Origin: an uncultured Gammaproteobacteria bacterium
GTDB taxonomy: Bacteria; Pseudomonadota; Gammaproteobacteria; Xanthomonadales; Xanthomonadaceae
NCBI GenBank assembly: GCA_963714135.1
Contig: OY970231.1
Span: 3,111,219 to 3,175,218, forward strand
DNA: 64,000 nucleotides
Direction: 5' to 3'
Both the position numbers and the translations under genes were made by a program. How positions within the stretch are numbered: the stretch's first letter is position 1; each line of letters opens with the position of its first letter. Positions 1 through 64,000 of the stretch are shown here, one piece after another. The notes under the pieces are model-generated. The model worked only from the letters and a program-made list of their open reading frames with translations. It searched no databases and had not been told where the DNA came from.

Positions 1-3000
1 AGAATCCAGATCGTGGTGTTGGCGATCGGTGTGCCGATCGAAATAGCCAATTCGGGATGGTGCACACGCCAGACACTGGACCACACGCAAGTTTCGGTGG
101 GGCCGTAGAGATTCCAGACTTCCTTGCTGCGCATCTGCAGCGCCAAGGCCAAATCCTGCGCCAACGGCTCGCCACCGCAGAGCACCTTGAAGTGGCTGCC
201 GCCCATCCAGCCCGCTTCGACCAGCAAGTGCCAGGTCGCGGGTGTTGCCTGCATCAGTGTCGCGCCGCTGTCGCTGAGCAATTGCGCCAGCGCATGGCCG
301 TCGCTGGCGGTTTCACGATCGGCCAACACCACCTCGGCGCCCACGCTCAGCGGCAGCAGCAGTTCCAGCACGGCGATATCGAACGACAAGGTCGTCACCG
401 CCACGAGCTTGTCGCTGGCCTCGATGCCGGGTTGTCGCTGCATTGCGGTGATGAAATTGGCCACGGCCCGATGCGGCACCTGCACGCCCTTGGGTTTGCC
501 GGTCGAACCGGAGGTGTAGATCACATAGGCTACCGATTCGGGTTCGGCGGATTGTTCGTCGCGGCCGATCCTCGCCTCGGACAAGGATTCGATCTGCGCC
601 GACAATATATCCAGCGCCAACACCGGCAAGCCTGGTGTCTCGAAACTTGCAGCATGCGCCGATTGCGTCACCAGCGCGGCAAGGCCGGCGTCGCCGACCA
701 TGAACGCCAAACGCTCCTTCGGGAACGCAGGGTCCAGCGGCACATAGCCAGCGCCGGTCTTGAGGATGCCCAGCAAGGTCGCCAGCATGTCGATGCCGCG
801 ATCGAGCGCCAGTCCGACCAGCGCGCCCTTGCCGATGCCGCGAATGCGCAGCCAGTGGGCGATGCGGTTGGCGCGCGCTTCCAATTGGAAATAGGTCATC
901 GAATGGTTGCCGGCACGCACGGCGATTTGGTTCGGCGTGCGATCGCATTGCCGCTCGAAGTGCTCATGCATCAGGCATTGCCGGTCGAACGGCAGCGGCG
1001 CCGGTTGCAGCGCGGAAATCTCGGCGCGCTCGTTGGCCGCCATGACCTCCAATGCGGCCACCGGCGTGTGCGGATCGGCAGCGACCGATTGCAAAATCGC
1101 CAGATACCGCTGGCGAAGCCGGGAGGCGGTATCGGCCTCGAAGATCTCGCTGTTGTAGATCAACCCGCCCGACAGTCCCTTGTTGTGCGCGAGAAACCAC
1201 AAGCCGATGTCGTCGCTGGCGCCACGCTGGAACAGCATGATGGTCTCGTGCTGCAAATTGCCCCAGCGCGATAGCCGCTGGCGCACGTCCTGGAACGAGA
1301 ACACCGCCTGGTAGATCGGCGAGCGGCTGTAGTCGCGCGGCACTTTCAATTCGTGGACCAGGCGTTCGAACGGTACATCGGGATACGCGAAGGCATCCAT
1401 CACCGCTTCGCGCACGGTCTTGACCAGTTCGACGAACGGCAGGTCGGGATCGATGCGCAAGCGCAGCGGCAGCATGTTGACGAAAAATCCCATGAGCGCT
1501 TCGAGTTCACTCGAATCGCGATTGCGGAACGGAAGGCCGATCACGATCTCACGTTGTCCGCTCATGCGATGCAACAACACGCAATAGGCGGCCAGCAAGG
1601 TCATGAACAAGGTCGCATCGACGTTGCGGCCCACCTCGCCCACCGCATCGCTCAGGTTTTTCTCGACCCGTATCCATTCGGTGCTGCCCATTGCGCCAGT
1701 ACGCGCGGGGCGCGAATGATCCAGCGGCAGATCCAGCGGTTCCAGTTGACCGGCGAGACGTTGTTTCCAGTGTTCGACCTGTGTGCTCAATTCTTCGCCC
1801 TGCACCCAATCCAGATGCCAGGCGGCGAAATCACCATAGTCCACGGCCAGTTCCGGCAACGGCGATGGCTGACGCTCGTGGAAGGCCCCGTACAGCAGAC
1901 CCATCTCCTTGTAGAACAGATCGAACGACCAGCCATCCCAGATGATGTGATGCGGCATGAAGAACATCACATGCTGCTGTTCGGACAAGCGGAACAAACG
2001 GACCCGGAACAACGGACCTTCAGTGAGATTGAATGGCTGGTTGGTCAATTGTTCGAGCCGGCTGGCCAAAACCCGCTCGCGTTCCTGCGCGTCCAGCGCC
2101 GATAGATCCTCGGCCGGGAACAAGGACACCGGCACGTTGTCGAGCACTCGCTGCATCGGTGTTTCGTCATCGACCTCGATGATCGTACGCAGCGTCGCCT
2201 GGCGCCGGACGACTTCACGAAACGCTTGCTCGAAAGCATGTTCGTCCAATTCGCCAGTCAACCGGTGCCCGGACGGCGTGTTGTACACGACCCGGTCGGG
2301 CGAGAGTTGTTCCAAATACCATAGGCGTTGCTGCATCAGCGACAAGGGCGCGCGCTGGCGGTCGGTGCGTGCGCTGACCGGCTTGCGCGATGGTGTTGCC
2401 GCCGTGGATCGCAGGCCGGCAACGGCCTGTGCCAGGCGCGCAACGGTCGGCGCATCGAACAAGGTACGCAGCGACAGCGACACGCCCAGTTCACGATTGA
2501 GCCGCGCGCTCAGTTGCGCGGCCAGCAGCGAATGTCCGCCGAGCGCGAAGAAATCGTCGTCGATGCCGATCTCCGGCAAGCCCAACACCTGCGCCATGGC
2601 CGGGGCGATGGCGCGTTCGAGATCGTTGCGCGGCTCGCCGCCACGGGGCTGGCGCTTGCCATCGGACACCGGTACCGGCAACGCCTTGCGGTCGATCTTG
2701 CCGTTGGGCAGCAGCGGTATCGCATCGAGCGCGACGATGTGCTGCACGATCATGTAATCGGGCAGCGTGTTCCTGAGATGCGCCAGCAGCGCCGCTTCAT
2801 CGACGGCCATGCCGGGCTTGGCCACGACATAGCCGACCAGCCGCACATCGCCCGGGCGATCCTCGCGTGCGATCGCCACGGCACGGGCGACCGACGGATG
2901 GCTGGACAGGGTGTTCTCGATCTCGCCCAGCTCGATGCGGTAACCGCGCACCTTGACCTGGAAATCGAGCCGGCCCAGATGTTCCAGGTTGCCGTCGGCA

Positions 3001-5668
3001 CGCCAGCGGCCGCGATCGCCGGTACGATACAACTTCGGTTCCGGCGATGGTCCAGGCAATTGTCCAGGCGACTGACCGGTTTGGCCGGAAGATCTTTCAC
3101 TGAAGCGATCGGCGATAAAACGCTCGGCGGTCAGTTCCGGCCGCTGCAAATAACCCAGCGCGACGCCCTCGCCGCCGATGCAGATCTCGCCCGGCACGCC
3201 GAGCGGGCACAATTCACCGTTGCCATCGACGATCCACACCCGGGTGTTGGCGATCGGCCAGCCGATGTGGATATCGGGCACATGCTGCGGCGGTGGCGTG
3301 TCTATTCGCGCACAAGTCGACCACACCGTCGTTTCGGTCGGGCCATACAAATTCCAGAGCGACGCACAGCGCGGCAACAAGCGCGCGGCCAAATCCGGCG
3401 CCAATGCCTCGCCGCCGCACAATGCCTTGAACCGCGCATCGCCTGTCCATCCGGCATCGAGCAGCAAACGCCAAGTCGAAGGCGTGGCCTGCATCGCCGT
3501 GGCTTGCGTGCTCGACAGCAAGGCCGCCAATGCATTGCCATCGCCGGCGGTGTCGCGGTCGGCGAGCACCACCTGCGCGCCGACAGTCAATGGCAACAGC
3601 AATTCCAGCACGGCGATGTCGAATGACAAGGTGGTCACTGCGACCAGACGATCGTCCGCGCTCAGGCCCGGTTCCCGGCGCATGCTCTGCAGGAAATTGG
3701 CAACGGCGCGATGCGGCACCTGCACGCCTTTCGGCCGACCGGTCGAGCCCGAGGTGTAGATCACATACGCGGCCGATTCCGGCATCGCGGCATCCGCATC
3801 ACGCTCGATACGTTCGCTGGATGCGACGTCGAGTTCGCTGTCGAGTTCATCGAGCAGCAACACCGGCCGCCCGCGCAAATCGAAATGCGCCGCATGCTTG
3901 CGCTGGGTAATCAGCGCGGCAAGTCCGGCATCGCCGGCCATGTAGCTCAGGCGCTCGGCCGGGAATTGCGGGTCGAGCGGCACATACCCCGCTCCGCTCT
4001 TGAGTACGCCGAGCAAGGCCGCCGGCAGGTCGATGCCGCGATCGAGCGCCAGCCCGACCAGTGCGCCGCGATGTATACCGCGTGCGCGCAGCAGATGGGC
4101 GATGCGATTGGCGCGCGATTCGAGACCGGCGTAGCTCAATGCGAGCGAAACGCAACGCAACGCGATCCGGTCCGGCGTGCGATCGCACTGCCGCTCGAAA
4201 TGCTCGTGCATCCGGCATTGGCGATCGAAGGCGACCGGCGCCGGTTGCAGCGCGGCCAACTCCGCCTGCGCCGCGGCATCGACCCAAGGCAAACGGGCAA
4301 AGGCGGCATCGGGTTGTTCGATGGCCGAGCGCAGCAAAGTTTCGTAAGCAGCCAGCCAGCGGCTCACCGTGGCGGCATCGAACAGATCGCTATTGAACTG
4401 GCATTCCAGCCGCAACTCGCCATGCGCCTGCACGGCGTTGATGAACAACTCGAAGTTCTCGAAGCGGCGCGGGTTGCTGGAAAACTCCAGGGTCAGGCCG
4501 GGGAATCCGGTGCTCTCCAGATCGAGCGCCTGATCGATGTTGAACATCACGTTCACCAGCGGCATCCGGCTCGGGTCGCGCGCAACGCGCAACTTCTTGA
4601 GCAAGGTACCGAAGGTGTAGCGCTGGTGTTCGAGCGCATCGAGCAAGGTCGCCTGCATGTCATCGAGCGCCTGCGCGAACGGCTGAGCCGCATCGATCGC
4701 GCAACGCAGCGGCAGCAGGTTGACGCAATGCCCGACCAGATGATCGTGCCCATCGACCGATTGCCCGGCGGCCGGAATACCGATCACCGTCTCGGCTTGC
4801 CCGGTCAATCGCGACAGCAGCCCGGCGAATCCGGCGAGCAAGGTCGCAAACAGGCTGGCCCCGCGCCGCCCGCCCATGCGCCGGATGGCATTGAGCAAGG
4901 TCGCGTCGAAGATGTGATCGACGCGTTCGGACACAAAGCTGCGTTGCGCCGGCCGTGGCCGGTCGGTCGGCAAATCGAGCACCGGCGCGCCATCGGCAAA
5001 GCGCGACAGCCAATACGCTTCATCGGCGGCGAAGCCCGCACCGTCCGGATGCAGGGCAAGATCGAGCGCGTAATCGGCGAATGCCTCCGCATCCGGCAGC
5101 GCTTGCACTGCGACAGCCTCGCGATTTTGCGCATACAACTGGCCCAGTTCATGCACGATCAGCCACCACGACCAGCCATCGCAAACGATGTGGTGCGCGG
5201 TCAGCATCAACAGATGTTCGTCGCTGGACAAGCGCAGCAGCGCGGCGCGAAACAGAGGGTCGTGTTCGAGCACGAAAGGCGTTTGTACCGCGCTTTGCAA
5301 ATGCGCGTGCAAGGCGGCATCGCGCTCAGTGGCCGGCAATGCCGCCAGGTCGGTCAAGGGCAAGGCGATCTCGCCATGCTCGCGCACGCAGAAGGTTTCG
5401 CCATCGGGGCCGAAACTCGCACGCAAGGCATCGTGTCTTTCCAGCAATGTGCGCAGCGCATCATGCAATGCTTGCGGGTCGAGCTGGCCGCGCAGCCGCA
5501 GCGACACCGATTCGTTGAACGCCAGCGAAGCGTCGCGGCCGAGCTTGTCGGCCAACCAAACTTCGCGCTGCGACTCGGTAGTCGGCACCACGCGCGCCAA
5601 CACGCCGCCCGCGAACGGGTCGTAGTCGATCGCGGTTTGCGTCATGGCGGGAGTGTTGGAGGCGAGGT

Positions 5669-5672
<4 letters not shown>
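1..5672 (-). CDS. Non-ribosomal peptide synthetase, 3'-truncated by the window edge (C-A-PCP-C-A...)
   Basis: Absent from the ORF track because it runs off the window. The minus-strand frame starting at ATG 5672 (ATGA overlap with the upstream stop at 5669-5671) stays open to nt 1, and no minus-strand track ORF uses this frame. My translation gives MNLASNTPAMTQTAIDYDPF...TESQREVWLADKLG. Motifs in order: C domain AHHIVCDGWS; A domain AYVIYTSGSTGRPKGV (about 3715-3760), YRTGDRGRW, NGKIDRKAL; PCP DDFFALGGHSLLA (about 2520-2560); second C MPHHIIWDGWS (about 1930); second A AYVIYTSGSTGKPKGV (about 485-530). The long plus-strand track ORFs here are antisense shadows. Confidence 0.9.
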
Positions 5673-13114
<7,442 letters not shown>

Positions 13115-13160
13115 GGAGTGGGCAACCCCTGGTCAATGACGCATGTGCGCCGCCGCGACC

Positions 13161-14165
13161 TCATGACGGTTCGACCAACGCAAACGCCCCGCACGGGGAC
13201 GCTGCGGGCTTGCCCATGGCATGGCGCACGATCTCGCGCACCCGTTTGCTGCCGATGACGCTGGCATGCAACAGGGAATCGAACAGCGGCGACCGGCCGA
13301 TCGGAGGCGGTGGGAAACCCGCCAACCGCATCAACTCGTGTGTCTTGTGCAACAGCGCATCGCGCCGGGTCGCATCGGTGAAATAGGTAAAGCTCATGGT
13401 GATCGATGGCGCGTCGCCGTTCTCGACCATGTGCGGACTGGTCGATGGTAGGTACGCGCCCTGCCCGGGTTCCAGATCGAACACATGCGCGCGTTCGCGA
13501 AACGCCTCGTTCCAATGCAACAAGTCGCGCTGGTGGCAATGATGAAACCGGTCGCGCGCCTGTTCGCTGGCGACGACGTTGTCGTCCGGGTCCCACACAT
13601 ACACGCGCTTGTTGCCGCGAATCTGCAGGATGAAGTTGTGTTCCTTGTCGAAATGAAACGGCGTTACCGTGCGCGGCGAGGAGACGAAGATCCAGCCGCC
13701 GCGATAGCACATGCCCGGGTCGCGCGACTCGATCAGCGGACGGATGCTGTCGAGCACGGTGCCCACCAGCTCGCGATACAGCGGATCGGTCTGCACATTG
13801 AGCAAGGACATCCAGGCCTTCGCTTCGCCGATCCCGGAAAGCGTCTGGGTCGCCGATCGCCGGTTCGGATGAAGCTGCGGCGCGGCGTTGAACGGCGTGC
13901 CCGCGGTCGCGTCGTTGCTATGGGTGCGGATGCGTCCCTGCACTTCCAGCCGCGCGCCCAGTTCGACCAGACTCGGCAATTGCAGCAACGGGTGATCGCA
14001 CAGCCGATGGCGAACCGCCTGGACGCACCAGGGGTGATACACCGATGCGTCCATGTCGATATACGGTTCATCGGCAAATATGCTTTCGGTACCGGCATTC
14101 GCCGCACGAGGCGCAGCTGCACCGGCCGGGTTTGCGACACCTGTCATTCTCGCTTCATCGTGCAT
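13161..14165 (-). CDS. JmjC/cupin-type Fe(II)/2-oxoglutarate-dependent oxygenase (probable hydroxylase), first gene of the NRPS operon
   Basis: 334-aa ORF. ATG 14165 is preceded by GGAGG. HxD...H facial triad candidates are TPFHFDKEH and STSPHMVENG inside a cupin-like core (WIFVSSPRTVTPFHFD). Lies 46 nt upstream of the megasynthase on the same strand. Confidence 0.7.
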   Translation of the reverse strand: MHDEARMTGVANPAGAAAPRAANAGTESIFADEPYIDMDASVYHPWCVQAVRHRLCDHPLLQLPSLVELGARLEVQGRIRTHSNDATAGTPFNAAPQLHPNRRSATQTLSGIGEAKAWMSLLNVQTDPLYRELVGTVLDSIRPLIESRDPGMCYRGGWIFVSSPRTVTPFHFDKEHNFILQIRGNKRVYVWDPDDNVVASEQARDRFHHCHQRDLLHWNEAFRERAHVFDLEPGQGAYLPSTSPHMVENGDAPSITMSFTYFTDATRRDALLHKTHELMRLAGFPPPPIGRSPLFDSLLHASVIGSKRVREIVRHAMGKPAASPCGAFALVEPS

Positions 14166-14293
14166 ACGCGACCTCCGGATCCCATTGGGTCTAACGTGCC
14201 CATGCCAGCATTACGGCCAATGCCATCGACTCCGGATTCAGGTCGCGCAACCTGCATGAACGCGCGCTAGGATAGGAATGCAAAGGACCTGGC

Positions 14294-14995
14294 ATGGAAC
14301 CGGATTTCACCCAACTTTATTCGCAACTGAACCTTCCACCCGACTGCAGTCTGGAAGAGTTCAAGCGCGCCTATCGACGCCGAATCTCCGAACTGCATCC
14401 AGATCGGCGGGGCTCGATGCCTGCACCTTCGCTGGAAACCCAAAACGTACTGCGCGAACTGATCTCACTCTATGCCGCCGCCATCCGCTTCAACCGACGG
14501 CACGGGCGTCTGCCGGGGGGAACGATGCATGCCGCGACGCCGCCGCGCCCGCCTGTCCCGCTCCGGCAATTTCCCGCCGCCCGATCGCCTCGCCCGGTTG
14601 CCCGGCATGGCCCGGCCATTTCAATCCTGTTGATTGCACTGCTGCTGACATTGCTGCTTTCCTGGTACTGGTCGGTCTCGACGGTGCCGGAAGAAGAAAC
14701 CGCCCTCGTTTCCGAATACACCGGCCCGGTCACCACCGTGGCGATAATCCGTAGCCAGCTCGAAGTGGGAATGGACAAGGACACGGTTCTTGCCATCCAG
14801 GGCGAGCCCGTGCACAAGAACGACACCGAATGGGATTACGGGCCTTCCTGGCTGCGCTTCGAGCAAGGGCGCCTGATCGATTGGTACAGCTCGCCGCTTT
14901 ACCGGCTCAAGACCACCACTCCATCGGCGCAACCGAAAGCCGCCACCAGCCTGCTGCAAAACCCGTCTCAACCAGTCACGCCTTCGAAAAAATGA
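14294..14995 (+). CDS. J-domain (DnaJ-like) membrane protein with a C-terminal BamE/SmpA-OmlA-like domain
   Basis: N-terminal J domain with HPD (FKRAYRRRISELHPDRRG). Pro/Arg-rich linker. One TM helix (ISILLIALLLTLLLSWYW). C-terminal LEVGMDKDTVLAIQGEPV...WDYGPSWLRFEQGRLIDWY resembles the BamE fold signature. Confidence 0.75.
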   Translation: MEPDFTQLYSQLNLPPDCSLEEFKRAYRRRISELHPDRRGSMPAPSLETQNVLRELISLYAAAIRFNRRHGRLPGGTMHAATPPRPPVPLRQFPAARSPRPVARHGPAISILLIALLLTLLLSWYWSVSTVPEEETALVSEYTGPVTTVAIIRSQLEVGMDKDTVLAIQGEPVHKNDTEWDYGPSWLRFEQGRLIDWYSSPLYRLKTTTPSAQPKAATSLLQNPSQPVTPSKK

Positions 14996-15171
14996 CCCGC
15001 GCGTCGACAGGCAGCGGGAGCATCCGATCGCACGATCGTTTCGGCTCGCCTTGCATCGATTCGTCGGGCCATGCCTTGATCCGCGGCATGGGCACACAGC
15101 GCGCGCACGACAACCCGTGTTCAACCATTCGACATCGATGATAGGCACGGCTGCCCTCATGGATCGGCCAC

Positions 15172-16566
15172 TCAACGCGCACCACGCCCGAACAACACCA
15201 CTTCCACCGTCTGGACCATGATCATTAGATCCAGGATCAAGCCGTGGTTCTTGACGTAGAACAAATCGAACTTCAATTTTTCCTCGGCATCGCGCACCGA
15301 CGCGCCGTACGGATAGCGCAGTTGCGCCCAGCCGGTCAGGCCGGGTTTGACGCTGTGGCGGATGTCGTAATAGCGGATCTCCTGGCTGAGCATGTCCACG
15401 AACTGCGGACGCTCGGGGCGCGGCCCGACGAAGCTCATATGCCCGCGCAACACATTGAACAATTGCGGCAGCTCGTCCAGCCGCGTCTTCCGGATGAAGC
15501 GGCCGACCCGTGTACTGCGGTCGTCGTCGGCATTGGCCCAGCGTGCGACGCCATCCTTCTCGGCATCCACGCGCATGCTGCGGAACTTCACCAGCTCGAA
15601 ACTCTTGCCACCCTGCCCCACGCGCGTCTGCCGGTAAAGAATCGGCGAGCCCGATTCCAGCCACACGCAGAGCGCCACCACCAGCATCACCGGCCAGGCC
15701 ACCAGCAACAGGGCCGAGGCCGCGACCAGATCGAAGAACCGCTTGCTCAGGCGGCGCGGAATGGAGTGATCGAAACCGCCGGAAAACACCAGCCAGGACG
15801 GATCCACCACATCGACCTTGATCAGGCCCGCTTCGCGCTCGAAAAAACTCGACAGGCAAGTCATCGTCACGCCGCGTTGCACGCAGGCCAGCATGTCCTC
15901 CATCGGCAACCCGCCACGGCGCTCGTCGGGAGCGGCGACGATTTCATACACCTGCAGCCGCGACACCAATTCGAGCAAGCCGTGCTCGGGATACACCAGC
16001 AATTCCTCCGGCACCAGCACCGGCTGATCCGGCAAGGGAACGAAGCCGACCAATTGGAACGACTGGCGATCGGCACGCCGCCGCAAGCGGCTGTTGATGA
16101 GGCTGGCATTGGTGCCGGCGCCCAGCACCAACACCCGCCGCTTGAACGCATCGGTGCTGAACACCTGCTGGAAGATCAGGCGCAAGACCACGATGCCGAA
16201 CAACCCCAGCGCCAGCGCCAGCGTCAGTACACCACGGCCGATGTAGGTCTGCGGCACCAGGTAATAGAGCACCAGCAGGCCGATGCCACCGAAGGCGAAC
16301 GACAGCAGTAAGCGCAGAAAGAAATCGAGCCGGCTCAGGCGCATCTGCACCTGGTACAAGCCAAACGATGCCATGGCCAGGGTGATGAACAAGCCCACCA
16401 GTAGCGAGCGCATTGGCGCGGTCTCGACGAAGATCGAGTGGCCGACCGGATCGTTCATGAAACGTGCCCAGGCCGCTGTCATCACGGCCAGCACCATCAA
16501 TAAAAGCTCCAGCGACCATAGCAACAAGGTCGCACGGCTTTTCCGGCTCGCTATCGAGATAGGCAT
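15172..16566 (-). CDS. Polyprenyl-phosphate glycosyl-1-phosphate transferase (bacterial sugar transferase family, WbaP/EpsB-like)
   Basis: C-terminal phosphoglycosyl-transferase motifs: KFRSM, LDELPQLFNVLRGHMSFVGPRPERP, KPGLTGWAQ. Several N-terminal TM helices. Internal ATG 16566 is preceded by AGGAGAA and is preferred over the track start at 16614. Confidence 0.88.
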   Translation of the reverse strand: MPISIASRKSRATLLLWSLELLLMVLAVMTAAWARFMNDPVGHSIFVETAPMRSLLVGLFITLAMASFGLYQVQMRLSRLDFFLRLLLSFAFGGIGLLVLYYLVPQTYIGRGVLTLALALGLFGIVVLRLIFQQVFSTDAFKRRVLVLGAGTNASLINSRLRRRADRQSFQLVGFVPLPDQPVLVPEELLVYPEHGLLELVSRLQVYEIVAAPDERRGGLPMEDMLACVQRGVTMTCLSSFFEREAGLIKVDVVDPSWLVFSGGFDHSIPRRLSKRFFDLVAASALLLVAWPVMLVVALCVWLESGSPILYRQTRVGQGGKSFELVKFRSMRVDAEKDGVARWANADDDRSTRVGRFIRKTRLDELPQLFNVLRGHMSFVGPRPERPQFVDMLSQEIRYYDIRHSVKPGLTGWAQLRYPYGASVRDAEEKLKFDLFYVKNHGLILDLMIMVQTVEVVLFGRGAR

Positions 16567-16909
16567 GACGCATTCTCCTGTGGCGGGTTCCGGTCCCTGT
16601 TCGATGAGTGCCAAAGCACAAACCGAGCCAAGGACCGCGCGGCGCCAAGAAAGAATTCAAGCGCACCCCGCCCGCTGGCGCCGGCGAAGGGTGATCCGAC
16701 ATTCGACCTGTCCACGTAACCTGTATTGCCAATACTGGAAATCAACGTAAGTCCCTCGTGGTTCGCCTGGCCTAGGGCCATCTGGCAGGAATCCTTGCCT
16801 GGCATCGTTCAGTTCGCAGCTTAAAGTGTTAACTGTGTCACAAAATGACAATTTGCGCCGCCTAACCCTCCGGAATTCTCCGGTCGTCGGCAAGAGGGGA
16901 AAAACCGGC

Positions 16910-17656
16910 TCAGGCGGTGCCTGGAGCCTCGCGATCGTGCGCTGTGCCGGTACTGGCAGGCCGCAACCAGGCATGTGCGACGGGGACACCCACAGGGCCA
17001 GCCACGGCCGCCGTGCAGACTGGGCCAGCATCGAGCATCCGGACATGGATCGACTCGCCATCCTGGGCCGGCAACGGCAGCGGCTCGTTTTCCGGGGCCA
17101 GGAAACTGCTCATCTCATGGGTCAGACCGATACCCGCCGCCTTGAGCATCGCCTCCTTGCGTACCCATAGCGACAACAATGCTTTCTGGCGCTCCGCCTT
17201 GGCGAGTCCGGCCAGAGCCGCCGTTTCGGCGGGGTGGCAGACATGCCCGGCGATTTCCTGCATCGATGAGGCGCGTCCGGCCAATTCGACATCGACCCCG
17301 ACCGGGCCATCGGCGCACACCGCCAACGCGATGAAACCGTCGGCGTGGCTCAGACTGGTCTGCATCCGGCCATCCCTGAGCCGGGGGCAGCCGCGTTCAT
17401 CGCGATAAAGAGGCACTTCCAGCGGTGATGCCTGCAACGCTTCCGCCAGCAACAAGCGATGCATGGCATAAGCCAGTGTCAGCGTCTGGCGATCGTTTAC
17501 CCGGCGCTGGCGTTGCATGCGTTCGGTTTCGGACGAATCGATGAGTGCTTGCGCCTCGATCAACCACGGTTGCCAATGGCGAAGATCGATCAATGCCACC
17601 ACCACCCGGTGATGCGGCAAGGCCCAATCCAGTGCCGGCAAGGACTGGCGAAACAT
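16910..17656 (-). CDS. Sfp-type 4'-phosphopantetheinyl transferase
   Basis: The C-terminal 250 aa of track ORF 16910..18178 carry SLSHADGFIALAV, GVDVE and WVRKEAMLKAAGIGL (W/F-x-x-KE-A-x-x-K). Start is uncertain. ATG 17656 was chosen from length and alignment to Sfp recalled from memory. ATG 17722 and 17758 are also open, and none has a clear SD. Confidence 0.8.
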   Translation of the reverse strand: MFRQSLPALDWALPHHRVVVALIDLRHWQPWLIEAQALIDSSETERMQRQRRVNDRQTLTLAYAMHRLLLAEALQASPLEVPLYRDERGCPRLRDGRMQTSLSHADGFIALAVCADGPVGVDVELAGRASSMQEIAGHVCHPAETAALAGLAKAERQKALLSLWVRKEAMLKAAGIGLTHEMSSFLAPENEPLPLPAQDGESIHVRMLDAGPVCTAAVAGPVGVPVAHAWLRPASTGTAHDREAPGTA

Positions 17657-18041
17657 CGAGCGCAAATCGCTATCGTGCCTGCCACTGCCTGCGCCACCAC
17701 GGCTGGAGATGAGCCCTGGCATCCGACTTGCTGATGTTGAATCCGACGACATTTCCATCCGATTGCATAAAACGCATGCTGTAGTGTTAATCAACGGAGG
17801 CGTCGCTCGAAAGCGGACAATCCCTGCCGAATTCCGCTTGCCATCATGATTCGTTGAGGAATGATTCAGCGGATGGACAGTTGCTGCGATATTGCACCAA
17901 ACGAGCGCCTGCATTTGCGGCATAAAGAAACGCTCTGTAACAGTCTCGTTCTTCCTTCGCCGGACGTGTCCTCGTCGAACGCGTCCCATGTGGGTTTCCA
18001 ACCGCGTTCGCACCAAGACACGCAACGCAACGAGGATAGCG

Positions 18042-18902
18042 ATGGACATGGGTCGAACCAGTGACTTGAAAGACAAACTGCGCCGTATCGCCAACGAGAC
18101 CGCCGAGCTGCCGGGAGTGAGCCTGCTCGCCAAGCCCCTGTACCGGCGCCTGTTCCAGCAGCCGTACCGCCACGGCAATCTTTACTGCGGCGTTTATCAA
18201 AGCTACGAGCAAGCCAAAGAGCATGCCCCCAGAAGCTTGCCGACGACCTATGACACGGACGCGGCCACCCGGATGTATCGCGATCAGATCGAGCGCCTGC
18301 GAGTCAGCGATTATCCGCTGCTGTATTGGGTCGCCCGCCTGCTCCAGACAGGCGAGCGCCGCGTGTTCGATCTGGGCGGGCACATCGGTATCAGCTACTA
18401 CGGTTTTGCCCGCTACATCGACTATCCGGCCGATCTACGCTGGCGGATCCATGACGTGCCGGCCGTGGTGGCCGCCGGGCGCGACTGGGCCGCAAAACAC
18501 GACCGGCAGCGCCATCTCGAATTCACCGGCACACGCGAGGATGCCGATGGCCAGCAGGTATTGATCGCCACCGGCGTGCTGCAATATCTCGAATACACCC
18601 TGCCCGAATTGCTGCAACAGTTGAAAAATCCACCGCAGCACGTGCTGGTCAACCTGACACCAATGCACCCCAGCCAAGGTTATTTCACCTTGCAGAATAT
18701 CGGTTTCGCCATCTGCCCTTATCGAGTCATGGCGGTGCCGGAGTTCATCGCCGGCATGCAGGCGCTGGGTTACGCGGTGATCGATCGTTGGGAATCGCTC
18801 GAACGCAATCTGCGCGTGCCGTTCGAGCCGGCCTGCACGATCGATCGTTACTCCGGGTTCTACTTCCGGCGTGATTCGGTGAAATTACCCGGCGCAAGCT
18901 GA
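18042..18902 (+). CDS. Putative SAM-dependent methyltransferase (resembles TIGR04325-type enzymes of polysaccharide loci)
   Basis: Internal ATG 18042 is preceded by GAGGA. VFDLGGHIGISYYGF is glycine-rich and SAM-loop-like. LIATGVLQYLEYTLPELL is also present. The family assignment is from memory. Confidence 0.7.
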   Translation: MDMGRTSDLKDKLRRIANETAELPGVSLLAKPLYRRLFQQPYRHGNLYCGVYQSYEQAKEHAPRSLPTTYDTDAATRMYRDQIERLRVSDYPLLYWVARLLQTGERRVFDLGGHIGISYYGFARYIDYPADLRWRIHDVPAVVAAGRDWAAKHDRQRHLEFTGTREDADGQQVLIATGVLQYLEYTLPELLQQLKNPPQHVLVNLTPMHPSQGYFTLQNIGFAICPYRVMAVPEFIAGMQALGYAVIDRWESLERNLRVPFEPACTIDRYSGFYFRRDSVKLPGAS

Positions 18903-18944
18903 GCACGCCAAACAGCTTGTGATTCCGCGCCGCCGATTGGCTTC

Positions 18945-19154
18945 TCAGGAGTGAGCCCGATGACCGAGCACGGTCGCGGGCAGGAACAGCACGGCCTTGA
19001 TCAGGGCAAACAGCGCATCGAAGGTGATGCCGACCAGCCGGAACGGCAGCGACAACAGCCATACCAGCGGTGCAAGCACCAGCGCCAGCAAGGCCAGCGG
19101 CCAACACAACACCCACAGAACGCACCAGCAGACGAACAAGATAAGGGTTTTCAT
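18945..19154 (-). CDS. Small hydrophobic membrane protein (69 aa), function unknown
   Basis: Tail of track ORF 18945..19691 starting MKTLILFVCWCVLWVLCWPLALLALVLAPLVWLL. ATG 19154 is preceded by GGGAG. Two predicted TM helices. Lies 95 nt downstream of the RES toxin gene on the same strand. Confidence 0.4.
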   Translation of the reverse strand: MKTLILFVCWCVLWVLCWPLALLALVLAPLVWLLSLPFRLVGITFDALFALIKAVLFLPATVLGHRAHS

Positions 19155-19249
19155 TGCCAAACTCCCGCCAATCCAGAGCGGCAATGATTCAACAATCATC
19201 ACACGGACAGCGCAAGCGCCAAACGTCATGCCGCGACAGCGGGCATCGC

Positions 19250-19696
19250 TCAGCGGATGAAGCGCTTGTCGAACCAGAACGGGTTGATGCTGATTTCCCG
19301 AAGCACAGTGACGGCGGATGGATGAGCGGCGTTGATCAGGAAATTGCTGCTGTCGGCGATGAGCGCCGACGGAATGGCCATCGCCACTTCGGCCTGGCTG
19401 TCGAGCCAATGATTGCCGATGGTCTGGGTCGCGGGCTCGTTGGCCTGCCAGCCATTGGGCAGTTTCGGGGCCTTGGCGACGGCCGCGCCGGGATCGATTT
19501 CGATCTCGATGAGCTTGAGCGTCAACGGAATGGTCGTCAGAGTGATGCGCAGATTGGCCAATGTTTCGATCATGGCCAGCGCCGGATGTTCGGCGGCGTA
19601 GATGACCGGGCGCGGCTTGGTGTGCCAGCGGCCATCGGTATAGAGTCCACCCGTGCCCTGCAGGCCGGGATAGGAGGAAATGCGCCAGCACCGCAT
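19250..19696 (-). CDS. RES-domain toxin (ParT/MbcT-like NAD+-targeting toxin family)
   Basis: Motifs: WRISS...GLYTDGRWH (Arg), YAAEHPALAMIE (Glu), AIPSALI (Ser). The track start at 19699 is a TTG. The ATG at 19696 overlaps the antitoxin stop as TGATG. Confidence 0.85.
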   Translation of the reverse strand: MRCWRISSYPGLQGTGGLYTDGRWHTKPRPVIYAAEHPALAMIETLANLRITLTTIPLTLKLIEIEIDPGAAVAKAPKLPNGWQANEPATQTIGNHWLDSQAEVAMAIPSALIADSSNFLINAAHPSAVTVLREISINPFWFDKRFIR

Positions 19697-20160
19697 CAAT
19701 AAATGCCGTGCGCGGTCCGCAGAAGGCTTTGCTCGATCAACCGGGCGCCCGGCTCGGTGGCGGCAAGCATGATGGGTTTGATGGGGGGACTATCGGCCAG
19801 CCATTGGGCCGGGGTCATCAGCCAGCGTTTGGCGGTTTCCTCGTCGCCGAACAGATCGACGGCCTGGGCGTAAACGCGAATGACCCGCATGAGACGTTCG
19901 GATTCGGCGGCGGTGAATTTGGCTTCTTCCTGGACCCGCCGGCGGATGGTGGTTTCCGCGCCGATCAAGGGTACGACTACACTGCGATCGACTCCGTGCT
20001 TGAGAAACCGGTCGAGCGAGCTGGTGGGCAATCCTTGCAGTACCAGCCTGAGAATGTCTTCTTCCGAACGCAGTGGAAGGTGCAGCCCGAGCAGCTTTTT
20101 AATTCGCTCGAACAAGTTCGGCGCCGGGGGAATCTGGGGGACTATGGCTAAAGCGGTCAT
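19696..20160 (-). CDS. Xre-like antitoxin with DUF2384 domain (ParS/MbcA-like)
   Basis: Internal ATG 20160 is preceded by GGAGG. The C-terminal sequence AESERLMRVIRVYAQAVDLFGDEETAKRWLMTPAQWL...PIMLAATEPGARLIEQSLLRTAHGIY is typical of DUF2384 antitoxins that sit upstream of RES toxins. Confidence 0.82.
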   Translation of the reverse strand: MTALAIVPQIPPAPNLFERIKKLLGLHLPLRSEEDILRLVLQGLPTSSLDRFLKHGVDRSVVVPLIGAETTIRRRVQEEAKFTAAESERLMRVIRVYAQAVDLFGDEETAKRWLMTPAQWLADSPPIKPIMLAATEPGARLIEQSLLRTAHGIY

Positions 20161-20438
20161 GCTAACTCCTCCATTTGGAGCAAACACTACGCCATTTGGC
20201 AGAATTTGCAACCCGCCGCCGGCCGGGTATTCAGGCAGAGCCCAGTCTCGAAGCGTCTCACCCCTGCTCCATCGCCGCCAGGCGGTTGCCACATGGAACG
20301 GCCGGCAAAGGATTTTCCGTTCTACATACCGTACCTGCCAATCACGTCCGTCAAACATCGCCCTGCCGGACCCATCGACTCGCCATCGATCAGGACTTCC
20401 ATCCGATTTCCCGCCGCCGCCTGGCGATTGGAGACGAA

Positions 20439-21557
20439 ATGAAAACCGCCTCACTCAAACACCGCGTCGCGCAGTTGCTCACCCTGGCCGATGTCCGGAT
20501 CGATGGCGGACGGCCCTGGGATATCCGGGTGCGCAACGATGATTTTTATGCACGCGTGCTGGCCCACGGCTCGCTGGGGCTGGGCGAATCGTACATGGAC
20601 GACTGGTGGGAAACCGGCGCGCTCGATACTTTCTTGTCCCGCCTGTTGAACGCAAGACTCGATCAACGCGTGCGCACCATCGACGATTGGCTCACCGGCC
20701 TTCGCGCCAAACTGCGCAATCTGCAAAACCGGCGGCATGCTTTCGAGATCGGCCAGCACCATTACGACCTGGGCCATGACCTCTACCAAGCGATGCTGGG
20801 CAAGCGCATGGTCTATAGCTGCGGTTATTGGCGCGATGCCGGGGATCTGGATTCGGCGCAGGAGGCCAAGCTCGATCTGGTTTGCCGAAAGTTGATGCTC
20901 CGGCCCGGCATGCGCGTACTCGATATCGGCTGCGGCTGGGGCGAGGCGCTCAAGTTCGCGGCCGAACGCTATGGTGTCAGCGGCGTCGGTATCACCGTCT
21001 CCAACGAACAGGCCCAGAGCGCGCGGCAGTTGTGCCACGGTCTGCCCATCGAGATCCGGCTGCAGGACTATCGCGACGTCAAAGAGCAATACGACCGTAT
21101 TTTCTCGCTGGGCATGTTCGAGCATGTCGGCGTGAAGAACTACCGCCGCTATTTCGAAACCGCGCGTCGCTGTCTCACCGACGCGGGTCTGTTCCTGTTG
21201 CACAGCATCGGCACGAACGTGTCGGTCAACAGCACCGACCCGTGGATCGCCAAGTACATCTTTCCCAATTCCATGCTGCCCTCGGCCGCGCAGATCACCC
21301 ATGCCATGGAAGGCTTGTTCGTGCTCGAGGACTGGCACAATTTCGGCGTCGACTACGAACGCACGCTATTGGCTTGGCGCGAGAACATCGAGCGCGCCTG
21401 GCCGGCACTCGCCCCTCGTTACAACGAGCGCTTCCAGCGCATGTGGCGCTACTACCTGGCCGCGAGCATCGCCGCATTCCGCGTCCGCGATACCCAGTTG
21501 TGGCAGTTGGTGCTCTCGCCGCATGGCGTTGCGGGCGGTTATCGCGCACCGCGTTAG
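20439..21557 (+). CDS. cfa: Cyclopropane-fatty-acyl-phospholipid synthase
   Basis: 372 aa from ATG 20439, with GGAG upstream. HYDLGHDLYQAMLGKRMVYSCGYW and VLDIGCGWGEALKFAAERYG (SAM motif) are present, as is the FEHVG..NY..YF signature of the Cfa/mycolic-acid synthase family. Confidence 0.92.
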   Translation: MKTASLKHRVAQLLTLADVRIDGGRPWDIRVRNDDFYARVLAHGSLGLGESYMDDWWETGALDTFLSRLLNARLDQRVRTIDDWLTGLRAKLRNLQNRRHAFEIGQHHYDLGHDLYQAMLGKRMVYSCGYWRDAGDLDSAQEAKLDLVCRKLMLRPGMRVLDIGCGWGEALKFAAERYGVSGVGITVSNEQAQSARQLCHGLPIEIRLQDYRDVKEQYDRIFSLGMFEHVGVKNYRRYFETARRCLTDAGLFLLHSIGTNVSVNSTDPWIAKYIFPNSMLPSAAQITHAMEGLFVLEDWHNFGVDYERTLLAWRENIERAWPALAPRYNERFQRMWRYYLAASIAAFRVRDTQLWQLVLSPHGVAGGYRAPR

Positions 21558-21669
21558 GCGGGCTGTGATTCACGAGTTGTGATTCGTTCGCGTTCGATTG
21601 ACAGCGCGGGTTGAAGGCGAAGGTCGTGAAAGAAATGGAATCGGCCAACAAAGCAGCGGCGGCCACAAC

Positions 21670-22278
21670 TCAGCCTCGGCGAACCAGACCGCAATACAAA
21701 CCTTCGATTCCGAAATCGGCGTCCGGCGCGACTTCGATGGGCGCGTAATCGGGATTGCGCGGCAACAACAGCAAGCGATCCCTGGTGCGCTTGAGCCGCT
21801 TGACCGTGATCTCGCCATCGATGCGCGCCACGACGATCTGGCCGTTCTCGGCCACCTCGGTGCGATGCACGGCGATCAAATCACCATCGAGGATGCCGTC
21901 ATCACGCATCGAATCGCCCTTCACCCGCAGCAGGTAATCGGGCCGCGGAAAAAACGCCGCATGATCGAACAGCATCTGCCCCTCGAAATCGGCCTGCGCA
22001 CTGATCGGCGCACCTGCAGCCACACGGCCCAGAATCGGCAGCGTCAGCGTATCCGAGCGGTGCGACCTGCCCGCCGCCAGCCGGATGCCGCGCGCCTTGC
22101 CCGGCAACAAAGCGATGACACCCTTGGAATCGAGCATGCGCAAATGCTTGTGCGCGGCATTGTCGTGAATGCCGAACGCCTTCGCGGTCTCCGCCACCGA
22201 CGGCGCCACACCTTCGGAGCGGATGTGCTCGGCGATGAAATCGTAAACAGCTTGCTGGCGGTCGGTGAGTTCAGTCAT
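21670..22278 (-). CDS. lexA: LexA repressor (SOS regulator, S24 peptidase)
   Basis: MTELTDRQQAVYDFI wHTH N-terminus. AG cleavage site (RVAAGAP). Ser/Lys dyad context (VKGDSMRDDGI and VKRL). Start taken at ATG 22278 by analogy to the canonical LexA N-terminus. ATG 22299 is also open. Confidence 0.92.
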   Translation of the reverse strand: MTELTDRQQAVYDFIAEHIRSEGVAPSVAETAKAFGIHDNAAHKHLRMLDSKGVIALLPGKARGIRLAAGRSHRSDTLTLPILGRVAAGAPISAQADFEGQMLFDHAAFFPRPDYLLRVKGDSMRDDGILDGDLIAVHRTEVAENGQIVVARIDGEITVKRLKRTRDRLLLLPRNPDYAPIEVAPDADFGIEGLYCGLVRRG

Positions 22279-22279
22279 G

Positions 22280-22297
22280 GGTGGATATTTATACACC
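22280..22297. promoter_or_regulatory. Imperfect 18-bp palindrome abutting the lexA start (candidate autoregulatory operator)
   Basis: The minus strand reads GGTGTATAAATATCCACC, with 14/18 self-complementary positions. It sits directly 5' of ATG 22278. Only partial resemblance to CTGT-N8-ACAG. Confidence 0.3.
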
Positions 22298-22639
22298 ATC
22301 CGGAGCGAAAGTCATCCCCTGCGCAAAGAGGCTGAGTCATTGGAGTGTTCGAGAGTTTCGCAGGTCTAACGCGGGGTCGTTGGCTGAAGGAAACCGAGGT
22401 TTTGCCTTGGCCGCTGGCTGTCATTGTTTTCCGCCAAAATATTTCACACGACTTATGTGTTTGCCCGCAGACGGGAACAAACGTTCGCAAATCGCAGCAC
22501 CGATCTGCCCCTCCGTATTTTCAGTGCTTCGGCGACATCGTTGGACATCATGTTGACCAATGCAACTCTGTCGTGCCAAATCGAAACTGCCGATTCGCCT
22601 GAATTTGGTGCTGCAACTCAGACTATACGGAGAGTCATC

Positions 22640-23218
22640 ATGGACGATGGAATGCAAACACCGGCTGGCCAATTCCGATTTGGCCCGCAAGCCAGAGCAC
22701 TTTTCGGGGCAGTATTCGTCGCAGGCCTCATGCTTTTACTGGGCGCGTGCAGCGAGCGGGCCGTCACACCGCGCTCCGACCAGTAGATCGACATCTTTTT
22801 CCACCACGCCCAAGCCGACGACGGACAGGCATGGCTGGAGGAAGAAGCACCCGACTTTGTAGCGGCCCTACCCAAGGACGACGCGCTCAGACTGGCCGAA
22901 CGCGCATTGACTCACCCTGATGCCGCCATACGCATCTATGGATTGCAACTCATCTACCAGCTTGGACTCGACGCCCGCGGCGACCAGGCAGCGGCAGAGC
23001 GTCTGGTGAAAGGAGACGACCTCACCGCACTCGGCTGGAGCTGGCTGCACTCGAGCGATCCGACTTTGCTGGAACGACGCCTTCGCGGTATTCGCGAGGT
23101 TATTTCTTCGCGCATCGAAACGATGCAACCTGCTGAGCGAAAGGCAGCGGAGGAATTTTTGTGTGGAGGCCGAGAGGAATGCATGGGCAAGGACGTGCCG
23201 GATGCTTCGCGGCCCTGA
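22640..23218 (+). pseudogene. Lipoprotein gene interrupted by one in-frame TAG (22784-22786)
   Basis: ATG 22640 (GGAGAG SD) encodes a signal peptide plus lipobox-like LLLGAC, followed by 11 aa and then TAG. The same frame continues with no further stop (IDIFFHHAQADDGQAWLEEEAPDF...) into track ORF 22907..23218. Low-GC region. Confidence 0.55.
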
Positions 23219-23405
23219 TCCAATCGCAGTTCAAATGCTTCAAGAATCGTGGCCGATAGGCAGTTCATGCGCTTGGCACTCTCGCGGGATAAGCCCGCTG
23301 CTTTTTTCACCCAAGAGGCCGCGCCTCACTCTCGCCGTAGGCCTGCGCGTGCAGCGTAGCAACAGAGGTCTGACCTGATTGCCGCCTTGAGTCATTCCAC
23401 AAGCT

Positions 23406-24593
23406 TCAACAGCTATTGGTGAGAAACGCCGCCGCATCCTCAAGGGAGGAAATGATCCGGCACTTGAACTTGCGATCCAAGGCCACGTTCTTCTGGCTTA
23501 GAAGCATATGCAGAGGCTTCTCCGTCAGAAATACATCGCAATAAGGCAGTGCCGCCTGCGCGTGATGGAAATCAAACAAATCGTTGCCATTCAACTGTCG
23601 CTTCTGATCCCACCTTACCGCCGCATGACATAGAGATCCAATCTCCAAGGTCGGTAGCGCCTTGACGATCAGATCTCGCTTGTTCTGGAAAGTCGCGCAT
23701 AGCAGATTGAAAACAATCCGCTGCCTTTCGTTCTCTGAACGCAATGATCGAGGAGCTTCTCTTTTCATGGCGAGAATTCGTTCCACGGCCTGCAGTCCTG
23801 GCACGGCCAACAAATCCAGCCCACCTCGGAATTCGTCTTCGTAGACCTGCAAGAAGCTTTTGACCCCGCCAGAATGCGCCGCATTCTGGACATTAAGGCT
23901 CTGAGCTATGCCGTCAAAGTTCTTCTTTATTGTCGAATCGTGACCGAGCAGTTGCTCGATCTCTGGCAGTGGTATTTGCCACATGTGGTCGAAGAAAGCC
24001 TTCTGAACAACAAGCATCTCGCCTTCGCTAAATGCTGGTGTTTGCGGATGGGTGATGCCAAGGACGTAGCTCACCTTCGACCACACGAGCTGGAAGGGAT
24101 CCATGACGTCGTACCCTCCGCTGGCGAACATGAAGTTGACTACCTCTTGGGCCATCCGTTCTTCATGAGGAATCAGGGTCACTCCCTCGCTCAGTTCGTC
24201 GATCAACTCGGCGGTAGCTCCACGCGTCCGACTGTCTTGCTGTTTGAGAAGCTCAAGGAATGTCGCATCGCTGATAGGACAAATGCGCTCCTTTCCTCTC
24301 ACAGAGCGCCGGAGACTATCGAGAATTCCGGACATTTCCTTGGCAACGGGGCGACCAAGGGCTACATCCCTCAGCCCTAGCCAAAATCTCAAATCTAGAT
24401 AGATGCGCTCGCGCTTCTGAATTTCGCCTGCAAGCAAAACCTTCTTGGACTTCTCGTAGGCCTCAAGCGTCACATGTCCTTCCACGCGATGCCTGGCAAA
24501 ACTATCGGCCATTTTCTCGCGGTCAATTTTCGGGGCTCTTGTGAACATGGTCAAATTTCGATCAAGCCTAGAGGCGGCATCTATTCGTAGCAA
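23406..24593 (-). CDS. Hypothetical protein (395 aa) in the low-GC islet; no family recognised
   Basis: Longest ORF in the roughly 50% GC segment, with protein-like composition. The track start is a TTG at 24593. The first ATG is at 24548. No SD is evident. Confidence 0.6.
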   Translation of the reverse strand: MLRIDAASRLDRNLTMFTRAPKIDREKMADSFARHRVEGHVTLEAYEKSKKVLLAGEIQKRERIYLDLRFWLGLRDVALGRPVAKEMSGILDSLRRSVRGKERICPISDATFLELLKQQDSRTRGATAELIDELSEGVTLIPHEERMAQEVVNFMFASGGYDVMDPFQLVWSKVSYVLGITHPQTPAFSEGEMLVVQKAFFDHMWQIPLPEIEQLLGHDSTIKKNFDGIAQSLNVQNAAHSGGVKSFLQVYEDEFRGGLDLLAVPGLQAVERILAMKREAPRSLRSENERQRIVFNLLCATFQNKRDLIVKALPTLEIGSLCHAAVRWDQKRQLNGNDLFDFHHAQAALPYCDVFLTEKPLHMLLSQKNVALDRKFKCRIISSLEDAAAFLTNSC

Positions 24594-24803
24594 TTAGCAC
24601 CGTCGCCCGACGGCATGCAGGAGGTCCCATGAGCCAAATCCGACTGCAGTGGACGACCGCAATGGGAAGAAACCAGACAATCAACACCCTCATCTTACTC
24701 ACCCCGTTTCATCCTAACCGCATCAGGCACATTCACCCACCCCATTCTCATCCCATGAGACCGCCTCACGTTCTCCTGTCGCTCCCTCCTTGGACTGATC
24801 GAC

Positions 24804-27218
24804 ATGAGCGTGCCGCAATTGCGTGGGGATCGGGCGGATCTTGCGTTTGGTCTTGTTCCTGCGAAAAACAGTGAGGCTTTGGCTGAGCGGCTTTCGGCGA
24901 AATATGCCGAGCGCGTGACTGGCCGCTTTTTGATTCCCGGGCGGGCTGGGCGTTATGCGCCTTTGCCCGAGGCTTTGCCGCCGGCATTGATCGAAGCTTT
25001 GCGCGCTCGCGGTATCGATCGGCTCTATAGCCATCAGGCCGAGGCTTGGGCGGCGACGCAGCGTGGCGAGCATACGGTCGTGGTCACGCCCACTGCGTCG
25101 GGCAAGACGCTGTGCTACACCTTGCCGGTGGTCGCGGCGGCGATGGGCCAGCGGGCCAAGGCGCTGTATTTGTTTCCGACCAAGGCGCTGGCGCAAGACC
25201 AAGTGGCCGAGCTGTTGGAATTGAACAAGGCCGGCGATCTCGGTGTGCGCGCTTTCACCTTCGATGGAGACACGCCCGGCGATGCGCGGCAGGCGATTCG
25301 TTTGCACGGCGATGTGGTGGTGAGCAATCCGGACATGCTGCACCAGGGCATCTTGCCGCATCACACCAAGTGGGCGCAGTTCTTCGAGAACCTGCATTAC
25401 GTGGTGATCGATGAGATCCACACCTATCGCGGCGTGTTCGGTTCGCAAGTTGCCAATGTGCTGCGCCGGTTGCAGCGGGTGTGCGCGTTCTACGGCGCCA
25501 AACCGCAATTCATCCTGTGCTCGGCGACGATCGGCAACCCCAAGGCGCATGCTGAGGCCTTGATCGAAGCGCCGGTCACCGCCATCACCGAGAGCGGCGC
25601 GCCCAGCGGTGAGAAACACGTGCTGCTGTGGAATCCGCCGGTGATCAATCCCGATCTGGGCTTGCGTGCATCGGCGCGTTCGCAATCCAACCGCATCGCG
25701 CGGCTGGCGATCAAAGCCGGTTTGAAGACACTGGTGTTCGCACAATCGCGCACGATGGTGGAAGTGCTGACCAAATACCTCAAGGATGTGTTCGACCACG
25801 ACCCGCGAAAACCCGCACGCATCCGCGCCTATCGCGGCGGTTATTTGCCCACCGAACGCCGCGCCGCCGAGCGCGACATGCGCGCCGGCCGCATCGACGG
25901 CATCGTCAGCACCTCGGCGCTGGAACTGGGCGTGGATATCGGCAGCCTCGACGTCGTGGTGCTCAACGGTTATCCCGGTTCCATCGCCGGCACCTGGCAG
26001 CGTCTGGGCCGCGCAGGCCGCAGGCAGCAACCGGCGCTCGGCGTGCTGGTCGCCAGCAGCGATCCGCTCGATCAATACCTGGTGCGCCATCCGGAATTCT
26101 TCGAAGGCGCGCCGCCCGAGCAAGCACGCCTGCATGCCGACCAACCCTTGATCCTGCTCGATCACATCCGTTGCGCCGCTTTCGAATTGCCATTCGTGCG
26201 CGGTGAAACTTTCGGCCCGGCCGATGCGACGCCCTATCTCGAAGTGCTGGCGGAAACCGAAGTGCTGCATCGTGAGGGCGAGCGCTGGGAATGGATTGCC
26301 GATAGCTATCCGGCCAATGCGGTGAGTTTGCGTTCGGTGGCGGACGGCAATTTTGTCGTGGTCGATCGCAGCGACGGGCGGCAGAACATCATCGCCGAGG
26401 TGGACTACAGCGGCGCCGCGCTTACGCTCTACGAGGGCGCGATCCACATGGTGCAATCACTGCCCTACCAGGTCGAGAAACTCGACTGGGAAGGCCGCAA
26501 GGCCTACGTGACGCGCACGCACGTGGACTATTACACCGACGCCATCGACTACACGCGCCTGAAGGTGCTCGAACGATTCGATGGCGCCAACACCGGACAA
26601 GGCAGCACGCATCATGGCGAGGTGCATGTCGTGCGCCGCGTCGCCGGCTACAAGAAAATCCGCTACTACACGCACGAGAACATCGGCTTCGGGCCGGTGA
26701 ACCTGCCCGATCAAGAACTGCACACCACGGCAGTGTGGTGGCAATTGCCGCAAGCAGTATTGGAGAGTGAATTTTCATCGCATCAGGACGCGCTCGATGG
26801 TTTTCTCGGCGCGGCCTACGCGCTGCATATCATCGCCACCGTGGCGGTGATGGCCGAAGCGCGTGATCTGCAAAAAGCGGTCGGCAGTGGCGACGGTGCG
26901 TGGTTCGCCGCCACTGATAGCCGCGGTCGCGGCCAGTTGCGCGGCACTGACGGCCACCCGCTCGACACCGCCCGAACCGAGCAGTTCATCCCGACGGTGT
27001 ATCTGTACGATGCCTTCCCTGGCGGCGTGGGATTGAGCGAGCCATTGTTCCGCCGTCGCGAAGAATTATTGCGGCACGCGCGTGAATTGGTTTCGCAATG
27101 CGATTGTCGCGCCGGCTGCCCGGCTTGCGTGGGGCCAGTGCTGGCCGCCGACGAAAGCATCGAAGTGCCGCCCAAGGTTTTGGCCGCGCGCGTGCTGGAA
27201 CTATTGCAATCGCCATGA
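24804..27218 (+). CDS. DEAD/DEAH-box helicase with C-terminal DUF1998 zinc-ribbon (YprA/MrfA family)
   Basis: Walker A TPTASGKT. DEIH box (VVIDEIHTYRG). SAT (CSATIGN). Helicase C motifs (TSALELGVDIG, QRLGRAGRR). C-terminal 4-Cys CDCRAGCPACV, typical of DUF1998. Confidence 0.9.
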   Translation: MSVPQLRGDRADLAFGLVPAKNSEALAERLSAKYAERVTGRFLIPGRAGRYAPLPEALPPALIEALRARGIDRLYSHQAEAWAATQRGEHTVVVTPTASGKTLCYTLPVVAAAMGQRAKALYLFPTKALAQDQVAELLELNKAGDLGVRAFTFDGDTPGDARQAIRLHGDVVVSNPDMLHQGILPHHTKWAQFFENLHYVVIDEIHTYRGVFGSQVANVLRRLQRVCAFYGAKPQFILCSATIGNPKAHAEALIEAPVTAITESGAPSGEKHVLLWNPPVINPDLGLRASARSQSNRIARLAIKAGLKTLVFAQSRTMVEVLTKYLKDVFDHDPRKPARIRAYRGGYLPTERRAAERDMRAGRIDGIVSTSALELGVDIGSLDVVVLNGYPGSIAGTWQRLGRAGRRQQPALGVLVASSDPLDQYLVRHPEFFEGAPPEQARLHADQPLILLDHIRCAAFELPFVRGETFGPADATPYLEVLAETEVLHREGERWEWIADSYPANAVSLRSVADGNFVVVDRSDGRQNIIAEVDYSGAALTLYEGAIHMVQSLPYQVEKLDWEGRKAYVTRTHVDYYTDAIDYTRLKVLERFDGANTGQGSTHHGEVHVVRRVAGYKKIRYYTHENIGFGPVNLPDQELHTTAVWWQLPQAVLESEFSSHQDALDGFLGAAYALHIIATVAVMAEARDLQKAVGSGDGAWFAATDSRGRGQLRGTDGHPLDTARTEQFIPTVYLYDAFPGGVGLSEPLFRRREELLRHARELVSQCDCRAGCPACVGPVLAADESIEVPPKVLAARVLELLQSP

Positions 27219-28108
27219 GTGCCTTGGCCGAACGCTTGCGCGGATTGCGCCAACAGGCGGGCGTGGCGCCATTGTCCGCGCCGCCACGGACGCCGATACC
27301 GGAAGAACTGCGCCGCTTGCTCGGCATCCGCGCCCGGAGCCTGCCAACCACTACACGCATCCACAACATCGATCGCGACGTGCCGGGCGAACAGATCGCA
27401 CCCGGACTGCATTACACCGAGCAGATATTCGTCGTTGCCGATTTGCCGATTTCGATCAATGCAGGCTTTGCCGGACACGGAAAAATCACGCGCGAACATC
27501 TGCTGCATTTCGATACCGAAACCACGGGCCTGGCCGGTGGCACCGGCACGCGCGCTTTCATGATCGGCGCGGCCGACTGGCATCGCGGCAAGTTACGGCT
27601 GCGGCAATTGACCACGACCACACTCGCCGCCGAAGCAGCGATGCTGCAACACTTCGCAAGCTGGATCGATGCCGACACGGTGCTGGTGAGTTACAACGGC
27701 AAGTGCTACGACGCGCCGCTGCTCAACACACGCTATCGCTTGGCGCGCATGGAAAATCCGCTGCCCGCTTGCCTGCATCTGGATTTGCTGCATCCCGTAC
27801 GCCGCCGTTGGCGCGGCGTGTGGGAAAACTGCCGGTTGGCGACTGTTGAACGGCAATTGCTGGGCGTGATTCGCGAGGACGACCTGCCCGGTTCGGAAGC
27901 GCCGCATGCCTGGCTCGATTACCTGCGCGGCGGCTCGGCACGGAACCTGCGCCGGGTCGCGGCGCACAACGCGCAAGACCTGCGCAGTTTGGCCGGCCTG
28001 TGCCTGCATCTGTCCGCGCTCAGCGAGTGCGCGCCATCCGATGACAAATGTCTCCCAGCGTCTTCAGCGCTGAGTCCGCTTTCTCGCTCATCGGATGGCC
28101 GTAGTTGA
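27215..28108 (+). CDS. RNase H-fold DEDDh 3'-5' exonuclease (YprB/MrfB-like)
   Basis: ATG 27215 overlaps the helicase stop as ATGA. Motifs: HFDTETTGL (DxE), YNGKCYDAPLL, AHNAQDLRSL (Hx4D). The 3' end overlaps the convergent MocR gene by 89 nt. Confidence 0.8.
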   Translation: MSALAERLRGLRQQAGVAPLSAPPRTPIPEELRRLLGIRARSLPTTTRIHNIDRDVPGEQIAPGLHYTEQIFVVADLPISINAGFAGHGKITREHLLHFDTETTGLAGGTGTRAFMIGAADWHRGKLRLRQLTTTTLAAEAAMLQHFASWIDADTVLVSYNGKCYDAPLLNTRYRLARMENPLPACLHLDLLHPVRRRWRGVWENCRLATVERQLLGVIREDDLPGSEAPHAWLDYLRGGSARNLRRVAAHNAQDLRSLAGLCLHLSALSECAPSDDKCLPASSALSPLSRSSDGRS

Positions 28109-29444
28109 TCCTGAGGCAATGGGTGAACGCGCGTGTCGCCGAGAACATCGGACCCGGCGCGATGCTGATGCCCGCTGCCATCGCGTGATGCTGGACGGCA
28201 AGTGCGTCCGACCCTTCGGGCAGTTCCACCCAGACGAAGTAACCGCCGGCGGGGCGGCTGACGCGCGCATTCTCCGGAAAATAACGGCTGATCGCGGCGA
28301 TGTACTGATCGCGGCTTTCCATCAATGTCTTGCGCAAGCGGCGCAGATAACGGTCGTAATTGCCGCGTTCGAGATAACGCGCGATCGCGATCTGCGCGGG
28401 AATGCAGGTGGCCAGCGTGGTGACCAGTTTCTGCCGCGCGACGGCTTGGCGAAAACGCCCGGCCGCGACCCAGCCGACCCGATATCCCGGTGCCAGCGTC
28501 TTGGAGAACGAAGAGCAATGCATGACCCAGCCTTCCCGGTCATAGGCTTTCGTGGAGACGGGCCGGTGCTCGCCGAAGTACAACTCGCTGTAAACATCGT
28601 CCTCGATCAATGGCAAGCGATAGCGCGTGACCAACTCGACCAGCGCGCGTTTCTTGTCTTCGCCCATCGTGCCGCCGAGCGGATTCTGGAAATTGGTCAT
28701 CACCCAGCAGGCCTTGGGTCGGTGCCGCCGGATCGCGATCTCCAGGGCATCGAGGTCGATGCCGTCGCGTGGATCGGTCGCCACTTCGATCGCACGCAGA
28801 TTGCGGCTTTCCAGTGCTTGCAGGCAGGCATAGAAACAAGGCGATTCGACGATCACCGCATCGCCCGGACTGCACACCGCCGACAGGCACAGATTCAGCG
28901 CTTCGAGCGCGCCGTTGGTGATGACGATGTCATCGGCGGCGATCTGCGGACCGTCGATCAGGTAGCGCAAGGCGATCTGCCGGCGCAGGCCGACATTGCC
29001 CGGCGTCAGGTCATCGATCGTGCTCCACGGGTCCAGGTGCAGCGCGCTGGACGCCATCGCCCTACCCAATTTATCCAGCGGAAACAGCAAGGGACTTGGG
29101 AACGCCGAGCCCAGGGGCACGACATCGTGCGCCATCACCGAATCGACGATCTCGAAGAAAAGCTCGTTGATCTCGACCTGGCGCGCCTCGCCGTCCGGCA
29201 TCGAGGGACGGTTCGGTTCCGGCAGCAGGGCCTGTGCCTGCGCCGCGACGTAATAGCCCGATCGCGGCCGTGAACGGATCAGGCCGCGCCCTTCCAATCG
29301 GTAATAAGCCTCGAACACGGTGGCCGGGCTGACATTACGGCTCTTGCTGGCCTGACGCACCGAGGGAAGCCGGTCGCCAGGCTTCAGGATGCCGTTCTGG
29401 ATCGAAGCGGCGATGTCGGAAGCCAGGGTTTCATAACGCTTCAT
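28020..29444 (-). CDS. MocR/GabR-type regulator (GntR wHTH fused to a PLP aminotransferase-like domain)
   Basis: MKRYETLASDIAASIQNGILKPGDRLPSVRQASKSRNVSPATVFEAYYRLEGRGLI (GntR HTH). Fold-type I aminotransferase domain with SSFSKTLAPGYRVGW (PLP lysine). Start taken at ATG 29444. Confidence 0.88.
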   Translation of the reverse strand: MKRYETLASDIAASIQNGILKPGDRLPSVRQASKSRNVSPATVFEAYYRLEGRGLIRSRPRSGYYVAAQAQALLPEPNRPSMPDGEARQVEINELFFEIVDSVMAHDVVPLGSAFPSPLLFPLDKLGRAMASSALHLDPWSTIDDLTPGNVGLRRQIALRYLIDGPQIAADDIVITNGALEALNLCLSAVCSPGDAVIVESPCFYACLQALESRNLRAIEVATDPRDGIDLDALEIAIRRHRPKACWVMTNFQNPLGGTMGEDKKRALVELVTRYRLPLIEDDVYSELYFGEHRPVSTKAYDREGWVMHCSSFSKTLAPGYRVGWVAAGRFRQAVARQKLVTTLATCIPAQIAIARYLERGNYDRYLRRLRKTLMESRDQYIAAISRYFPENARVSRPAGGYFVWVELPEGSDALAVQHHAMAAGISIAPGPMFSATRAFTHCLRINYGHPMSEKADSALKTLGDICHRMARTR

Positions 29445-29589
29445 GGGTCGAACCCGCCATGGGCTGGGATTTATGAACAGGTACCGCCGAGGCAACTGAT
29501 ATGGTTTTTTTCACGGATTCTGATTATTAAACAATTGATCCGGGAGTCGCAGACTAGCAGCCCATTGCTTCGCCTGCGAGCCCTGCCCT

Positions 29590-29901
29590 GTGCACCCACA
29601 AATCCAACTCAACCTGGCGCTGATCCTGTTTTTCCCCTGGTTCGCGATTCTCGGAGTGCTGTTTTTCATCTATCCCCGCCATTCCCGCACGCTGCGGCGG
29701 CGACTGTTCGATCTGGCCAGCCTCGTGCTCGCCGTCGGCGCTTCGGCATTGGGCATGTGCTGGAGTTTCTACAACGCCGACCCGCATGCCGGCGCGATCT
29801 GGAAGCAAGTGCTGGCCACTTCCATTTCCTACGGCATTTTCCTGCTCGTACTGACCATCGCCATCGCCGTGCGTCACTACTGGCTGCGTCAGCAGAAATG
29901 A
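29590..29901 (+). CDS. Hypothetical small membrane protein (103 aa)
   Basis: GTG start. Three or four hydrophobic helices (LALILFFPWFAILGVLFFIY, LASLVLAVGASALGMCW, SISYGIFLLVLTIAIAV). Divergent from the MocR gene. Confidence 0.45.
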   Translation: MHPQIQLNLALILFFPWFAILGVLFFIYPRHSRTLRRRLFDLASLVLAVGASALGMCWSFYNADPHAGAIWKQVLATSISYGIFLLVLTIAIAVRHYWLRQQK

Positions 29902-29946
29902 CCGGCATTCGATGAACGCGACCCCACCTCCTACGGAAATTCGATC

Positions 29947-30153
29947 ATGACAACTTTGCTCGTCGTCGCGTTCATGGTGTTGATCCTCTACAACCTCGGT
30001 GCTGGCCTGTACTACATGCTGACCGACAAAGGCACGACCAATCGCACGGTCAACGCGCTGACCAAGCGTATCCTCTTGTCGATCGGATTGATCTTGCTCG
30101 TCACGGCCGGCATCGGCGCCGGAATCATCAAGCCGCATGGTGTGTTTGGGTAA
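29947..30153 (+). CDS. Twin-TM small protein (DUF2909-like)
   Basis: 68 aa: MTTLLVVAFMVLILYNLGAGLYYMLTDKG..NRTVNALTKRILLSIGLILLV. This matches my memory of the DUF2909 pattern. Confidence 0.6.
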   Translation: MTTLLVVAFMVLILYNLGAGLYYMLTDKGTTNRTVNALTKRILLSIGLILLVTAGIGAGIIKPHGVFG

Positions 30154-30302
30154 CGCCAGCCAGCGTGTTCGTAACACGTGCCAATCGAATCCTGTTCCGG
30201 AAACAGTGAGTTGCATCTGCGTCGGTTTCGTTTGACGCTTTCGCCCACAATTTCGATCCATCGGCGCGATCTTCGTCGCGCCGCCCAACCCGGAGCCGGA
30301 TC

Positions 30303-31007
30303 ATGATCGAACGCAGACCCTTCGCCAATCTCGGTGGCGCCAACCATGGATGGCTGGACGCCAAGCACCATTTTTCCTTCGCCGAGTACCAGGACCCCGA
30401 GCGCATGCACTGGGGCGCGCTACGCGTGTGGAATGACGACACCATCCAGTCCAAAACTGGCTTCTCGCCGCATTCGCATGCGGAAATGGAAATCATCACC
30501 TATGTCCGCGAAGGTGCGATCACGCATCGCGACAGTCTGGGCAACCAGGGCCGCACTGAGGCCGGCGATGTGCAGGTGATGAGTGCGGGCACGGGCATTA
30601 CTCATTCCGAATTCAACATGGAGCCGGGCACGACGCGGATATTCCAGATCTGGATCATTCCCGACGCTCACCAGCGCGGACGTCCACCCGCCTGGGGCAC
30701 CAAGCCCTTTCCGGGCGACGACCGTTCCGGCCGATTCGTCCCGTTGGCCAGCGGCTTCAGCGATGACACCGATGCGCTGCCGATTCGCGCCGATGCCAAG
30801 GTGCTCGGCGTTCGGCTCAAGGCCGGTGAAAGCGCGACCTACGCCCTTGGAAAAAAGCGGTGCGCTTATCTGGTGCCCTCGGTCGGAAAAGTCCAGGTGA
30901 ACGATGTCTTGCTGCAAGCTCGCGACGGCGCTGCCATCGCCGATGAAGAACAACTGCGCGTCACCGCGCTGGAAGATGCCGACCTGGTGCTGGTCGATAT
31001 TGCCTGA
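30303..31007 (+). CDS. Pirin family protein (YhhW-like, quercetinase-type bicupin)
   Basis: GWLDAKHHFSFAEY and GFSPHSHAEMEIITYVREGAITHRDSLGN (metal-binding His/Glu motif). 234 aa. Confidence 0.88.
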   Translation: MIERRPFANLGGANHGWLDAKHHFSFAEYQDPERMHWGALRVWNDDTIQSKTGFSPHSHAEMEIITYVREGAITHRDSLGNQGRTEAGDVQVMSAGTGITHSEFNMEPGTTRIFQIWIIPDAHQRGRPPAWGTKPFPGDDRSGRFVPLASGFSDDTDALPIRADAKVLGVRLKAGESATYALGKKRCAYLVPSVGKVQVNDVLLQARDGAAIADEEQLRVTALEDADLVLVDIA

Positions 31008-31112
31008 ATCGGCGGCACACCCACTCGTGCGCGAAGCTGCTACCGCGAGCTTGCCTGCGCAAGCTCGCGATGGCGCATGCTAAAAAGCCTGTTCGCCGCG
31101 AGGACGGATAAC

Positions 31113-31661
31113 TCAGTGGCCGCGTGATTTCGTGACGCGCCCGCTTTCGAACAGGAACCAGGTGCGGCGTTCGGTTTCGTCGATCCACACTTCGATCAGG
31201 CTGGCGGTAGCGATGTCGTGGTGTTCGTCGCAGACGCTGTGCGCCTCGCGCATGCGTGCGGCGAGTTGCTCATTGTCTTCACGCAACTCGGCAAGCATGT
31301 CCTGCGGCTCGACATAATCGGCATCGTTGTCCTTGATCCGCTGCATACGGCCGATGTGGCCGATGGAGCGGATCGTGTGCCCGCCGACCTTGCGGATGCG
31401 CTCGGCGATGAGATCGGTCATGGCGAACAACTGCGTGGCTTGTTCGTCAAGCAGCAAATGATAGTCGCGAAAATGCGAACCGCTCATGTGCCAGTGAAAA
31501 TTCTTGGTTTTCAGGTAAAGCGCATAGACATCCGCGAGGATGCCATTCATCGCGCCGGAAATGTCCTTGGTCGCACTTGTGGTCAGGTTGGTTGGCGTTG
31601 CCAATGGCGCCTGCTGACGGTGTTTGAGGTCCTTGGTCTTGGCGGTTTCGGATTTTTTCAT
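31113..31661 (-). CDS. dps: Dps (DNA starvation/stationary-phase protection protein, ferritin-like)
   Basis: ATG 31661 is preceded by AGGAGA. YLKTKNFHWHMSGSHFRDYHLLLDEQ carries the ferroxidase-site residues. 182 aa. Confidence 0.9.
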   Translation of the reverse strand: MKKSETAKTKDLKHRQQAPLATPTNLTTSATKDISGAMNGILADVYALYLKTKNFHWHMSGSHFRDYHLLLDEQATQLFAMTDLIAERIRKVGGHTIRSIGHIGRMQRIKDNDADYVEPQDMLAELREDNEQLAARMREAHSVCDEHHDIATASLIEVWIDETERRTWFLFESGRVTKSRGH

Positions 31662-31966
31662 GGCTTTGTCTCCTGATGGTTGCAAAGCGGGCCCGGTCGC
31701 AACATGGGCGTCGGTGTGCGCACTCGATTGGCGTCAGCGCCAGCCGCGCACAGTCAACAGGCGCTGAGGTGGCATTGTTCGCCTGTCCAGAGCGCAACGC
31801 AATCAGGAATGCCTCGGCGATGCGCTGCCTTTACCAGCGCTGAAGCCACTCCAAGAAATATTCTTTCCGCCAGACCAGTTCATGAGCGCGAAACACGATC
31901 CGCTCAGGCGTCGGCGCGTGTGCCACGGTGCTAAACTTATGCGGCCTTTGCGCGATGGATGCAGTC

Positions 31967-33406
31967 ATGTTCGGACTTGATGCGCTGTTTCTTGCTCGGA
32001 TCCAGTTTGGCTTCACGATTTCGTTCCATATCGTCTTCCCCGCGTTGACCATTGGCCTTGCAAGTTATCTGGCCGTCCTCGAAGGCGCGTGGCTTTACAC
32101 GAAAAAATCGGTCTATATCGATCTCTACCATTTCTGGCTGAAAGTCTTCGCCGTCGTCTTCGGTATGGGTGTCGTTTCGGGATTGGTGATGGCTTATCAG
32201 TTCGGCACGAACTGGAGCGAATTCTCGCGCTTCGCGGGCAGCGTCACTGGGCCACTGCTGACCTACGAGGTGCTCACCGCGTTTTTTCTGGAAGCGGGAT
32301 TCCTCGGCGTGATGCTGTTCGGACACAAGCGCGTCGGCCCTGCCCTGCATTTTCTATCCACGGTCGTGGTGGCGATCGGCACGCTGATCTCCGCGACCTG
32401 GATACTGGCATCCAACAGTTGGATGCACACGCCGCAAGGTTTCGAAATTCTCGATGGCCGCGTCGTGCCCGTCGATTGGCTGCAAGTGATTTTCAATCCT
32501 TCCTTCCCGTACCGGCTCGCGCATATGGTGGTCGCCGCCTATCTCTCGACCGCGCTGGTGGTGGGTGCGGGCGCGGCCTGGCATCTGTTGCGCGGGCACA
32601 ACACGACGGCGATCCGCACCATGCTGTCGATGGCGATGTGGATGCTGCTTTTCGCCGCGCCGGTGCAAGTGTTCATCGGCGATTTGCATGGGCTGAACAC
32701 ACTCAAGTACCAGCCCGCGAAGATCGCCGCCATGGAAGGCCATTGGCAGAACAAGCCCGGCGAAGGTGTTCCGCTCATCCTGTTCGGTTTGCCCGACATG
32801 GAACAGGAACGGACCAACTACGCCGTGGAAATTCCCAGGATGGGCAGTGTGATCCTGACGCATAGCCTCGACGGGCAGTTTCCAGGACTGAAGGAATTCC
32901 CGCGCGAGGACCGGCCCAATGCCGCGGTGGTGTTCTGGACGTTTCGGGTGATGGTCGGACTGGGCCTGTTGATGATCGCGCTGGCCGTTTGCGCCGCGTG
33001 GTCGCGATGGCGGCAGCGTTTGTACAACTCGCGCGCACTGCTGCGCTTTGCATTGCTGATGGGACCGGCGGGGTTGGTCGCGTTGCTCGCCGGTTGGTTC
33101 ACCACCGAGATCGGCCGCCAACCGTGGATCGTTTACGGACTGATGCGAACCGCGGATGCCGTCTCTCCACACAGCGCCGCGCAGGTCGGATTCACGCTTG
33201 TGGTTTTCATCGGCGTGTATTTCGCCTTGTTCGGCGCGGGCACGCTTTACGCACTCGCGATCATCGGCAAAGGCCCCGTCGCGCATGAAGGCGACATTCC
33301 CTCCGAGGGTGGTCCGGGCCAGCCACGCCAGCCGATGCGCCCGATATCGGCCGCGATCGAAAGCGGACATCCCGGCGACCACAGTCAAACCACGGGAGCG
33401 AACTGA
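31967..33406 (+). CDS. cydA: Cytochrome bd-type ubiquinol oxidase subunit I (short Q-loop, cyanide-insensitive CioA-like)
   Basis: MFGLDALFLARIQFGFTISFHIVFPALTIGLASYLAVLEG. About 480 aa, which is the short form. Start chosen at ATG 31967. ATG 31955 is also possible. Confidence 0.9.
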   Translation: MFGLDALFLARIQFGFTISFHIVFPALTIGLASYLAVLEGAWLYTKKSVYIDLYHFWLKVFAVVFGMGVVSGLVMAYQFGTNWSEFSRFAGSVTGPLLTYEVLTAFFLEAGFLGVMLFGHKRVGPALHFLSTVVVAIGTLISATWILASNSWMHTPQGFEILDGRVVPVDWLQVIFNPSFPYRLAHMVVAAYLSTALVVGAGAAWHLLRGHNTTAIRTMLSMAMWMLLFAAPVQVFIGDLHGLNTLKYQPAKIAAMEGHWQNKPGEGVPLILFGLPDMEQERTNYAVEIPRMGSVILTHSLDGQFPGLKEFPREDRPNAAVVFWTFRVMVGLGLLMIALAVCAAWSRWRQRLYNSRALLRFALLMGPAGLVALLAGWFTTEIGRQPWIVYGLMRTADAVSPHSAAQVGFTLVVFIGVYFALFGAGTLYALAIIGKGPVAHEGDIPSEGGPGQPRQPMRPISAAIESGHPGDHSQTTGAN

Positions 33407-34413
33407 TGGGTATCGACCTGCCACTGGTCTGGGCGGTGATCATCCTGTTCTCGATCATGATGTATGTGGTCATGGACGGTTTCGATCTGGGCATCGGCAT
33501 GCTGTTTCCGTTCTTTCCGAAGAAGAGCGACCGCGACGTGATGATGAACACCGTCGCGCCGGTTTGGGATGGCAACGAAACCTGGCTGGTGCTGGGCGGC
33601 GCCGGTTTGATGGCCGCCTTCCCGCTGGCTTATTCGATCGTGTTGACCGCGCTGTACCTGCCGCTGGTGCTGATGCTGGTGGGCCTTATTTTTCGCGGCG
33701 TCGCCTTCGAGTTCCGGTTCAAGGCGCGTGACGATACGCGGCATTGGTGGGACAAGGCCTTCGCGGCCGGTTCCTTCGCCGCTGCTTTTTTTCAGGGCGT
33801 CACGCTTGGCGCGTACTTGAATGGCATTGCGATGCGCGACGGGCATTATGTCGGCGGCGCGCTGGATTGGATCACGCCGTTTTCGATGTTCACCGGCGTC
33901 GGATTGGTGGTCGCCTACATGCTGCTCGGCAGCACCTGGCTGGTGATGAAGACCGACGGCGCGTTGCAACAGGAAATGCGGCTGCGCACCCAGCATTGGG
34001 TGTGGGCGTTGCTGGCGGTGATCGCGGCGATCAGCCTGTGGACGCCGCTCGCGCATGCGCCGATCGCGGCACGCTGGTTCAGCCTGCCCAATCTGATCTT
34101 CTTCGCACCGGTTCCTCTATTGGTTGTGGTGGTGGCGTACTTCCTGCTGCGTTCGCTCAAGCGCGGCGGCGAAGCGGCGCCCTTCCTGTTGACGCTGGCG
34201 CTGGTTTTTCTCGGCTACAGCGGCCTGGGCATCAGCCTGTGGCCCAACGTCATTCCACCCGACACCACGATCTGGGAAGCTGCCGCACCTCCGCAGAGTC
34301 TGGGTTTCACACTCGTAGGCGCGCTGCTGATCATCCCGGTCATTCTGATGTACACCGCGTTCGGGTACTGGGTTTTCCGTGGCAAGGTCCGCACCGGCGA
34401 CGGTTATCACTGA
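33406..34413 (+). CDS. cydB: Cytochrome bd-type ubiquinol oxidase subunit II
   Basis: TGATG overlap with subunit I. The 335-aa polytopic protein starts MGIDLPLVWAVIILFSIMMYVVMDGFDLGIGMLFPF, a typical CydB/CioB N-terminus. Confidence 0.9.
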   Translation: MGIDLPLVWAVIILFSIMMYVVMDGFDLGIGMLFPFFPKKSDRDVMMNTVAPVWDGNETWLVLGGAGLMAAFPLAYSIVLTALYLPLVLMLVGLIFRGVAFEFRFKARDDTRHWWDKAFAAGSFAAAFFQGVTLGAYLNGIAMRDGHYVGGALDWITPFSMFTGVGLVVAYMLLGSTWLVMKTDGALQQEMRLRTQHWVWALLAVIAAISLWTPLAHAPIAARWFSLPNLIFFAPVPLLVVVVAYFLLRSLKRGGEAAPFLLTLALVFLGYSGLGISLWPNVIPPDTTIWEAAAPPQSLGFTLVGALLIIPVILMYTAFGYWVFRGKVRTGDGYH

Positions 34414-34538
34414 TGAGTCGAAGCCTCTGGCAGCGGCTCGGATGGCTGGTGCTGATATGGACGGTCAGTGTCGTTGGCCTGGCTTTGCTGGCCTTCGCGT
34501 TGAAGTGGGTGATGCGCGCGGTAGGGATGACTCTTTAG
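34413..34538 (+). CDS. 41-aa single-TM protein coupled to cydB (DUF2474 / CydX-like accessory subunit candidate)
   Basis: ATG 34413 overlaps the cydB stop as TGATG. Sequence is MSRSLWQRLGWLVLIWTVSVVGLALLAFALKWVMRAVGMTL. In the track it is hidden inside the out-of-frame ORF 33744..34538. Confidence 0.6.
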   Translation: MSRSLWQRLGWLVLIWTVSVVGLALLAFALKWVMRAVGMTL

Positions 34539-34653
34539 CGAGATATTCACCGCATGCCGCCAGTGCCATCGAAGAATGGAACCGGCGATGCGTATCCCAT
34601 TTCATCCGGTTACAGGCATATGATCCAGGCGATCTTCACCCAGGAGACGAGCG

Positions 34654-35052
34654 ATGAATAGCGACAATGTTCAACCCGATATCGGCAAGCTGGTGCTGCG
34701 GCTGGTGCTTGGCTTGTTGATCCTTCTGCACGGCATCGCGAAGTTGCGCGGCGGCGTCGATCCGATCGCGCAAATGCTGGCCGCGCATGGGTTGCCGAGT
34801 TTCCTGGCTTACGGCGCCTATGCCGGCGAGGTGCTTGGCCCGCTGTCGCTGATTGCTGGATTCTATGCGCGTATCGGTGCTGCCCTGATCGCGATCAATA
34901 TGTTGTTCGCGTTCGCGCTGGCGCATCTGTCGCAACTGACGCAGCTCAACGAGCAAGGCGGCTGGTCGCTGGAATTGCAGGGCATGTTCTTGTTCACGGC
35001 GATTGCCATCATTCTGATCGGGCCCGGACGCTACGGCGTCAACCTTCGATAA
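34654..35052 (+). CDS. DoxX family membrane protein
   Basis: 132 aa. LRLVLGLLILLHGIAKL...GEVLGPLSLIAGFYARIGAALIAINMLFA, a typical DoxX four-helix pattern. GGAGA SD. Confidence 0.82.
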   Translation: MNSDNVQPDIGKLVLRLVLGLLILLHGIAKLRGGVDPIAQMLAAHGLPSFLAYGAYAGEVLGPLSLIAGFYARIGAALIAINMLFAFALAHLSQLTQLNEQGGWSLELQGMFLFTAIAIILIGPGRYGVNLR

Positions 35053-35171
35053 GACGGCGGTTGAATCGAACCCATTCCCGGATGCCGCGTAGCTCCGGGC
35101 GGTGTGGTTCGCCGTCTCGCTGTGATGGCCTGGCGGCTGTGCTGCCGGTGTATTTATGCGACGTGGTAAAG

Positions 35172-37298
35172 CTAATGCGCCGTTGCCCGGCTGTAGCTCA
35201 TTTGTGTCACCCCGATTTCAAGCAGTGAGGCGAACTGCTGCGCAACCATCGGTCGGCCGAACAAATAGCCTTGCCCCTCTTCGCAGTCGTGTGCCTTGAG
35301 GAATGAAAGCTGCGCGTGGTTTTCGATGCCTTCGGCGATCACCCGAAGATTCAGGCTATTGCCCATCCCGATCACGGCGCTGACGATGAATCCATCGTCT
35401 TTTTCGCTTCGTATGTCGTGCACGAAGGATTGATCGATTTTCAAAACATCGATGGGAAACTGCTTGAGGTAACTCAAGCTGGAATAACCCGTCCCGAAAT
35501 CATCCACCGCCAACTGCACCCCCATTTCCTTGAGTTGCTGGAGAATTGCCGTGCTGGATACGGCATCACGCATCAGGGTGCTTTCGGTGATCTCCAGTTG
35601 CAGGCAACTGGCGTCCAATCCGGTATCGCTCAAGATGGTGCGCACACTGTCGAAGAATGCCTTTTGGCGAAACTCCGAGGCGGAGATGTTGACCGCGATC
35701 GATACCGATTCCAGTCCGGCGTCGGCCCACCGCCGGGCTTGCATGCACGCTTCGCGCAGCACCCACTGTCCAATCGGAACGATCAGGCCGCAATCCTCGG
35801 CAATCGGCAGGAACCTGTCTGGAAGCACCATTCCCCAATCGGCATGCTTCCAGCGCAACAAGGCTTCGGCGCCGGTAATCAGGCCGGTCTTCAGATTGAC
35901 TTTGGGCTGGTAGTGCAACACGAACTCTTGTTTTTCGAGCGACCTTCTCAGGCTGGTTTCGATGAGCTGCCGCTCGACCGCGCGGACATTCATGTGATCT
36001 TTGAAGAACTGGTAATTGTTGCGGCCGTTTTCCTTGGCGTGGTACATCGCGGTGTCGGCGTTCTTGATCAATGTTTCCGCATCCTGGCCGTCACCGGGGT
36101 AAACGCTGATGCCGATACTGGTGGTTACGCTCAGCTCACGATTGTCCACCCTGTGCGGCAGCGCCACGGCCTTGACTATCTTTTCCGCCGACAACGCCGC
36201 ATCGGATTCACTCTTGCTTTCGGCCAGCAAGATGACGAACTCATCGCCGCCCTGTCGGCTGACCGTATCGGAACAGCGCACACACTCGCCCAGGCGATGT
36301 GCCACTGATTGCAATAGCTTGTCGCCCATGACGTGCCCAAGCGAATCATTGATGTTCTTGAAGTTGTCCAGATCGAGAAAAAGTATCGTCAGTTGCTTGC
36401 CATGCCGCTTGGCCATTGAGATCGCCTGCGCGATGCGATCGTTGAGCAGCATACGATTTGGCAGATTGGTCAGGAAATCATGCTGCGCCAAATGCGCCAT
36501 TTTCGTGGCCATCGCCTGGGCAGCGCTGACATCGTGGAATACGATCACCGCCCCGGTCAGTTGTCCGCCCCAGTCATGGATCGGCGCGGCGGAATCCTCG
36601 ATGGAAGCTTCACTGCCATCGCGCCGGATCAACACCGTATTCGCCGGCAATCCCATCGGCAGGTTTTGCTCCAGCACAAGGTCAACAGTATTGCGTGTGG
36701 CTTGGCGCGTGACGCCATCGATGATCTTGAATACCTCGCTAACCGGTTTGCCGCGTGCTTCCTCCCGCGTCCATCCGGTAATTTTTTCCGCGGCGGCATT
36801 CAGGTAATCGATGTTCCCAAGCGTGTCGGTGCCGATCACTGCGTCGCTGATGGAATTGAGCGTTATTTCCGCCCGCGCCTTCTCTTTGTAAAGCGCTTCT
36901 TCGACGGACTTGCGTTGAATGATGTTGCGCAGACCTTGCGGAACGATATGGTTCTTGAAAAGCCCCTTCGACAAATAGCCTTGTGCGCCACGCTGTACCG
37001 CCTCTATCGCCAGTGAATCTTCCTCGCCCTTGCTCAAGGTCATGATCGGAATATGCGGCACGGCGGCGAACAGTCGGTCGAAAGTGGCAATCCCGTTGCT
37101 GTCCGGCAGCGACAGATCCACGAGGATCGCATCGATATCTTCCGCGCGTATTCGTTCGAGCCCGGCGGATAGTTTCCTCAACCACTCGATTTCAAAAGGG
37201 CCATCCCTTGCTTTGCAAAGCACCTCGTTGAGGGCTTGCGCATCGGCAGGATCGTCGGTAAGAACTAGCACGCGATTGAGCATCCGGACACGGTGCAC
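35172..37298 (-). CDS. Response-regulator receiver - PAS - GGDEF - EAL protein (c-di-GMP turnover)
   Basis: REC (VLVLTDDPADA, AILVDLSLPD). PAS. GGDEF (SRQGGDEFVILL). EAL (EALLRW, DDFGTGYSSLSYLK, KIDQSF). GTG start at 37298. The first ATG is at 37283. Confidence 0.9.
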   Translation of the reverse strand: MHRVRMLNRVLVLTDDPADAQALNEVLCKARDGPFEIEWLRKLSAGLERIRAEDIDAILVDLSLPDSNGIATFDRLFAAVPHIPIMTLSKGEEDSLAIEAVQRGAQGYLSKGLFKNHIVPQGLRNIIQRKSVEEALYKEKARAEITLNSISDAVIGTDTLGNIDYLNAAAEKITGWTREEARGKPVSEVFKIIDGVTRQATRNTVDLVLEQNLPMGLPANTVLIRRDGSEASIEDSAAPIHDWGGQLTGAVIVFHDVSAAQAMATKMAHLAQHDFLTNLPNRMLLNDRIAQAISMAKRHGKQLTILFLDLDNFKNINDSLGHVMGDKLLQSVAHRLGECVRCSDTVSRQGGDEFVILLAESKSESDAALSAEKIVKAVALPHRVDNRELSVTTSIGISVYPGDGQDAETLIKNADTAMYHAKENGRNNYQFFKDHMNVRAVERQLIETSLRRSLEKQEFVLHYQPKVNLKTGLITGAEALLRWKHADWGMVLPDRFLPIAEDCGLIVPIGQWVLREACMQARRWADAGLESVSIAVNISASEFRQKAFFDSVRTILSDTGLDASCLQLEITESTLMRDAVSSTAILQQLKEMGVQLAVDDFGTGYSSLSYLKQFPIDVLKIDQSFVHDIRSEKDDGFIVSAVIGMGNSLNLRVIAEGIENHAQLSFLKAHDCEEGQGYLFGRPMVAQQFASLLEIGVTQMSYSRATAH

Positions 37299-37449
37299 TC
37301 AATGGGCACATGGCTTCCGTTCGGCATCGCACGGATGGGCATGTTTATTTACCTGTTGACTATGTACGGTGGCACACACACAGTATGCGACGTCATCGCG
37401 GACTCGCATTGGTAACACGTGCAATCGCCTTGCAAAGCCGTTCAAAAGG

Positions 37450-37471
37450 CTATGTGCGTTAACGTACATAG
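37450..37471. promoter_or_regulatory. 22-bp near-perfect palindrome in the divergent promoter region (candidate operator)
   Basis: CTATGTGCGTTAACGTACATAG, with 10 of 11 positions per half-site complementary, centred on GTTAAC. It lies 76 nt upstream of the ATG of the first Crp-like gene. Confidence 0.4.
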
Positions 37472-37546
37472 CGAATTCTTGAATTGACTCTATACTCGAC
37501 TGAACCAGTCGGTTATCCCCACATTCAGATTCGCACGGCAGCACAT

Positions 37547-38302
37547 ATGTCAAAGATAATCACGCCGCTGCAAAATCATCTCCTGGCGGCGTTGCCCGCC
37601 GAAGTCCAGGACCGCCTGTTTCCCCATCTCGAACTCGTGCCACTGGCGCTCGCTCAGGTCTTGTACGAATCCGGGGACGCCTTGCGCCATGTCTATTTTC
37701 CCACCGACGCCATCGTCTCCTTGTTGTATGTGATGGAAAACGGTGCGTCGGCGGAAATATCGGTCGTGGGTAACGAAGGGCTTATCGGTATTTCCTTGTT
37801 CATGGGCGGGGAGAGCACGCCGAGCCGGGCCATCGTGCAAAGCGCAGGACACGCCTACCAGTTGCCAGGGCAGCTTCTCAAGGACGAGTTCAATCGCCAC
37901 GGCGCGATGCTCCAGTTGATGCTGCGCTACACGCAATCGTTGATTACGCAAATGGCGCAGACAGCGGTCTGCAACCGTCACCACTCGATCGACCAGCAGT
38001 TGTGCCGTTGGCTCTTGCTTTCCCTGGATCGCCTGTCAAGCAACCAACTGATCATGACCCAGGAGCTGATCGCCAATATGCTCGGCGTGCGCCGTGAAGG
38101 CGTCACCGATGCGGCCGGCAAGCTGCAAAAACTCGGCGTGATCGAATACAGCCGCGGCCACATCACGGTGATCGATCGGCCGAAGCTCGAGCAGTTGAGT
38201 TGTGAATGCTATGCCGTGGTCAAGCGGGAAACCGACCGCTTGCTGCCCTACATGCCGCACAGCCCGTCCCCTGAAGACACGACCAAGCATGCGAGTGTCT
38301 GA
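37547..38302 (+). CDS. Crp/Fnr-family transcriptional regulator (paralog 1)
   Basis: cNMP-binding-like beta-barrel (VYFPTDAIVSLLYVMENGASAEISVVGNEGLIG). C-terminal HTH (TQELIANMLGVRREGVTDAAGKLQKLGVI). Start taken at ATG 37547. Confidence 0.88.
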   Translation: MSKIITPLQNHLLAALPAEVQDRLFPHLELVPLALAQVLYESGDALRHVYFPTDAIVSLLYVMENGASAEISVVGNEGLIGISLFMGGESTPSRAIVQSAGHAYQLPGQLLKDEFNRHGAMLQLMLRYTQSLITQMAQTAVCNRHHSIDQQLCRWLLLSLDRLSSNQLIMTQELIANMLGVRREGVTDAAGKLQKLGVIEYSRGHITVIDRPKLEQLSCECYAVVKRETDRLLPYMPHSPSPEDTTKHASV

Positions 38303-38362
38303 TTGCGGTCAACCTGAATGGTGACATTGTCGAGTACTGTGTGTCTCACCGCACAGATCATT

Positions 38363-38381
38363 GTGTGACCGTCAATCACAC
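38363..38381. promoter_or_regulatory. Inverted repeat GTGTGA-N7-TCACAC upstream of the second Crp-like gene
   Basis: GTGTGACCGTCAATCACAC, 77 nt upstream of ATG 38458. It resembles CRP/Clp half-sites (TGTGA/TCACA), but the spacer is 7 nt rather than 6. Confidence 0.3.
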
Positions 38382-38457
38382 TCGCTCATCGGGAAAACTT
38401 CAGCGCCTCTCCCGTGCCATCGCTTTGGCTTTCTCCTTGCTGTAGGAGGGTGGTGGA

Positions 38458-39186
38458 ATGTCGGCCGTAATACCGGAACGAGTGGTCAATCGCCTGATAG
38501 ATGGCTTGCCGCGCAAGGAACGAAGCCGATTGCTTTCGCACTGTGCGCCGGTCGAGTTGGCCTGCGGTACCATTTTGTGCGAAGCCGATCAGTTGTTCCG
38601 GCACGTTTATTTTCCGCTGACCGGATTCATTTCACTGGTCGCGACGGTCGATGGCCATCAGCCGCTGGAAATAGGATTGATCGGCAATGAAGGCATGCTC
38701 GGCATGACACTGGCGCTGGGGGTCAACGCCATTCCCTTGCGCGGCGTCGTGCAAGGCGCGGGTACTGCATTACGAATGACTGCCTCGCAACTGCGCCGGG
38801 ATCTGCACGACAGCCCTGCCCTGCTTCGGACGCTCAATCGCTACCTTTATGCGGTGATGGCGCAACTGTCGCAATCTGCCGTTTGCACGCGCTTCCATGA
38901 AATCGAACCCAGGCTGGCACGCTGGCTGTTGCTGACGCATGACCGTGCGCATGCCGATCATTTTCATCTCACGCACCAGTTTCTTGCCGACATGCTCGGC
39001 GTGCAAAGAAGCGCAATAACCATCGCGGCTGGCGCGTTGCAAAACAGAAAACTCATCCACTACACGCGTGGCGAAATCAGCATCCTTTCCCGCAAGGGGC
39101 TGGAAGCGGCGTCTTGCGAGTGCTACAACGCGGTGATCGAGGACTACGAAAAATTATTCGGCGACGTGCGCCCCAGATCGATCTGA
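38458..39186 (+). CDS. Crp/Fnr-family transcriptional regulator (paralog 2)
   Basis: GGAGG SD. Same architecture as paralog 1 (VYFPLTGFISLVATVDGHQPLEIGLIGNEGMLG, HQFLADMLGVQRSAITIAAGALQ). Both share a C-terminal CECY motif. Confidence 0.88.
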   Translation: MSAVIPERVVNRLIDGLPRKERSRLLSHCAPVELACGTILCEADQLFRHVYFPLTGFISLVATVDGHQPLEIGLIGNEGMLGMTLALGVNAIPLRGVVQGAGTALRMTASQLRRDLHDSPALLRTLNRYLYAVMAQLSQSAVCTRFHEIEPRLARWLLLTHDRAHADHFHLTHQFLADMLGVQRSAITIAAGALQNRKLIHYTRGEISILSRKGLEAASCECYNAVIEDYEKLFGDVRPRSI

Positions 39187-39481
39187 GTCATCAGATTTCG
39201 CCGTGCCACTGGCGGCAAACGTCCATCCCGCAACCGCGACAATGAAAAAATGCACGCTAGTGCATCGGGCCGATTTGTACTGGCGCCAGCATTCATGCAA
39301 CCAAATGACTCGCGAGCGGATCAAGACATTTCCAGACACCAATGCCCGTGTCGAACAGCCGGAGTAGCATGGCGCCGATCGTCGAGCGGTATTGATGGTT
39401 CTTGATGGTTTGTGCCGTGTTGCACACGACATCATCATTGACTTGGTACGCACAAGAGAAATTTATCGAAGCAATTTCACC

Positions 39482-40792
39482 ATGCCCGGATTCCATTCGA
39501 TGACTGCGAAATCCATGCTCACCGACGAAGCGCTGCTCGATGAGCTGCAACGTGCCGCGTTCGGCTATTTCGCGCAGATGGTCGATCCGGGCAACGGTCT
39601 GGTGCCGGATACGTCGCGGGACAATTCACCCGTCAGCATTGCCGTGGTCGGGTTTGCCTTGTCCGCGTATCCGGTGGCGGTCGAACGTGGCTGGATGGAG
39701 CGTGCGCAAGCCCTGCGCCTGAGTCTTCTGGCATTGCGGTTCTTCCGTGACAGCGACCAAAGCGGCGGTCCGGAGGCAACCGGATACAAGGGCTTTTATT
39801 ATCACTTTCTCGGCATCGCCACTGGCGCGCGCGTATGGCAATCGGAATTGTCGATGATCGACACCGCCCTGTTGATTGCCGGCGCATTGAGCGCGAGCCG
39901 GTATTTCACCGCCGACACGAGCGAGGAAACCGAGCTGCGTGAACTGGTCGATTTCCTGTATCGCCGCATCGATTGGCACTGGGCGCAAAACGGTTTCACC
40001 ACGCTGCGTCATGGCTGGAAACCCGAATGCGGATTCCTGCATTACGGCTGGGAAGGCTACAGCGAAGCGATCTTGCTGTATGTGCTGGCCATGGGTTCGC
40101 CGACGCATCCCATCGAAGGCGATTGCTATCACGCGTGGACGGCGACCTATCAATGGGAAAACCTGTACGGCTACGATTTTCTCTACGCCGGACCGCTGTT
40201 CATCCATCAGTTCTCGCATGCGTGGATCGATTTTCGCGGCATCCAGGACCGTTTCATGCGCGAGAAGCGTTGCGATTATTTCGAAAACAGCCGCCGCGCG
40301 ACACACGTGCAGCAAGAATACGCGCGGCGCAATCCGCAATGCTTCGCCGGTTACGGCGACAATTGCTGGGGGCTGACCGCCTGCGATGGCCCGGACAATG
40401 AGCTGTCGATATCGACTAACGGCCGGCATCGACTGTTCGGCTACGCGGCACGTGGCGTGCCTTACGGACCCGATGACGGAACCCTCGCCGGATGGGCGGC
40501 GCTGGCTTCACTGCCGTTCGCGCCCGGGCTTGTATTGCGCGCCGCGCGCGAAATGTTGCAACGCTATCCCGGCATTTTGCCGGGGCAACGCTATGCCAGC
40601 AGTTTCAATCCCACCCTGGCCGATGCAGGCGGCGATACCTGGGTCTCGGCCGGTCATTTCGGGCTCGATCAAGGCATCGTCTTGATGATGATAGAAAACC
40701 ACCGCAGCCAATTGATCTGGCGATTGATGCGCGATTGTCCCTACATCGGCCCCGGTTTGCGATGCGCCGGATTTCGCGGTGGTTGGCTGTAA
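39482..40792 (+). CDS. Glucoamylase-family protein (PF10091/GH144-like, putative beta-1,2-glucanase)
   Basis: GLVPDTSRDNSPVSIAVVGFALSAYPVAVERGWM, GFYYHFL, SELSMIDTALLIAG and YGDNCWGLTACDGP match my memory of this (alpha/alpha)6 family. No signal peptide is seen. Start uncertain (39482 or 39500). Confidence 0.75.
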   Translation: MPGFHSMTAKSMLTDEALLDELQRAAFGYFAQMVDPGNGLVPDTSRDNSPVSIAVVGFALSAYPVAVERGWMERAQALRLSLLALRFFRDSDQSGGPEATGYKGFYYHFLGIATGARVWQSELSMIDTALLIAGALSASRYFTADTSEETELRELVDFLYRRIDWHWAQNGFTTLRHGWKPECGFLHYGWEGYSEAILLYVLAMGSPTHPIEGDCYHAWTATYQWENLYGYDFLYAGPLFIHQFSHAWIDFRGIQDRFMREKRCDYFENSRRATHVQQEYARRNPQCFAGYGDNCWGLTACDGPDNELSISTNGRHRLFGYAARGVPYGPDDGTLAGWAALASLPFAPGLVLRAAREMLQRYPGILPGQRYASSFNPTLADAGGDTWVSAGHFGLDQGIVLMMIENHRSQLIWRLMRDCPYIGPGLRCAGFRGGWL

Positions 40793-40820
40793 CCCTTTCC
40801 CGCTTCCACGGAGCACTTCG

Positions 40821-42344
40821 ATGCCCGAGCGCAACAGCTTTACTTCGACCGCTCCACTGGATGCGCATGAGCGCGAGCGTCTGGAAAACGTGCATCCATC
40901 GAATTGGCGAAATCCCAAACCCGAAGGACGCTACCGCTTGATCGTCATCGGCGCGGGCACCGCAGGCCTGGTCGCGGCACACGCCGCTGCAGCATTGGGC
41001 GCGAAAGTAGCGTTGATCGAGCGGCATCTGCTCGGCGGTGATTGTCTCAATGTCGGTTGCGTGCCATCGAAGGCCCTCATCCGCACTTCGCGCCTGTACG
41101 CGGAAATGCGCAACGCGCAGCGTTTTGGCGCGGTGATTCCGTCCGATATCCGCGTCGATTTTCCCGCTGTCATGGAACGCATGCGCGGTATTCGCGCGCG
41201 CATCAGCCGGGCCGATTCGGTGCATCGATTGATCGCGGCCGGTGTCGATGTGTATTTCGGGCAGGCGCATTTCACCGGCACCGATTCGCTGTCGGTCGAT
41301 GGCGTGAAGCTGCGCTTCGACAAGGCGCTGATCGCCACCGGCGCGAGGCCGGACACGCCCACGATTCAGGGCCTGGCCGAGGCGGGTTACCTGACCAACG
41401 AGAATGTGTTCGACCTGACCGAATTGCCGCGCCGCCTGCTGGTGATCGGCGGCGGTCCGCTGGGCTGCGAACTGGCGCAGGCGTTTTGCCGATTCGGGGC
41501 GAAAACGATCATCGCCCAGAGAATTCCCCTGTTCCTGCCCAAGGAAGAACGCGATGCCGCGCAACTGCTATCGGATGCCTTCGCCCGCGATGGCATCGAA
41601 GTACGGCTCAACACACTCGCGGTGAACGTGCGCGTGGAAGGCGGACAAAAACTCGTGGATCTGGTCTGCGACGATTACAAGAGCACGGTCGCGGTCGATA
41701 CCATCCTCACAGGCATTGGCCGGGTGCCGAATGTCGAGGGGCTGGATCTGGAAGCGGCGGGCGTTGCATACGACAACAACACCGGGATTACCGTCGATGA
41801 TTTCCTGCGCACCAGCAACCGGCGCATCTACGCGGCCGGCGATGTTTGCCTGGAGCACAAGTTCACCCACACCGCCGATGCATCGGCGCGCATCGTGGTG
41901 CAGAACGCCTTGTTCCTCGGTCGGCAACGCATGAGCGCATTGACCATTCCCTGGTGCACCTACACCGACCCGGAAATCGCCCACGTCGGTCTTTATGTGC
42001 GGCAGGCACGCGAACGCGACATCCCGGTGAAAACCTTCACCATCCCGATGCACGAGGTCGATCGCGCGATCGCCGATGATGAAGAAGGCGGCTTCGTGAA
42101 GATCCATGTCGAGGAACGCAGCGACCGGATTCTCGGTGCGACCATCGTCGCCCGCCATGCCGGCGAGATGATCAACGAAATTTCGCTGGCGATGGTCGCA
42201 GGCATCGGTCTGCGCACGCTGGCGAAGGTCATCCACGCTTATCCGACCCAGGCCGAGGCGATCAAGAAAGCCGCCGATGCCTACAACCGCACGCGCCTGA
42301 CGCCGCTCGTGCAATCGCTGCTGCGGCGCTGGTTGCGTTGGTGA
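40821..42344 (+). CDS. FAD-dependent pyridine nucleotide-disulfide oxidoreductase (class I, mercuric-reductase/dihydrolipoamide-dehydrogenase-like)
   Basis: GAGTAG dinucleotide fold (LIVIGAGTAGLVAA). Redox-active CxxxxC (GGDCLNVGCVPSK). C-terminal dimerisation domain. ATG 40821 is preceded by GGAG. Confidence 0.85.
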   Translation: MPERNSFTSTAPLDAHERERLENVHPSNWRNPKPEGRYRLIVIGAGTAGLVAAHAAAALGAKVALIERHLLGGDCLNVGCVPSKALIRTSRLYAEMRNAQRFGAVIPSDIRVDFPAVMERMRGIRARISRADSVHRLIAAGVDVYFGQAHFTGTDSLSVDGVKLRFDKALIATGARPDTPTIQGLAEAGYLTNENVFDLTELPRRLLVIGGGPLGCELAQAFCRFGAKTIIAQRIPLFLPKEERDAAQLLSDAFARDGIEVRLNTLAVNVRVEGGQKLVDLVCDDYKSTVAVDTILTGIGRVPNVEGLDLEAAGVAYDNNTGITVDDFLRTSNRRIYAAGDVCLEHKFTHTADASARIVVQNALFLGRQRMSALTIPWCTYTDPEIAHVGLYVRQARERDIPVKTFTIPMHEVDRAIADDEEGGFVKIHVEERSDRILGATIVARHAGEMINEISLAMVAGIGLRTLAKVIHAYPTQAEAIKKAADAYNRTRLTPLVQSLLRRWLRW

Positions 42345-42395
42345 ACGCACGAGTTCTGCATTGAACCAATCCGAGTCCATCGGGAGACTTGAAAA

Positions 42396-44756
42396 ATGAA
42401 ACCGGCAACGCTCACGCCCGAATTGCTGCACAAGATCGATGCCTATTGGCGTGCCGCCAATTATCTCGCGGTCGGGCAGATTTTCCTTCGCGACAATCCG
42501 CTGCTGAAACGGCCGCTGGCGCTCACCGATATCAAGCACATGCTGCTCGGCCACTGGGGCACGACGCCGGGGCAGAATTTCATCTACGCGCACTTGAACC
42601 GCGTCATCAACAAGTACGACCTGGACATGATTTACGTCTCCGGCCCCGGACACGGCGGCCCGGCGATGGTTGCCAACACGTATCTGGAAGGCAGCTACAG
42701 CGAGATCTATCCCGACATCAGTCAGGACGAGGCCGGACTGAAAAAACTTTTCAAGCAGTTCTCGTTTCCCGGCGGCATTCCCAGCCACGCCTCGCCCGAG
42801 TGCCCGGGTTCGATCCATGAGGGCGGCGAACTGGGCTATTCGCTGAGTCATTCGTTCGGGGCGGTGTTCGACAATCCCGATCTCATCGTCGCCTGCGTCG
42901 TCGGCGATGGCGAGGCGGAAACCGGACCGCTGGCCACCGCCTGGCATTCCAACAAATTTCTCGATCCGGTCGGCGATGGCGCGGTGTTGCCGATTCTGCA
43001 TCTGAACGGTTACAAGATCGCCAATCCCACCCTGCTCGCGCGCATCAGCCGCGAGGAGTTGCAGCAATTGTTTAACGGCTACGGATGGATGCCCATTTTC
43101 GTCGAGGGCCACGAGCCCGAACCGATGCACGAAGCCATGGCCACGGCGCTCGATCAGGCGGTGGAATGGATTCGTGACATTCAGCGCGACGCCCGCATCG
43201 ACGGCAACACGATACGTCCGCGCTGGCCGATGATCGTTCTGGTCTCGCCCAAGGGTTGGACCGGGCCGAAGGTGGTCGATGGCGTGCCCATCGAAGGCAC
43301 ATTCCGCTCGCATCAGGTGCCTTTGCATCCGGCGGCCAATCCCGGGCATCTGGAACTGTTGGACGATTGGCTCAGGAGTTACCGGCCGGAGCAATTGTTC
43401 GACGATCACGGCCGCCTGAAAGCGGAACTGGCCGAACTCGCGCCCAAAGGCACGCGACGCATGGGCGCTAACCCGCACGCCAACGGCGGCATGCTGCTGC
43501 GCGATTTGCGCATGCCGGATTTTCGCAATTACGCCGTCGATGTGCCCAGCCCCGGCGTGCGCGGCATCGGTGACACCCATGTGCTCGGACGGTTTTTGCG
43601 CGATGTGACGAAGTTGAACGGCGAGCGGCGAAATTTTCGACTCTTCGGCCCTGACGAAACGCTTTCCAACGGCCTGGAAGCCGTCTTTGCAGCGACCCGG
43701 CGGCAATGGAATGCCGCCATCGAGCTCAACGACGAATTTCTCGCACGCAGCGGACGGGTGATGGAAATGCTCAGCGAGCACCAGTGCGAAGGCTGGCTGG
43801 AAGGCTACCTGCTGACCGGGCGACACGGCATCTTCAATTGCTACGAAGCGTTCATCCACATCGTCGATTCGATGTTCAACCAGCATGCCAAATGGCTGAA
43901 AGTGACTTCGCAACTGCCGTGGCGACGCAAGATCGCCTCGCTCAATTATCTGCTCGCCTCGCATGTCTGGCGACAGGACCACAACGGCTTCAGCCATCAA
44001 GACCCGGGCTTCATCGACCATGTGGTGAACAAGAAAGCCGAGATCGTGCGCGTGTACCTGCCGCCGGATGCCAACTGCCTGCTCTCGGTGATGGACCACT
44101 GCCTGCGTAGCCGTCATTACGTCAACGTGGTGATCGCGGGCAAGCATCCGGCGCCGCAATGGCTGCCGATGGATGCCGCCATCGAGCACTGCACCCAGGG
44201 CATCGGTATCTGGCCTTGGGCCGGCAATGACCAGGGTCTTGCCCCCGATGTGGTGATGGCCTGTTGCGGCGATGTGCCGACGCTGGAAACGCTGGCCGCC
44301 GTTTCGATCCTGCGCGAGCATCTGCCGGCCTTGAAAGTCCGCGTGGTCAATGTCGTCAACCTGATGAAACTGCAACCGCAAACCGAACATCCGCACGGCT
44401 TGAGCGACAGGGAATTCAACGAGATGTTCACCCCGGACAAGCCGGTCATCTTCGCCTTCCACGGCTACCCGTGGTTGATCCATCGGCTGATGTACCGCCG
44501 CAGCAACCACGATAACTTTCATGTCCGCGGCTACAAGGAAGAAGGCACCACCACCACGCCTTTCGATATGACGGTCTTGAACGATCTGGACCGTTTCCAT
44601 CTGGTGATGGACGCGCTCGACCGCCTGCCGCAGTTGGGCGATGCGGCCCTTGCCCTGAAGCGGCAACTCAAGGCCAAGTTGATCGAGCATAAGCAATACA
44701 TCGAAACACACGGCCAGGACATGCCGGAAATTCGCGGCTGGCATTGGCCGGCATGA
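42396..44756 (+). CDS. xfp: Xylulose-5-phosphate/fructose-6-phosphate phosphoketolase
   Basis: 786 aa. [32 protein letters not shown] and EGGELGY are signature blocks of phosphoketolase. GGGAGA SD. Confidence 0.95.
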
Positions 44757-44781
44757 ACACGCGGCTTGCAGGAAAAACGAC

Positions 44782-45972
44782 ATGACCGAACCCGGCGCTG
44801 GCTCGAACATTCTCGCGATCAATCACGGCTCGTCATCGCTCAAGTTCGGCTTGTATGGCGTGAGCGGCTCCGATGCAACGATGCGGGTTTCCGGCGAGAT
44901 CGAATTCTTCGGCGAGGGGCTTGGCAAGATCCAAGCGCAGGATGCTTGCGGAAACCATCTGCTCTCCGGAACGCGATCATTACGTGATCAACGGGAAGTA
45001 TTCATGGCCATTGGCGATCTGCTCGATACCGCAGGAATGAAGCCCCCGGACGCCATCGGGCATCGCATCGTGCATGGCGGGCCCAGACACCGACAGCATT
45101 GCCTGATCGACGATGCCACCCTGCGCGATCTTGAAGCGGCCAGCCCGTTCGCGCCCTTGCATATTCCACCGGCGCTATCGATGGTGCGTTCGGCACAGGA
45201 GCATTTCCCCGGCATCGCGCAAGCGGCATGTTTCGACACAGCCTTTCATGCGCGGTTGCCGGAGGTCGCGCGTGTCATTCCAGTTTCAAGGGCATTGCAA
45301 CGTGAGGGTGTCGAGCGCTACGGGTTTCATGGCCTGTCCTGCGAATCGATCCTGCGTCAGCTCGGCAATGATCCACCGCATCGCCTGGTCATCGCTCATC
45401 TGGGCAATGGCGTCAGCGTGACTGCTGTCAAGGACGGTCAGTCGATCGACACCAGCATGGGAATGACCCCGGCCGGCGGCGTCATCATGGGCACACGTTG
45501 CGGCGATCTCGACCCCGGTGTGTTGCTGTATTTGCTGCGCGAAATGAAATTCGACGCTGCGATGCTCGAAGACCTGGTGAACCATCGTTCGGGGCTGCTC
45601 GGAATTTCCGGCGTCACCGGCGATATGCGGCGATTGCGTGAACTCGCACCATCCAATGCCGATGCCAGGCTCGCCATCGAGATGTTTTGCTATTCGCTGC
45701 GCAAACAAGTGGCGGCAATGATCGCCGTGCTCGATGGCATCGATGCGCTGGTGTTCACCGGCGGCATCGGGGAAAACGATGCCGCCGCGCGTGCGGCAAT
45801 CTGCAGCGGCCTGTCCTGGGCCGGCATCGGCCTTGATCCGGCTCGCAACCGATCCGCGATCAATCCCATCAATGACCAGGCATCGCGCTGCCAGGTTTAC
45901 GTGCTCGCCTCGCAGGAGGACGAGCAGATCGCCCGTCATACCTGGGCGTTGACGCATCGACGCGACAGATGA
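44782..45972 (+). CDS. ackA: Acetate kinase
   Basis: ILAINHGSSSLKFGLY, GHRIVHGG and HLGNGVSVTAV are canonical acetate/propionate kinase motifs. Lies 25 nt downstream of xfp. Confidence 0.93.
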   Translation: MTEPGAGSNILAINHGSSSLKFGLYGVSGSDATMRVSGEIEFFGEGLGKIQAQDACGNHLLSGTRSLRDQREVFMAIGDLLDTAGMKPPDAIGHRIVHGGPRHRQHCLIDDATLRDLEAASPFAPLHIPPALSMVRSAQEHFPGIAQAACFDTAFHARLPEVARVIPVSRALQREGVERYGFHGLSCESILRQLGNDPPHRLVIAHLGNGVSVTAVKDGQSIDTSMGMTPAGGVIMGTRCGDLDPGVLLYLLREMKFDAAMLEDLVNHRSGLLGISGVTGDMRRLRELAPSNADARLAIEMFCYSLRKQVAAMIAVLDGIDALVFTGGIGENDAAARAAICSGLSWAGIGLDPARNRSAINPINDQASRCQVYVLASQEDEQIARHTWALTHRRDR

Positions 45973-46024
45973 AGCCATGAATCATGATCCACATTCCGTA
46001 GTCGATCATTCAATCGCCCGGTGC

Positions 46025-48115
46025 TCATCCGGATCGCAACAGCGCCAGCGCGCGCTCGCAAACCTTGTCCACGGTGAAGCCGTATTCGCGCAGCACCACT
46101 TCGGCGGGCGCGGAAGCACCGAAGCGCTGCACGCCAAGCATGTCGCCGTGCGCGCCGATGTAGCGATCCCAGCCTTGCGCCACGCCCAATTCGACCGCGA
46201 GCCGCGCGCTCACCGAGGGCGGCAGCACCGTGTCACGCTTCGCTTGCGGCAAGGCCTCGAACAATTCCCAACTCGGCATCGAAACGCAACGCACGGCGAT
46301 GCCCTGCCCTTGCAGGCGCTCGGCCGCGGCCACGATCAATCCGACTTCGGAACCACTGGCGAGCAGGATCAACTCGGGCTTGCCGCCCGGCGCATCGCTC
46401 AGCACATACGCGCCCTGACGCAAGCCATCGGCCGGCGCGTAGCGATTGCGATCGAGCGTGAGCAAATCCTGCCGGGTCAATACCAGCGCAACCGGGCCGC
46501 CGCGTGTTTCCAGCGCGACGCGCCAGGCGACGGCGGTTTCGTTGGCGTCCGCGGGGCGGATCACCGTGAGGTTGGGAATCGCGCGCAGGTTCGCCAACTG
46601 TTCGACCGGCTGATGGGTCGGGCCGTCCTCGCCGAGCGCGATGCTGTCGTGGGTAAACACATGTATCACGTGCAAACCCATCAATGCCGCGAGCCGGATC
46701 GGCGGGCGCATGTAATCGGAAAAGATCAGGAACGTCGATCCATAGGCAATGAATCCGCCATGCGCGGCCAGTCCATTGACGATCGCTCCCATCGCATGCT
46801 CGCGCACGCCGAAGTGCAAGTTGCGCCCAGCGTAGCTCCAGCCATCGATGCCTTGTTCGTTTTCATCGTTCGATAGCGGCGGATTGAAATCACCCTGGCC
46901 TTTCAAGGCGGTTTTCGTCGAGGGGTCGAGATCGGCCGAACCGCCGGTCAACGCCGGCAATTTCGGCGCGATGGCGTTCATCACCTTGCCCGAAGCCTCG
47001 CGCGTGGCCAGGCCTTTGCCATCGGTTTTGAATACCGGAATATCCGCATCCCAGCCGGGTGGAAGTTCGCCGCGCAGGCGTCCTTCAAGCTCTTGCGCAA
47101 GTTCGGGAAAGGCTTTGGCGTAGTGACTCATGCGCTGATTCCACGCCGCTTGTTCATCCGCGCCGCGCGCCACCGCTTTGCGAAAATGTTCCAGCGCCTC
47201 GGATGGAATCAGGAAATCCGGCTCGGTCGGCCAACCCAGTTTCTGTTTGGTCTTGCGCACACCCTCGATGCCCAGCGGCGAGCCATGCGCCTTGAAATTG
47301 TCTTGCTCGGGCGAGCCATAACCGATGTGCGTACGCACCAGGATCAATGAAGGGCGCGTGATTTCTTCGCAGGCTACGCGCAGCGCGGCGTCGATGGCGG
47401 CCAGGTCATTGCCGTCGTCCACTTTGACGGTGTGCCAGCCATAGGCCTCGAAGCGATGCGCGCGATCTTCGGAAAAAGTGATATCGGTATCAGCGGCCAG
47501 CGTGACGCGGTTGTCGTCGTACAGGCAGACGAGCTTGCCCAGCTTGAGATGCCCGGCCAGCGACGCGGCTTCGGAAGCCACGCCTTCCATCAGGTCGCCG
47601 TCGCTGGCGATGGCGAAGGTGTAGTGATCGATCACCGAATGGCCGGGACGGTTGTAGCGTGCCGCCAACTGAGCTTCGGCGATCGCCATGCCGACCGCAT
47701 TGGCGAAGCCCTGGCCCAGTGGCCCGGTAGTGGTTTCCACTCCCGGCGTGTGTCCACGCTCGGGATGGCCGGGCGTCTTGCTGCCCCATTGCCGGAATTG
47801 TTTTATGTCATCGAGTGAAAGCTCGTAACCGGCCAGATGCAACAGGCTGTACAGCAATGCCGAACCATGCCCGGCCGAGAGTACGAAGCGGTCGCGATCG
47901 GCCCAGTGCGGATCACTCGGATGCTGCTTGAGCCAGCGCGTCCACAACACATAAGCCATCGGTGCGGCGCCGAGCGGCAGGCCCGGATGGCCGCTATTGG
48001 CCTTTTGCACCATGTCCACCGACAGAAAACGCAAGGTGTCGATGCATTGCCGGTCGAGTGAATCGAAACCGGATGAATTGAAGCTGGGTGAATTGAAACC
48101 AGATGAATTGGACAT
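46025..48115 (-). CDS. tkt: Transketolase, with an unusual N-terminal pentapeptide-repeat extension
   Basis: [28 protein letters not shown] (TPP motif). GDGDLMEG-type block ([10 protein letters not shown]). GAGGAG SD before ATG 48115. Confidence 0.95.
48064..48108 (-). repeat. Three tandem 15-nt in-frame repeats at the 5' end of tkt
   Basis: Plus strand reads CGAAACCGGATGAAT / TGAAGCTGGGTGAAT / TGAAACCAGATGAAT, followed by TGGACAT (start codon). This encodes [18 protein letters not shown]. Confidence 0.85.
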
Positions 48116-48146
48116 GCTTACTCCTCGCGGCCGCCGTGAGCGGCCG

Positions 48147-49562
48147 TCATCCGCTGGGCAGGATCGCCTTGTGCTGACTCACCGCGCTGCCGTCATCGCT
48201 CTTGAGACCGACGAATACGAGCGCCGAAAGTACCGTCAATCCGCCGAGCACGAGAAATGCCTGGTGGATACCGTGGATCAATTGCGGCGCGCTGGAATGA
48301 AAGCGGTCGGCGATGAACACCGCCGCGGCCAGCGATGCCGACGCGACACCGAAGCTGATCGACATCTGCTGCGTGGCGCTGGCGATGGTGCTGGCATTGC
48401 TGGTCTGTTTGCGGGTGACATCGGCATACACCAGCGTGTTCATGCTGGTGTATTGCAAGGATGCGAAAAATCCAAAGCAAAAAAGCTGCAGCACGATCAG
48501 CCACACCGGCGTTTGGGTGCCGATGGTCGCGAAAACCATGATCATCAGGCCCAGTATCACCGTGTTGGAAATCAGCACCGCGCGGTAGCCAAAATGCGCG
48601 AGGATGCGCGGCATCGTCAGTTTCAGGCTCATCGCGGCAATGGCTTGCGGCATCATCAACAGGCCCGATTGAACCGGCGAAAAACCCAGGCCGACCTGAT
48701 AGAGCAAGGGCAGCAGGAACGGGATTCCGCCGATGCCCAGGCGAGTGAAGAAGCTGCCGGCGACCGCGGCACGAAACGTGCGAATGCGAAACAGTGCCAG
48801 GCGCAGCAAGGGATAAGTGGTGCGGGCGCTATGCAGCCCATAGCCGACGAGCAACAGGAACGAGATCGCCAACAGCGACAGGATTTCGCGTCCGCCCAGG
48901 GTGTGTTCGCCGAAGACTTCCAGCACATACGACAACAGCGATATGCCCGAGCCAAACAGGATCAACCCGACGATGTCGAGACGATGGCTACGCAACTCGC
49001 GGTAATCGGGCAGATGGCGATAAACCAGATACAGGCCGGCCATGCCGATCGGAATGTTGACGAAGAAAATCACGCTCCAGTGGAAGTACCCGACGATCAA
49101 CCCGCCAGCGAGCGGCCCGAGCATCGGGCCGACGAGGCCGGGGATCGCGACGAAGCTCATCGCGCGGATGAGTTCGGACCGCGCGAAGGTACGCACCATG
49201 GTGATCCGGCCCACCGGCACCATCATCGCGCCGCCACAACCTTGCAGCACGCGGCATGCCACCAGCACATGGATATTGGTGGAGATGCCGCAAAGGAACG
49301 AGCCGATCGTGAAGATACCGATGGCCGTGGCGAACACCCGGCGCGTGCCGAACCGGTCGGCCATCCAGCCGCTGATGGGAATGAACATCGCAAGACTGAG
49401 CGTGTAGCTCGACAGCACCGATTTCATGCTCAACGGCGCCACGCTCAAGGCCTCGGCGATCGTGGGAACGGCGGTGTTGAGAATGGTCGTGTCGAGCGAT
49501 TCCATGAAAAACGCCACGGCGACCAGCCAAGGCAGGATGCGCTTGGCCTGGACATCACTCAC
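48147..49562 (-). CDS. MFS transporter (DHA2/EmrB-like, 14-TMS type)
   Basis: [28 protein letters not shown] and [13 protein letters not shown] are MFS motifs. The first 49 codons of the track ORF lie inside the transaldolase gene. In-frame GTG 49562 ([12 protein letters not shown]) is chosen as the start. Confidence 0.85.
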
Positions 49563-49635
49563 GCGCGGCGATACCCGGCCGAAACTATCGCAGCGATCCG
49601 CGAAGCTCGTGTAGCCAACGTTCCTGGACGCGTGC

Positions 49636-50730
49636 TCATGGAATTTCGCGGATACCAGCCAAGGCCGCGGTCTTGTCGGCGATGCGTTGCAGCAGCTCCT
49701 GCCACGATTTGACGAAGGCCTTGGCGCCCGCCTGTTGCAGCTCGACCGCCAAGACATCGATGTCCACGCCCGCCTGGGCAAAGCACATCAGCATCGTTTC
49801 CGCATCGCCGCCATTCACGGGCAGGACGCCATCGAGCACGCCATGGTCGGCGAAGGCCAGCAGCGTCTTTTCCGGCATCGTGTCGATCGTGTCCGGCGCG
49901 GCCAGCGCTTGCACATACAGTGTTTCCGGCGCGTCGGGATCCTTGCTGCCGGTGCTGGCCCAGAGCAGACGCTGCGGCGTGGCGCCAGCGGCGGCGAGCG
50001 CGTGCCAGCGAGGCGTCGCCAACAGCTCGCGGTAAGCACGATACGTACGTTGGCCGATCGCGATGCCGAGCTTGTTGCGCAACTCGCCCGGTACCTTGTC
50101 CTTGACCGCCGCATCCCAGCGGCTGATGAACAGCGAGGCCACCGAATTCACGCGTGGATCGCGCCCGGCTTCGATGCGCCGCTCGATACCGCGCAGATAG
50201 GCCAACGCCGCGGCCAGGTATTGCTCACGCGAAAACAGCAAAGTGATATTGATCGGCACGCCGTTGAAGATCGATTCCTCGATCGCCGGAATACCTCCGG
50301 GCGTGCCCGGGATCTTCACGAACAGATTGGGGCGATTGGCCTGTTGATGAATTTGCCGGGCTGCCTTGATGCTGCCTTCGGCGTCGTTGGCCAGCAATGG
50401 CGAAATTTCCATCGACACCCAACCGTCGAGATGATGGCTGGCCTCGAACACCGGACGAAACAGATCGGCGCCGCGGCGAAGATCCTCCAACGCCAATTCG
50501 ATGAACAAGGCCTCGCCGGACAGCCCCGCCCTCGCTTTCTCGGCGATGCCGGCGTCATAGGCAGTACCGCTGCCGATCGCTGCATCGAAGATGGTCGGGT
50601 TCGAGGTCAGCCCGGTGATCGAAAAATCCTCGATGTAACGGCGCAGCGTGCCGTTGTCGAGCAGCTCGCGGGTGATGTTGTCCAGCCACAGGCTCTGGCC
50701 CAGGTCGTGCAATTGCCGGGTTGCGTTCAT
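49636..50730 (-). CDS. tal: Transaldolase (long form)
   Basis: MNATRQLHDLGQSLWLDNITR..., TGLTSNPTIF and FVKIPGT (Schiff-base lysine). ATG 50730 forms an ATGA overlap with the upstream HAD gene. Confidence 0.92.
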   Translation of the reverse strand: MNATRQLHDLGQSLWLDNITRELLDNGTLRRYIEDFSITGLTSNPTIFDAAIGSGTAYDAGIAEKARAGLSGEALFIELALEDLRRGADLFRPVFEASHHLDGWVSMEISPLLANDAEGSIKAARQIHQQANRPNLFVKIPGTPGGIPAIEESIFNGVPINITLLFSREQYLAAALAYLRGIERRIEAGRDPRVNSVASLFISRWDAAVKDKVPGELRNKLGIAIGQRTYRAYRELLATPRWHALAAAGATPQRLLWASTGSKDPDAPETLYVQALAAPDTIDTMPEKTLLAFADHGVLDGVLPVNGGDAETMLMCFAQAGVDIDVLAVELQQAGAKAFVKSWQELLQRIADKTAALAGIREIP

Positions 50731-51467
50731 GGCGGCTCCGGAGAGGTCGATGTTTGCGAGGGTTCGCTGACTTGTTGCGCAGCGCGGCGGGTAATGAGGT
50801 CTTGGAATTCCGGCAACGCCATCTCGCACAAATCACCAATGCGCTCGATGCTCATATCAGGTGCGGGGTCGATGGCGATGCCCTGCGCTTGCGCGGCGTA
50901 ATGGCCCTGGCGCACGAACACGGTAGTCAGCCGCGCGCCGGGCACGCGCTTCATCGCGGCCAGCAATTGCGGCTTGTCGTCGATCATCACGTAGGCATTG
51001 GCGGGAAATAATTCTTGCAGCACATTGAGCATGCGTTCCTTGTGCAAGGTAACCAGCACCCGGCCATCGACGGCATCCCACAATCCGGAACGCTGGATCT
51101 TGCGCGGCTGCATGACGATGTCGCCATCCGAGACGATGGCGGCGGTCCCGATCGTACGCAGGTGTTCTATCGCAGCGAGTGCGCGTGGATACAAGCGCTC
51201 GCCGAACGGGTAATCGAGCAGGAAGGACGACATATGCAGCAGCGTGGACTCCTGATCGCTGCCGATGCGAAATTCCTGCAAGGCGCCCAGATAATCGGCG
51301 TAGCCCAGGTCGCGGCGGCGCTGTTCGTAGATCGACCAATAGCGTTCGCGCTCAGCGCTGCCGAAGGATTGATCGAGCCGCGCGCTAAGATCGGCAACGA
51401 ACCGGTCGTTGTCGAGCAAGGTGTTATCGACATCCAGCAAAAACATGACGGAGGACGCCGGCGGCAT
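50727..51467 (-). CDS. HAD-superfamily hydrolase (putative sugar-phosphate phosphatase)
   Basis: DxDxT motif (FLLDVDNTLLDN). Motif II (IVSDG). Motif IV (MIDDK). ATG 51467 is preceded by GGAGAA. Confidence 0.8.
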   Translation of the reverse strand: MPPASSVMFLLDVDNTLLDNDRFVADLSARLDQSFGSAERERYWSIYEQRRRDLGYADYLGALQEFRIGSDQESTLLHMSSFLLDYPFGERLYPRALAAIEHLRTIGTAAIVSDGDIVMQPRKIQRSGLWDAVDGRVLVTLHKERMLNVLQELFPANAYVMIDDKPQLLAAMKRVPGARLTTVFVRQGHYAAQAQGIAIDPAPDMSIERIGDLCEMALPEFQDLITRRAAQQVSEPSQTSTSPEPP

Positions 51468-51930
51468 CGCACTTTCTCCGTTGGTTCCTGGCCTTGCCAC
51501 CTCTGCATGATAGGCCGATGCCCGCCAGATGGACGGTTGCCATCATCCAACTGCAGGGAAGTGTTGGTTGCGGCTCGGCTTACACGCAACGATCACCTTC
51601 AACCTGAACAGGCCTGGCACGGCCCGGTCAGCGTGTGTTGGCAAAGGCATCGCAGTGATTGGATCGAACCCTGGCAATCGTTCCTGGCACGCTTGCCGAG
51701 TGGACAGCCGATGCGAGCAGCATGCTGGGCGGGTTGCTGTCGCAGCTTGCCAACAGGTGTAGGCTCAATCGAAACGTAGGGCGCATTTCCGGCCGGCGAC
51801 CGGTGTTTGGCCTTTGGCAAGCCCGATTGCCGTTTTGGTTCACTGGTAGCCCGGCATGCCGGGCCAATCCAAGCCGTATGCAATTTGCCAGGTTTTCCCC
51901 GATGCAGGCACCGTATTGACGAGTGCTGAC

Positions 51931-52680
51931 ATGTCCCCTGAGCACAGGCTGCTTCCCATGGAGTATTCACGGCCGCACGTGTTGGTGGTCGATGACGAAC
52001 CCGATGTCCGGCTGGTCTTGCAGCGCTATTTCGAGGCCAACGGTTTTCGCGTCAGTGGCGCGGGCGATGGCGCCGCCGCGCGATCGGTACTGGAGCGGGA
52101 ACCAGTCGATCTGGTGCTGCTGGATATCGGCCTGCCGGGCGAAGACGGGCTGACGCTGATCCGCTATCTTCGCGAACACTGGCAAGGCGCGGTGATCATC
52201 GTCAGCGGGCACGGCGATCCGGTCGAGCGCGTGATCGGCCTGGAAGTGGGCGCCGACGATTACGTCGCCAAACCCTTCGACCTGCGTGAACTGCTGGCTC
52301 GCGCGCGCAGCGTGTTGCGCCGGATATCGCCGACGGCGACCGGCAATGGCGAGGCGATCGGCCGCGTTTTCGAGTTCGACGGCTTGCGCTTCGAGCCGCA
52401 GGCACGCCGCCTGACCGGCAACGATGGCGCGGAGATCGAATTGACCACCGGTGAGTTCGATCTGCTGAGCGTACTACTCGAGCAACCCAACCGGGCGCTG
52501 TCGCGCGATCAGATCATGCAACGCATGCACGGCCGTGTCGCCGGCCCCTACGATCGCGCCATTGATGTGCAGATCGGCCGCCTGCGGCAGAAGATCGAGC
52601 CCAATCCCTCGCATCCGACGATGATCAAATCGGTACGCGGCGTCGGCTATCTGTTCACTTCCACCGTCAAGCGTCGGTGA
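51931..52680 (+). CDS. OmpR/PhoB-family response regulator
   Basis: REC (VLVVDDEPDVR, LVLLDIGLPGEDG, DDYVAKPF). Winged-helix output domain (LTTGEFDLLSVLLE, VRGVGYLF). ATG 51958 is an alternative start. Confidence 0.9.
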   Translation: MSPEHRLLPMEYSRPHVLVVDDEPDVRLVLQRYFEANGFRVSGAGDGAAARSVLEREPVDLVLLDIGLPGEDGLTLIRYLREHWQGAVIIVSGHGDPVERVIGLEVGADDYVAKPFDLRELLARARSVLRRISPTATGNGEAIGRVFEFDGLRFEPQARRLTGNDGAEIELTTGEFDLLSVLLEQPNRALSRDQIMQRMHGRVAGPYDRAIDVQIGRLRQKIEPNPSHPTMIKSVRGVGYLFTSTVKRR

Positions 52681-52690
52681 GTCGCGTGCA

Positions 52691-54691
52691 ATGTTGAAAC
52701 AACTGTTCAACGTCATCCCCGACGCCGTGCTCGTGGTCGATGCCGAGGGCCGGATCGAGCTTGCCAATCCACAGGCCGAAATCTTGTTCGGCTATCCGTC
52801 ACAGGGCTTGGTGGGTGTAGTGCTGGAGGCCTTGATGCCCGAAGGCGTGCGTCATCGCCACCGGATGCACCGTGCCGACTACATGGCTAATCCGCGTTTG
52901 CGGCCGATGGGCGGTACCGGGCAGACCTTGATCGGGCAACGGCGTGATGGCACCGAGTTTCCGGTCGAGATCGCATTGGGGTCGATCCAAACTGAGGATG
53001 GAACGCGTTACCTGGCTTCGATCCGTGACATCTCCGAATCCCAGCGCGCCCGCCAGGCACTGGTGCGGGCGCGCTATGACGGACTGGTCGCCCGGATCGG
53101 CCAATTGGTCCTGGCCTCGACCGATGAAGAAACCGCCATAGGCCAACTACCGGCCGAACTGGCAGCGGCGCTGGGCGTCGAAGCGGTCGCCATCGTTTCC
53201 GCCTCGTCCGAGCACGATCGCCTGCAAATACGCACCGCCAGCGGCCTGAGCAAGGCGATCGAGTCGGCGACGCTCTCGTCCCTGACGGCCGACAACCTGC
53301 TCGGCCAGGTCATCGTTACCGGACAACCCATGATCATCGAGGACTTCACCGACTCGTCTCATCCCTGCAGACCGCTGATCGAGGCGGGATTGCGAAGCGG
53401 CCTGCTGGTGGCGCTGTTCGATCGCGACCGGCCGGTAGGCGCGATGATGGCGTTGTCGATGCGGCCGCGCAGTTTCGATCACGATGCGATGCACTGTCTG
53501 CAATCGATCGCCAATCTGATCTCGACCCTGATCCAGCGTCGCCACACCGAAGAACAACTGGCGCATTCGCAGCGTCTGGACGCCATCGGTCAGCTCACCG
53601 GCGGTATCGCGCACGATTTCAACAATCTGCTGACAGTGGTCTCGGGCAACCTGCAATTGCTGGAAGACGAATGCCCGGAGAATCCGTCCATCCGCGACCT
53701 TGTCGAAAGCGCGCAACGCGCGGTCGGCCACGGCGCGGCCTTGACTCGCAAGCTGCTCGCCTTCGCCCGGCGCCAGCACTTGAGCCCGCGGCCGATCCAT
53801 CCCGGGCCGATGCTCGACGAGATCGGAACGATGCTCCGGCGTACACTCGGCGAACTGGTCAAGGTCGAGATCCAGTCGCAACCGGACATCGCTCCGATCT
53901 ATGCCGATCTGGCCCAGCTCGAATCGGCCTTGCTCAACCTCGCACTCAACGCGCGCGATGCCATGCCGCGCGGCGGAAGACTGACCATCGCCGTGCGCGA
54001 AGTCCAATTCGGCAGCGAAGCCGAACGCCTGGAACTCCAGCCTGGCCACTATGTCGTGTTCACCATCGCCGATACCGGCCACGGCATGGCGCCCGAGGTG
54101 CTGGCGCACGCGTTCGAGCCGTTTTTCACCACCAAGGAACCAGGCAAGGGCAACGGCTTGGGCCTGAGCATGGTCTATGGTTTCGTCAAGCAAAGCGGCG
54201 GGCAATTGCATGCCGAAAGCCGGCTCGGTTACGGCACCCGGATCGAACTGTTCCTGCCGGCGACACCATGCCCTGACGAGGAAGCGATAGAACCCGCGGT
54301 GGCCTCGGTTTGGCGCGGCAACGAAAGCATCCTGGTGGTCGAGGATGAACCGGTGGTGCGCGAGATCGCGGTAGCCTTCCTGCACTCGCTCGGTTACCGG
54401 GTGCAGGCGGTCGATGATGCGGCCAAGGCATTGCAACGATTGGTCGCCGATCCGGCGATCGCGTTGCTGTTTTCGGATGTCGCACTCGGCAATGACATGA
54501 ACGGCGCGGAACTGGGCATCGCCGCCCGGCAATTACGGCCGGATCTTCCGGTGTTGCTCACTTCCGGCTACGAGCACCCTGCTCCATCATTGAACGGAGA
54601 AACGACATGTCATTTCCACCTGTTGCGCAAACCCTATCGACGCGAGGAGTTGGCCGCCGCCGTTCGCAGCCAGTTGGATCAGAATGCGTAA
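52691..54691 (+). CDS. Hybrid sensor histidine kinase (PAS-GAF-HisKA-HATPase-REC)
   Basis: H-box IAHDFNNLLTVV. N, G1 and G2 boxes (NLALNARDAM, DTGHGM, GNGLGLSMV). C-terminal receiver (ILVVEDEP...LLFSDVAL). Confidence 0.92.
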   Translation: MLKQLFNVIPDAVLVVDAEGRIELANPQAEILFGYPSQGLVGVVLEALMPEGVRHRHRMHRADYMANPRLRPMGGTGQTLIGQRRDGTEFPVEIALGSIQTEDGTRYLASIRDISESQRARQALVRARYDGLVARIGQLVLASTDEETAIGQLPAELAAALGVEAVAIVSASSEHDRLQIRTASGLSKAIESATLSSLTADNLLGQVIVTGQPMIIEDFTDSSHPCRPLIEAGLRSGLLVALFDRDRPVGAMMALSMRPRSFDHDAMHCLQSIANLISTLIQRRHTEEQLAHSQRLDAIGQLTGGIAHDFNNLLTVVSGNLQLLEDECPENPSIRDLVESAQRAVGHGAALTRKLLAFARRQHLSPRPIHPGPMLDEIGTMLRRTLGELVKVEIQSQPDIAPIYADLAQLESALLNLALNARDAMPRGGRLTIAVREVQFGSEAERLELQPGHYVVFTIADTGHGMAPEVLAHAFEPFFTTKEPGKGNGLGLSMVYGFVKQSGGQLHAESRLGYGTRIELFLPATPCPDEEAIEPAVASVWRGNESILVVEDEPVVREIAVAFLHSLGYRVQAVDDAAKALQRLVADPAIALLFSDVALGNDMNGAELGIAARQLRPDLPVLLTSGYEHPAPSLNGETTCHFHLLRKPYRREELAAAVRSQLDQNA

Positions 54692-54713
54692 GCGGCAGGC
54701 CCTATGTGTCGAT

Positions 54714-55442
54714 TCAGTGACACGCCCGCGCTGTGGTCAGCAAGGTTTGCAGTGCGCCGGGATCGTTGAGCTGGATTTCGCGCTGCTCGACATCGATCAT
54801 GCCCAGCTCGTCGAAATGCGACAGCGCGCGGGTGACTGTCTCCAGTTGCAGGGCCAGGAAATTGCCGATTTCCGCGCGCGTCATGCGCAATCGCAATTGC
54901 CGTGGGCTGAAGCCCAGCGTGAGTTGGCGCGCGGCCAGGTCGAGCAAGAATGCAGCCACCCGCTGTTCGGCATTGAGCGTGCCCAGACTCAGCATCCAGC
55001 GCCAATCGCGGCGGATTTCGCCGGCCATCGCGGCGGTCAAATGCTCCTGCAATTGCGGCACCTTGGCGCAAAAGGCCGGCAACTGCGAACAGGGCAGATC
55101 CCAAACTTCCCCGATATCCAGCGCCACCGCATCGCAGGTGTAGGCCGACGTGCCCAGTGCGTCGATGCCCAGCCAATCGCCGCGCATCCGGAAGCCGGTG
55201 ATTTTTTCACGACCGTCCTCGCTCAGGACGCAAGCCTTGAAAAATCCTGCATGAACCAGATACAGCGAATGCAAGGGCTGGCCGGCACGAAACAAATACT
55301 GCTTGCGCTGGATCCGGCGACGGAACAAGTGCAGGCGCGAGCCGAGGGTCTCGATGTCCAGCGGTTCGAGTTCCATCGTGCCAGCTTGCGCATCGGCACT
55401 TTCACCGAAAGCGACAACAGCCAGTGCGGAGTCTGGGTACAT
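54714..55442 (-). CDS. FNR/FixK-class Crp-family regulator (no N-terminal Cys cluster)
   Basis: The C-terminal 242 aa of track ORF 54714..56123. ATG 55442 has GGAG 8 nt upstream. Barrel YLFRAGQPLHSLYLVHAGFFK. Recognition helix EIGNFLALQLETVTRAL carries the E--(S/T)R signature that reads TTGAT. Confidence 0.85.
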   Translation of the reverse strand: MYPDSALAVVAFGESADAQAGTMELEPLDIETLGSRLHLFRRRIQRKQYLFRAGQPLHSLYLVHAGFFKACVLSEDGREKITGFRMRGDWLGIDALGTSAYTCDAVALDIGEVWDLPCSQLPAFCAKVPQLQEHLTAAMAGEIRRDWRWMLSLGTLNAEQRVAAFLLDLAARQLTLGFSPRQLRLRMTRAEIGNFLALQLETVTRALSHFDELGMIDVEQREIQLNDPGALQTLLTTARACH

Positions 55443-55581
55443 GGCGTGAACTCCAAGTCGGGAGCGGGAAGACGAGACCACGCTATAGCGGCTTGGCAAC
55501 ATTGCGATGGCATGCGTGCAACGATGAGTAACGATGTGTAACCGCGAACTCGAGCTTTTTTCTTGACCAATATGTCGAAAC

Positions 55582-55595
55582 TTGATCGGCATCAA
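55582..55595. promoter_or_regulatory. Perfect FNR/FixK box TTGAT-CGGC-ATCAA
   Basis: 10/10 match to TTGAT-N4-ATCAA. Lies in the divergent intergenic region, 83 nt upstream of the RNR-like gene ATG and 140 nt upstream of the regulator ATG. Sequence confirmed through the track translation KLDRHQ of ORF 55563. Confidence 0.65.
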
Positions 55596-55677
55596 CACCG
55601 GCATCTCCAACGCGGCGATATTGGAATGAGGAAAACGATTCCTAACATCATCATTGAGCGAATTGCCTGTGAATGCC

Positions 55678-56754
55678 ATGACGCGTTTTTTCGAACCGAT
55701 GGCCGTCGATGCCTGGGATGCCTGGTTTCGTTGGCGGGACATGAGCGGATTGCACGATCTGACCATCGATGCGACGTGGGACCGCGTGGCCGATGCCATC
55801 GCCCGGGTAGAAGGCCGCATGGCTGGCCAATGGGCGCAACGCTTTGCCGACGCATTCGCCGCCTGGCAATTGTTGCCCAATGAAATCTTGCTGCGCGATG
55901 CCGGCACGGGCGCCGCCTTGCCGCCGCAAGACGCGCCGGCGGCGGTGCTCAATATCGCCGCTTTCGTCCGCGCACCGGTCGGCATGGTGCCCATCCTGGA
56001 TCGCGATCGCTTGTTTTCCGTGGCGGCGCTGGCCGTACGCATGCTCGACGATGTACTGCTGGCGGCGACACCACCGCCGGCAAAAACATCCGGCCTTCGC
56101 ATCGGCGTGATCGGCATGGCCAATGCGCTGTTCAGGCTGGGTCTGCGTTACGACAGCGATGCCGGGCGGCGGCAGGCCGCCGAGATCGCGCAAACACTGG
56201 CTGAAGGTTGTCTGCATGGCGCCATTACCCTGGCAGCCGAACGCGGCCATCCCGATCAGAACCGGCACCGACTGGCATTGCGCTGGCGCGATCGTTCCAT
56301 CTCGCCGGAATTGATCGCCGATGGATTGCACTGGGGAGTCCGGCACAGCAGGCTCACCGCCATTCAATCGCATCCTCGGTTGGCGCTGTTGGCCAACAAC
56401 GTGGCCGACGCGCTCGATCCGGTCCTGGGCCGCGATCGGATTGGCCGCCATAGAACCTACGATGGCCTGCCCTCCTCGGGTCATTATTCCGGAATCGAAC
56501 GGCGCGGCACCTACAACAAAGCGTACGCAGCCGAACCAGCGGAGACGCTGGAGTCCGTGCCGATCAAGGCGAGGATCGAACTGCGCGTGGTGGTGCAACC
56601 CTGGATCGACGCACCGATCGAATATCTGTTCGCCGCTCTGCAAGAACCCGATCCCGATATCCAGGCCCAATGCACCGCTCTGACGCGGTTATCGGGCCTG
56701 CCATTTCCAGGCTGGAGATTGCTCAACCATGCCGCGCCCCTGCGTCAGCGCTGA
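55678..56754 (+). CDS. Class II ribonucleotide-reductase-like protein lacking the catalytic core (probable pseudoenzyme)
   Basis: 358 aa from ATG 55678. Recognisable RNR blocks: TWDRVADAIARVEG, LLPNEILLRDAGTG (compare FIPNSPTLFNAG), AVRMLDDVL, LRIGVIGMANALFRLGLRYDSD, RHSRLTAI...ADALDP. About 300 aa are missing, including the CFV and NPCGE cysteines. Confidence 0.7.
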   Translation: MTRFFEPMAVDAWDAWFRWRDMSGLHDLTIDATWDRVADAIARVEGRMAGQWAQRFADAFAAWQLLPNEILLRDAGTGAALPPQDAPAAVLNIAAFVRAPVGMVPILDRDRLFSVAALAVRMLDDVLLAATPPPAKTSGLRIGVIGMANALFRLGLRYDSDAGRRQAAEIAQTLAEGCLHGAITLAAERGHPDQNRHRLALRWRDRSISPELIADGLHWGVRHSRLTAIQSHPRLALLANNVADALDPVLGRDRIGRHRTYDGLPSSGHYSGIERRGTYNKAYAAEPAETLESVPIKARIELRVVVQPWIDAPIEYLFAALQEPDPDIQAQCTALTRLSGLPFPGWRLLNHAAPLRQR

Positions 56755-56838
56755 AGACCTGGGCTGCGGCGCGGGCTGAATCGGAGCCCAGCAAAAGTCG
56801 AAACGACTCTCCGATTTTCCGGTCATCTGCACGCGCGA

Positions 56839-56870
56839 CACAAAACACTCTCGCCGCTGCCAAGCGGCGA
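56839..56870 (-). terminator. Rho-independent terminator candidate downstream of the DUF883 gene
   Basis: 8-bp GC-rich stem TCGCCGCT/AGCGGCGA (56851-56870) with a 4-nt loop. On the minus strand it is followed by GAGTGTTTTGTGT. Confidence 0.5.
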
Positions 56871-56938
56871 AAGCCCGGATCGGAGAAACATCGCTGCGGC
56901 CGGCGACTCCCGTCGGCCGCGGTGCTCAATGCCGATGC

Positions 56939-57241
56939 TCAATGCCGACGCGCCAACAGGCCCATCACGAATGCCGCGCCAGCGGCAACGCCCGCCACTG
57001 CCCAGGGATTTTCGTGAGCATAGGCATCGCCCCGGCGCACGGCCATCCGTGCCCGTTCGGCGGCATTGGCTTCCAGTTCCGCCAGGCGCTGGCGCGCACT
57101 GTGCAGGCGATTGCCCGCGCGCAATTTCATTTCCTCGACCTGGCCGCCGGTGGCGGAGCCGGCCTGTTGCAAGACGCGCTCGACGTCTTCGACGACGTGG
57201 CGCAAATCGGCTTTGATCCGTTCGGTGTCTAGTTGGTTCAT
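56939..57241 (-). CDS. DUF883 (ElaB/YqjD-like) membrane-anchored stress protein
   Basis: ATG 57241 is preceded by GAGGAGAG. Coiled-coil N-terminus. ENPWAVAGVAAGAAFVMGLLARR C-terminal anchor, typical of ElaB/YqjD. Confidence 0.85.
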   Translation of the reverse strand: MNQLDTERIKADLRHVVEDVERVLQQAGSATGGQVEEMKLRAGNRLHSARQRLAELEANAAERARMAVRRGDAYAHENPWAVAGVAAGAAFVMGLLARRH

Positions 57242-57335
57242 GGCGCTCTCCTCGGATGACATGTTTCAGGCTTTTCGAACGACTGCCAAAGCAAGGCCGG
57301 CATCGTGCCGGGCTGACGCTCGGCGCACGATGCAG

Positions 57336-57782
57336 TTATTGGATGGCGATCTTGTGCGAGCGCGTGCCGGCTTTCTTGGGCAAGGTCAGGTTCAATACAC
57401 CGTTGTCGTACTGCGCCCGGGCCTTGCTGTCATCGACCTCGTGCGGCAGCGTGAACGAGCGGTAGGTATTGCCGTAGTAGCGTTCGGCATGGATCTGCTT
57501 GCCTTCCTCTTTTTTCGATTCGCGCTTGATCTCGGCGCTGATGAGTACTTGCGCGCCATCGATCGAAACCTCGATGTCTTCTTTCTTCACGCCGGGAACA
57601 TCGACCTTGACCAGGTACGATTTGTCGTCCTCAGTCACATCCATGCGCAATTCAGGCGGGGTTTCGACATCGCGCATGAGCGGACGCAGGCCGAACCCGC
57701 GAAACATGTCCTCGAAATCGGAAATCGGATCCATCCGGGTCATCGGCTGTTTGAAGGGGTTCCAACGGGTCAACGTAGTCAT
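57336..57782 (-). CDS. Hsp20/alpha-crystallin family small heat-shock protein
   Basis: MTTLTRWNPF... start. Alpha-crystallin domain (YLVKVDVPGVKKEDIEVSIDGAQVLISAE..., YGNTYRSFTLP, DNGVLNLTLPK). Confidence 0.9.
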   Translation of the reverse strand: MTTLTRWNPFKQPMTRMDPISDFEDMFRGFGLRPLMRDVETPPELRMDVTEDDKSYLVKVDVPGVKKEDIEVSIDGAQVLISAEIKRESKKEEGKQIHAERYYGNTYRSFTLPHEVDDSKARAQYDNGVLNLTLPKKAGTRSHKIAIQ

Positions 57783-57894
57783 GATCGCAATCCTCGTGAG
57801 TTGGGCGGGGTCGAGTAAGGATAAAAGCCCATGCGAAAGCATCGGCTCATCGGCCGCCGGCCGCTTCGACAGGCGACCGGCCGAGATGAAATCT

Positions 57895-57909
57895 AGGCCG
57901 ATGCGGCCT
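57895..57909 (-). terminator. Weak hairpin downstream of the mgtA stop
   Basis: AGGCCG-ATG-CGGCCT (6-bp stem). On the minus strand it is followed by AGATTTCATCTC, which is only moderately T-rich. Confidence 0.3.
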
Positions 57910-57916
57910 GCCGATG

Positions 57917-57930
57917 TTGATGAAGGTCAA
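57917..57930. promoter_or_regulatory. FNR/FixK-type box TTGAT-GAAG-GTCAA upstream of the hsp20-DUF883 genes
   Basis: 9/10 match. Satisfies TTGA-N6-TCAA. Intergenic between the mgtA stop and the hsp20 start, centred about 141 nt upstream of ATG 57782. Confidence 0.45.
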
Positions 57931-57935
57931 CAGAT

Positions 57936-60515
57936 TCAAGCATCCTCATTCAGCCCCGCGCCCAAGTGACGATAGAACCAGCGTTTGCTCACTTCCGAGA
58001 CCACGATGTAAAGCGCGGTGATCGCCACAATCGCGACGAATATCCTGCCCGGCAGCGGTACGAATCCGAACGGACGGCCGAGCGGCGACATCGTCACCGC
58101 GACTGCCACCAGCATCATCGCCGGCGCGCTCCACATCAGGAAACGGCCGGGGCGGCTGCGATAGAACGGCCGGTAGGTGCGGATCACCAGCAATATCCAC
58201 AATTGGGTCAGAAGCGATTCCAAAAACCAGCCAGTGCGGAAAATGTCCTGGGCGCGCTCGGCCAGCATCATCAACACCGCGAACGTCAGCAGGTCGAACA
58301 CGGTGCTGGTCAGTCCGAAGGTCAGCATCGAACGGCCGATCATGCGAATATTCCAGCGATGCGGCGTGCGCTGCCATTGCCGATCGACGTTGTCGCCGCT
58401 GATGCCCATCGCCGGGATGTCGGACAGGAAATTGTTCAGCAGGATCTGCTTGGCCAGCAGCGGCAGGAACGGCAGGAACAGCGAAGCCAGCGCCATGCTG
58501 ATCATGTTGCCGAAATTGGCGCTGGTGGCGATGAAGATGTACTTGAGCGTGTTGGCGAAGGTATGCCTGCCTTCCTCGATGCCCTGGCGTAGTACATCCA
58601 GATCGTGCTTGAGCAACACGAAATCGGCCGCCTCCTTGGCCACGTCCACCGCCTGATCGACCGACAGGCCGACATCGGCCGCATAAAGTGCTGGCGCATC
58701 GTTGATGCCATCGCCCAGATAGCCCACGACGTGGCCGGTCTTTTGCAACGACAGGATGATGCGTTCTTTCTGGTTCGGGTCGATTTCGGTGAACAAGGTG
58801 ATCGACGGCGCCAGGTGCCAGAGCGCCTCATCCTTGAGCCGTTGCAGCTCCTGTCCGGTCAGCGTGCCGGTGACCGGCATGCCGATGGCGTCGGCCACAT
58901 GGCGGGCGACGAAGCGGTTGTCGCCGGTGATGATCTTCACATCCACGCCCAACGCGCGCAGCGCGGTCAAGGTGCCGGCGACCTGCGGATCGGGCGGGTC
59001 GAAAAACAGCAAGAACCCCACCAATGTCATCGCCTGCTCGTCGTCGCGCGCATAGCGCTCCTGCCGGCCGGCAGCTTTCGTCGCCACGGCCAAGACACGA
59101 TAGCCCTTCGCGCTCCAATCGACGAAGCGTTGCATCATTCCCGCGCGAGTGGCTTCATCGAACGCGACTTCCCGGTGCTGGATTCTTGCCAGTGCGCAGA
59201 TGCCGAACACATTCTCGACCGCGCCCTTGGTGATGATTGTCGCCGTTGGCGCATTGGCCGCCGCGACGACGACACTCAAACGCCGGTTCAGGAAGTCGTA
59301 CGGAATCTCAGCGATCTTCAGCATTGCGTCCGGCGAGGAATCCATCGCCACGCCTTCGCGTTCGCCACGGGCGATCACCGCATCGTCGAGCGGATTGCCG
59401 ATGCCGGTCTGCAATCGTGCGTTGAGCCAGGCCAGCCGGAATATCTCAGGCGCAGGCTGTCCCTCGGGATCGAGCGCGGCATCGAGTTCAACCACGCCGT
59501 GGGTGAGCGTACCGGTCTTGTCGGTGCAAAGCACATCCATGCTGCCGAGATTCTCGATGGCGTTCAGGCGTTTGACGATCACGCCCTGGCGCGCCATCGC
59601 CCGCGCGCCATGCGAGAGCGTGATGGTCAAAATGGCCGGCAGAAGTTCCGGCGACAGTCCCACCGCCAACGCCGCGGCGAACAGCAAGGTTTCGATGGTG
59701 GGACGATGCAGCAGGATATTGATCGCCAGCACCGCCACGACCACCGTCAGCATCAGGCCGATCAACAGGCCGCCGAATCGCCGCAGGCCGCGCTCGAATT
59801 CGGTTTCCGGCGCGCGCAGCATGAGTTTGCTGGCGATCTGTCCGTAAACGCTCGCCCGCCCGGTGTCCACCACCACCGCCCGCGCCCAGCCGCTGCGCAC
59901 CGAAGTGCCGGTGAACACGCAATTGCCGCGCTGCGCGAGCGTGGCGTCAGCGGCGCAGACGCCGGCGGATTTCTCGACCGGCAAGGTCTCGCCGGTCAGT
60001 AGCGCCTGGTTGACGAAACAATCGCGTGCATCGAGCACCCGGGCGTCGGCAGGAATCAGCGAACCGGCGGACAATTCGATCACATCGCCCGGCACCACCC
60101 GGGCGGTGGCGATCGATTGCAGATGACCGTCGCGCAGCACGCTGGCCATGACCGCCACTCGCCTGCGCAGTGCATCCACCGCGACCGATGCGCGATATTC
60201 CTGGACGAAACTCAGCACCGCGGTCAACAGCACGATGCCCAACACGATCGCGGCATCCAGCCATTGCTGCACGAGCATCGACACTAGCGCCGCGATCATC
60301 AGGATGATCACCAGCGGACTGGAAAAGCGGCTCAACAGCAAACGCAGCGTTCTTCCGCGGCCGTACTCGGCCAACTCATTGCCGCCGTGCCTTTGCAGCC
60401 GCTGTGCCGCCGTGGCACTGTCGAGTCCATCGGCACTGGCGGCCAGCGCCGACAACACGTCTTCGATCGGCCGGGACCAATACCGTTCGACATTGCGTGC
60501 CGGTGTTGGCTTCAT
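57936..60515 (-). CDS. mgtA: Magnesium-translocating P-type ATPase
   Basis: 859 aa. Phosphorylation site CTDKTGTLT. GDGINDAPAL. N-terminal GLDSATAAQRLQRHGGNEL, typical of MgtA/MgtB. GGAGAT SD. Confidence 0.9.
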   Translation of the reverse strand: MKPTPARNVERYWSRPIEDVLSALAASADGLDSATAAQRLQRHGGNELAEYGRGRTLRLLLSRFSSPLVIILMIAALVSMLVQQWLDAAIVLGIVLLTAVLSFVQEYRASVAVDALRRRVAVMASVLRDGHLQSIATARVVPGDVIELSAGSLIPADARVLDARDCFVNQALLTGETLPVEKSAGVCAADATLAQRGNCVFTGTSVRSGWARAVVVDTGRASVYGQIASKLMLRAPETEFERGLRRFGGLLIGLMLTVVVAVLAINILLHRPTIETLLFAAALAVGLSPELLPAILTITLSHGARAMARQGVIVKRLNAIENLGSMDVLCTDKTGTLTHGVVELDAALDPEGQPAPEIFRLAWLNARLQTGIGNPLDDAVIARGEREGVAMDSSPDAMLKIAEIPYDFLNRRLSVVVAAANAPTATIITKGAVENVFGICALARIQHREVAFDEATRAGMMQRFVDWSAKGYRVLAVATKAAGRQERYARDDEQAMTLVGFLLFFDPPDPQVAGTLTALRALGVDVKIITGDNRFVARHVADAIGMPVTGTLTGQELQRLKDEALWHLAPSITLFTEIDPNQKERIILSLQKTGHVVGYLGDGINDAPALYAADVGLSVDQAVDVAKEAADFVLLKHDLDVLRQGIEEGRHTFANTLKYIFIATSANFGNMISMALASLFLPFLPLLAKQILLNNFLSDIPAMGISGDNVDRQWQRTPHRWNIRMIGRSMLTFGLTSTVFDLLTFAVLMMLAERAQDIFRTGWFLESLLTQLWILLVIRTYRPFYRSRPGRFLMWSAPAMMLVAVAVTMSPLGRPFGFVPLPGRIFVAIVAITALYIVVSEVSKRWFYRHLGAGLNEDA

Positions 60516-60613
60516 CGGCGATCATCTCCGGTTTGTCGCGCACGGCCGGCCGGTGCCTGGACCGGATCGATGCCATTGCCATCGACAATGAACGCGGCCG
60601 CCGAGTCCGCGTA

Positions 60614-60627
60614 TTGATTTGGGTCAA
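60614..60627. promoter_or_regulatory. FNR/FixK-type box TTGAT-TTGG-GTCAA between mgtA and the DUF2934 gene
   Basis: 9/10 match. Centred about 70 nt upstream of ATG 60690 and about 105 nt upstream of the mgtA ATG. Confirmed through the track translation DIDPNQY of the antisense ORF. Confidence 0.45.
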
Positions 60628-60689
60628 TGTCCGGCGCCACTGCGCCACTATCGTGGACAGGCGAAACGGCATGCACGAGGAAACGCGTG

Positions 60690-60962
60690 ATGAGCAAGTC
60701 TTCCAGCACCACCACCGGCAAAGCGTCGCGACCGGCCAGTGTCAGGCCCCGCCTGACGGTGCGGTCCGAATCCATGTCCCGCAAAAAGCCCATCGCGCGC
60801 GCTACGGTCGCTAGAGCCGATGCGATCGACGAAAAAGCCCGGCACAAGATGATTTCCGAGTGTGCCTACTTCCGCGCCGAGCACCGCGCTTTCTCCGGCA
60901 ATGGCGAGCTCGACGATTGGCTGGAAGCCGAGCGTGAAATAGAACACAAGCTTCGGCACTGA
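60690..60962 (+). CDS. DUF2934-domain protein
   Basis: The C-terminal KMISECAYFRAEHRAFSGNGELDDWLEAEREI matches the DUF2934 signature as I remember it. The N-terminus is Ser/Thr/Arg-rich. Start taken at ATG 60690. Confidence 0.6.
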   Translation: MSKSSSTTTGKASRPASVRPRLTVRSESMSRKKPIARATVARADAIDEKARHKMISECAYFRAEHRAFSGNGELDDWLEAEREIEHKLRH

Positions 60963-61039
60963 TCCTCGTCCATGGGTCGTTCAGAACAGTTCCATCGGCA
61001 AAGCGCCTCGACGAACGCACGAACACCGGGAACCAATCG

Positions 61040-63727
61040 ATGGATACGTCGCGGCTAAAGGTCGTGATCGACGGGCGGCAATGCCTGTTACCGCCCGGGA
61101 TGACGGTACTGCAGGCGCTGCGCATGCAGGGCATCGAGCTTCCAACTCTGTGTCACGACGATCGGCTGGCGCCGATCGGACAGTGCTGGTCGTGCGCGGT
61201 GGAATTGGCAGCCGCGGACGGACTGCCGTTCCAAAATCGCCCGGCCTGTCGCGAACGATTGCACGAGGGCTGCCAGATTCGCTCGGCCAGTCCGGCCCTC
61301 GATGCTTTCCGGCGCAATCTGCTCGAACAACTGGCCGGCAACGTCGCCCCCGATGAGCTGGAACGCTTCCCCGAAAAACCATTGCACCGGCTATTGCGAA
61401 CCTGGCAGATCGCCGCGCGTGCGCCACTGACAGACCCCGTGTCGGTGGACAGCTCGCATCCGTACATCCGTGTCGACATGAGCCGCTGCATCGCATGCCG
61501 GCGTTGCGTACGAATCTGCGACGACTTGCAAGGCCAATCGGTCTGGCATGTACTCGGCCGCGGCGATGAACTGCGCATTGCCACCACCGGCGATGTGCCA
61601 CTCGTCGAAAGCCAATGCGTGGGTTGCGGCGCCTGCGTCGATACCTGCCCCACCGCCGCATTGACCGATGCCCGCGCTTGGCGTGAACCCGCCGCGACAT
61701 CGTGGACGCGCACGGTATGTCCGTATTGTGGTGTCGGCTGCGAACTCGAAATCGGCGTGGCCGGCGCTCGCATCGTCGCCACGCGGCCGGTGCTCGATGC
61801 GCCGGTGAACAAGGGCCATCTTTGCGTGAAGGGCCGCTACGCGCATGCCTTCGTCGATGCCGCCGACCGTGTCGCCACGCCCCGGCTTCGGCGCAACGGC
61901 CGATGGCACAACACCGATTGGGACGAGGCGATCGCCTTCGCCGCCGATGGCCTGCATCGCATCATCACCGAGCACGGGCCGGATGCGGTCGGCGTGCTCG
62001 GTTCCTCGCGAGCAACCAACGAGGAGAACTACCTCACCCAGAAATTCGCGCGCATCGCCATCGGCACCAACAATGTCGATTGCTGTGCGCGCGTTTGCCA
62101 CACGCCCAGTGCGGCGGCGCTCAAGCACATGCTCGGCACGGGCGCGGCCACCAACAGTTTCGACGACATCGAACAGGCCTCGTGCTTTCTCGTGGTCGGC
62201 GCCAATCCGCTGGAGAACCACCCGGTCGTCGGCGCGCGCATCCGCCAGCAGGTGCGGCGTGGCGCCCGGCTGATCGTGATCGACCCGCGCCGCACCGAGC
62301 TGGCGGAAATCGCCGACGTGCATCTGGCATTGCGCCCGGGCAGCAATGTGCCCTTGTTCAATGCCATGGCGCAGGTGTTGTTTGCCGAAAACCTGGTCGA
62401 TCGTGCCTATCTGGCGGCGATGACCGATGGTGCGGTGCCGTTCGTCCGGTTCGTGGCGGCGTGGACACCAGAACGCGCGGCCGATATCTGTGCGGTGGAT
62501 GCCGATGCAATCCGGCGCGCGGCGAGACTGTATGCCAGCGCGCGGCCATCGATGTGCCTGCACGGGCTGGGCGTGACCGAGCATGCGCAAGGCACGCAAG
62601 GTGTGATGGCACTGATCGACCTGGCGTTGTTGACCGGCAATCTTGGCCGGCCCGGCAGCGGCATCAATCCATTGCGCGGACAGAACAACGTGCAAGGCGC
62701 GGCGCTGATGGGCTGCGATCCGGCGACCTTGACCGGCTCGGTGCGCCTGTCCAGTGCGCGGGCCTCGTTCGAAGCTGCCTGGGGCGCAGCCTTGCCGCAC
62801 AGGCCGGGACTGAATCTGCTGGGCATGATCGACCATGCGAAAGCGGGCCGGATCAAGGCTTTGTACGTGATCGGCTACGACATTCTCGGCAGTCTCGCCA
62901 ACGCGAGCGAAACCGCGGCGGCCTTGGCGAAACTGGACCTGCTGATCGTCCAGGACTTGTTCATCAACGAAACCGCGCGATCGTTCGCGCATGTGTTCCT
63001 GCCGGCGGCCTCGAGCTTCGAGAAGGACGGCACCTTCACCAACTCCGAACGGCGGATACAACGTGTGCGGCGCGTGCTGACCCCGCGTGGCCTGGCACTG
63101 GCCGATGGCGAAATCATCTGTCGCCTGGCCGCCGCGCTCGGCCACGGCGAGCAATTTCCGCAAGCGGCACCCGAAGCGGTGTGGAATGAAGTCCGGCGAC
63201 TGTGGCCCGATGGCGCGGGCATCAGCTACGGACGAATCGAGCGGCACGGACTGCAATGGCCCTGCCGCGACCTGGACGATCCCGGCACGCGCGTGCTGCA
63301 CCAATCGCACTTCGCCGGTGGTCAACGCGCGAAGCTGGAGCCGATCGACTACCACCCGACCGATGAGCGTACCGATGCGCACTATCCGTTCCTGCTCACC
63401 ACCGGACGCACGCTGCACCAGTTCAATGTCGCCACGATGACCGGCCGCACTCCGCAACAGGTGCTGCGCCCGACCGACACGCTCGATATGAGCCCGTCCG
63501 ATGCGCGGCAACTGAACCTGCGCGATGGCATGCCGGTGCGCATCCGGAGCCGCTATGGCCAGACGGTACTGCCGCTGCGAGTGAGCGAGGCGATATCGCC
63601 GGGACAACTGTTCGCCAGCTTCCACGATCCGGAGCGGGCATTGAATCGGGTGACCGGCCCGGTGCGCGATTCGGTGACGGGAGCCCCCGAGTACAAGGTC
63701 ACCGCCGTGAATGTGGCGCTGGCCTGA
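61040..63727 (+). CDS. Formate dehydrogenase alpha subunit-like molybdopterin oxidoreductase (Cys-type, with N-terminal 2Fe-2S and 4Fe-4S domains)
   Basis: 2Fe-2S ferredoxin N-terminus (LCHDDRLAPIGQCWSCAV). Two 4Fe-4S motifs (CIACRRCVRICD, CVGCGACVDTCP). MopB 4Fe-4S (CPYCGVGC). Active-site CARVCHTPS, with Cys where FdhF has Sec. C-terminal molybdopterin dinucleotide-binding domain. Confidence 0.85.
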   Translation: MDTSRLKVVIDGRQCLLPPGMTVLQALRMQGIELPTLCHDDRLAPIGQCWSCAVELAAADGLPFQNRPACRERLHEGCQIRSASPALDAFRRNLLEQLAGNVAPDELERFPEKPLHRLLRTWQIAARAPLTDPVSVDSSHPYIRVDMSRCIACRRCVRICDDLQGQSVWHVLGRGDELRIATTGDVPLVESQCVGCGACVDTCPTAALTDARAWREPAATSWTRTVCPYCGVGCELEIGVAGARIVATRPVLDAPVNKGHLCVKGRYAHAFVDAADRVATPRLRRNGRWHNTDWDEAIAFAADGLHRIITEHGPDAVGVLGSSRATNEENYLTQKFARIAIGTNNVDCCARVCHTPSAAALKHMLGTGAATNSFDDIEQASCFLVVGANPLENHPVVGARIRQQVRRGARLIVIDPRRTELAEIADVHLALRPGSNVPLFNAMAQVLFAENLVDRAYLAAMTDGAVPFVRFVAAWTPERAADICAVDADAIRRAARLYASARPSMCLHGLGVTEHAQGTQGVMALIDLALLTGNLGRPGSGINPLRGQNNVQGAALMGCDPATLTGSVRLSSARASFEAAWGAALPHRPGLNLLGMIDHAKAGRIKALYVIGYDILGSLANASETAAALAKLDLLIVQDLFINETARSFAHVFLPAASSFEKDGTFTNSERRIQRVRRVLTPRGLALADGEIICRLAAALGHGEQFPQAAPEAVWNEVRRLWPDGAGISYGRIERHGLQWPCRDLDDPGTRVLHQSHFAGGQRAKLEPIDYHPTDERTDAHYPFLLTTGRTLHQFNVATMTGRTPQQVLRPTDTLDMSPSDARQLNLRDGMPVRIRSRYGQTVLPLRVSEAISPGQLFASFHDPERALNRVTGPVRDSVTGAPEYKVTAVNVALA

Positions 63728-63781
63728 GGCTGTGCGGGCAACGATGCGCCCGCCTGCGGCCGGGCATCACCCTGCGCCATG

Positions 63782-63795
63782 TTGATCGAGGTCAA
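63782..63795. promoter_or_regulatory. FNR/FixK-type box TTGAT-CGAG-GTCAA upstream of hap
   Basis: 9/10 match. Centre is about 67 nt upstream of ATG 63856, compatible with a class II (-41.5) activator position and a short leader. Confidence 0.5.
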
Positions 63796-63855
63796 CTCAC
63801 GCGTGATCGCGGTCTGCGATGGTGGCCCAGTCCGGTCCACCTGCGAGAAATTGCC

Positions 63856-64000
63856 ATGTCCACGCTCTGGGTTCTGGTTGCCGATGGCGCGAAGGCGCGA
63901 ATGTTCTCCTTGGCCGAGGACGCGGGCCCGTTGGCCGAGATCGAGGATTTCATCAATCCCGATGGCCGTGCCGCCGGGCGCGATCTATCGCGCAACCGTC
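63856..64000 (+). CDS. Host attachment protein (Hap) family, 3'-truncated by the window edge
   Basis: Not in the track because no stop falls inside the window. My translation is MSTLWVLVADGAKARMFSLAEDAGPLAEIEDFINPDGRAAGRDLSRNR, which matches the Hap-family N-terminus pattern (TW.LVAD...AR.F). Confidence 0.7.
   Translation, partial: MSTLWVLVADGAKARMFSLAEDAGPLAEIEDFINPDGRAAGRDLSRNR

Follow-up and report, generated by a model that had tools for sequence, protein, structure and literature searches.

What does an operon make in which an amino-acid-loading module feeds a KS-AT-ACP-aminotransferase (AMT) cassette, and does it act alone? An earlier note on the 64,000-nucleotide stretch of DNA analysed here (the window) had described such an operon as an orphan NRPS-PKS system whose logic matches no characterised pathway. 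We analyzed the genes of this operon, their counterparts in 58 related loci and the genes that surround them.

The operon is real, intact and under purifying selection

The three minus-strand genes read in the earlier note, encoding a cupin oxygenase, a 2481-aa hybrid protein and an NRPS, were all recovered as open frames (Table 1). The stop codon of the hybrid gene and the start codon of the NRPS gene overlap as ATGA (5669-5672), and the minus-strand reading frame of the NRPS has no stop in its 1890 codons between 5672 and 3, which bears out the ATGA coupling and the course of the NRPS off the window. The NRPS is absent from the ORF list, as had been remarked, only because this list leaves out ORFs that run off the window edge, and no interruption of its frame was seen as far as the window reaches. 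Pfam, motifs and hhalign agree on the order proposed for the hybrid (half C, A, PCP, KS, AT, ACP, class III aminotransferase). Pfam scans of the hybrid, the NRPS and the related loci detected no KR, DH, ER, TE or MbtH, again as first described. The cupin, found directly 5' of the hybrid in 42 of the 58 related loci, keeps the HxD...H facial triad when aligned to FIH.

Measured against an 89%-identical ortholog, dN/dS is 0.10-0.14 for all three genes (0.10 for the cupin), indicating that they are under purifying selection and are not chance ORFs. These values also bear on the idea that the operon is decaying or silent, a leftover without current function. The truncated, degenerate piece of a C domain at the N-terminus of the hybrid is in favor of decay, but the low dN/dS, the open frames, the intact catalytic motifs, the conserved synteny and the spread of the family, which is found on about 500 species-level genome contigs (most of them from Lysobacterales), make it very improbable. 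The operon is real and intact, is not rare, and encodes a valine-primed peptide/polyketide line with a built-in aminotransferase.

Table 1 Features of the operon and its upstream neighbors. Positions refer to the window and residues to the hybrid protein.
Feature	Position	Strand	Details
NRPS	3..5672	-	C 4233-5672; A-Gly 2697-4199; PCP 2421-2609; C 1017-2357; A-Gly 3-995 (cut by window edge)
Hybrid NRPS-PKS ORF	5669-13114	-	2481 aa
C-terminal tail of hybrid	5672..5812	-	about 45 aa; kept in split orthologs, missing in fused single-chain forms
AMT, MycA-type	5813..7165	-	about residues 1984-2434; Pfam Aminotran_3 (2039-2353); PLP Lys in YGKVVGGG
ACP	7574..7771	-	residues 1782-1847; Pfam PP-binding; LGLDSL motif
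AT, malonyl-type	8129..8959	-	residues 1386-1662; Pfam Acyl_transf_1; GHSVGE and HAFH
KS	9413..10543	-	residues 858-1234; Pfam ketoacyl-synt and Ketoacyl-synt_C
PCP of loading module	10697..10894	-	about residues 741-806 (boundaries approximate); second PP-binding stretch; FFELGGNSLLAM motif; Ser in GGNS
A of hybrid	10982..12436	-	residues 227-711; Pfam AMP-binding and AMP-binding_C
Degenerate C-terminal lobe of C domain	12455..13114	-	residues 1 to about 220; hhalign
Cupin_8/JmjC-type Fe(II)/2-oxoglutarate oxygenase	13161..14165	-	operon gene 1; 334 aa; Pfam Cupin_8, JmjC_2
J-domain (DnaJ-like) protein	14294..14995	+ (divergent)	hydrophobic segment; Pfam DnaJ
Priming polyprenyl-phosphate sugar-phosphate transferase	15172..16614	-	TIGR03013 (XrtA/PEP-CTERM system type); Pfam Bac_transf
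Sfp-type 4'-phosphopantetheinyl transferase (PPTase)	16910..18178	-	ORF of 422 aa; Pfam ACPS and AASDHPPT_N
Methyltransferase	18042..18899	+	TIGR04325 family, 208 bits (cut-off 80)

An amino acid primes the KS-AT-ACP-AMT cassette

In a profile-profile comparison built on 105 orthologs, the first 220 or so residues of the hybrid match the C domains of the operon itself over their C-terminal half (hhalign probability 97.6%, E 2.7e-12); they give no Pfam signal even at E<=10 and no BLAST signal. This piece lacks the HHxxxDG lobe, is poorly conserved and is absent from the fused forms of 4300 aa, and would be an inactive remnant preceding the A domain.

The A domain itself scores 464 bits against TIGR01733 (cut-off 317), and its alignment to GrsA gives the Val-type code DALWIGGTFK with Asp235 and Lys517 present. 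About 100 of 120 orthologs keep a Val-type code which, together with these two residues, is conserved from Lysobacterales to Myxococcota. Stachelhaus codes are approximate predictors of substrate only. On the same evidence the primer is neither a fatty acyl delivered by a FAAL-ACP pair nor an upstream polyketide chain, in agreement with the earlier view that the primer comes from a bona fide A-PCP pair.

All the catalytic motifs that had been reported for the cassette were located. VNTACSTS, VETHGTAT and KSNVGH provide the KS with its full Cys-His-His triad, the AT carries both malonyl-type signatures, and the carrier serines of the PCP and ACP are present in GGNS and LGLDS. The AMT retains its essential PLP lysine and is nearest to the AMT of mycosubtilin synthase A, which it matches in a profile search with 480 bits (PDB 6KFM, 6KFU) versus 192 bits for the best glutamate-semialdehyde aminomutase. 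It is also the most conserved domain (63-87% identity across orthologs). The C-terminal tail that follows it is probably a docking element for the NRPS, to judge from its presence in split orthologs.

The NRPS contributes two Condensation, two AMP-binding and PP-binding domains in Pfam. Its C domains carry HHIVCDG and HHIIWDG. The earlier note had read the start of both A-domain codes as D-I-L-Q, of the Gly type; once positions 278 and 299 were corrected by hand, they read DILQLGLVWK and DILQLGLVW, both Gly codes, and in some relatives the first NRPS residue is Ser. Full-length orthologous NRPSs (2147-2164 aa) are organized as C-A-PCP-C-A-PCP and end in PP-binding followed by a tail of about 50 aa, and carry no release domain (TE, R or C_T) of their own. 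This array lies downstream of the hybrid in 58/58 loci. In Myxococcota it is translationally fused to it as a single A-PCP-KS-AT-ACP-AMT-C-A-PCP-C-A-PCP chain, which indicates that hybrid and NRPS work as one line. Given the Val-type A domain, the MycA-homologous AMT and the Gly-coded NRPS, the reading of an amino-acid-primed KS-AT-ACP-AMT line stands.

A conserved locus with glycan genes surrounds the operon

Upstream of the operon lie genes for a J-domain protein, a TIGR03013 priming transferase, an Sfp-type PPTase and a TIGR04325 methyltransferase. At least 30 of the 58 related loci have the J-domain gene in this position. The priming transferase scores 562 bits against TIGR03013 (cut-off 393) and is present in at least 32 of the 58, a count bounded by flank length. 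The PPTase has HetI/AcpT-like matches below threshold and is syntenic in related loci L001, L003 and L004; its homologs measure 248-335 aa against the 422-aa ORF, so the true start is probably internal. The methyltransferase, 91% and 68% identical to its syntenic counterparts in L001 and L003 respectively, probably marks the upstream edge of the locus.

On the downstream side the conserved locus encodes two alpha/beta hydrolases that resemble those of exosortase-A systems, a GT2, a flippase of the Wzx type and a DUF218 protein. A Logan metagenome contig carrying protein P0122 shows the order hyd2, hyd1, GT2 (905 aa), Polysacc_synt, DUF218. P0122 is 87% identical to the hyd1like protein of L001 and is taken as the source genome's own copy. 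The hydrolase pair lies directly 3' of the NRPS in 31/58 loci and adjoins the megasynthase in Labilithrix; it is missing within 10 kb from the 16 loci of type II. Its best family matches are exosortase-A-associated hydrolases 1 and 2 (TIGR03100 and TIGR03101), at scores (56 and 58 bits in L001, 85 and 92 in Labilithrix) that fall short of the curated cut-offs (168 and 203). In hyd1like Cys105, Asp128 and His239 are invariant and Cys105 sits on the strand-helix (nucleophile) elbow of a confident structure model (pLDDT 86). The nucleophile Ser is absent from hyd2like in the three sequences inspected.

Glycan genes also accompany the operon in more distant contexts. The Rhodanobacter-type locus contains a UDP-glucose dehydrogenase, an epimerase, a polysaccharide deacetylase, a Wzy_C protein resembling O-glycosylation ligases and a CapK ligase, and the Labilithrix locus has GT4s, an XrtA-type amidotransferase-like gene, deacetylases and an acyltransferase_3. 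In Myxococcota such genes likewise surround the fused synthetases. The operon is therefore the core of a larger conserved glycoconjugate locus: of the earlier description as an orphan, the lack of a characterised product is supported by our searches (below) and the self-contained nature is not.

Full-text searches of the literature found no characterised product for the cluster, and no NCBIfam equivalog reaches its cut-off. An antiSMASH analysis of the same cluster in Lysobacter niastensis DSM 18481 (contig 5, overlapping our L027) gave no MIBiG match (PMC8407736). Within these searches, the claim of a pathway logic without characterised precedent is supported as far as the product is concerned, but a 2013 study had already listed the A-CP-KS-AT-CP-Aminotran_3 layout (PMC3870968).

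Proposed pathway and its alternatives

The line would start with loading of an aliphatic amino acid, Val by its code, on the A-PCP pair. As the KS, AT and ACP motifs are intact, KS-AT-ACP would add malonyl to the aminoacyl chain to give a 4-amino-3-oxoacyl-ACP, and the AMT, by homology to MycA, would turn the 3-oxo group into a 3-amino group. The NRPS would append two residues, Gly-Gly in the source genome according to the codes, and the cupin oxygenase probably hydroxylates one position. These steps predict a 3,4-diamino-5-methylhexanoyl-Gly-Gly thioester as product, of which the vicinal-diamine (3,4-diaminoacyl) part is a plausible inference.

This chain may not stay linear. The amine of the starter should be free, as only the dead C-lobe precedes the A domain and the fused forms have not even that, and five-membered lactam formation from such thioesters is chemically facile, as we deduce from established chemistry. 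A gamma-amino-beta-keto or beta-amino thioester could cyclise by itself, or be cyclised, to a pyrrolidinone or tetramate-type heterocycle, or the AMT could have another role. We consider this improbable: C-A-PCP-C-A-PCP follows in every locus and is fused in Myxococcota, the NRPS C domains retain HHxxxDG, and the MycA-like AMT is the best conserved domain. As a free gamma-amine on an ACP thioester should lactamise, a linear diamino intermediate may nevertheless need a cap; none was found.

Without a TE, release of the chain would fall to the two conserved alpha/beta-hydrolase-fold proteins encoded after the NRPS, acting in trans; the invariant Cys at the nucleophile elbow of one of them would suit transfer through a thioester acyl-enzyme. 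The acceptor may be a lipid-linked sugar unit, built by the TIGR03013 transferase and the GT2 and flipped by the Wzx-type protein, a step that we propose with lower confidence. The outcome would be a surface glycan with an amine-rich peptide decoration or an exported glycoconjugate. The best reading is a small amine-rich acyl-dipeptide that hydrolases acting in trans set free and that is either joined to a lipid-linked sugar unit or exported together with one. We hold with middling confidence that the operon is a functional, widely conserved assembly line, which supplies the small-molecule part of a locus for a glycoconjugate of the exopolysaccharide or O-glycan-like kind.

The two gene sets could instead be neighbors because they are co-regulated, or because the sugar genes glycosylate a free metabolite rather than decorate a polymer. 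The operon would then make a free diffusible antibiotic, signal or metal-binding peptide, the usual kind of output of NRPS-PKS lines, which the sugar genes glycosylate, export or merely adjoin. A GT2 could glycosylate a small molecule, Polysacc_synt proteins fall in the MOP exporter superfamily and 11 of the 58 loci show no recognised glycan gene within 10 kb, against 47 that contain one or more. Carenaemin of Collimonas arenae Cal35 is a diffusible antifungal, yet its production, by an AMT-containing PKS/NRPS (cpl), requires a Wzx/Wzy sugar-repeat cluster, and its authors propose that the peptide core is joined to a sugar unit and then flipped (PMC8313283). It is also a precedent for the proposed glycoconjugate, and its likeness to our locus lies in a hybrid PKS/NRPS with KS/AT and AMT tied to a lipid-linked sugar-repeat pathway. 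In cpl, however, the KS/AT-AMT stands at the N-terminus of CplA, with a primer that is not known, the peptide is Gln-Ser-...-D-Leu, the sugar cluster is unlinked and the carenaemin structure itself is unsolved (PMC8313283). Against a free metabolite, glycosylation of a soluble molecule needs no polyprenyl-phosphate priming transferase, and one is present here above its family cut-off. Deacetylase, Wzy_C/O-glycosylation-ligase-like and UDP-sugar genes recur near the core in distant phyla, and TE, regulator and typical resistance or transporter genes were not seen. We regard a free metabolite as possible, though on the unlikely side.

Comparison with known systems

MycA/ItuA (mycosubtilin, iturin) and McyE/NdaF (microcystin, nodularin) share the order KS-(AT)-ACP-AMT followed by C-A-PCP, and these marks of a MycA/McyE-type module are found here: a condensing KS, an AMT by homology with its PLP lysine directly after the ACP, and no KR, which leaves the beta-keto group available to the AMT. 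In contrast to the fatty acyl (from FAAL-ACP) or polyketide primers of those systems, an amino acid enters through a canonical A-PCP, the predicted unit is a vicinal 3,4-diamine instead of a beta-amino fatty acid, and the line lacks a TE and lies in a glycan locus. BioA, the 7,8-diaminopelargonate synthase, is a free-standing class III PLP enzyme whose substrate is a free acid and whose amino donor is SAM. It belongs, like the AMT, to Aminotran_3 and makes a vicinal diamine by transaminating a ketone beside an amine (8-amino-7-oxononanoate), as proposed for the AMT; the latter is however MycA-like, and its proposed substrate is an ACP thioester.

XrtA/PEP-CTERM exopolysaccharide loci contain the exosortase-A cassette of acyl-CoA ligase TIGR03098, ACP, PLP decarboxylase, hydrolase 1 (TIGR03100) and hydrolase 2 (TIGR03101), for which we also know of no established function. 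The priming transferase here is a full TIGR03013 member, Wzy_C and Asn-synthase neighbors best match XrtA-associated families, and both systems pair unrelated alpha/beta hydrolases with a carrier-protein-dependent, PLP-containing acyl-activating system. They differ in that a 4600-aa NRPS-PKS with a transaminase replaces the ligase, ACP and decarboxylase, and in the sub-threshold scores of the hydrolases. In the five contexts inspected, the Pfam-annotated genes up to 10 kb away included no exosortase gene or PEP-CTERM substrate, and neither did the annotated families of the window.

DltABCD and AlmEFG, the latter adding glycine or diglycine to Vibrio lipid A, perform carrier-protein-dependent aminoacylation of envelope polymers. 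The likeness is a functional analogy only: an A domain and a carrier-bound acyl or aminoacyl unit passed to a glycolipid or glycopolymer which, for Alm, extends to the units transferred (Gly, Gly-Gly). By analogy with NodB/NodA, which N-acylate a deacetylated sugar, type II and Labilithrix loci place a sugar deacetylase beside an acyl donor system. Unlike in the Dlt, Alm and Nod systems, the donor here would be a multi-module NRPS-PKS product. No homologs of DltB MBOAT, AlmG or NodA occur among the Pfam-annotated neighborhood genes, and no enzyme joining peptide to sugar was identified.

We tentatively, and as a rather unlikely extension, consider that an amine-rich nonribosomal peptide is covalently grafted on a lipid-linked sugar. 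The result would be a surface molecule that is part nonribosomal peptide and part polysaccharide, and the assembly line would be a more elaborate equivalent of the ligase-ACP-decarboxylase-hydrolase cassette found in exosortase-A loci. If so, the free amines could set surface charge or, more speculatively, serve as acceptor nucleophile for exosortase-type protein attachment, like the Gly5 bridge used by sortase.

The operon is intact and its hybrid synthase retains its catalytic motifs

Coordinates, reading frames and Pfam domains all agree with the earlier description of a three-gene minus-strand operon, in which the ATG of the NRPS overlaps the stop of the hybrid gene as ATGA (5669-5672). 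The NRPS was also rightly said to be invisible among the listed ORFs, because ORFs running off the window go unlisted; its frame is nevertheless open. Comparison with the 89%-identical ortholog gave dN/dS values of 0.14 (hybrid), 0.13 (NRPS) and 0.10 (cupin), indicating that the operon genes are under purifying selection. These values ruled out a pseudogene reading, and we consider a dead operon highly improbable. An Rfam scan of the window returned zero RNA families, and a promoter and terminator scan gave signals no higher than background.

Features of the operon, its flanks and related loci (window positions unless a related locus is named)
Feature	Position	Strand	Description
NRPS gene	5672 to base 3	-	frame open for all 1890 codons, runs off the window; Pfam in the part inside the window: Condensation x2, AMP-binding x2, PP-binding x1
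Hybrid gene	5669-13114	-	2481 aa; Pfam (residues): AMP-binding 227-711, KS 858-1234, AT 1386-1662, PP-binding x2, Aminotran_3 2039-2353
Hybrid C-terminal tail	5672-5812	-	last ~45 aa (..PGARLGREPDG.PAWFVPNPEQPGKFLKVG)
ACP-AMT linker motif	7100-7165	-	13 residues, YDVKKAFGAIARI
Cupin gene	13161-14165	-	334 aa; Pfam Cupin_8/JmjC
J-domain gene	14294-14995		divergent from the operon
Bac_transf gene	15172-16614		TIGR03013 "XrtA/PEP-CTERM system glycosyltransferase", full member: 562 bits, cut-off 393
PPTase gene	16910-18178		Sfp-type; upstream of the cupin
Methyltransferase gene	18042-18899		TIGR04325; upstream of the cupin
Toxin-antitoxin region	18945-20454	-	antitoxin and a 248-aa ORF
Antitoxin	19696-20454	-	Xre/MbcA/ParS-type
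CMAS-family methyltransferase	20175-21557		ORF call overlaps that of the antitoxin on the opposite strand
LexA	21670-22299	-	adjoins the locus
DEAD/Hrq1-type helicase	24804-27218	+	C-terminal MrfA Zn-binding (MZB) domain
Putative glucoamylase	39392-40792
Phosphoketolase XFP	42396-44756	+
Transketolase	46025-48115	-
hyd1like	L001:24751-25566		alpha/beta-hydrolase fold
Secreted protein	L004:7968-8825; L005:7463-8206		~250-285 aa

All catalytic motifs of the KS, AT and aminotransferase (AMT) domains were found, namely TACSTS, ETHGTAT and KSNVGH in the KS, GHSVGE and HAFH in the AT and YGKVVGGG in the AMT. Carrier-protein serine motifs (GGNS and LGLDS) are present in the hybrid, and HHIVCDG and HHIIWDG in the C domains of the NRPS. 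The N-terminal ~220 residues of the hybrid had no Pfam match at E<=10 and no BLAST match to the operon's own C domains, suggesting that no C remnant was present at all. This was overturned by hhalign, with which a profile of 105 orthologous N-termini aligned to the C-terminal lobe of the operon's C domains (probability 97.6%, E 2.7e-12). The earlier note was thus correct in placing half a C domain here, and the N-terminus is, by profile alignment, a degenerate C remnant without the catalytic HHxxxDG lobe. The linker motif directly ahead of the AMT is invariant and specific enough to pull out the family among 185,579 genomes. The C-terminal tail, which looks like a docking tail, is kept in split orthologs and absent from hybrid-NRPS fusions.

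Substrate codes and proposed chemistry

A-domain codes were read from a MAFFT alignment to GrsA and hand-corrected against conserved anchors at positions 278 and 299 (both Gly domains) and 278 (loading domain). The loading A domain reads D-A-L-W-I-G-G-T-F-K, scores 464 bits against TIGR01733 (cut-off 317) and has Asp235 and Lys517, the signature of alpha-amino-acid activation. DALW[FLIV]GGTFK or DAFWLGGTFK, which we take to be valine-type codes, occur in ~100 of 120 homologs, myxobacterial ones included. The family score, the two residues and the code rule out a fatty-acyl-AMP ligase (FAAL) or fatty-acid primer, in line with the amino-acid-type first A domain proposed before. For both NRPS A domains in the window, the Gly-type start D-I-L-Q that had been read by eye extends to DILQLGLVW(K), which is the predicted glycine code. 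Across 45 orthologs, NRPS module 1 is of Gly type in ~28, of Ser type (DVWHxSLVDK) in 7 and carries the unassigned DIMQVGGVYK in 8; module 2 is of Gly type in ~30 of the 45, its other codes appearing misaligned. Among the species of related loci L006-L085 the code type of module 1 varies against a fixed AMT and a fixed Val-type loading code, and a family of related products is therefore implied.

The AMT is the most conserved domain of the hybrid, its aligned block being 77-83% identical within Lysobacterales and 67-69% identical to two Myxococcota sequences. Its profile matched the AMT structure of mycosubtilin synthase A (MycA; 6KFM, 6KFU) over the full length with 480 bits, as against 192 bits for the best glutamate-1-semialdehyde aminomutase. 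Aligned to the reference oxygenase FIH, the cupin retains the HxD...H iron triad.

From these domain results and established knowledge of MycA-type modules we infer a stepwise route in which valine would be loaded and extended with malonyl, the 3-oxo group would be converted to a 3-amino group by the AMT, and Gly-Gly would then be added by the NRPS. The starter amine is predicted to be free because the A domain is preceded only by a dead C-lobe, and by none in the fused forms. The operon would work like the beta-amination module of MycA/McyE but lacks the fatty-acyl or polyketide primer, which is one of their defining features. This predicted chemistry is plausible and, if it holds, would be an uncharacterised assembly-line way to a vicinal diamine, in which a MycA-type transaminase acts on a beta-keto thioester derived from an amino acid. 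One caveat absent from the earlier note is that a gamma-amino thioester should readily form a lactam, and we found no means by which the assembly line would avoid lactamisation. Early release as a heterocycle, on which this caveat bears, nevertheless seems improbable to us.

Distribution and prior record

More than 100 full-length orthologs of the hybrid, 61-89% identical, were found in Lysobacter, Luteimonas, Rhodanobacter, Dyella, Frateuria, Pseudoxanthomonas, Thermomonas and Dokdonella. Labilithrix, Kofleriaceae and Lysobacter ciconiae have ~4300-aa forms that begin at the A domain and join hybrid and NRPS in a single chain, and the two therefore belong to one line. A search with the AMT alignment against one genome per species identified at least 522 contigs encoding a relative; in the best 80 of these, mostly from Lysobacterales with a few Betaproteobacteria MAGs, the AMT is 75-87% identical. 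Two MAG contigs labelled Methylobacterium (L022) and Chitinophaga pinensis (L074) encode AMTs that share 81% and 76% identity with those of Lysobacterales, which suggests binning errors or recent transfer.

In 2013 the A-CP-KS-AT-CP-Aminotran_3 layout was tabulated without function for Pedobacter, Salinisphaera and Thiorhodococcus (PMC3870968), and to call the architecture unprecedented would be wrong. The label "orphan" stands, since literature searches (AMT with Lysobacter, exosortase with NRPS/PKS, vicinal diamine with NRPS-PKS, and exosortase cassette) found no characterised product. On contig 5 of Lysobacter niastensis DSM 18481, where it overlaps our related locus L027, antiSMASH calls this same cluster NRPS/T1PKS with no MIBiG match (PMC8407736). 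The hydrolase/ligase cassette goes unmentioned in Haft 2006, as do NRPSs in epsSMASH.

The operon family lies in a conserved glycan-locus setting

The gene order after the NRPS, beyond the window edge, was read from a Logan metagenome contig and from relatives. This contig encodes P0122, which is 87% identical to hyd1like of L001 (the locus of the 89%-identical ortholog) and was taken as the source genome's own copy; on the contig, proteins of 266 and 269 aa come first, followed by a 905-aa GINT1_N+GT2 protein, a Polysacc_synt flippase and DUF218, as in the 89%-identical ortholog and L. cavernae. In L001 the homologs of the 266-aa and 269-aa proteins have as best matches "hydrolase 2" and "hydrolase 1, exosortase A system-associated", neither reaching the cut-off. 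In Rhodanobacter the core is flanked by genes for UDP-glucose dehydrogenase, an epimerase, PPTase, Bac_transf, a J-domain protein and two cupins, together with a polysaccharide deacetylase, a CapK-type ligase and a Wzy_C protein whose best match is the exosortase-A-associated O-glycosylation ligase. In Labilithrix (Myxococcota) the neighbours of the fused megasynthase are GT4s, an acyltransferase_3, an XrtA-amidotransferase-like Asn synthase, two deacetylases, the cupin and the same pair of hydrolases.

Among 58 loci surveyed whose flanks were complete, the NRPS was present in all 58, the cupin in 42, Bac_transf in at least 32, the J-domain gene in at least 30 and the PPTase in at least 22 (a count limited by flank length), and at least one glycan gene lay within 10 kb in 47. 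Two mutually exclusive downstream types were seen: type I (31 loci) has the hydrolase pair, and type II (16 loci) a deacetylase and/or Wzy_C. An upstream secreted protein of no recognised family accompanies 15 of the 16 type II loci, and occurs together with the hydrolase pair in only one of the 58, plus Labilithrix. This protein, seen in type II loci of Rhodanobacter and Dyella and in Labilithrix, has no Pfam match on record (copies in related loci L004 and L005), and the L004 copy has no NCBIfam match either.

This setting of an NRPS-PKS is a more surprising and testable result than the chemistry. We give an even chance to the reading that the operon is the part of a glycoconjugate locus that makes its small molecule, the chain ending on, or being exported with, a lipid-linked sugar unit. 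The chain, a Val-derived 3,4-diaminoacyl-Gly-Gly possibly hydroxylated by the cupin, would be released by trans hydrolases and joined to, or exported alongside, that unit. A partial precedent is carenaemin, an AMT-containing PKS/NRPS product that requires a Wzx/Wzy sugar-repeat cluster and that, its authors propose, is joined to the repeat unit ahead of flipping (PMC8313283). Exosortase-A EPS loci have a similar priming transferase and hydrolase pair but differ in that the hydrolases found here score below threshold; no exosortase was seen in the neighbourhoods inspected. The main rival is that the product is a free metabolite, perhaps glycosylated, which we hold to be possible but rather unlikely; the heterocycle and dead-operon explanations are minor.

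As for release, no thioesterase-type (TE) domain was found in the orthologous NRPSs examined. The 120 homologs of hyd1like share an invariant GG-x-C-S-A-A-D together with DG and DCDHT motifs. Throughout this alpha/beta-hydrolase family an invariant Cys replaces Ser at the nucleophile elbow, and Asp128 and His239 are also invariant; family members are mostly unannotated hypothetical proteins. A confident AlphaFold model (pLDDT 86) places Cys105 on the strand-helix nucleophile elbow, and Foldseek with this model returned only generic esterases and lipases of the alpha/beta-hydrolase type. Such a nucleophile would fit a thioester acyl-enzyme and transfer better than simple hydrolysis. In the three sequences of hyd2like inspected there is no Ser at the equivalent position.

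The glycan-locus setting of this large, strongly conserved NRPS-PKS in soil and water bacteria (at least 522 contigs, one genome per species) suggests that surface glycoconjugates decorated with peptides form a widespread class, one that pipelines for genome mining list under "orphan antibiotic clusters". The family is, in addition, a tractable entry point to what the carrier-protein/PLP/hydrolase cassette tied to exosortase-A EPS systems does.

Remainder of the window

Past the TIGR04325 gene lie a toxin-antitoxin pair, between the locus edge and the CMAS-family methyltransferase, then LexA and housekeeping genes. The 248-aa ORF after the antitoxin has no Pfam match; the syntenic pair in L001 is an antitoxin and a RES-domain toxin. 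L. cavernae has recA and recX alongside as well, and the cluster neighbours SOS regulon genes in several relatives. The region from 22 to 64 kb carries housekeeping genes and falls outside the locus. It also encodes the helicase and the putative glucoamylase, and the phosphoketolase gene lies close to that of the transketolase.
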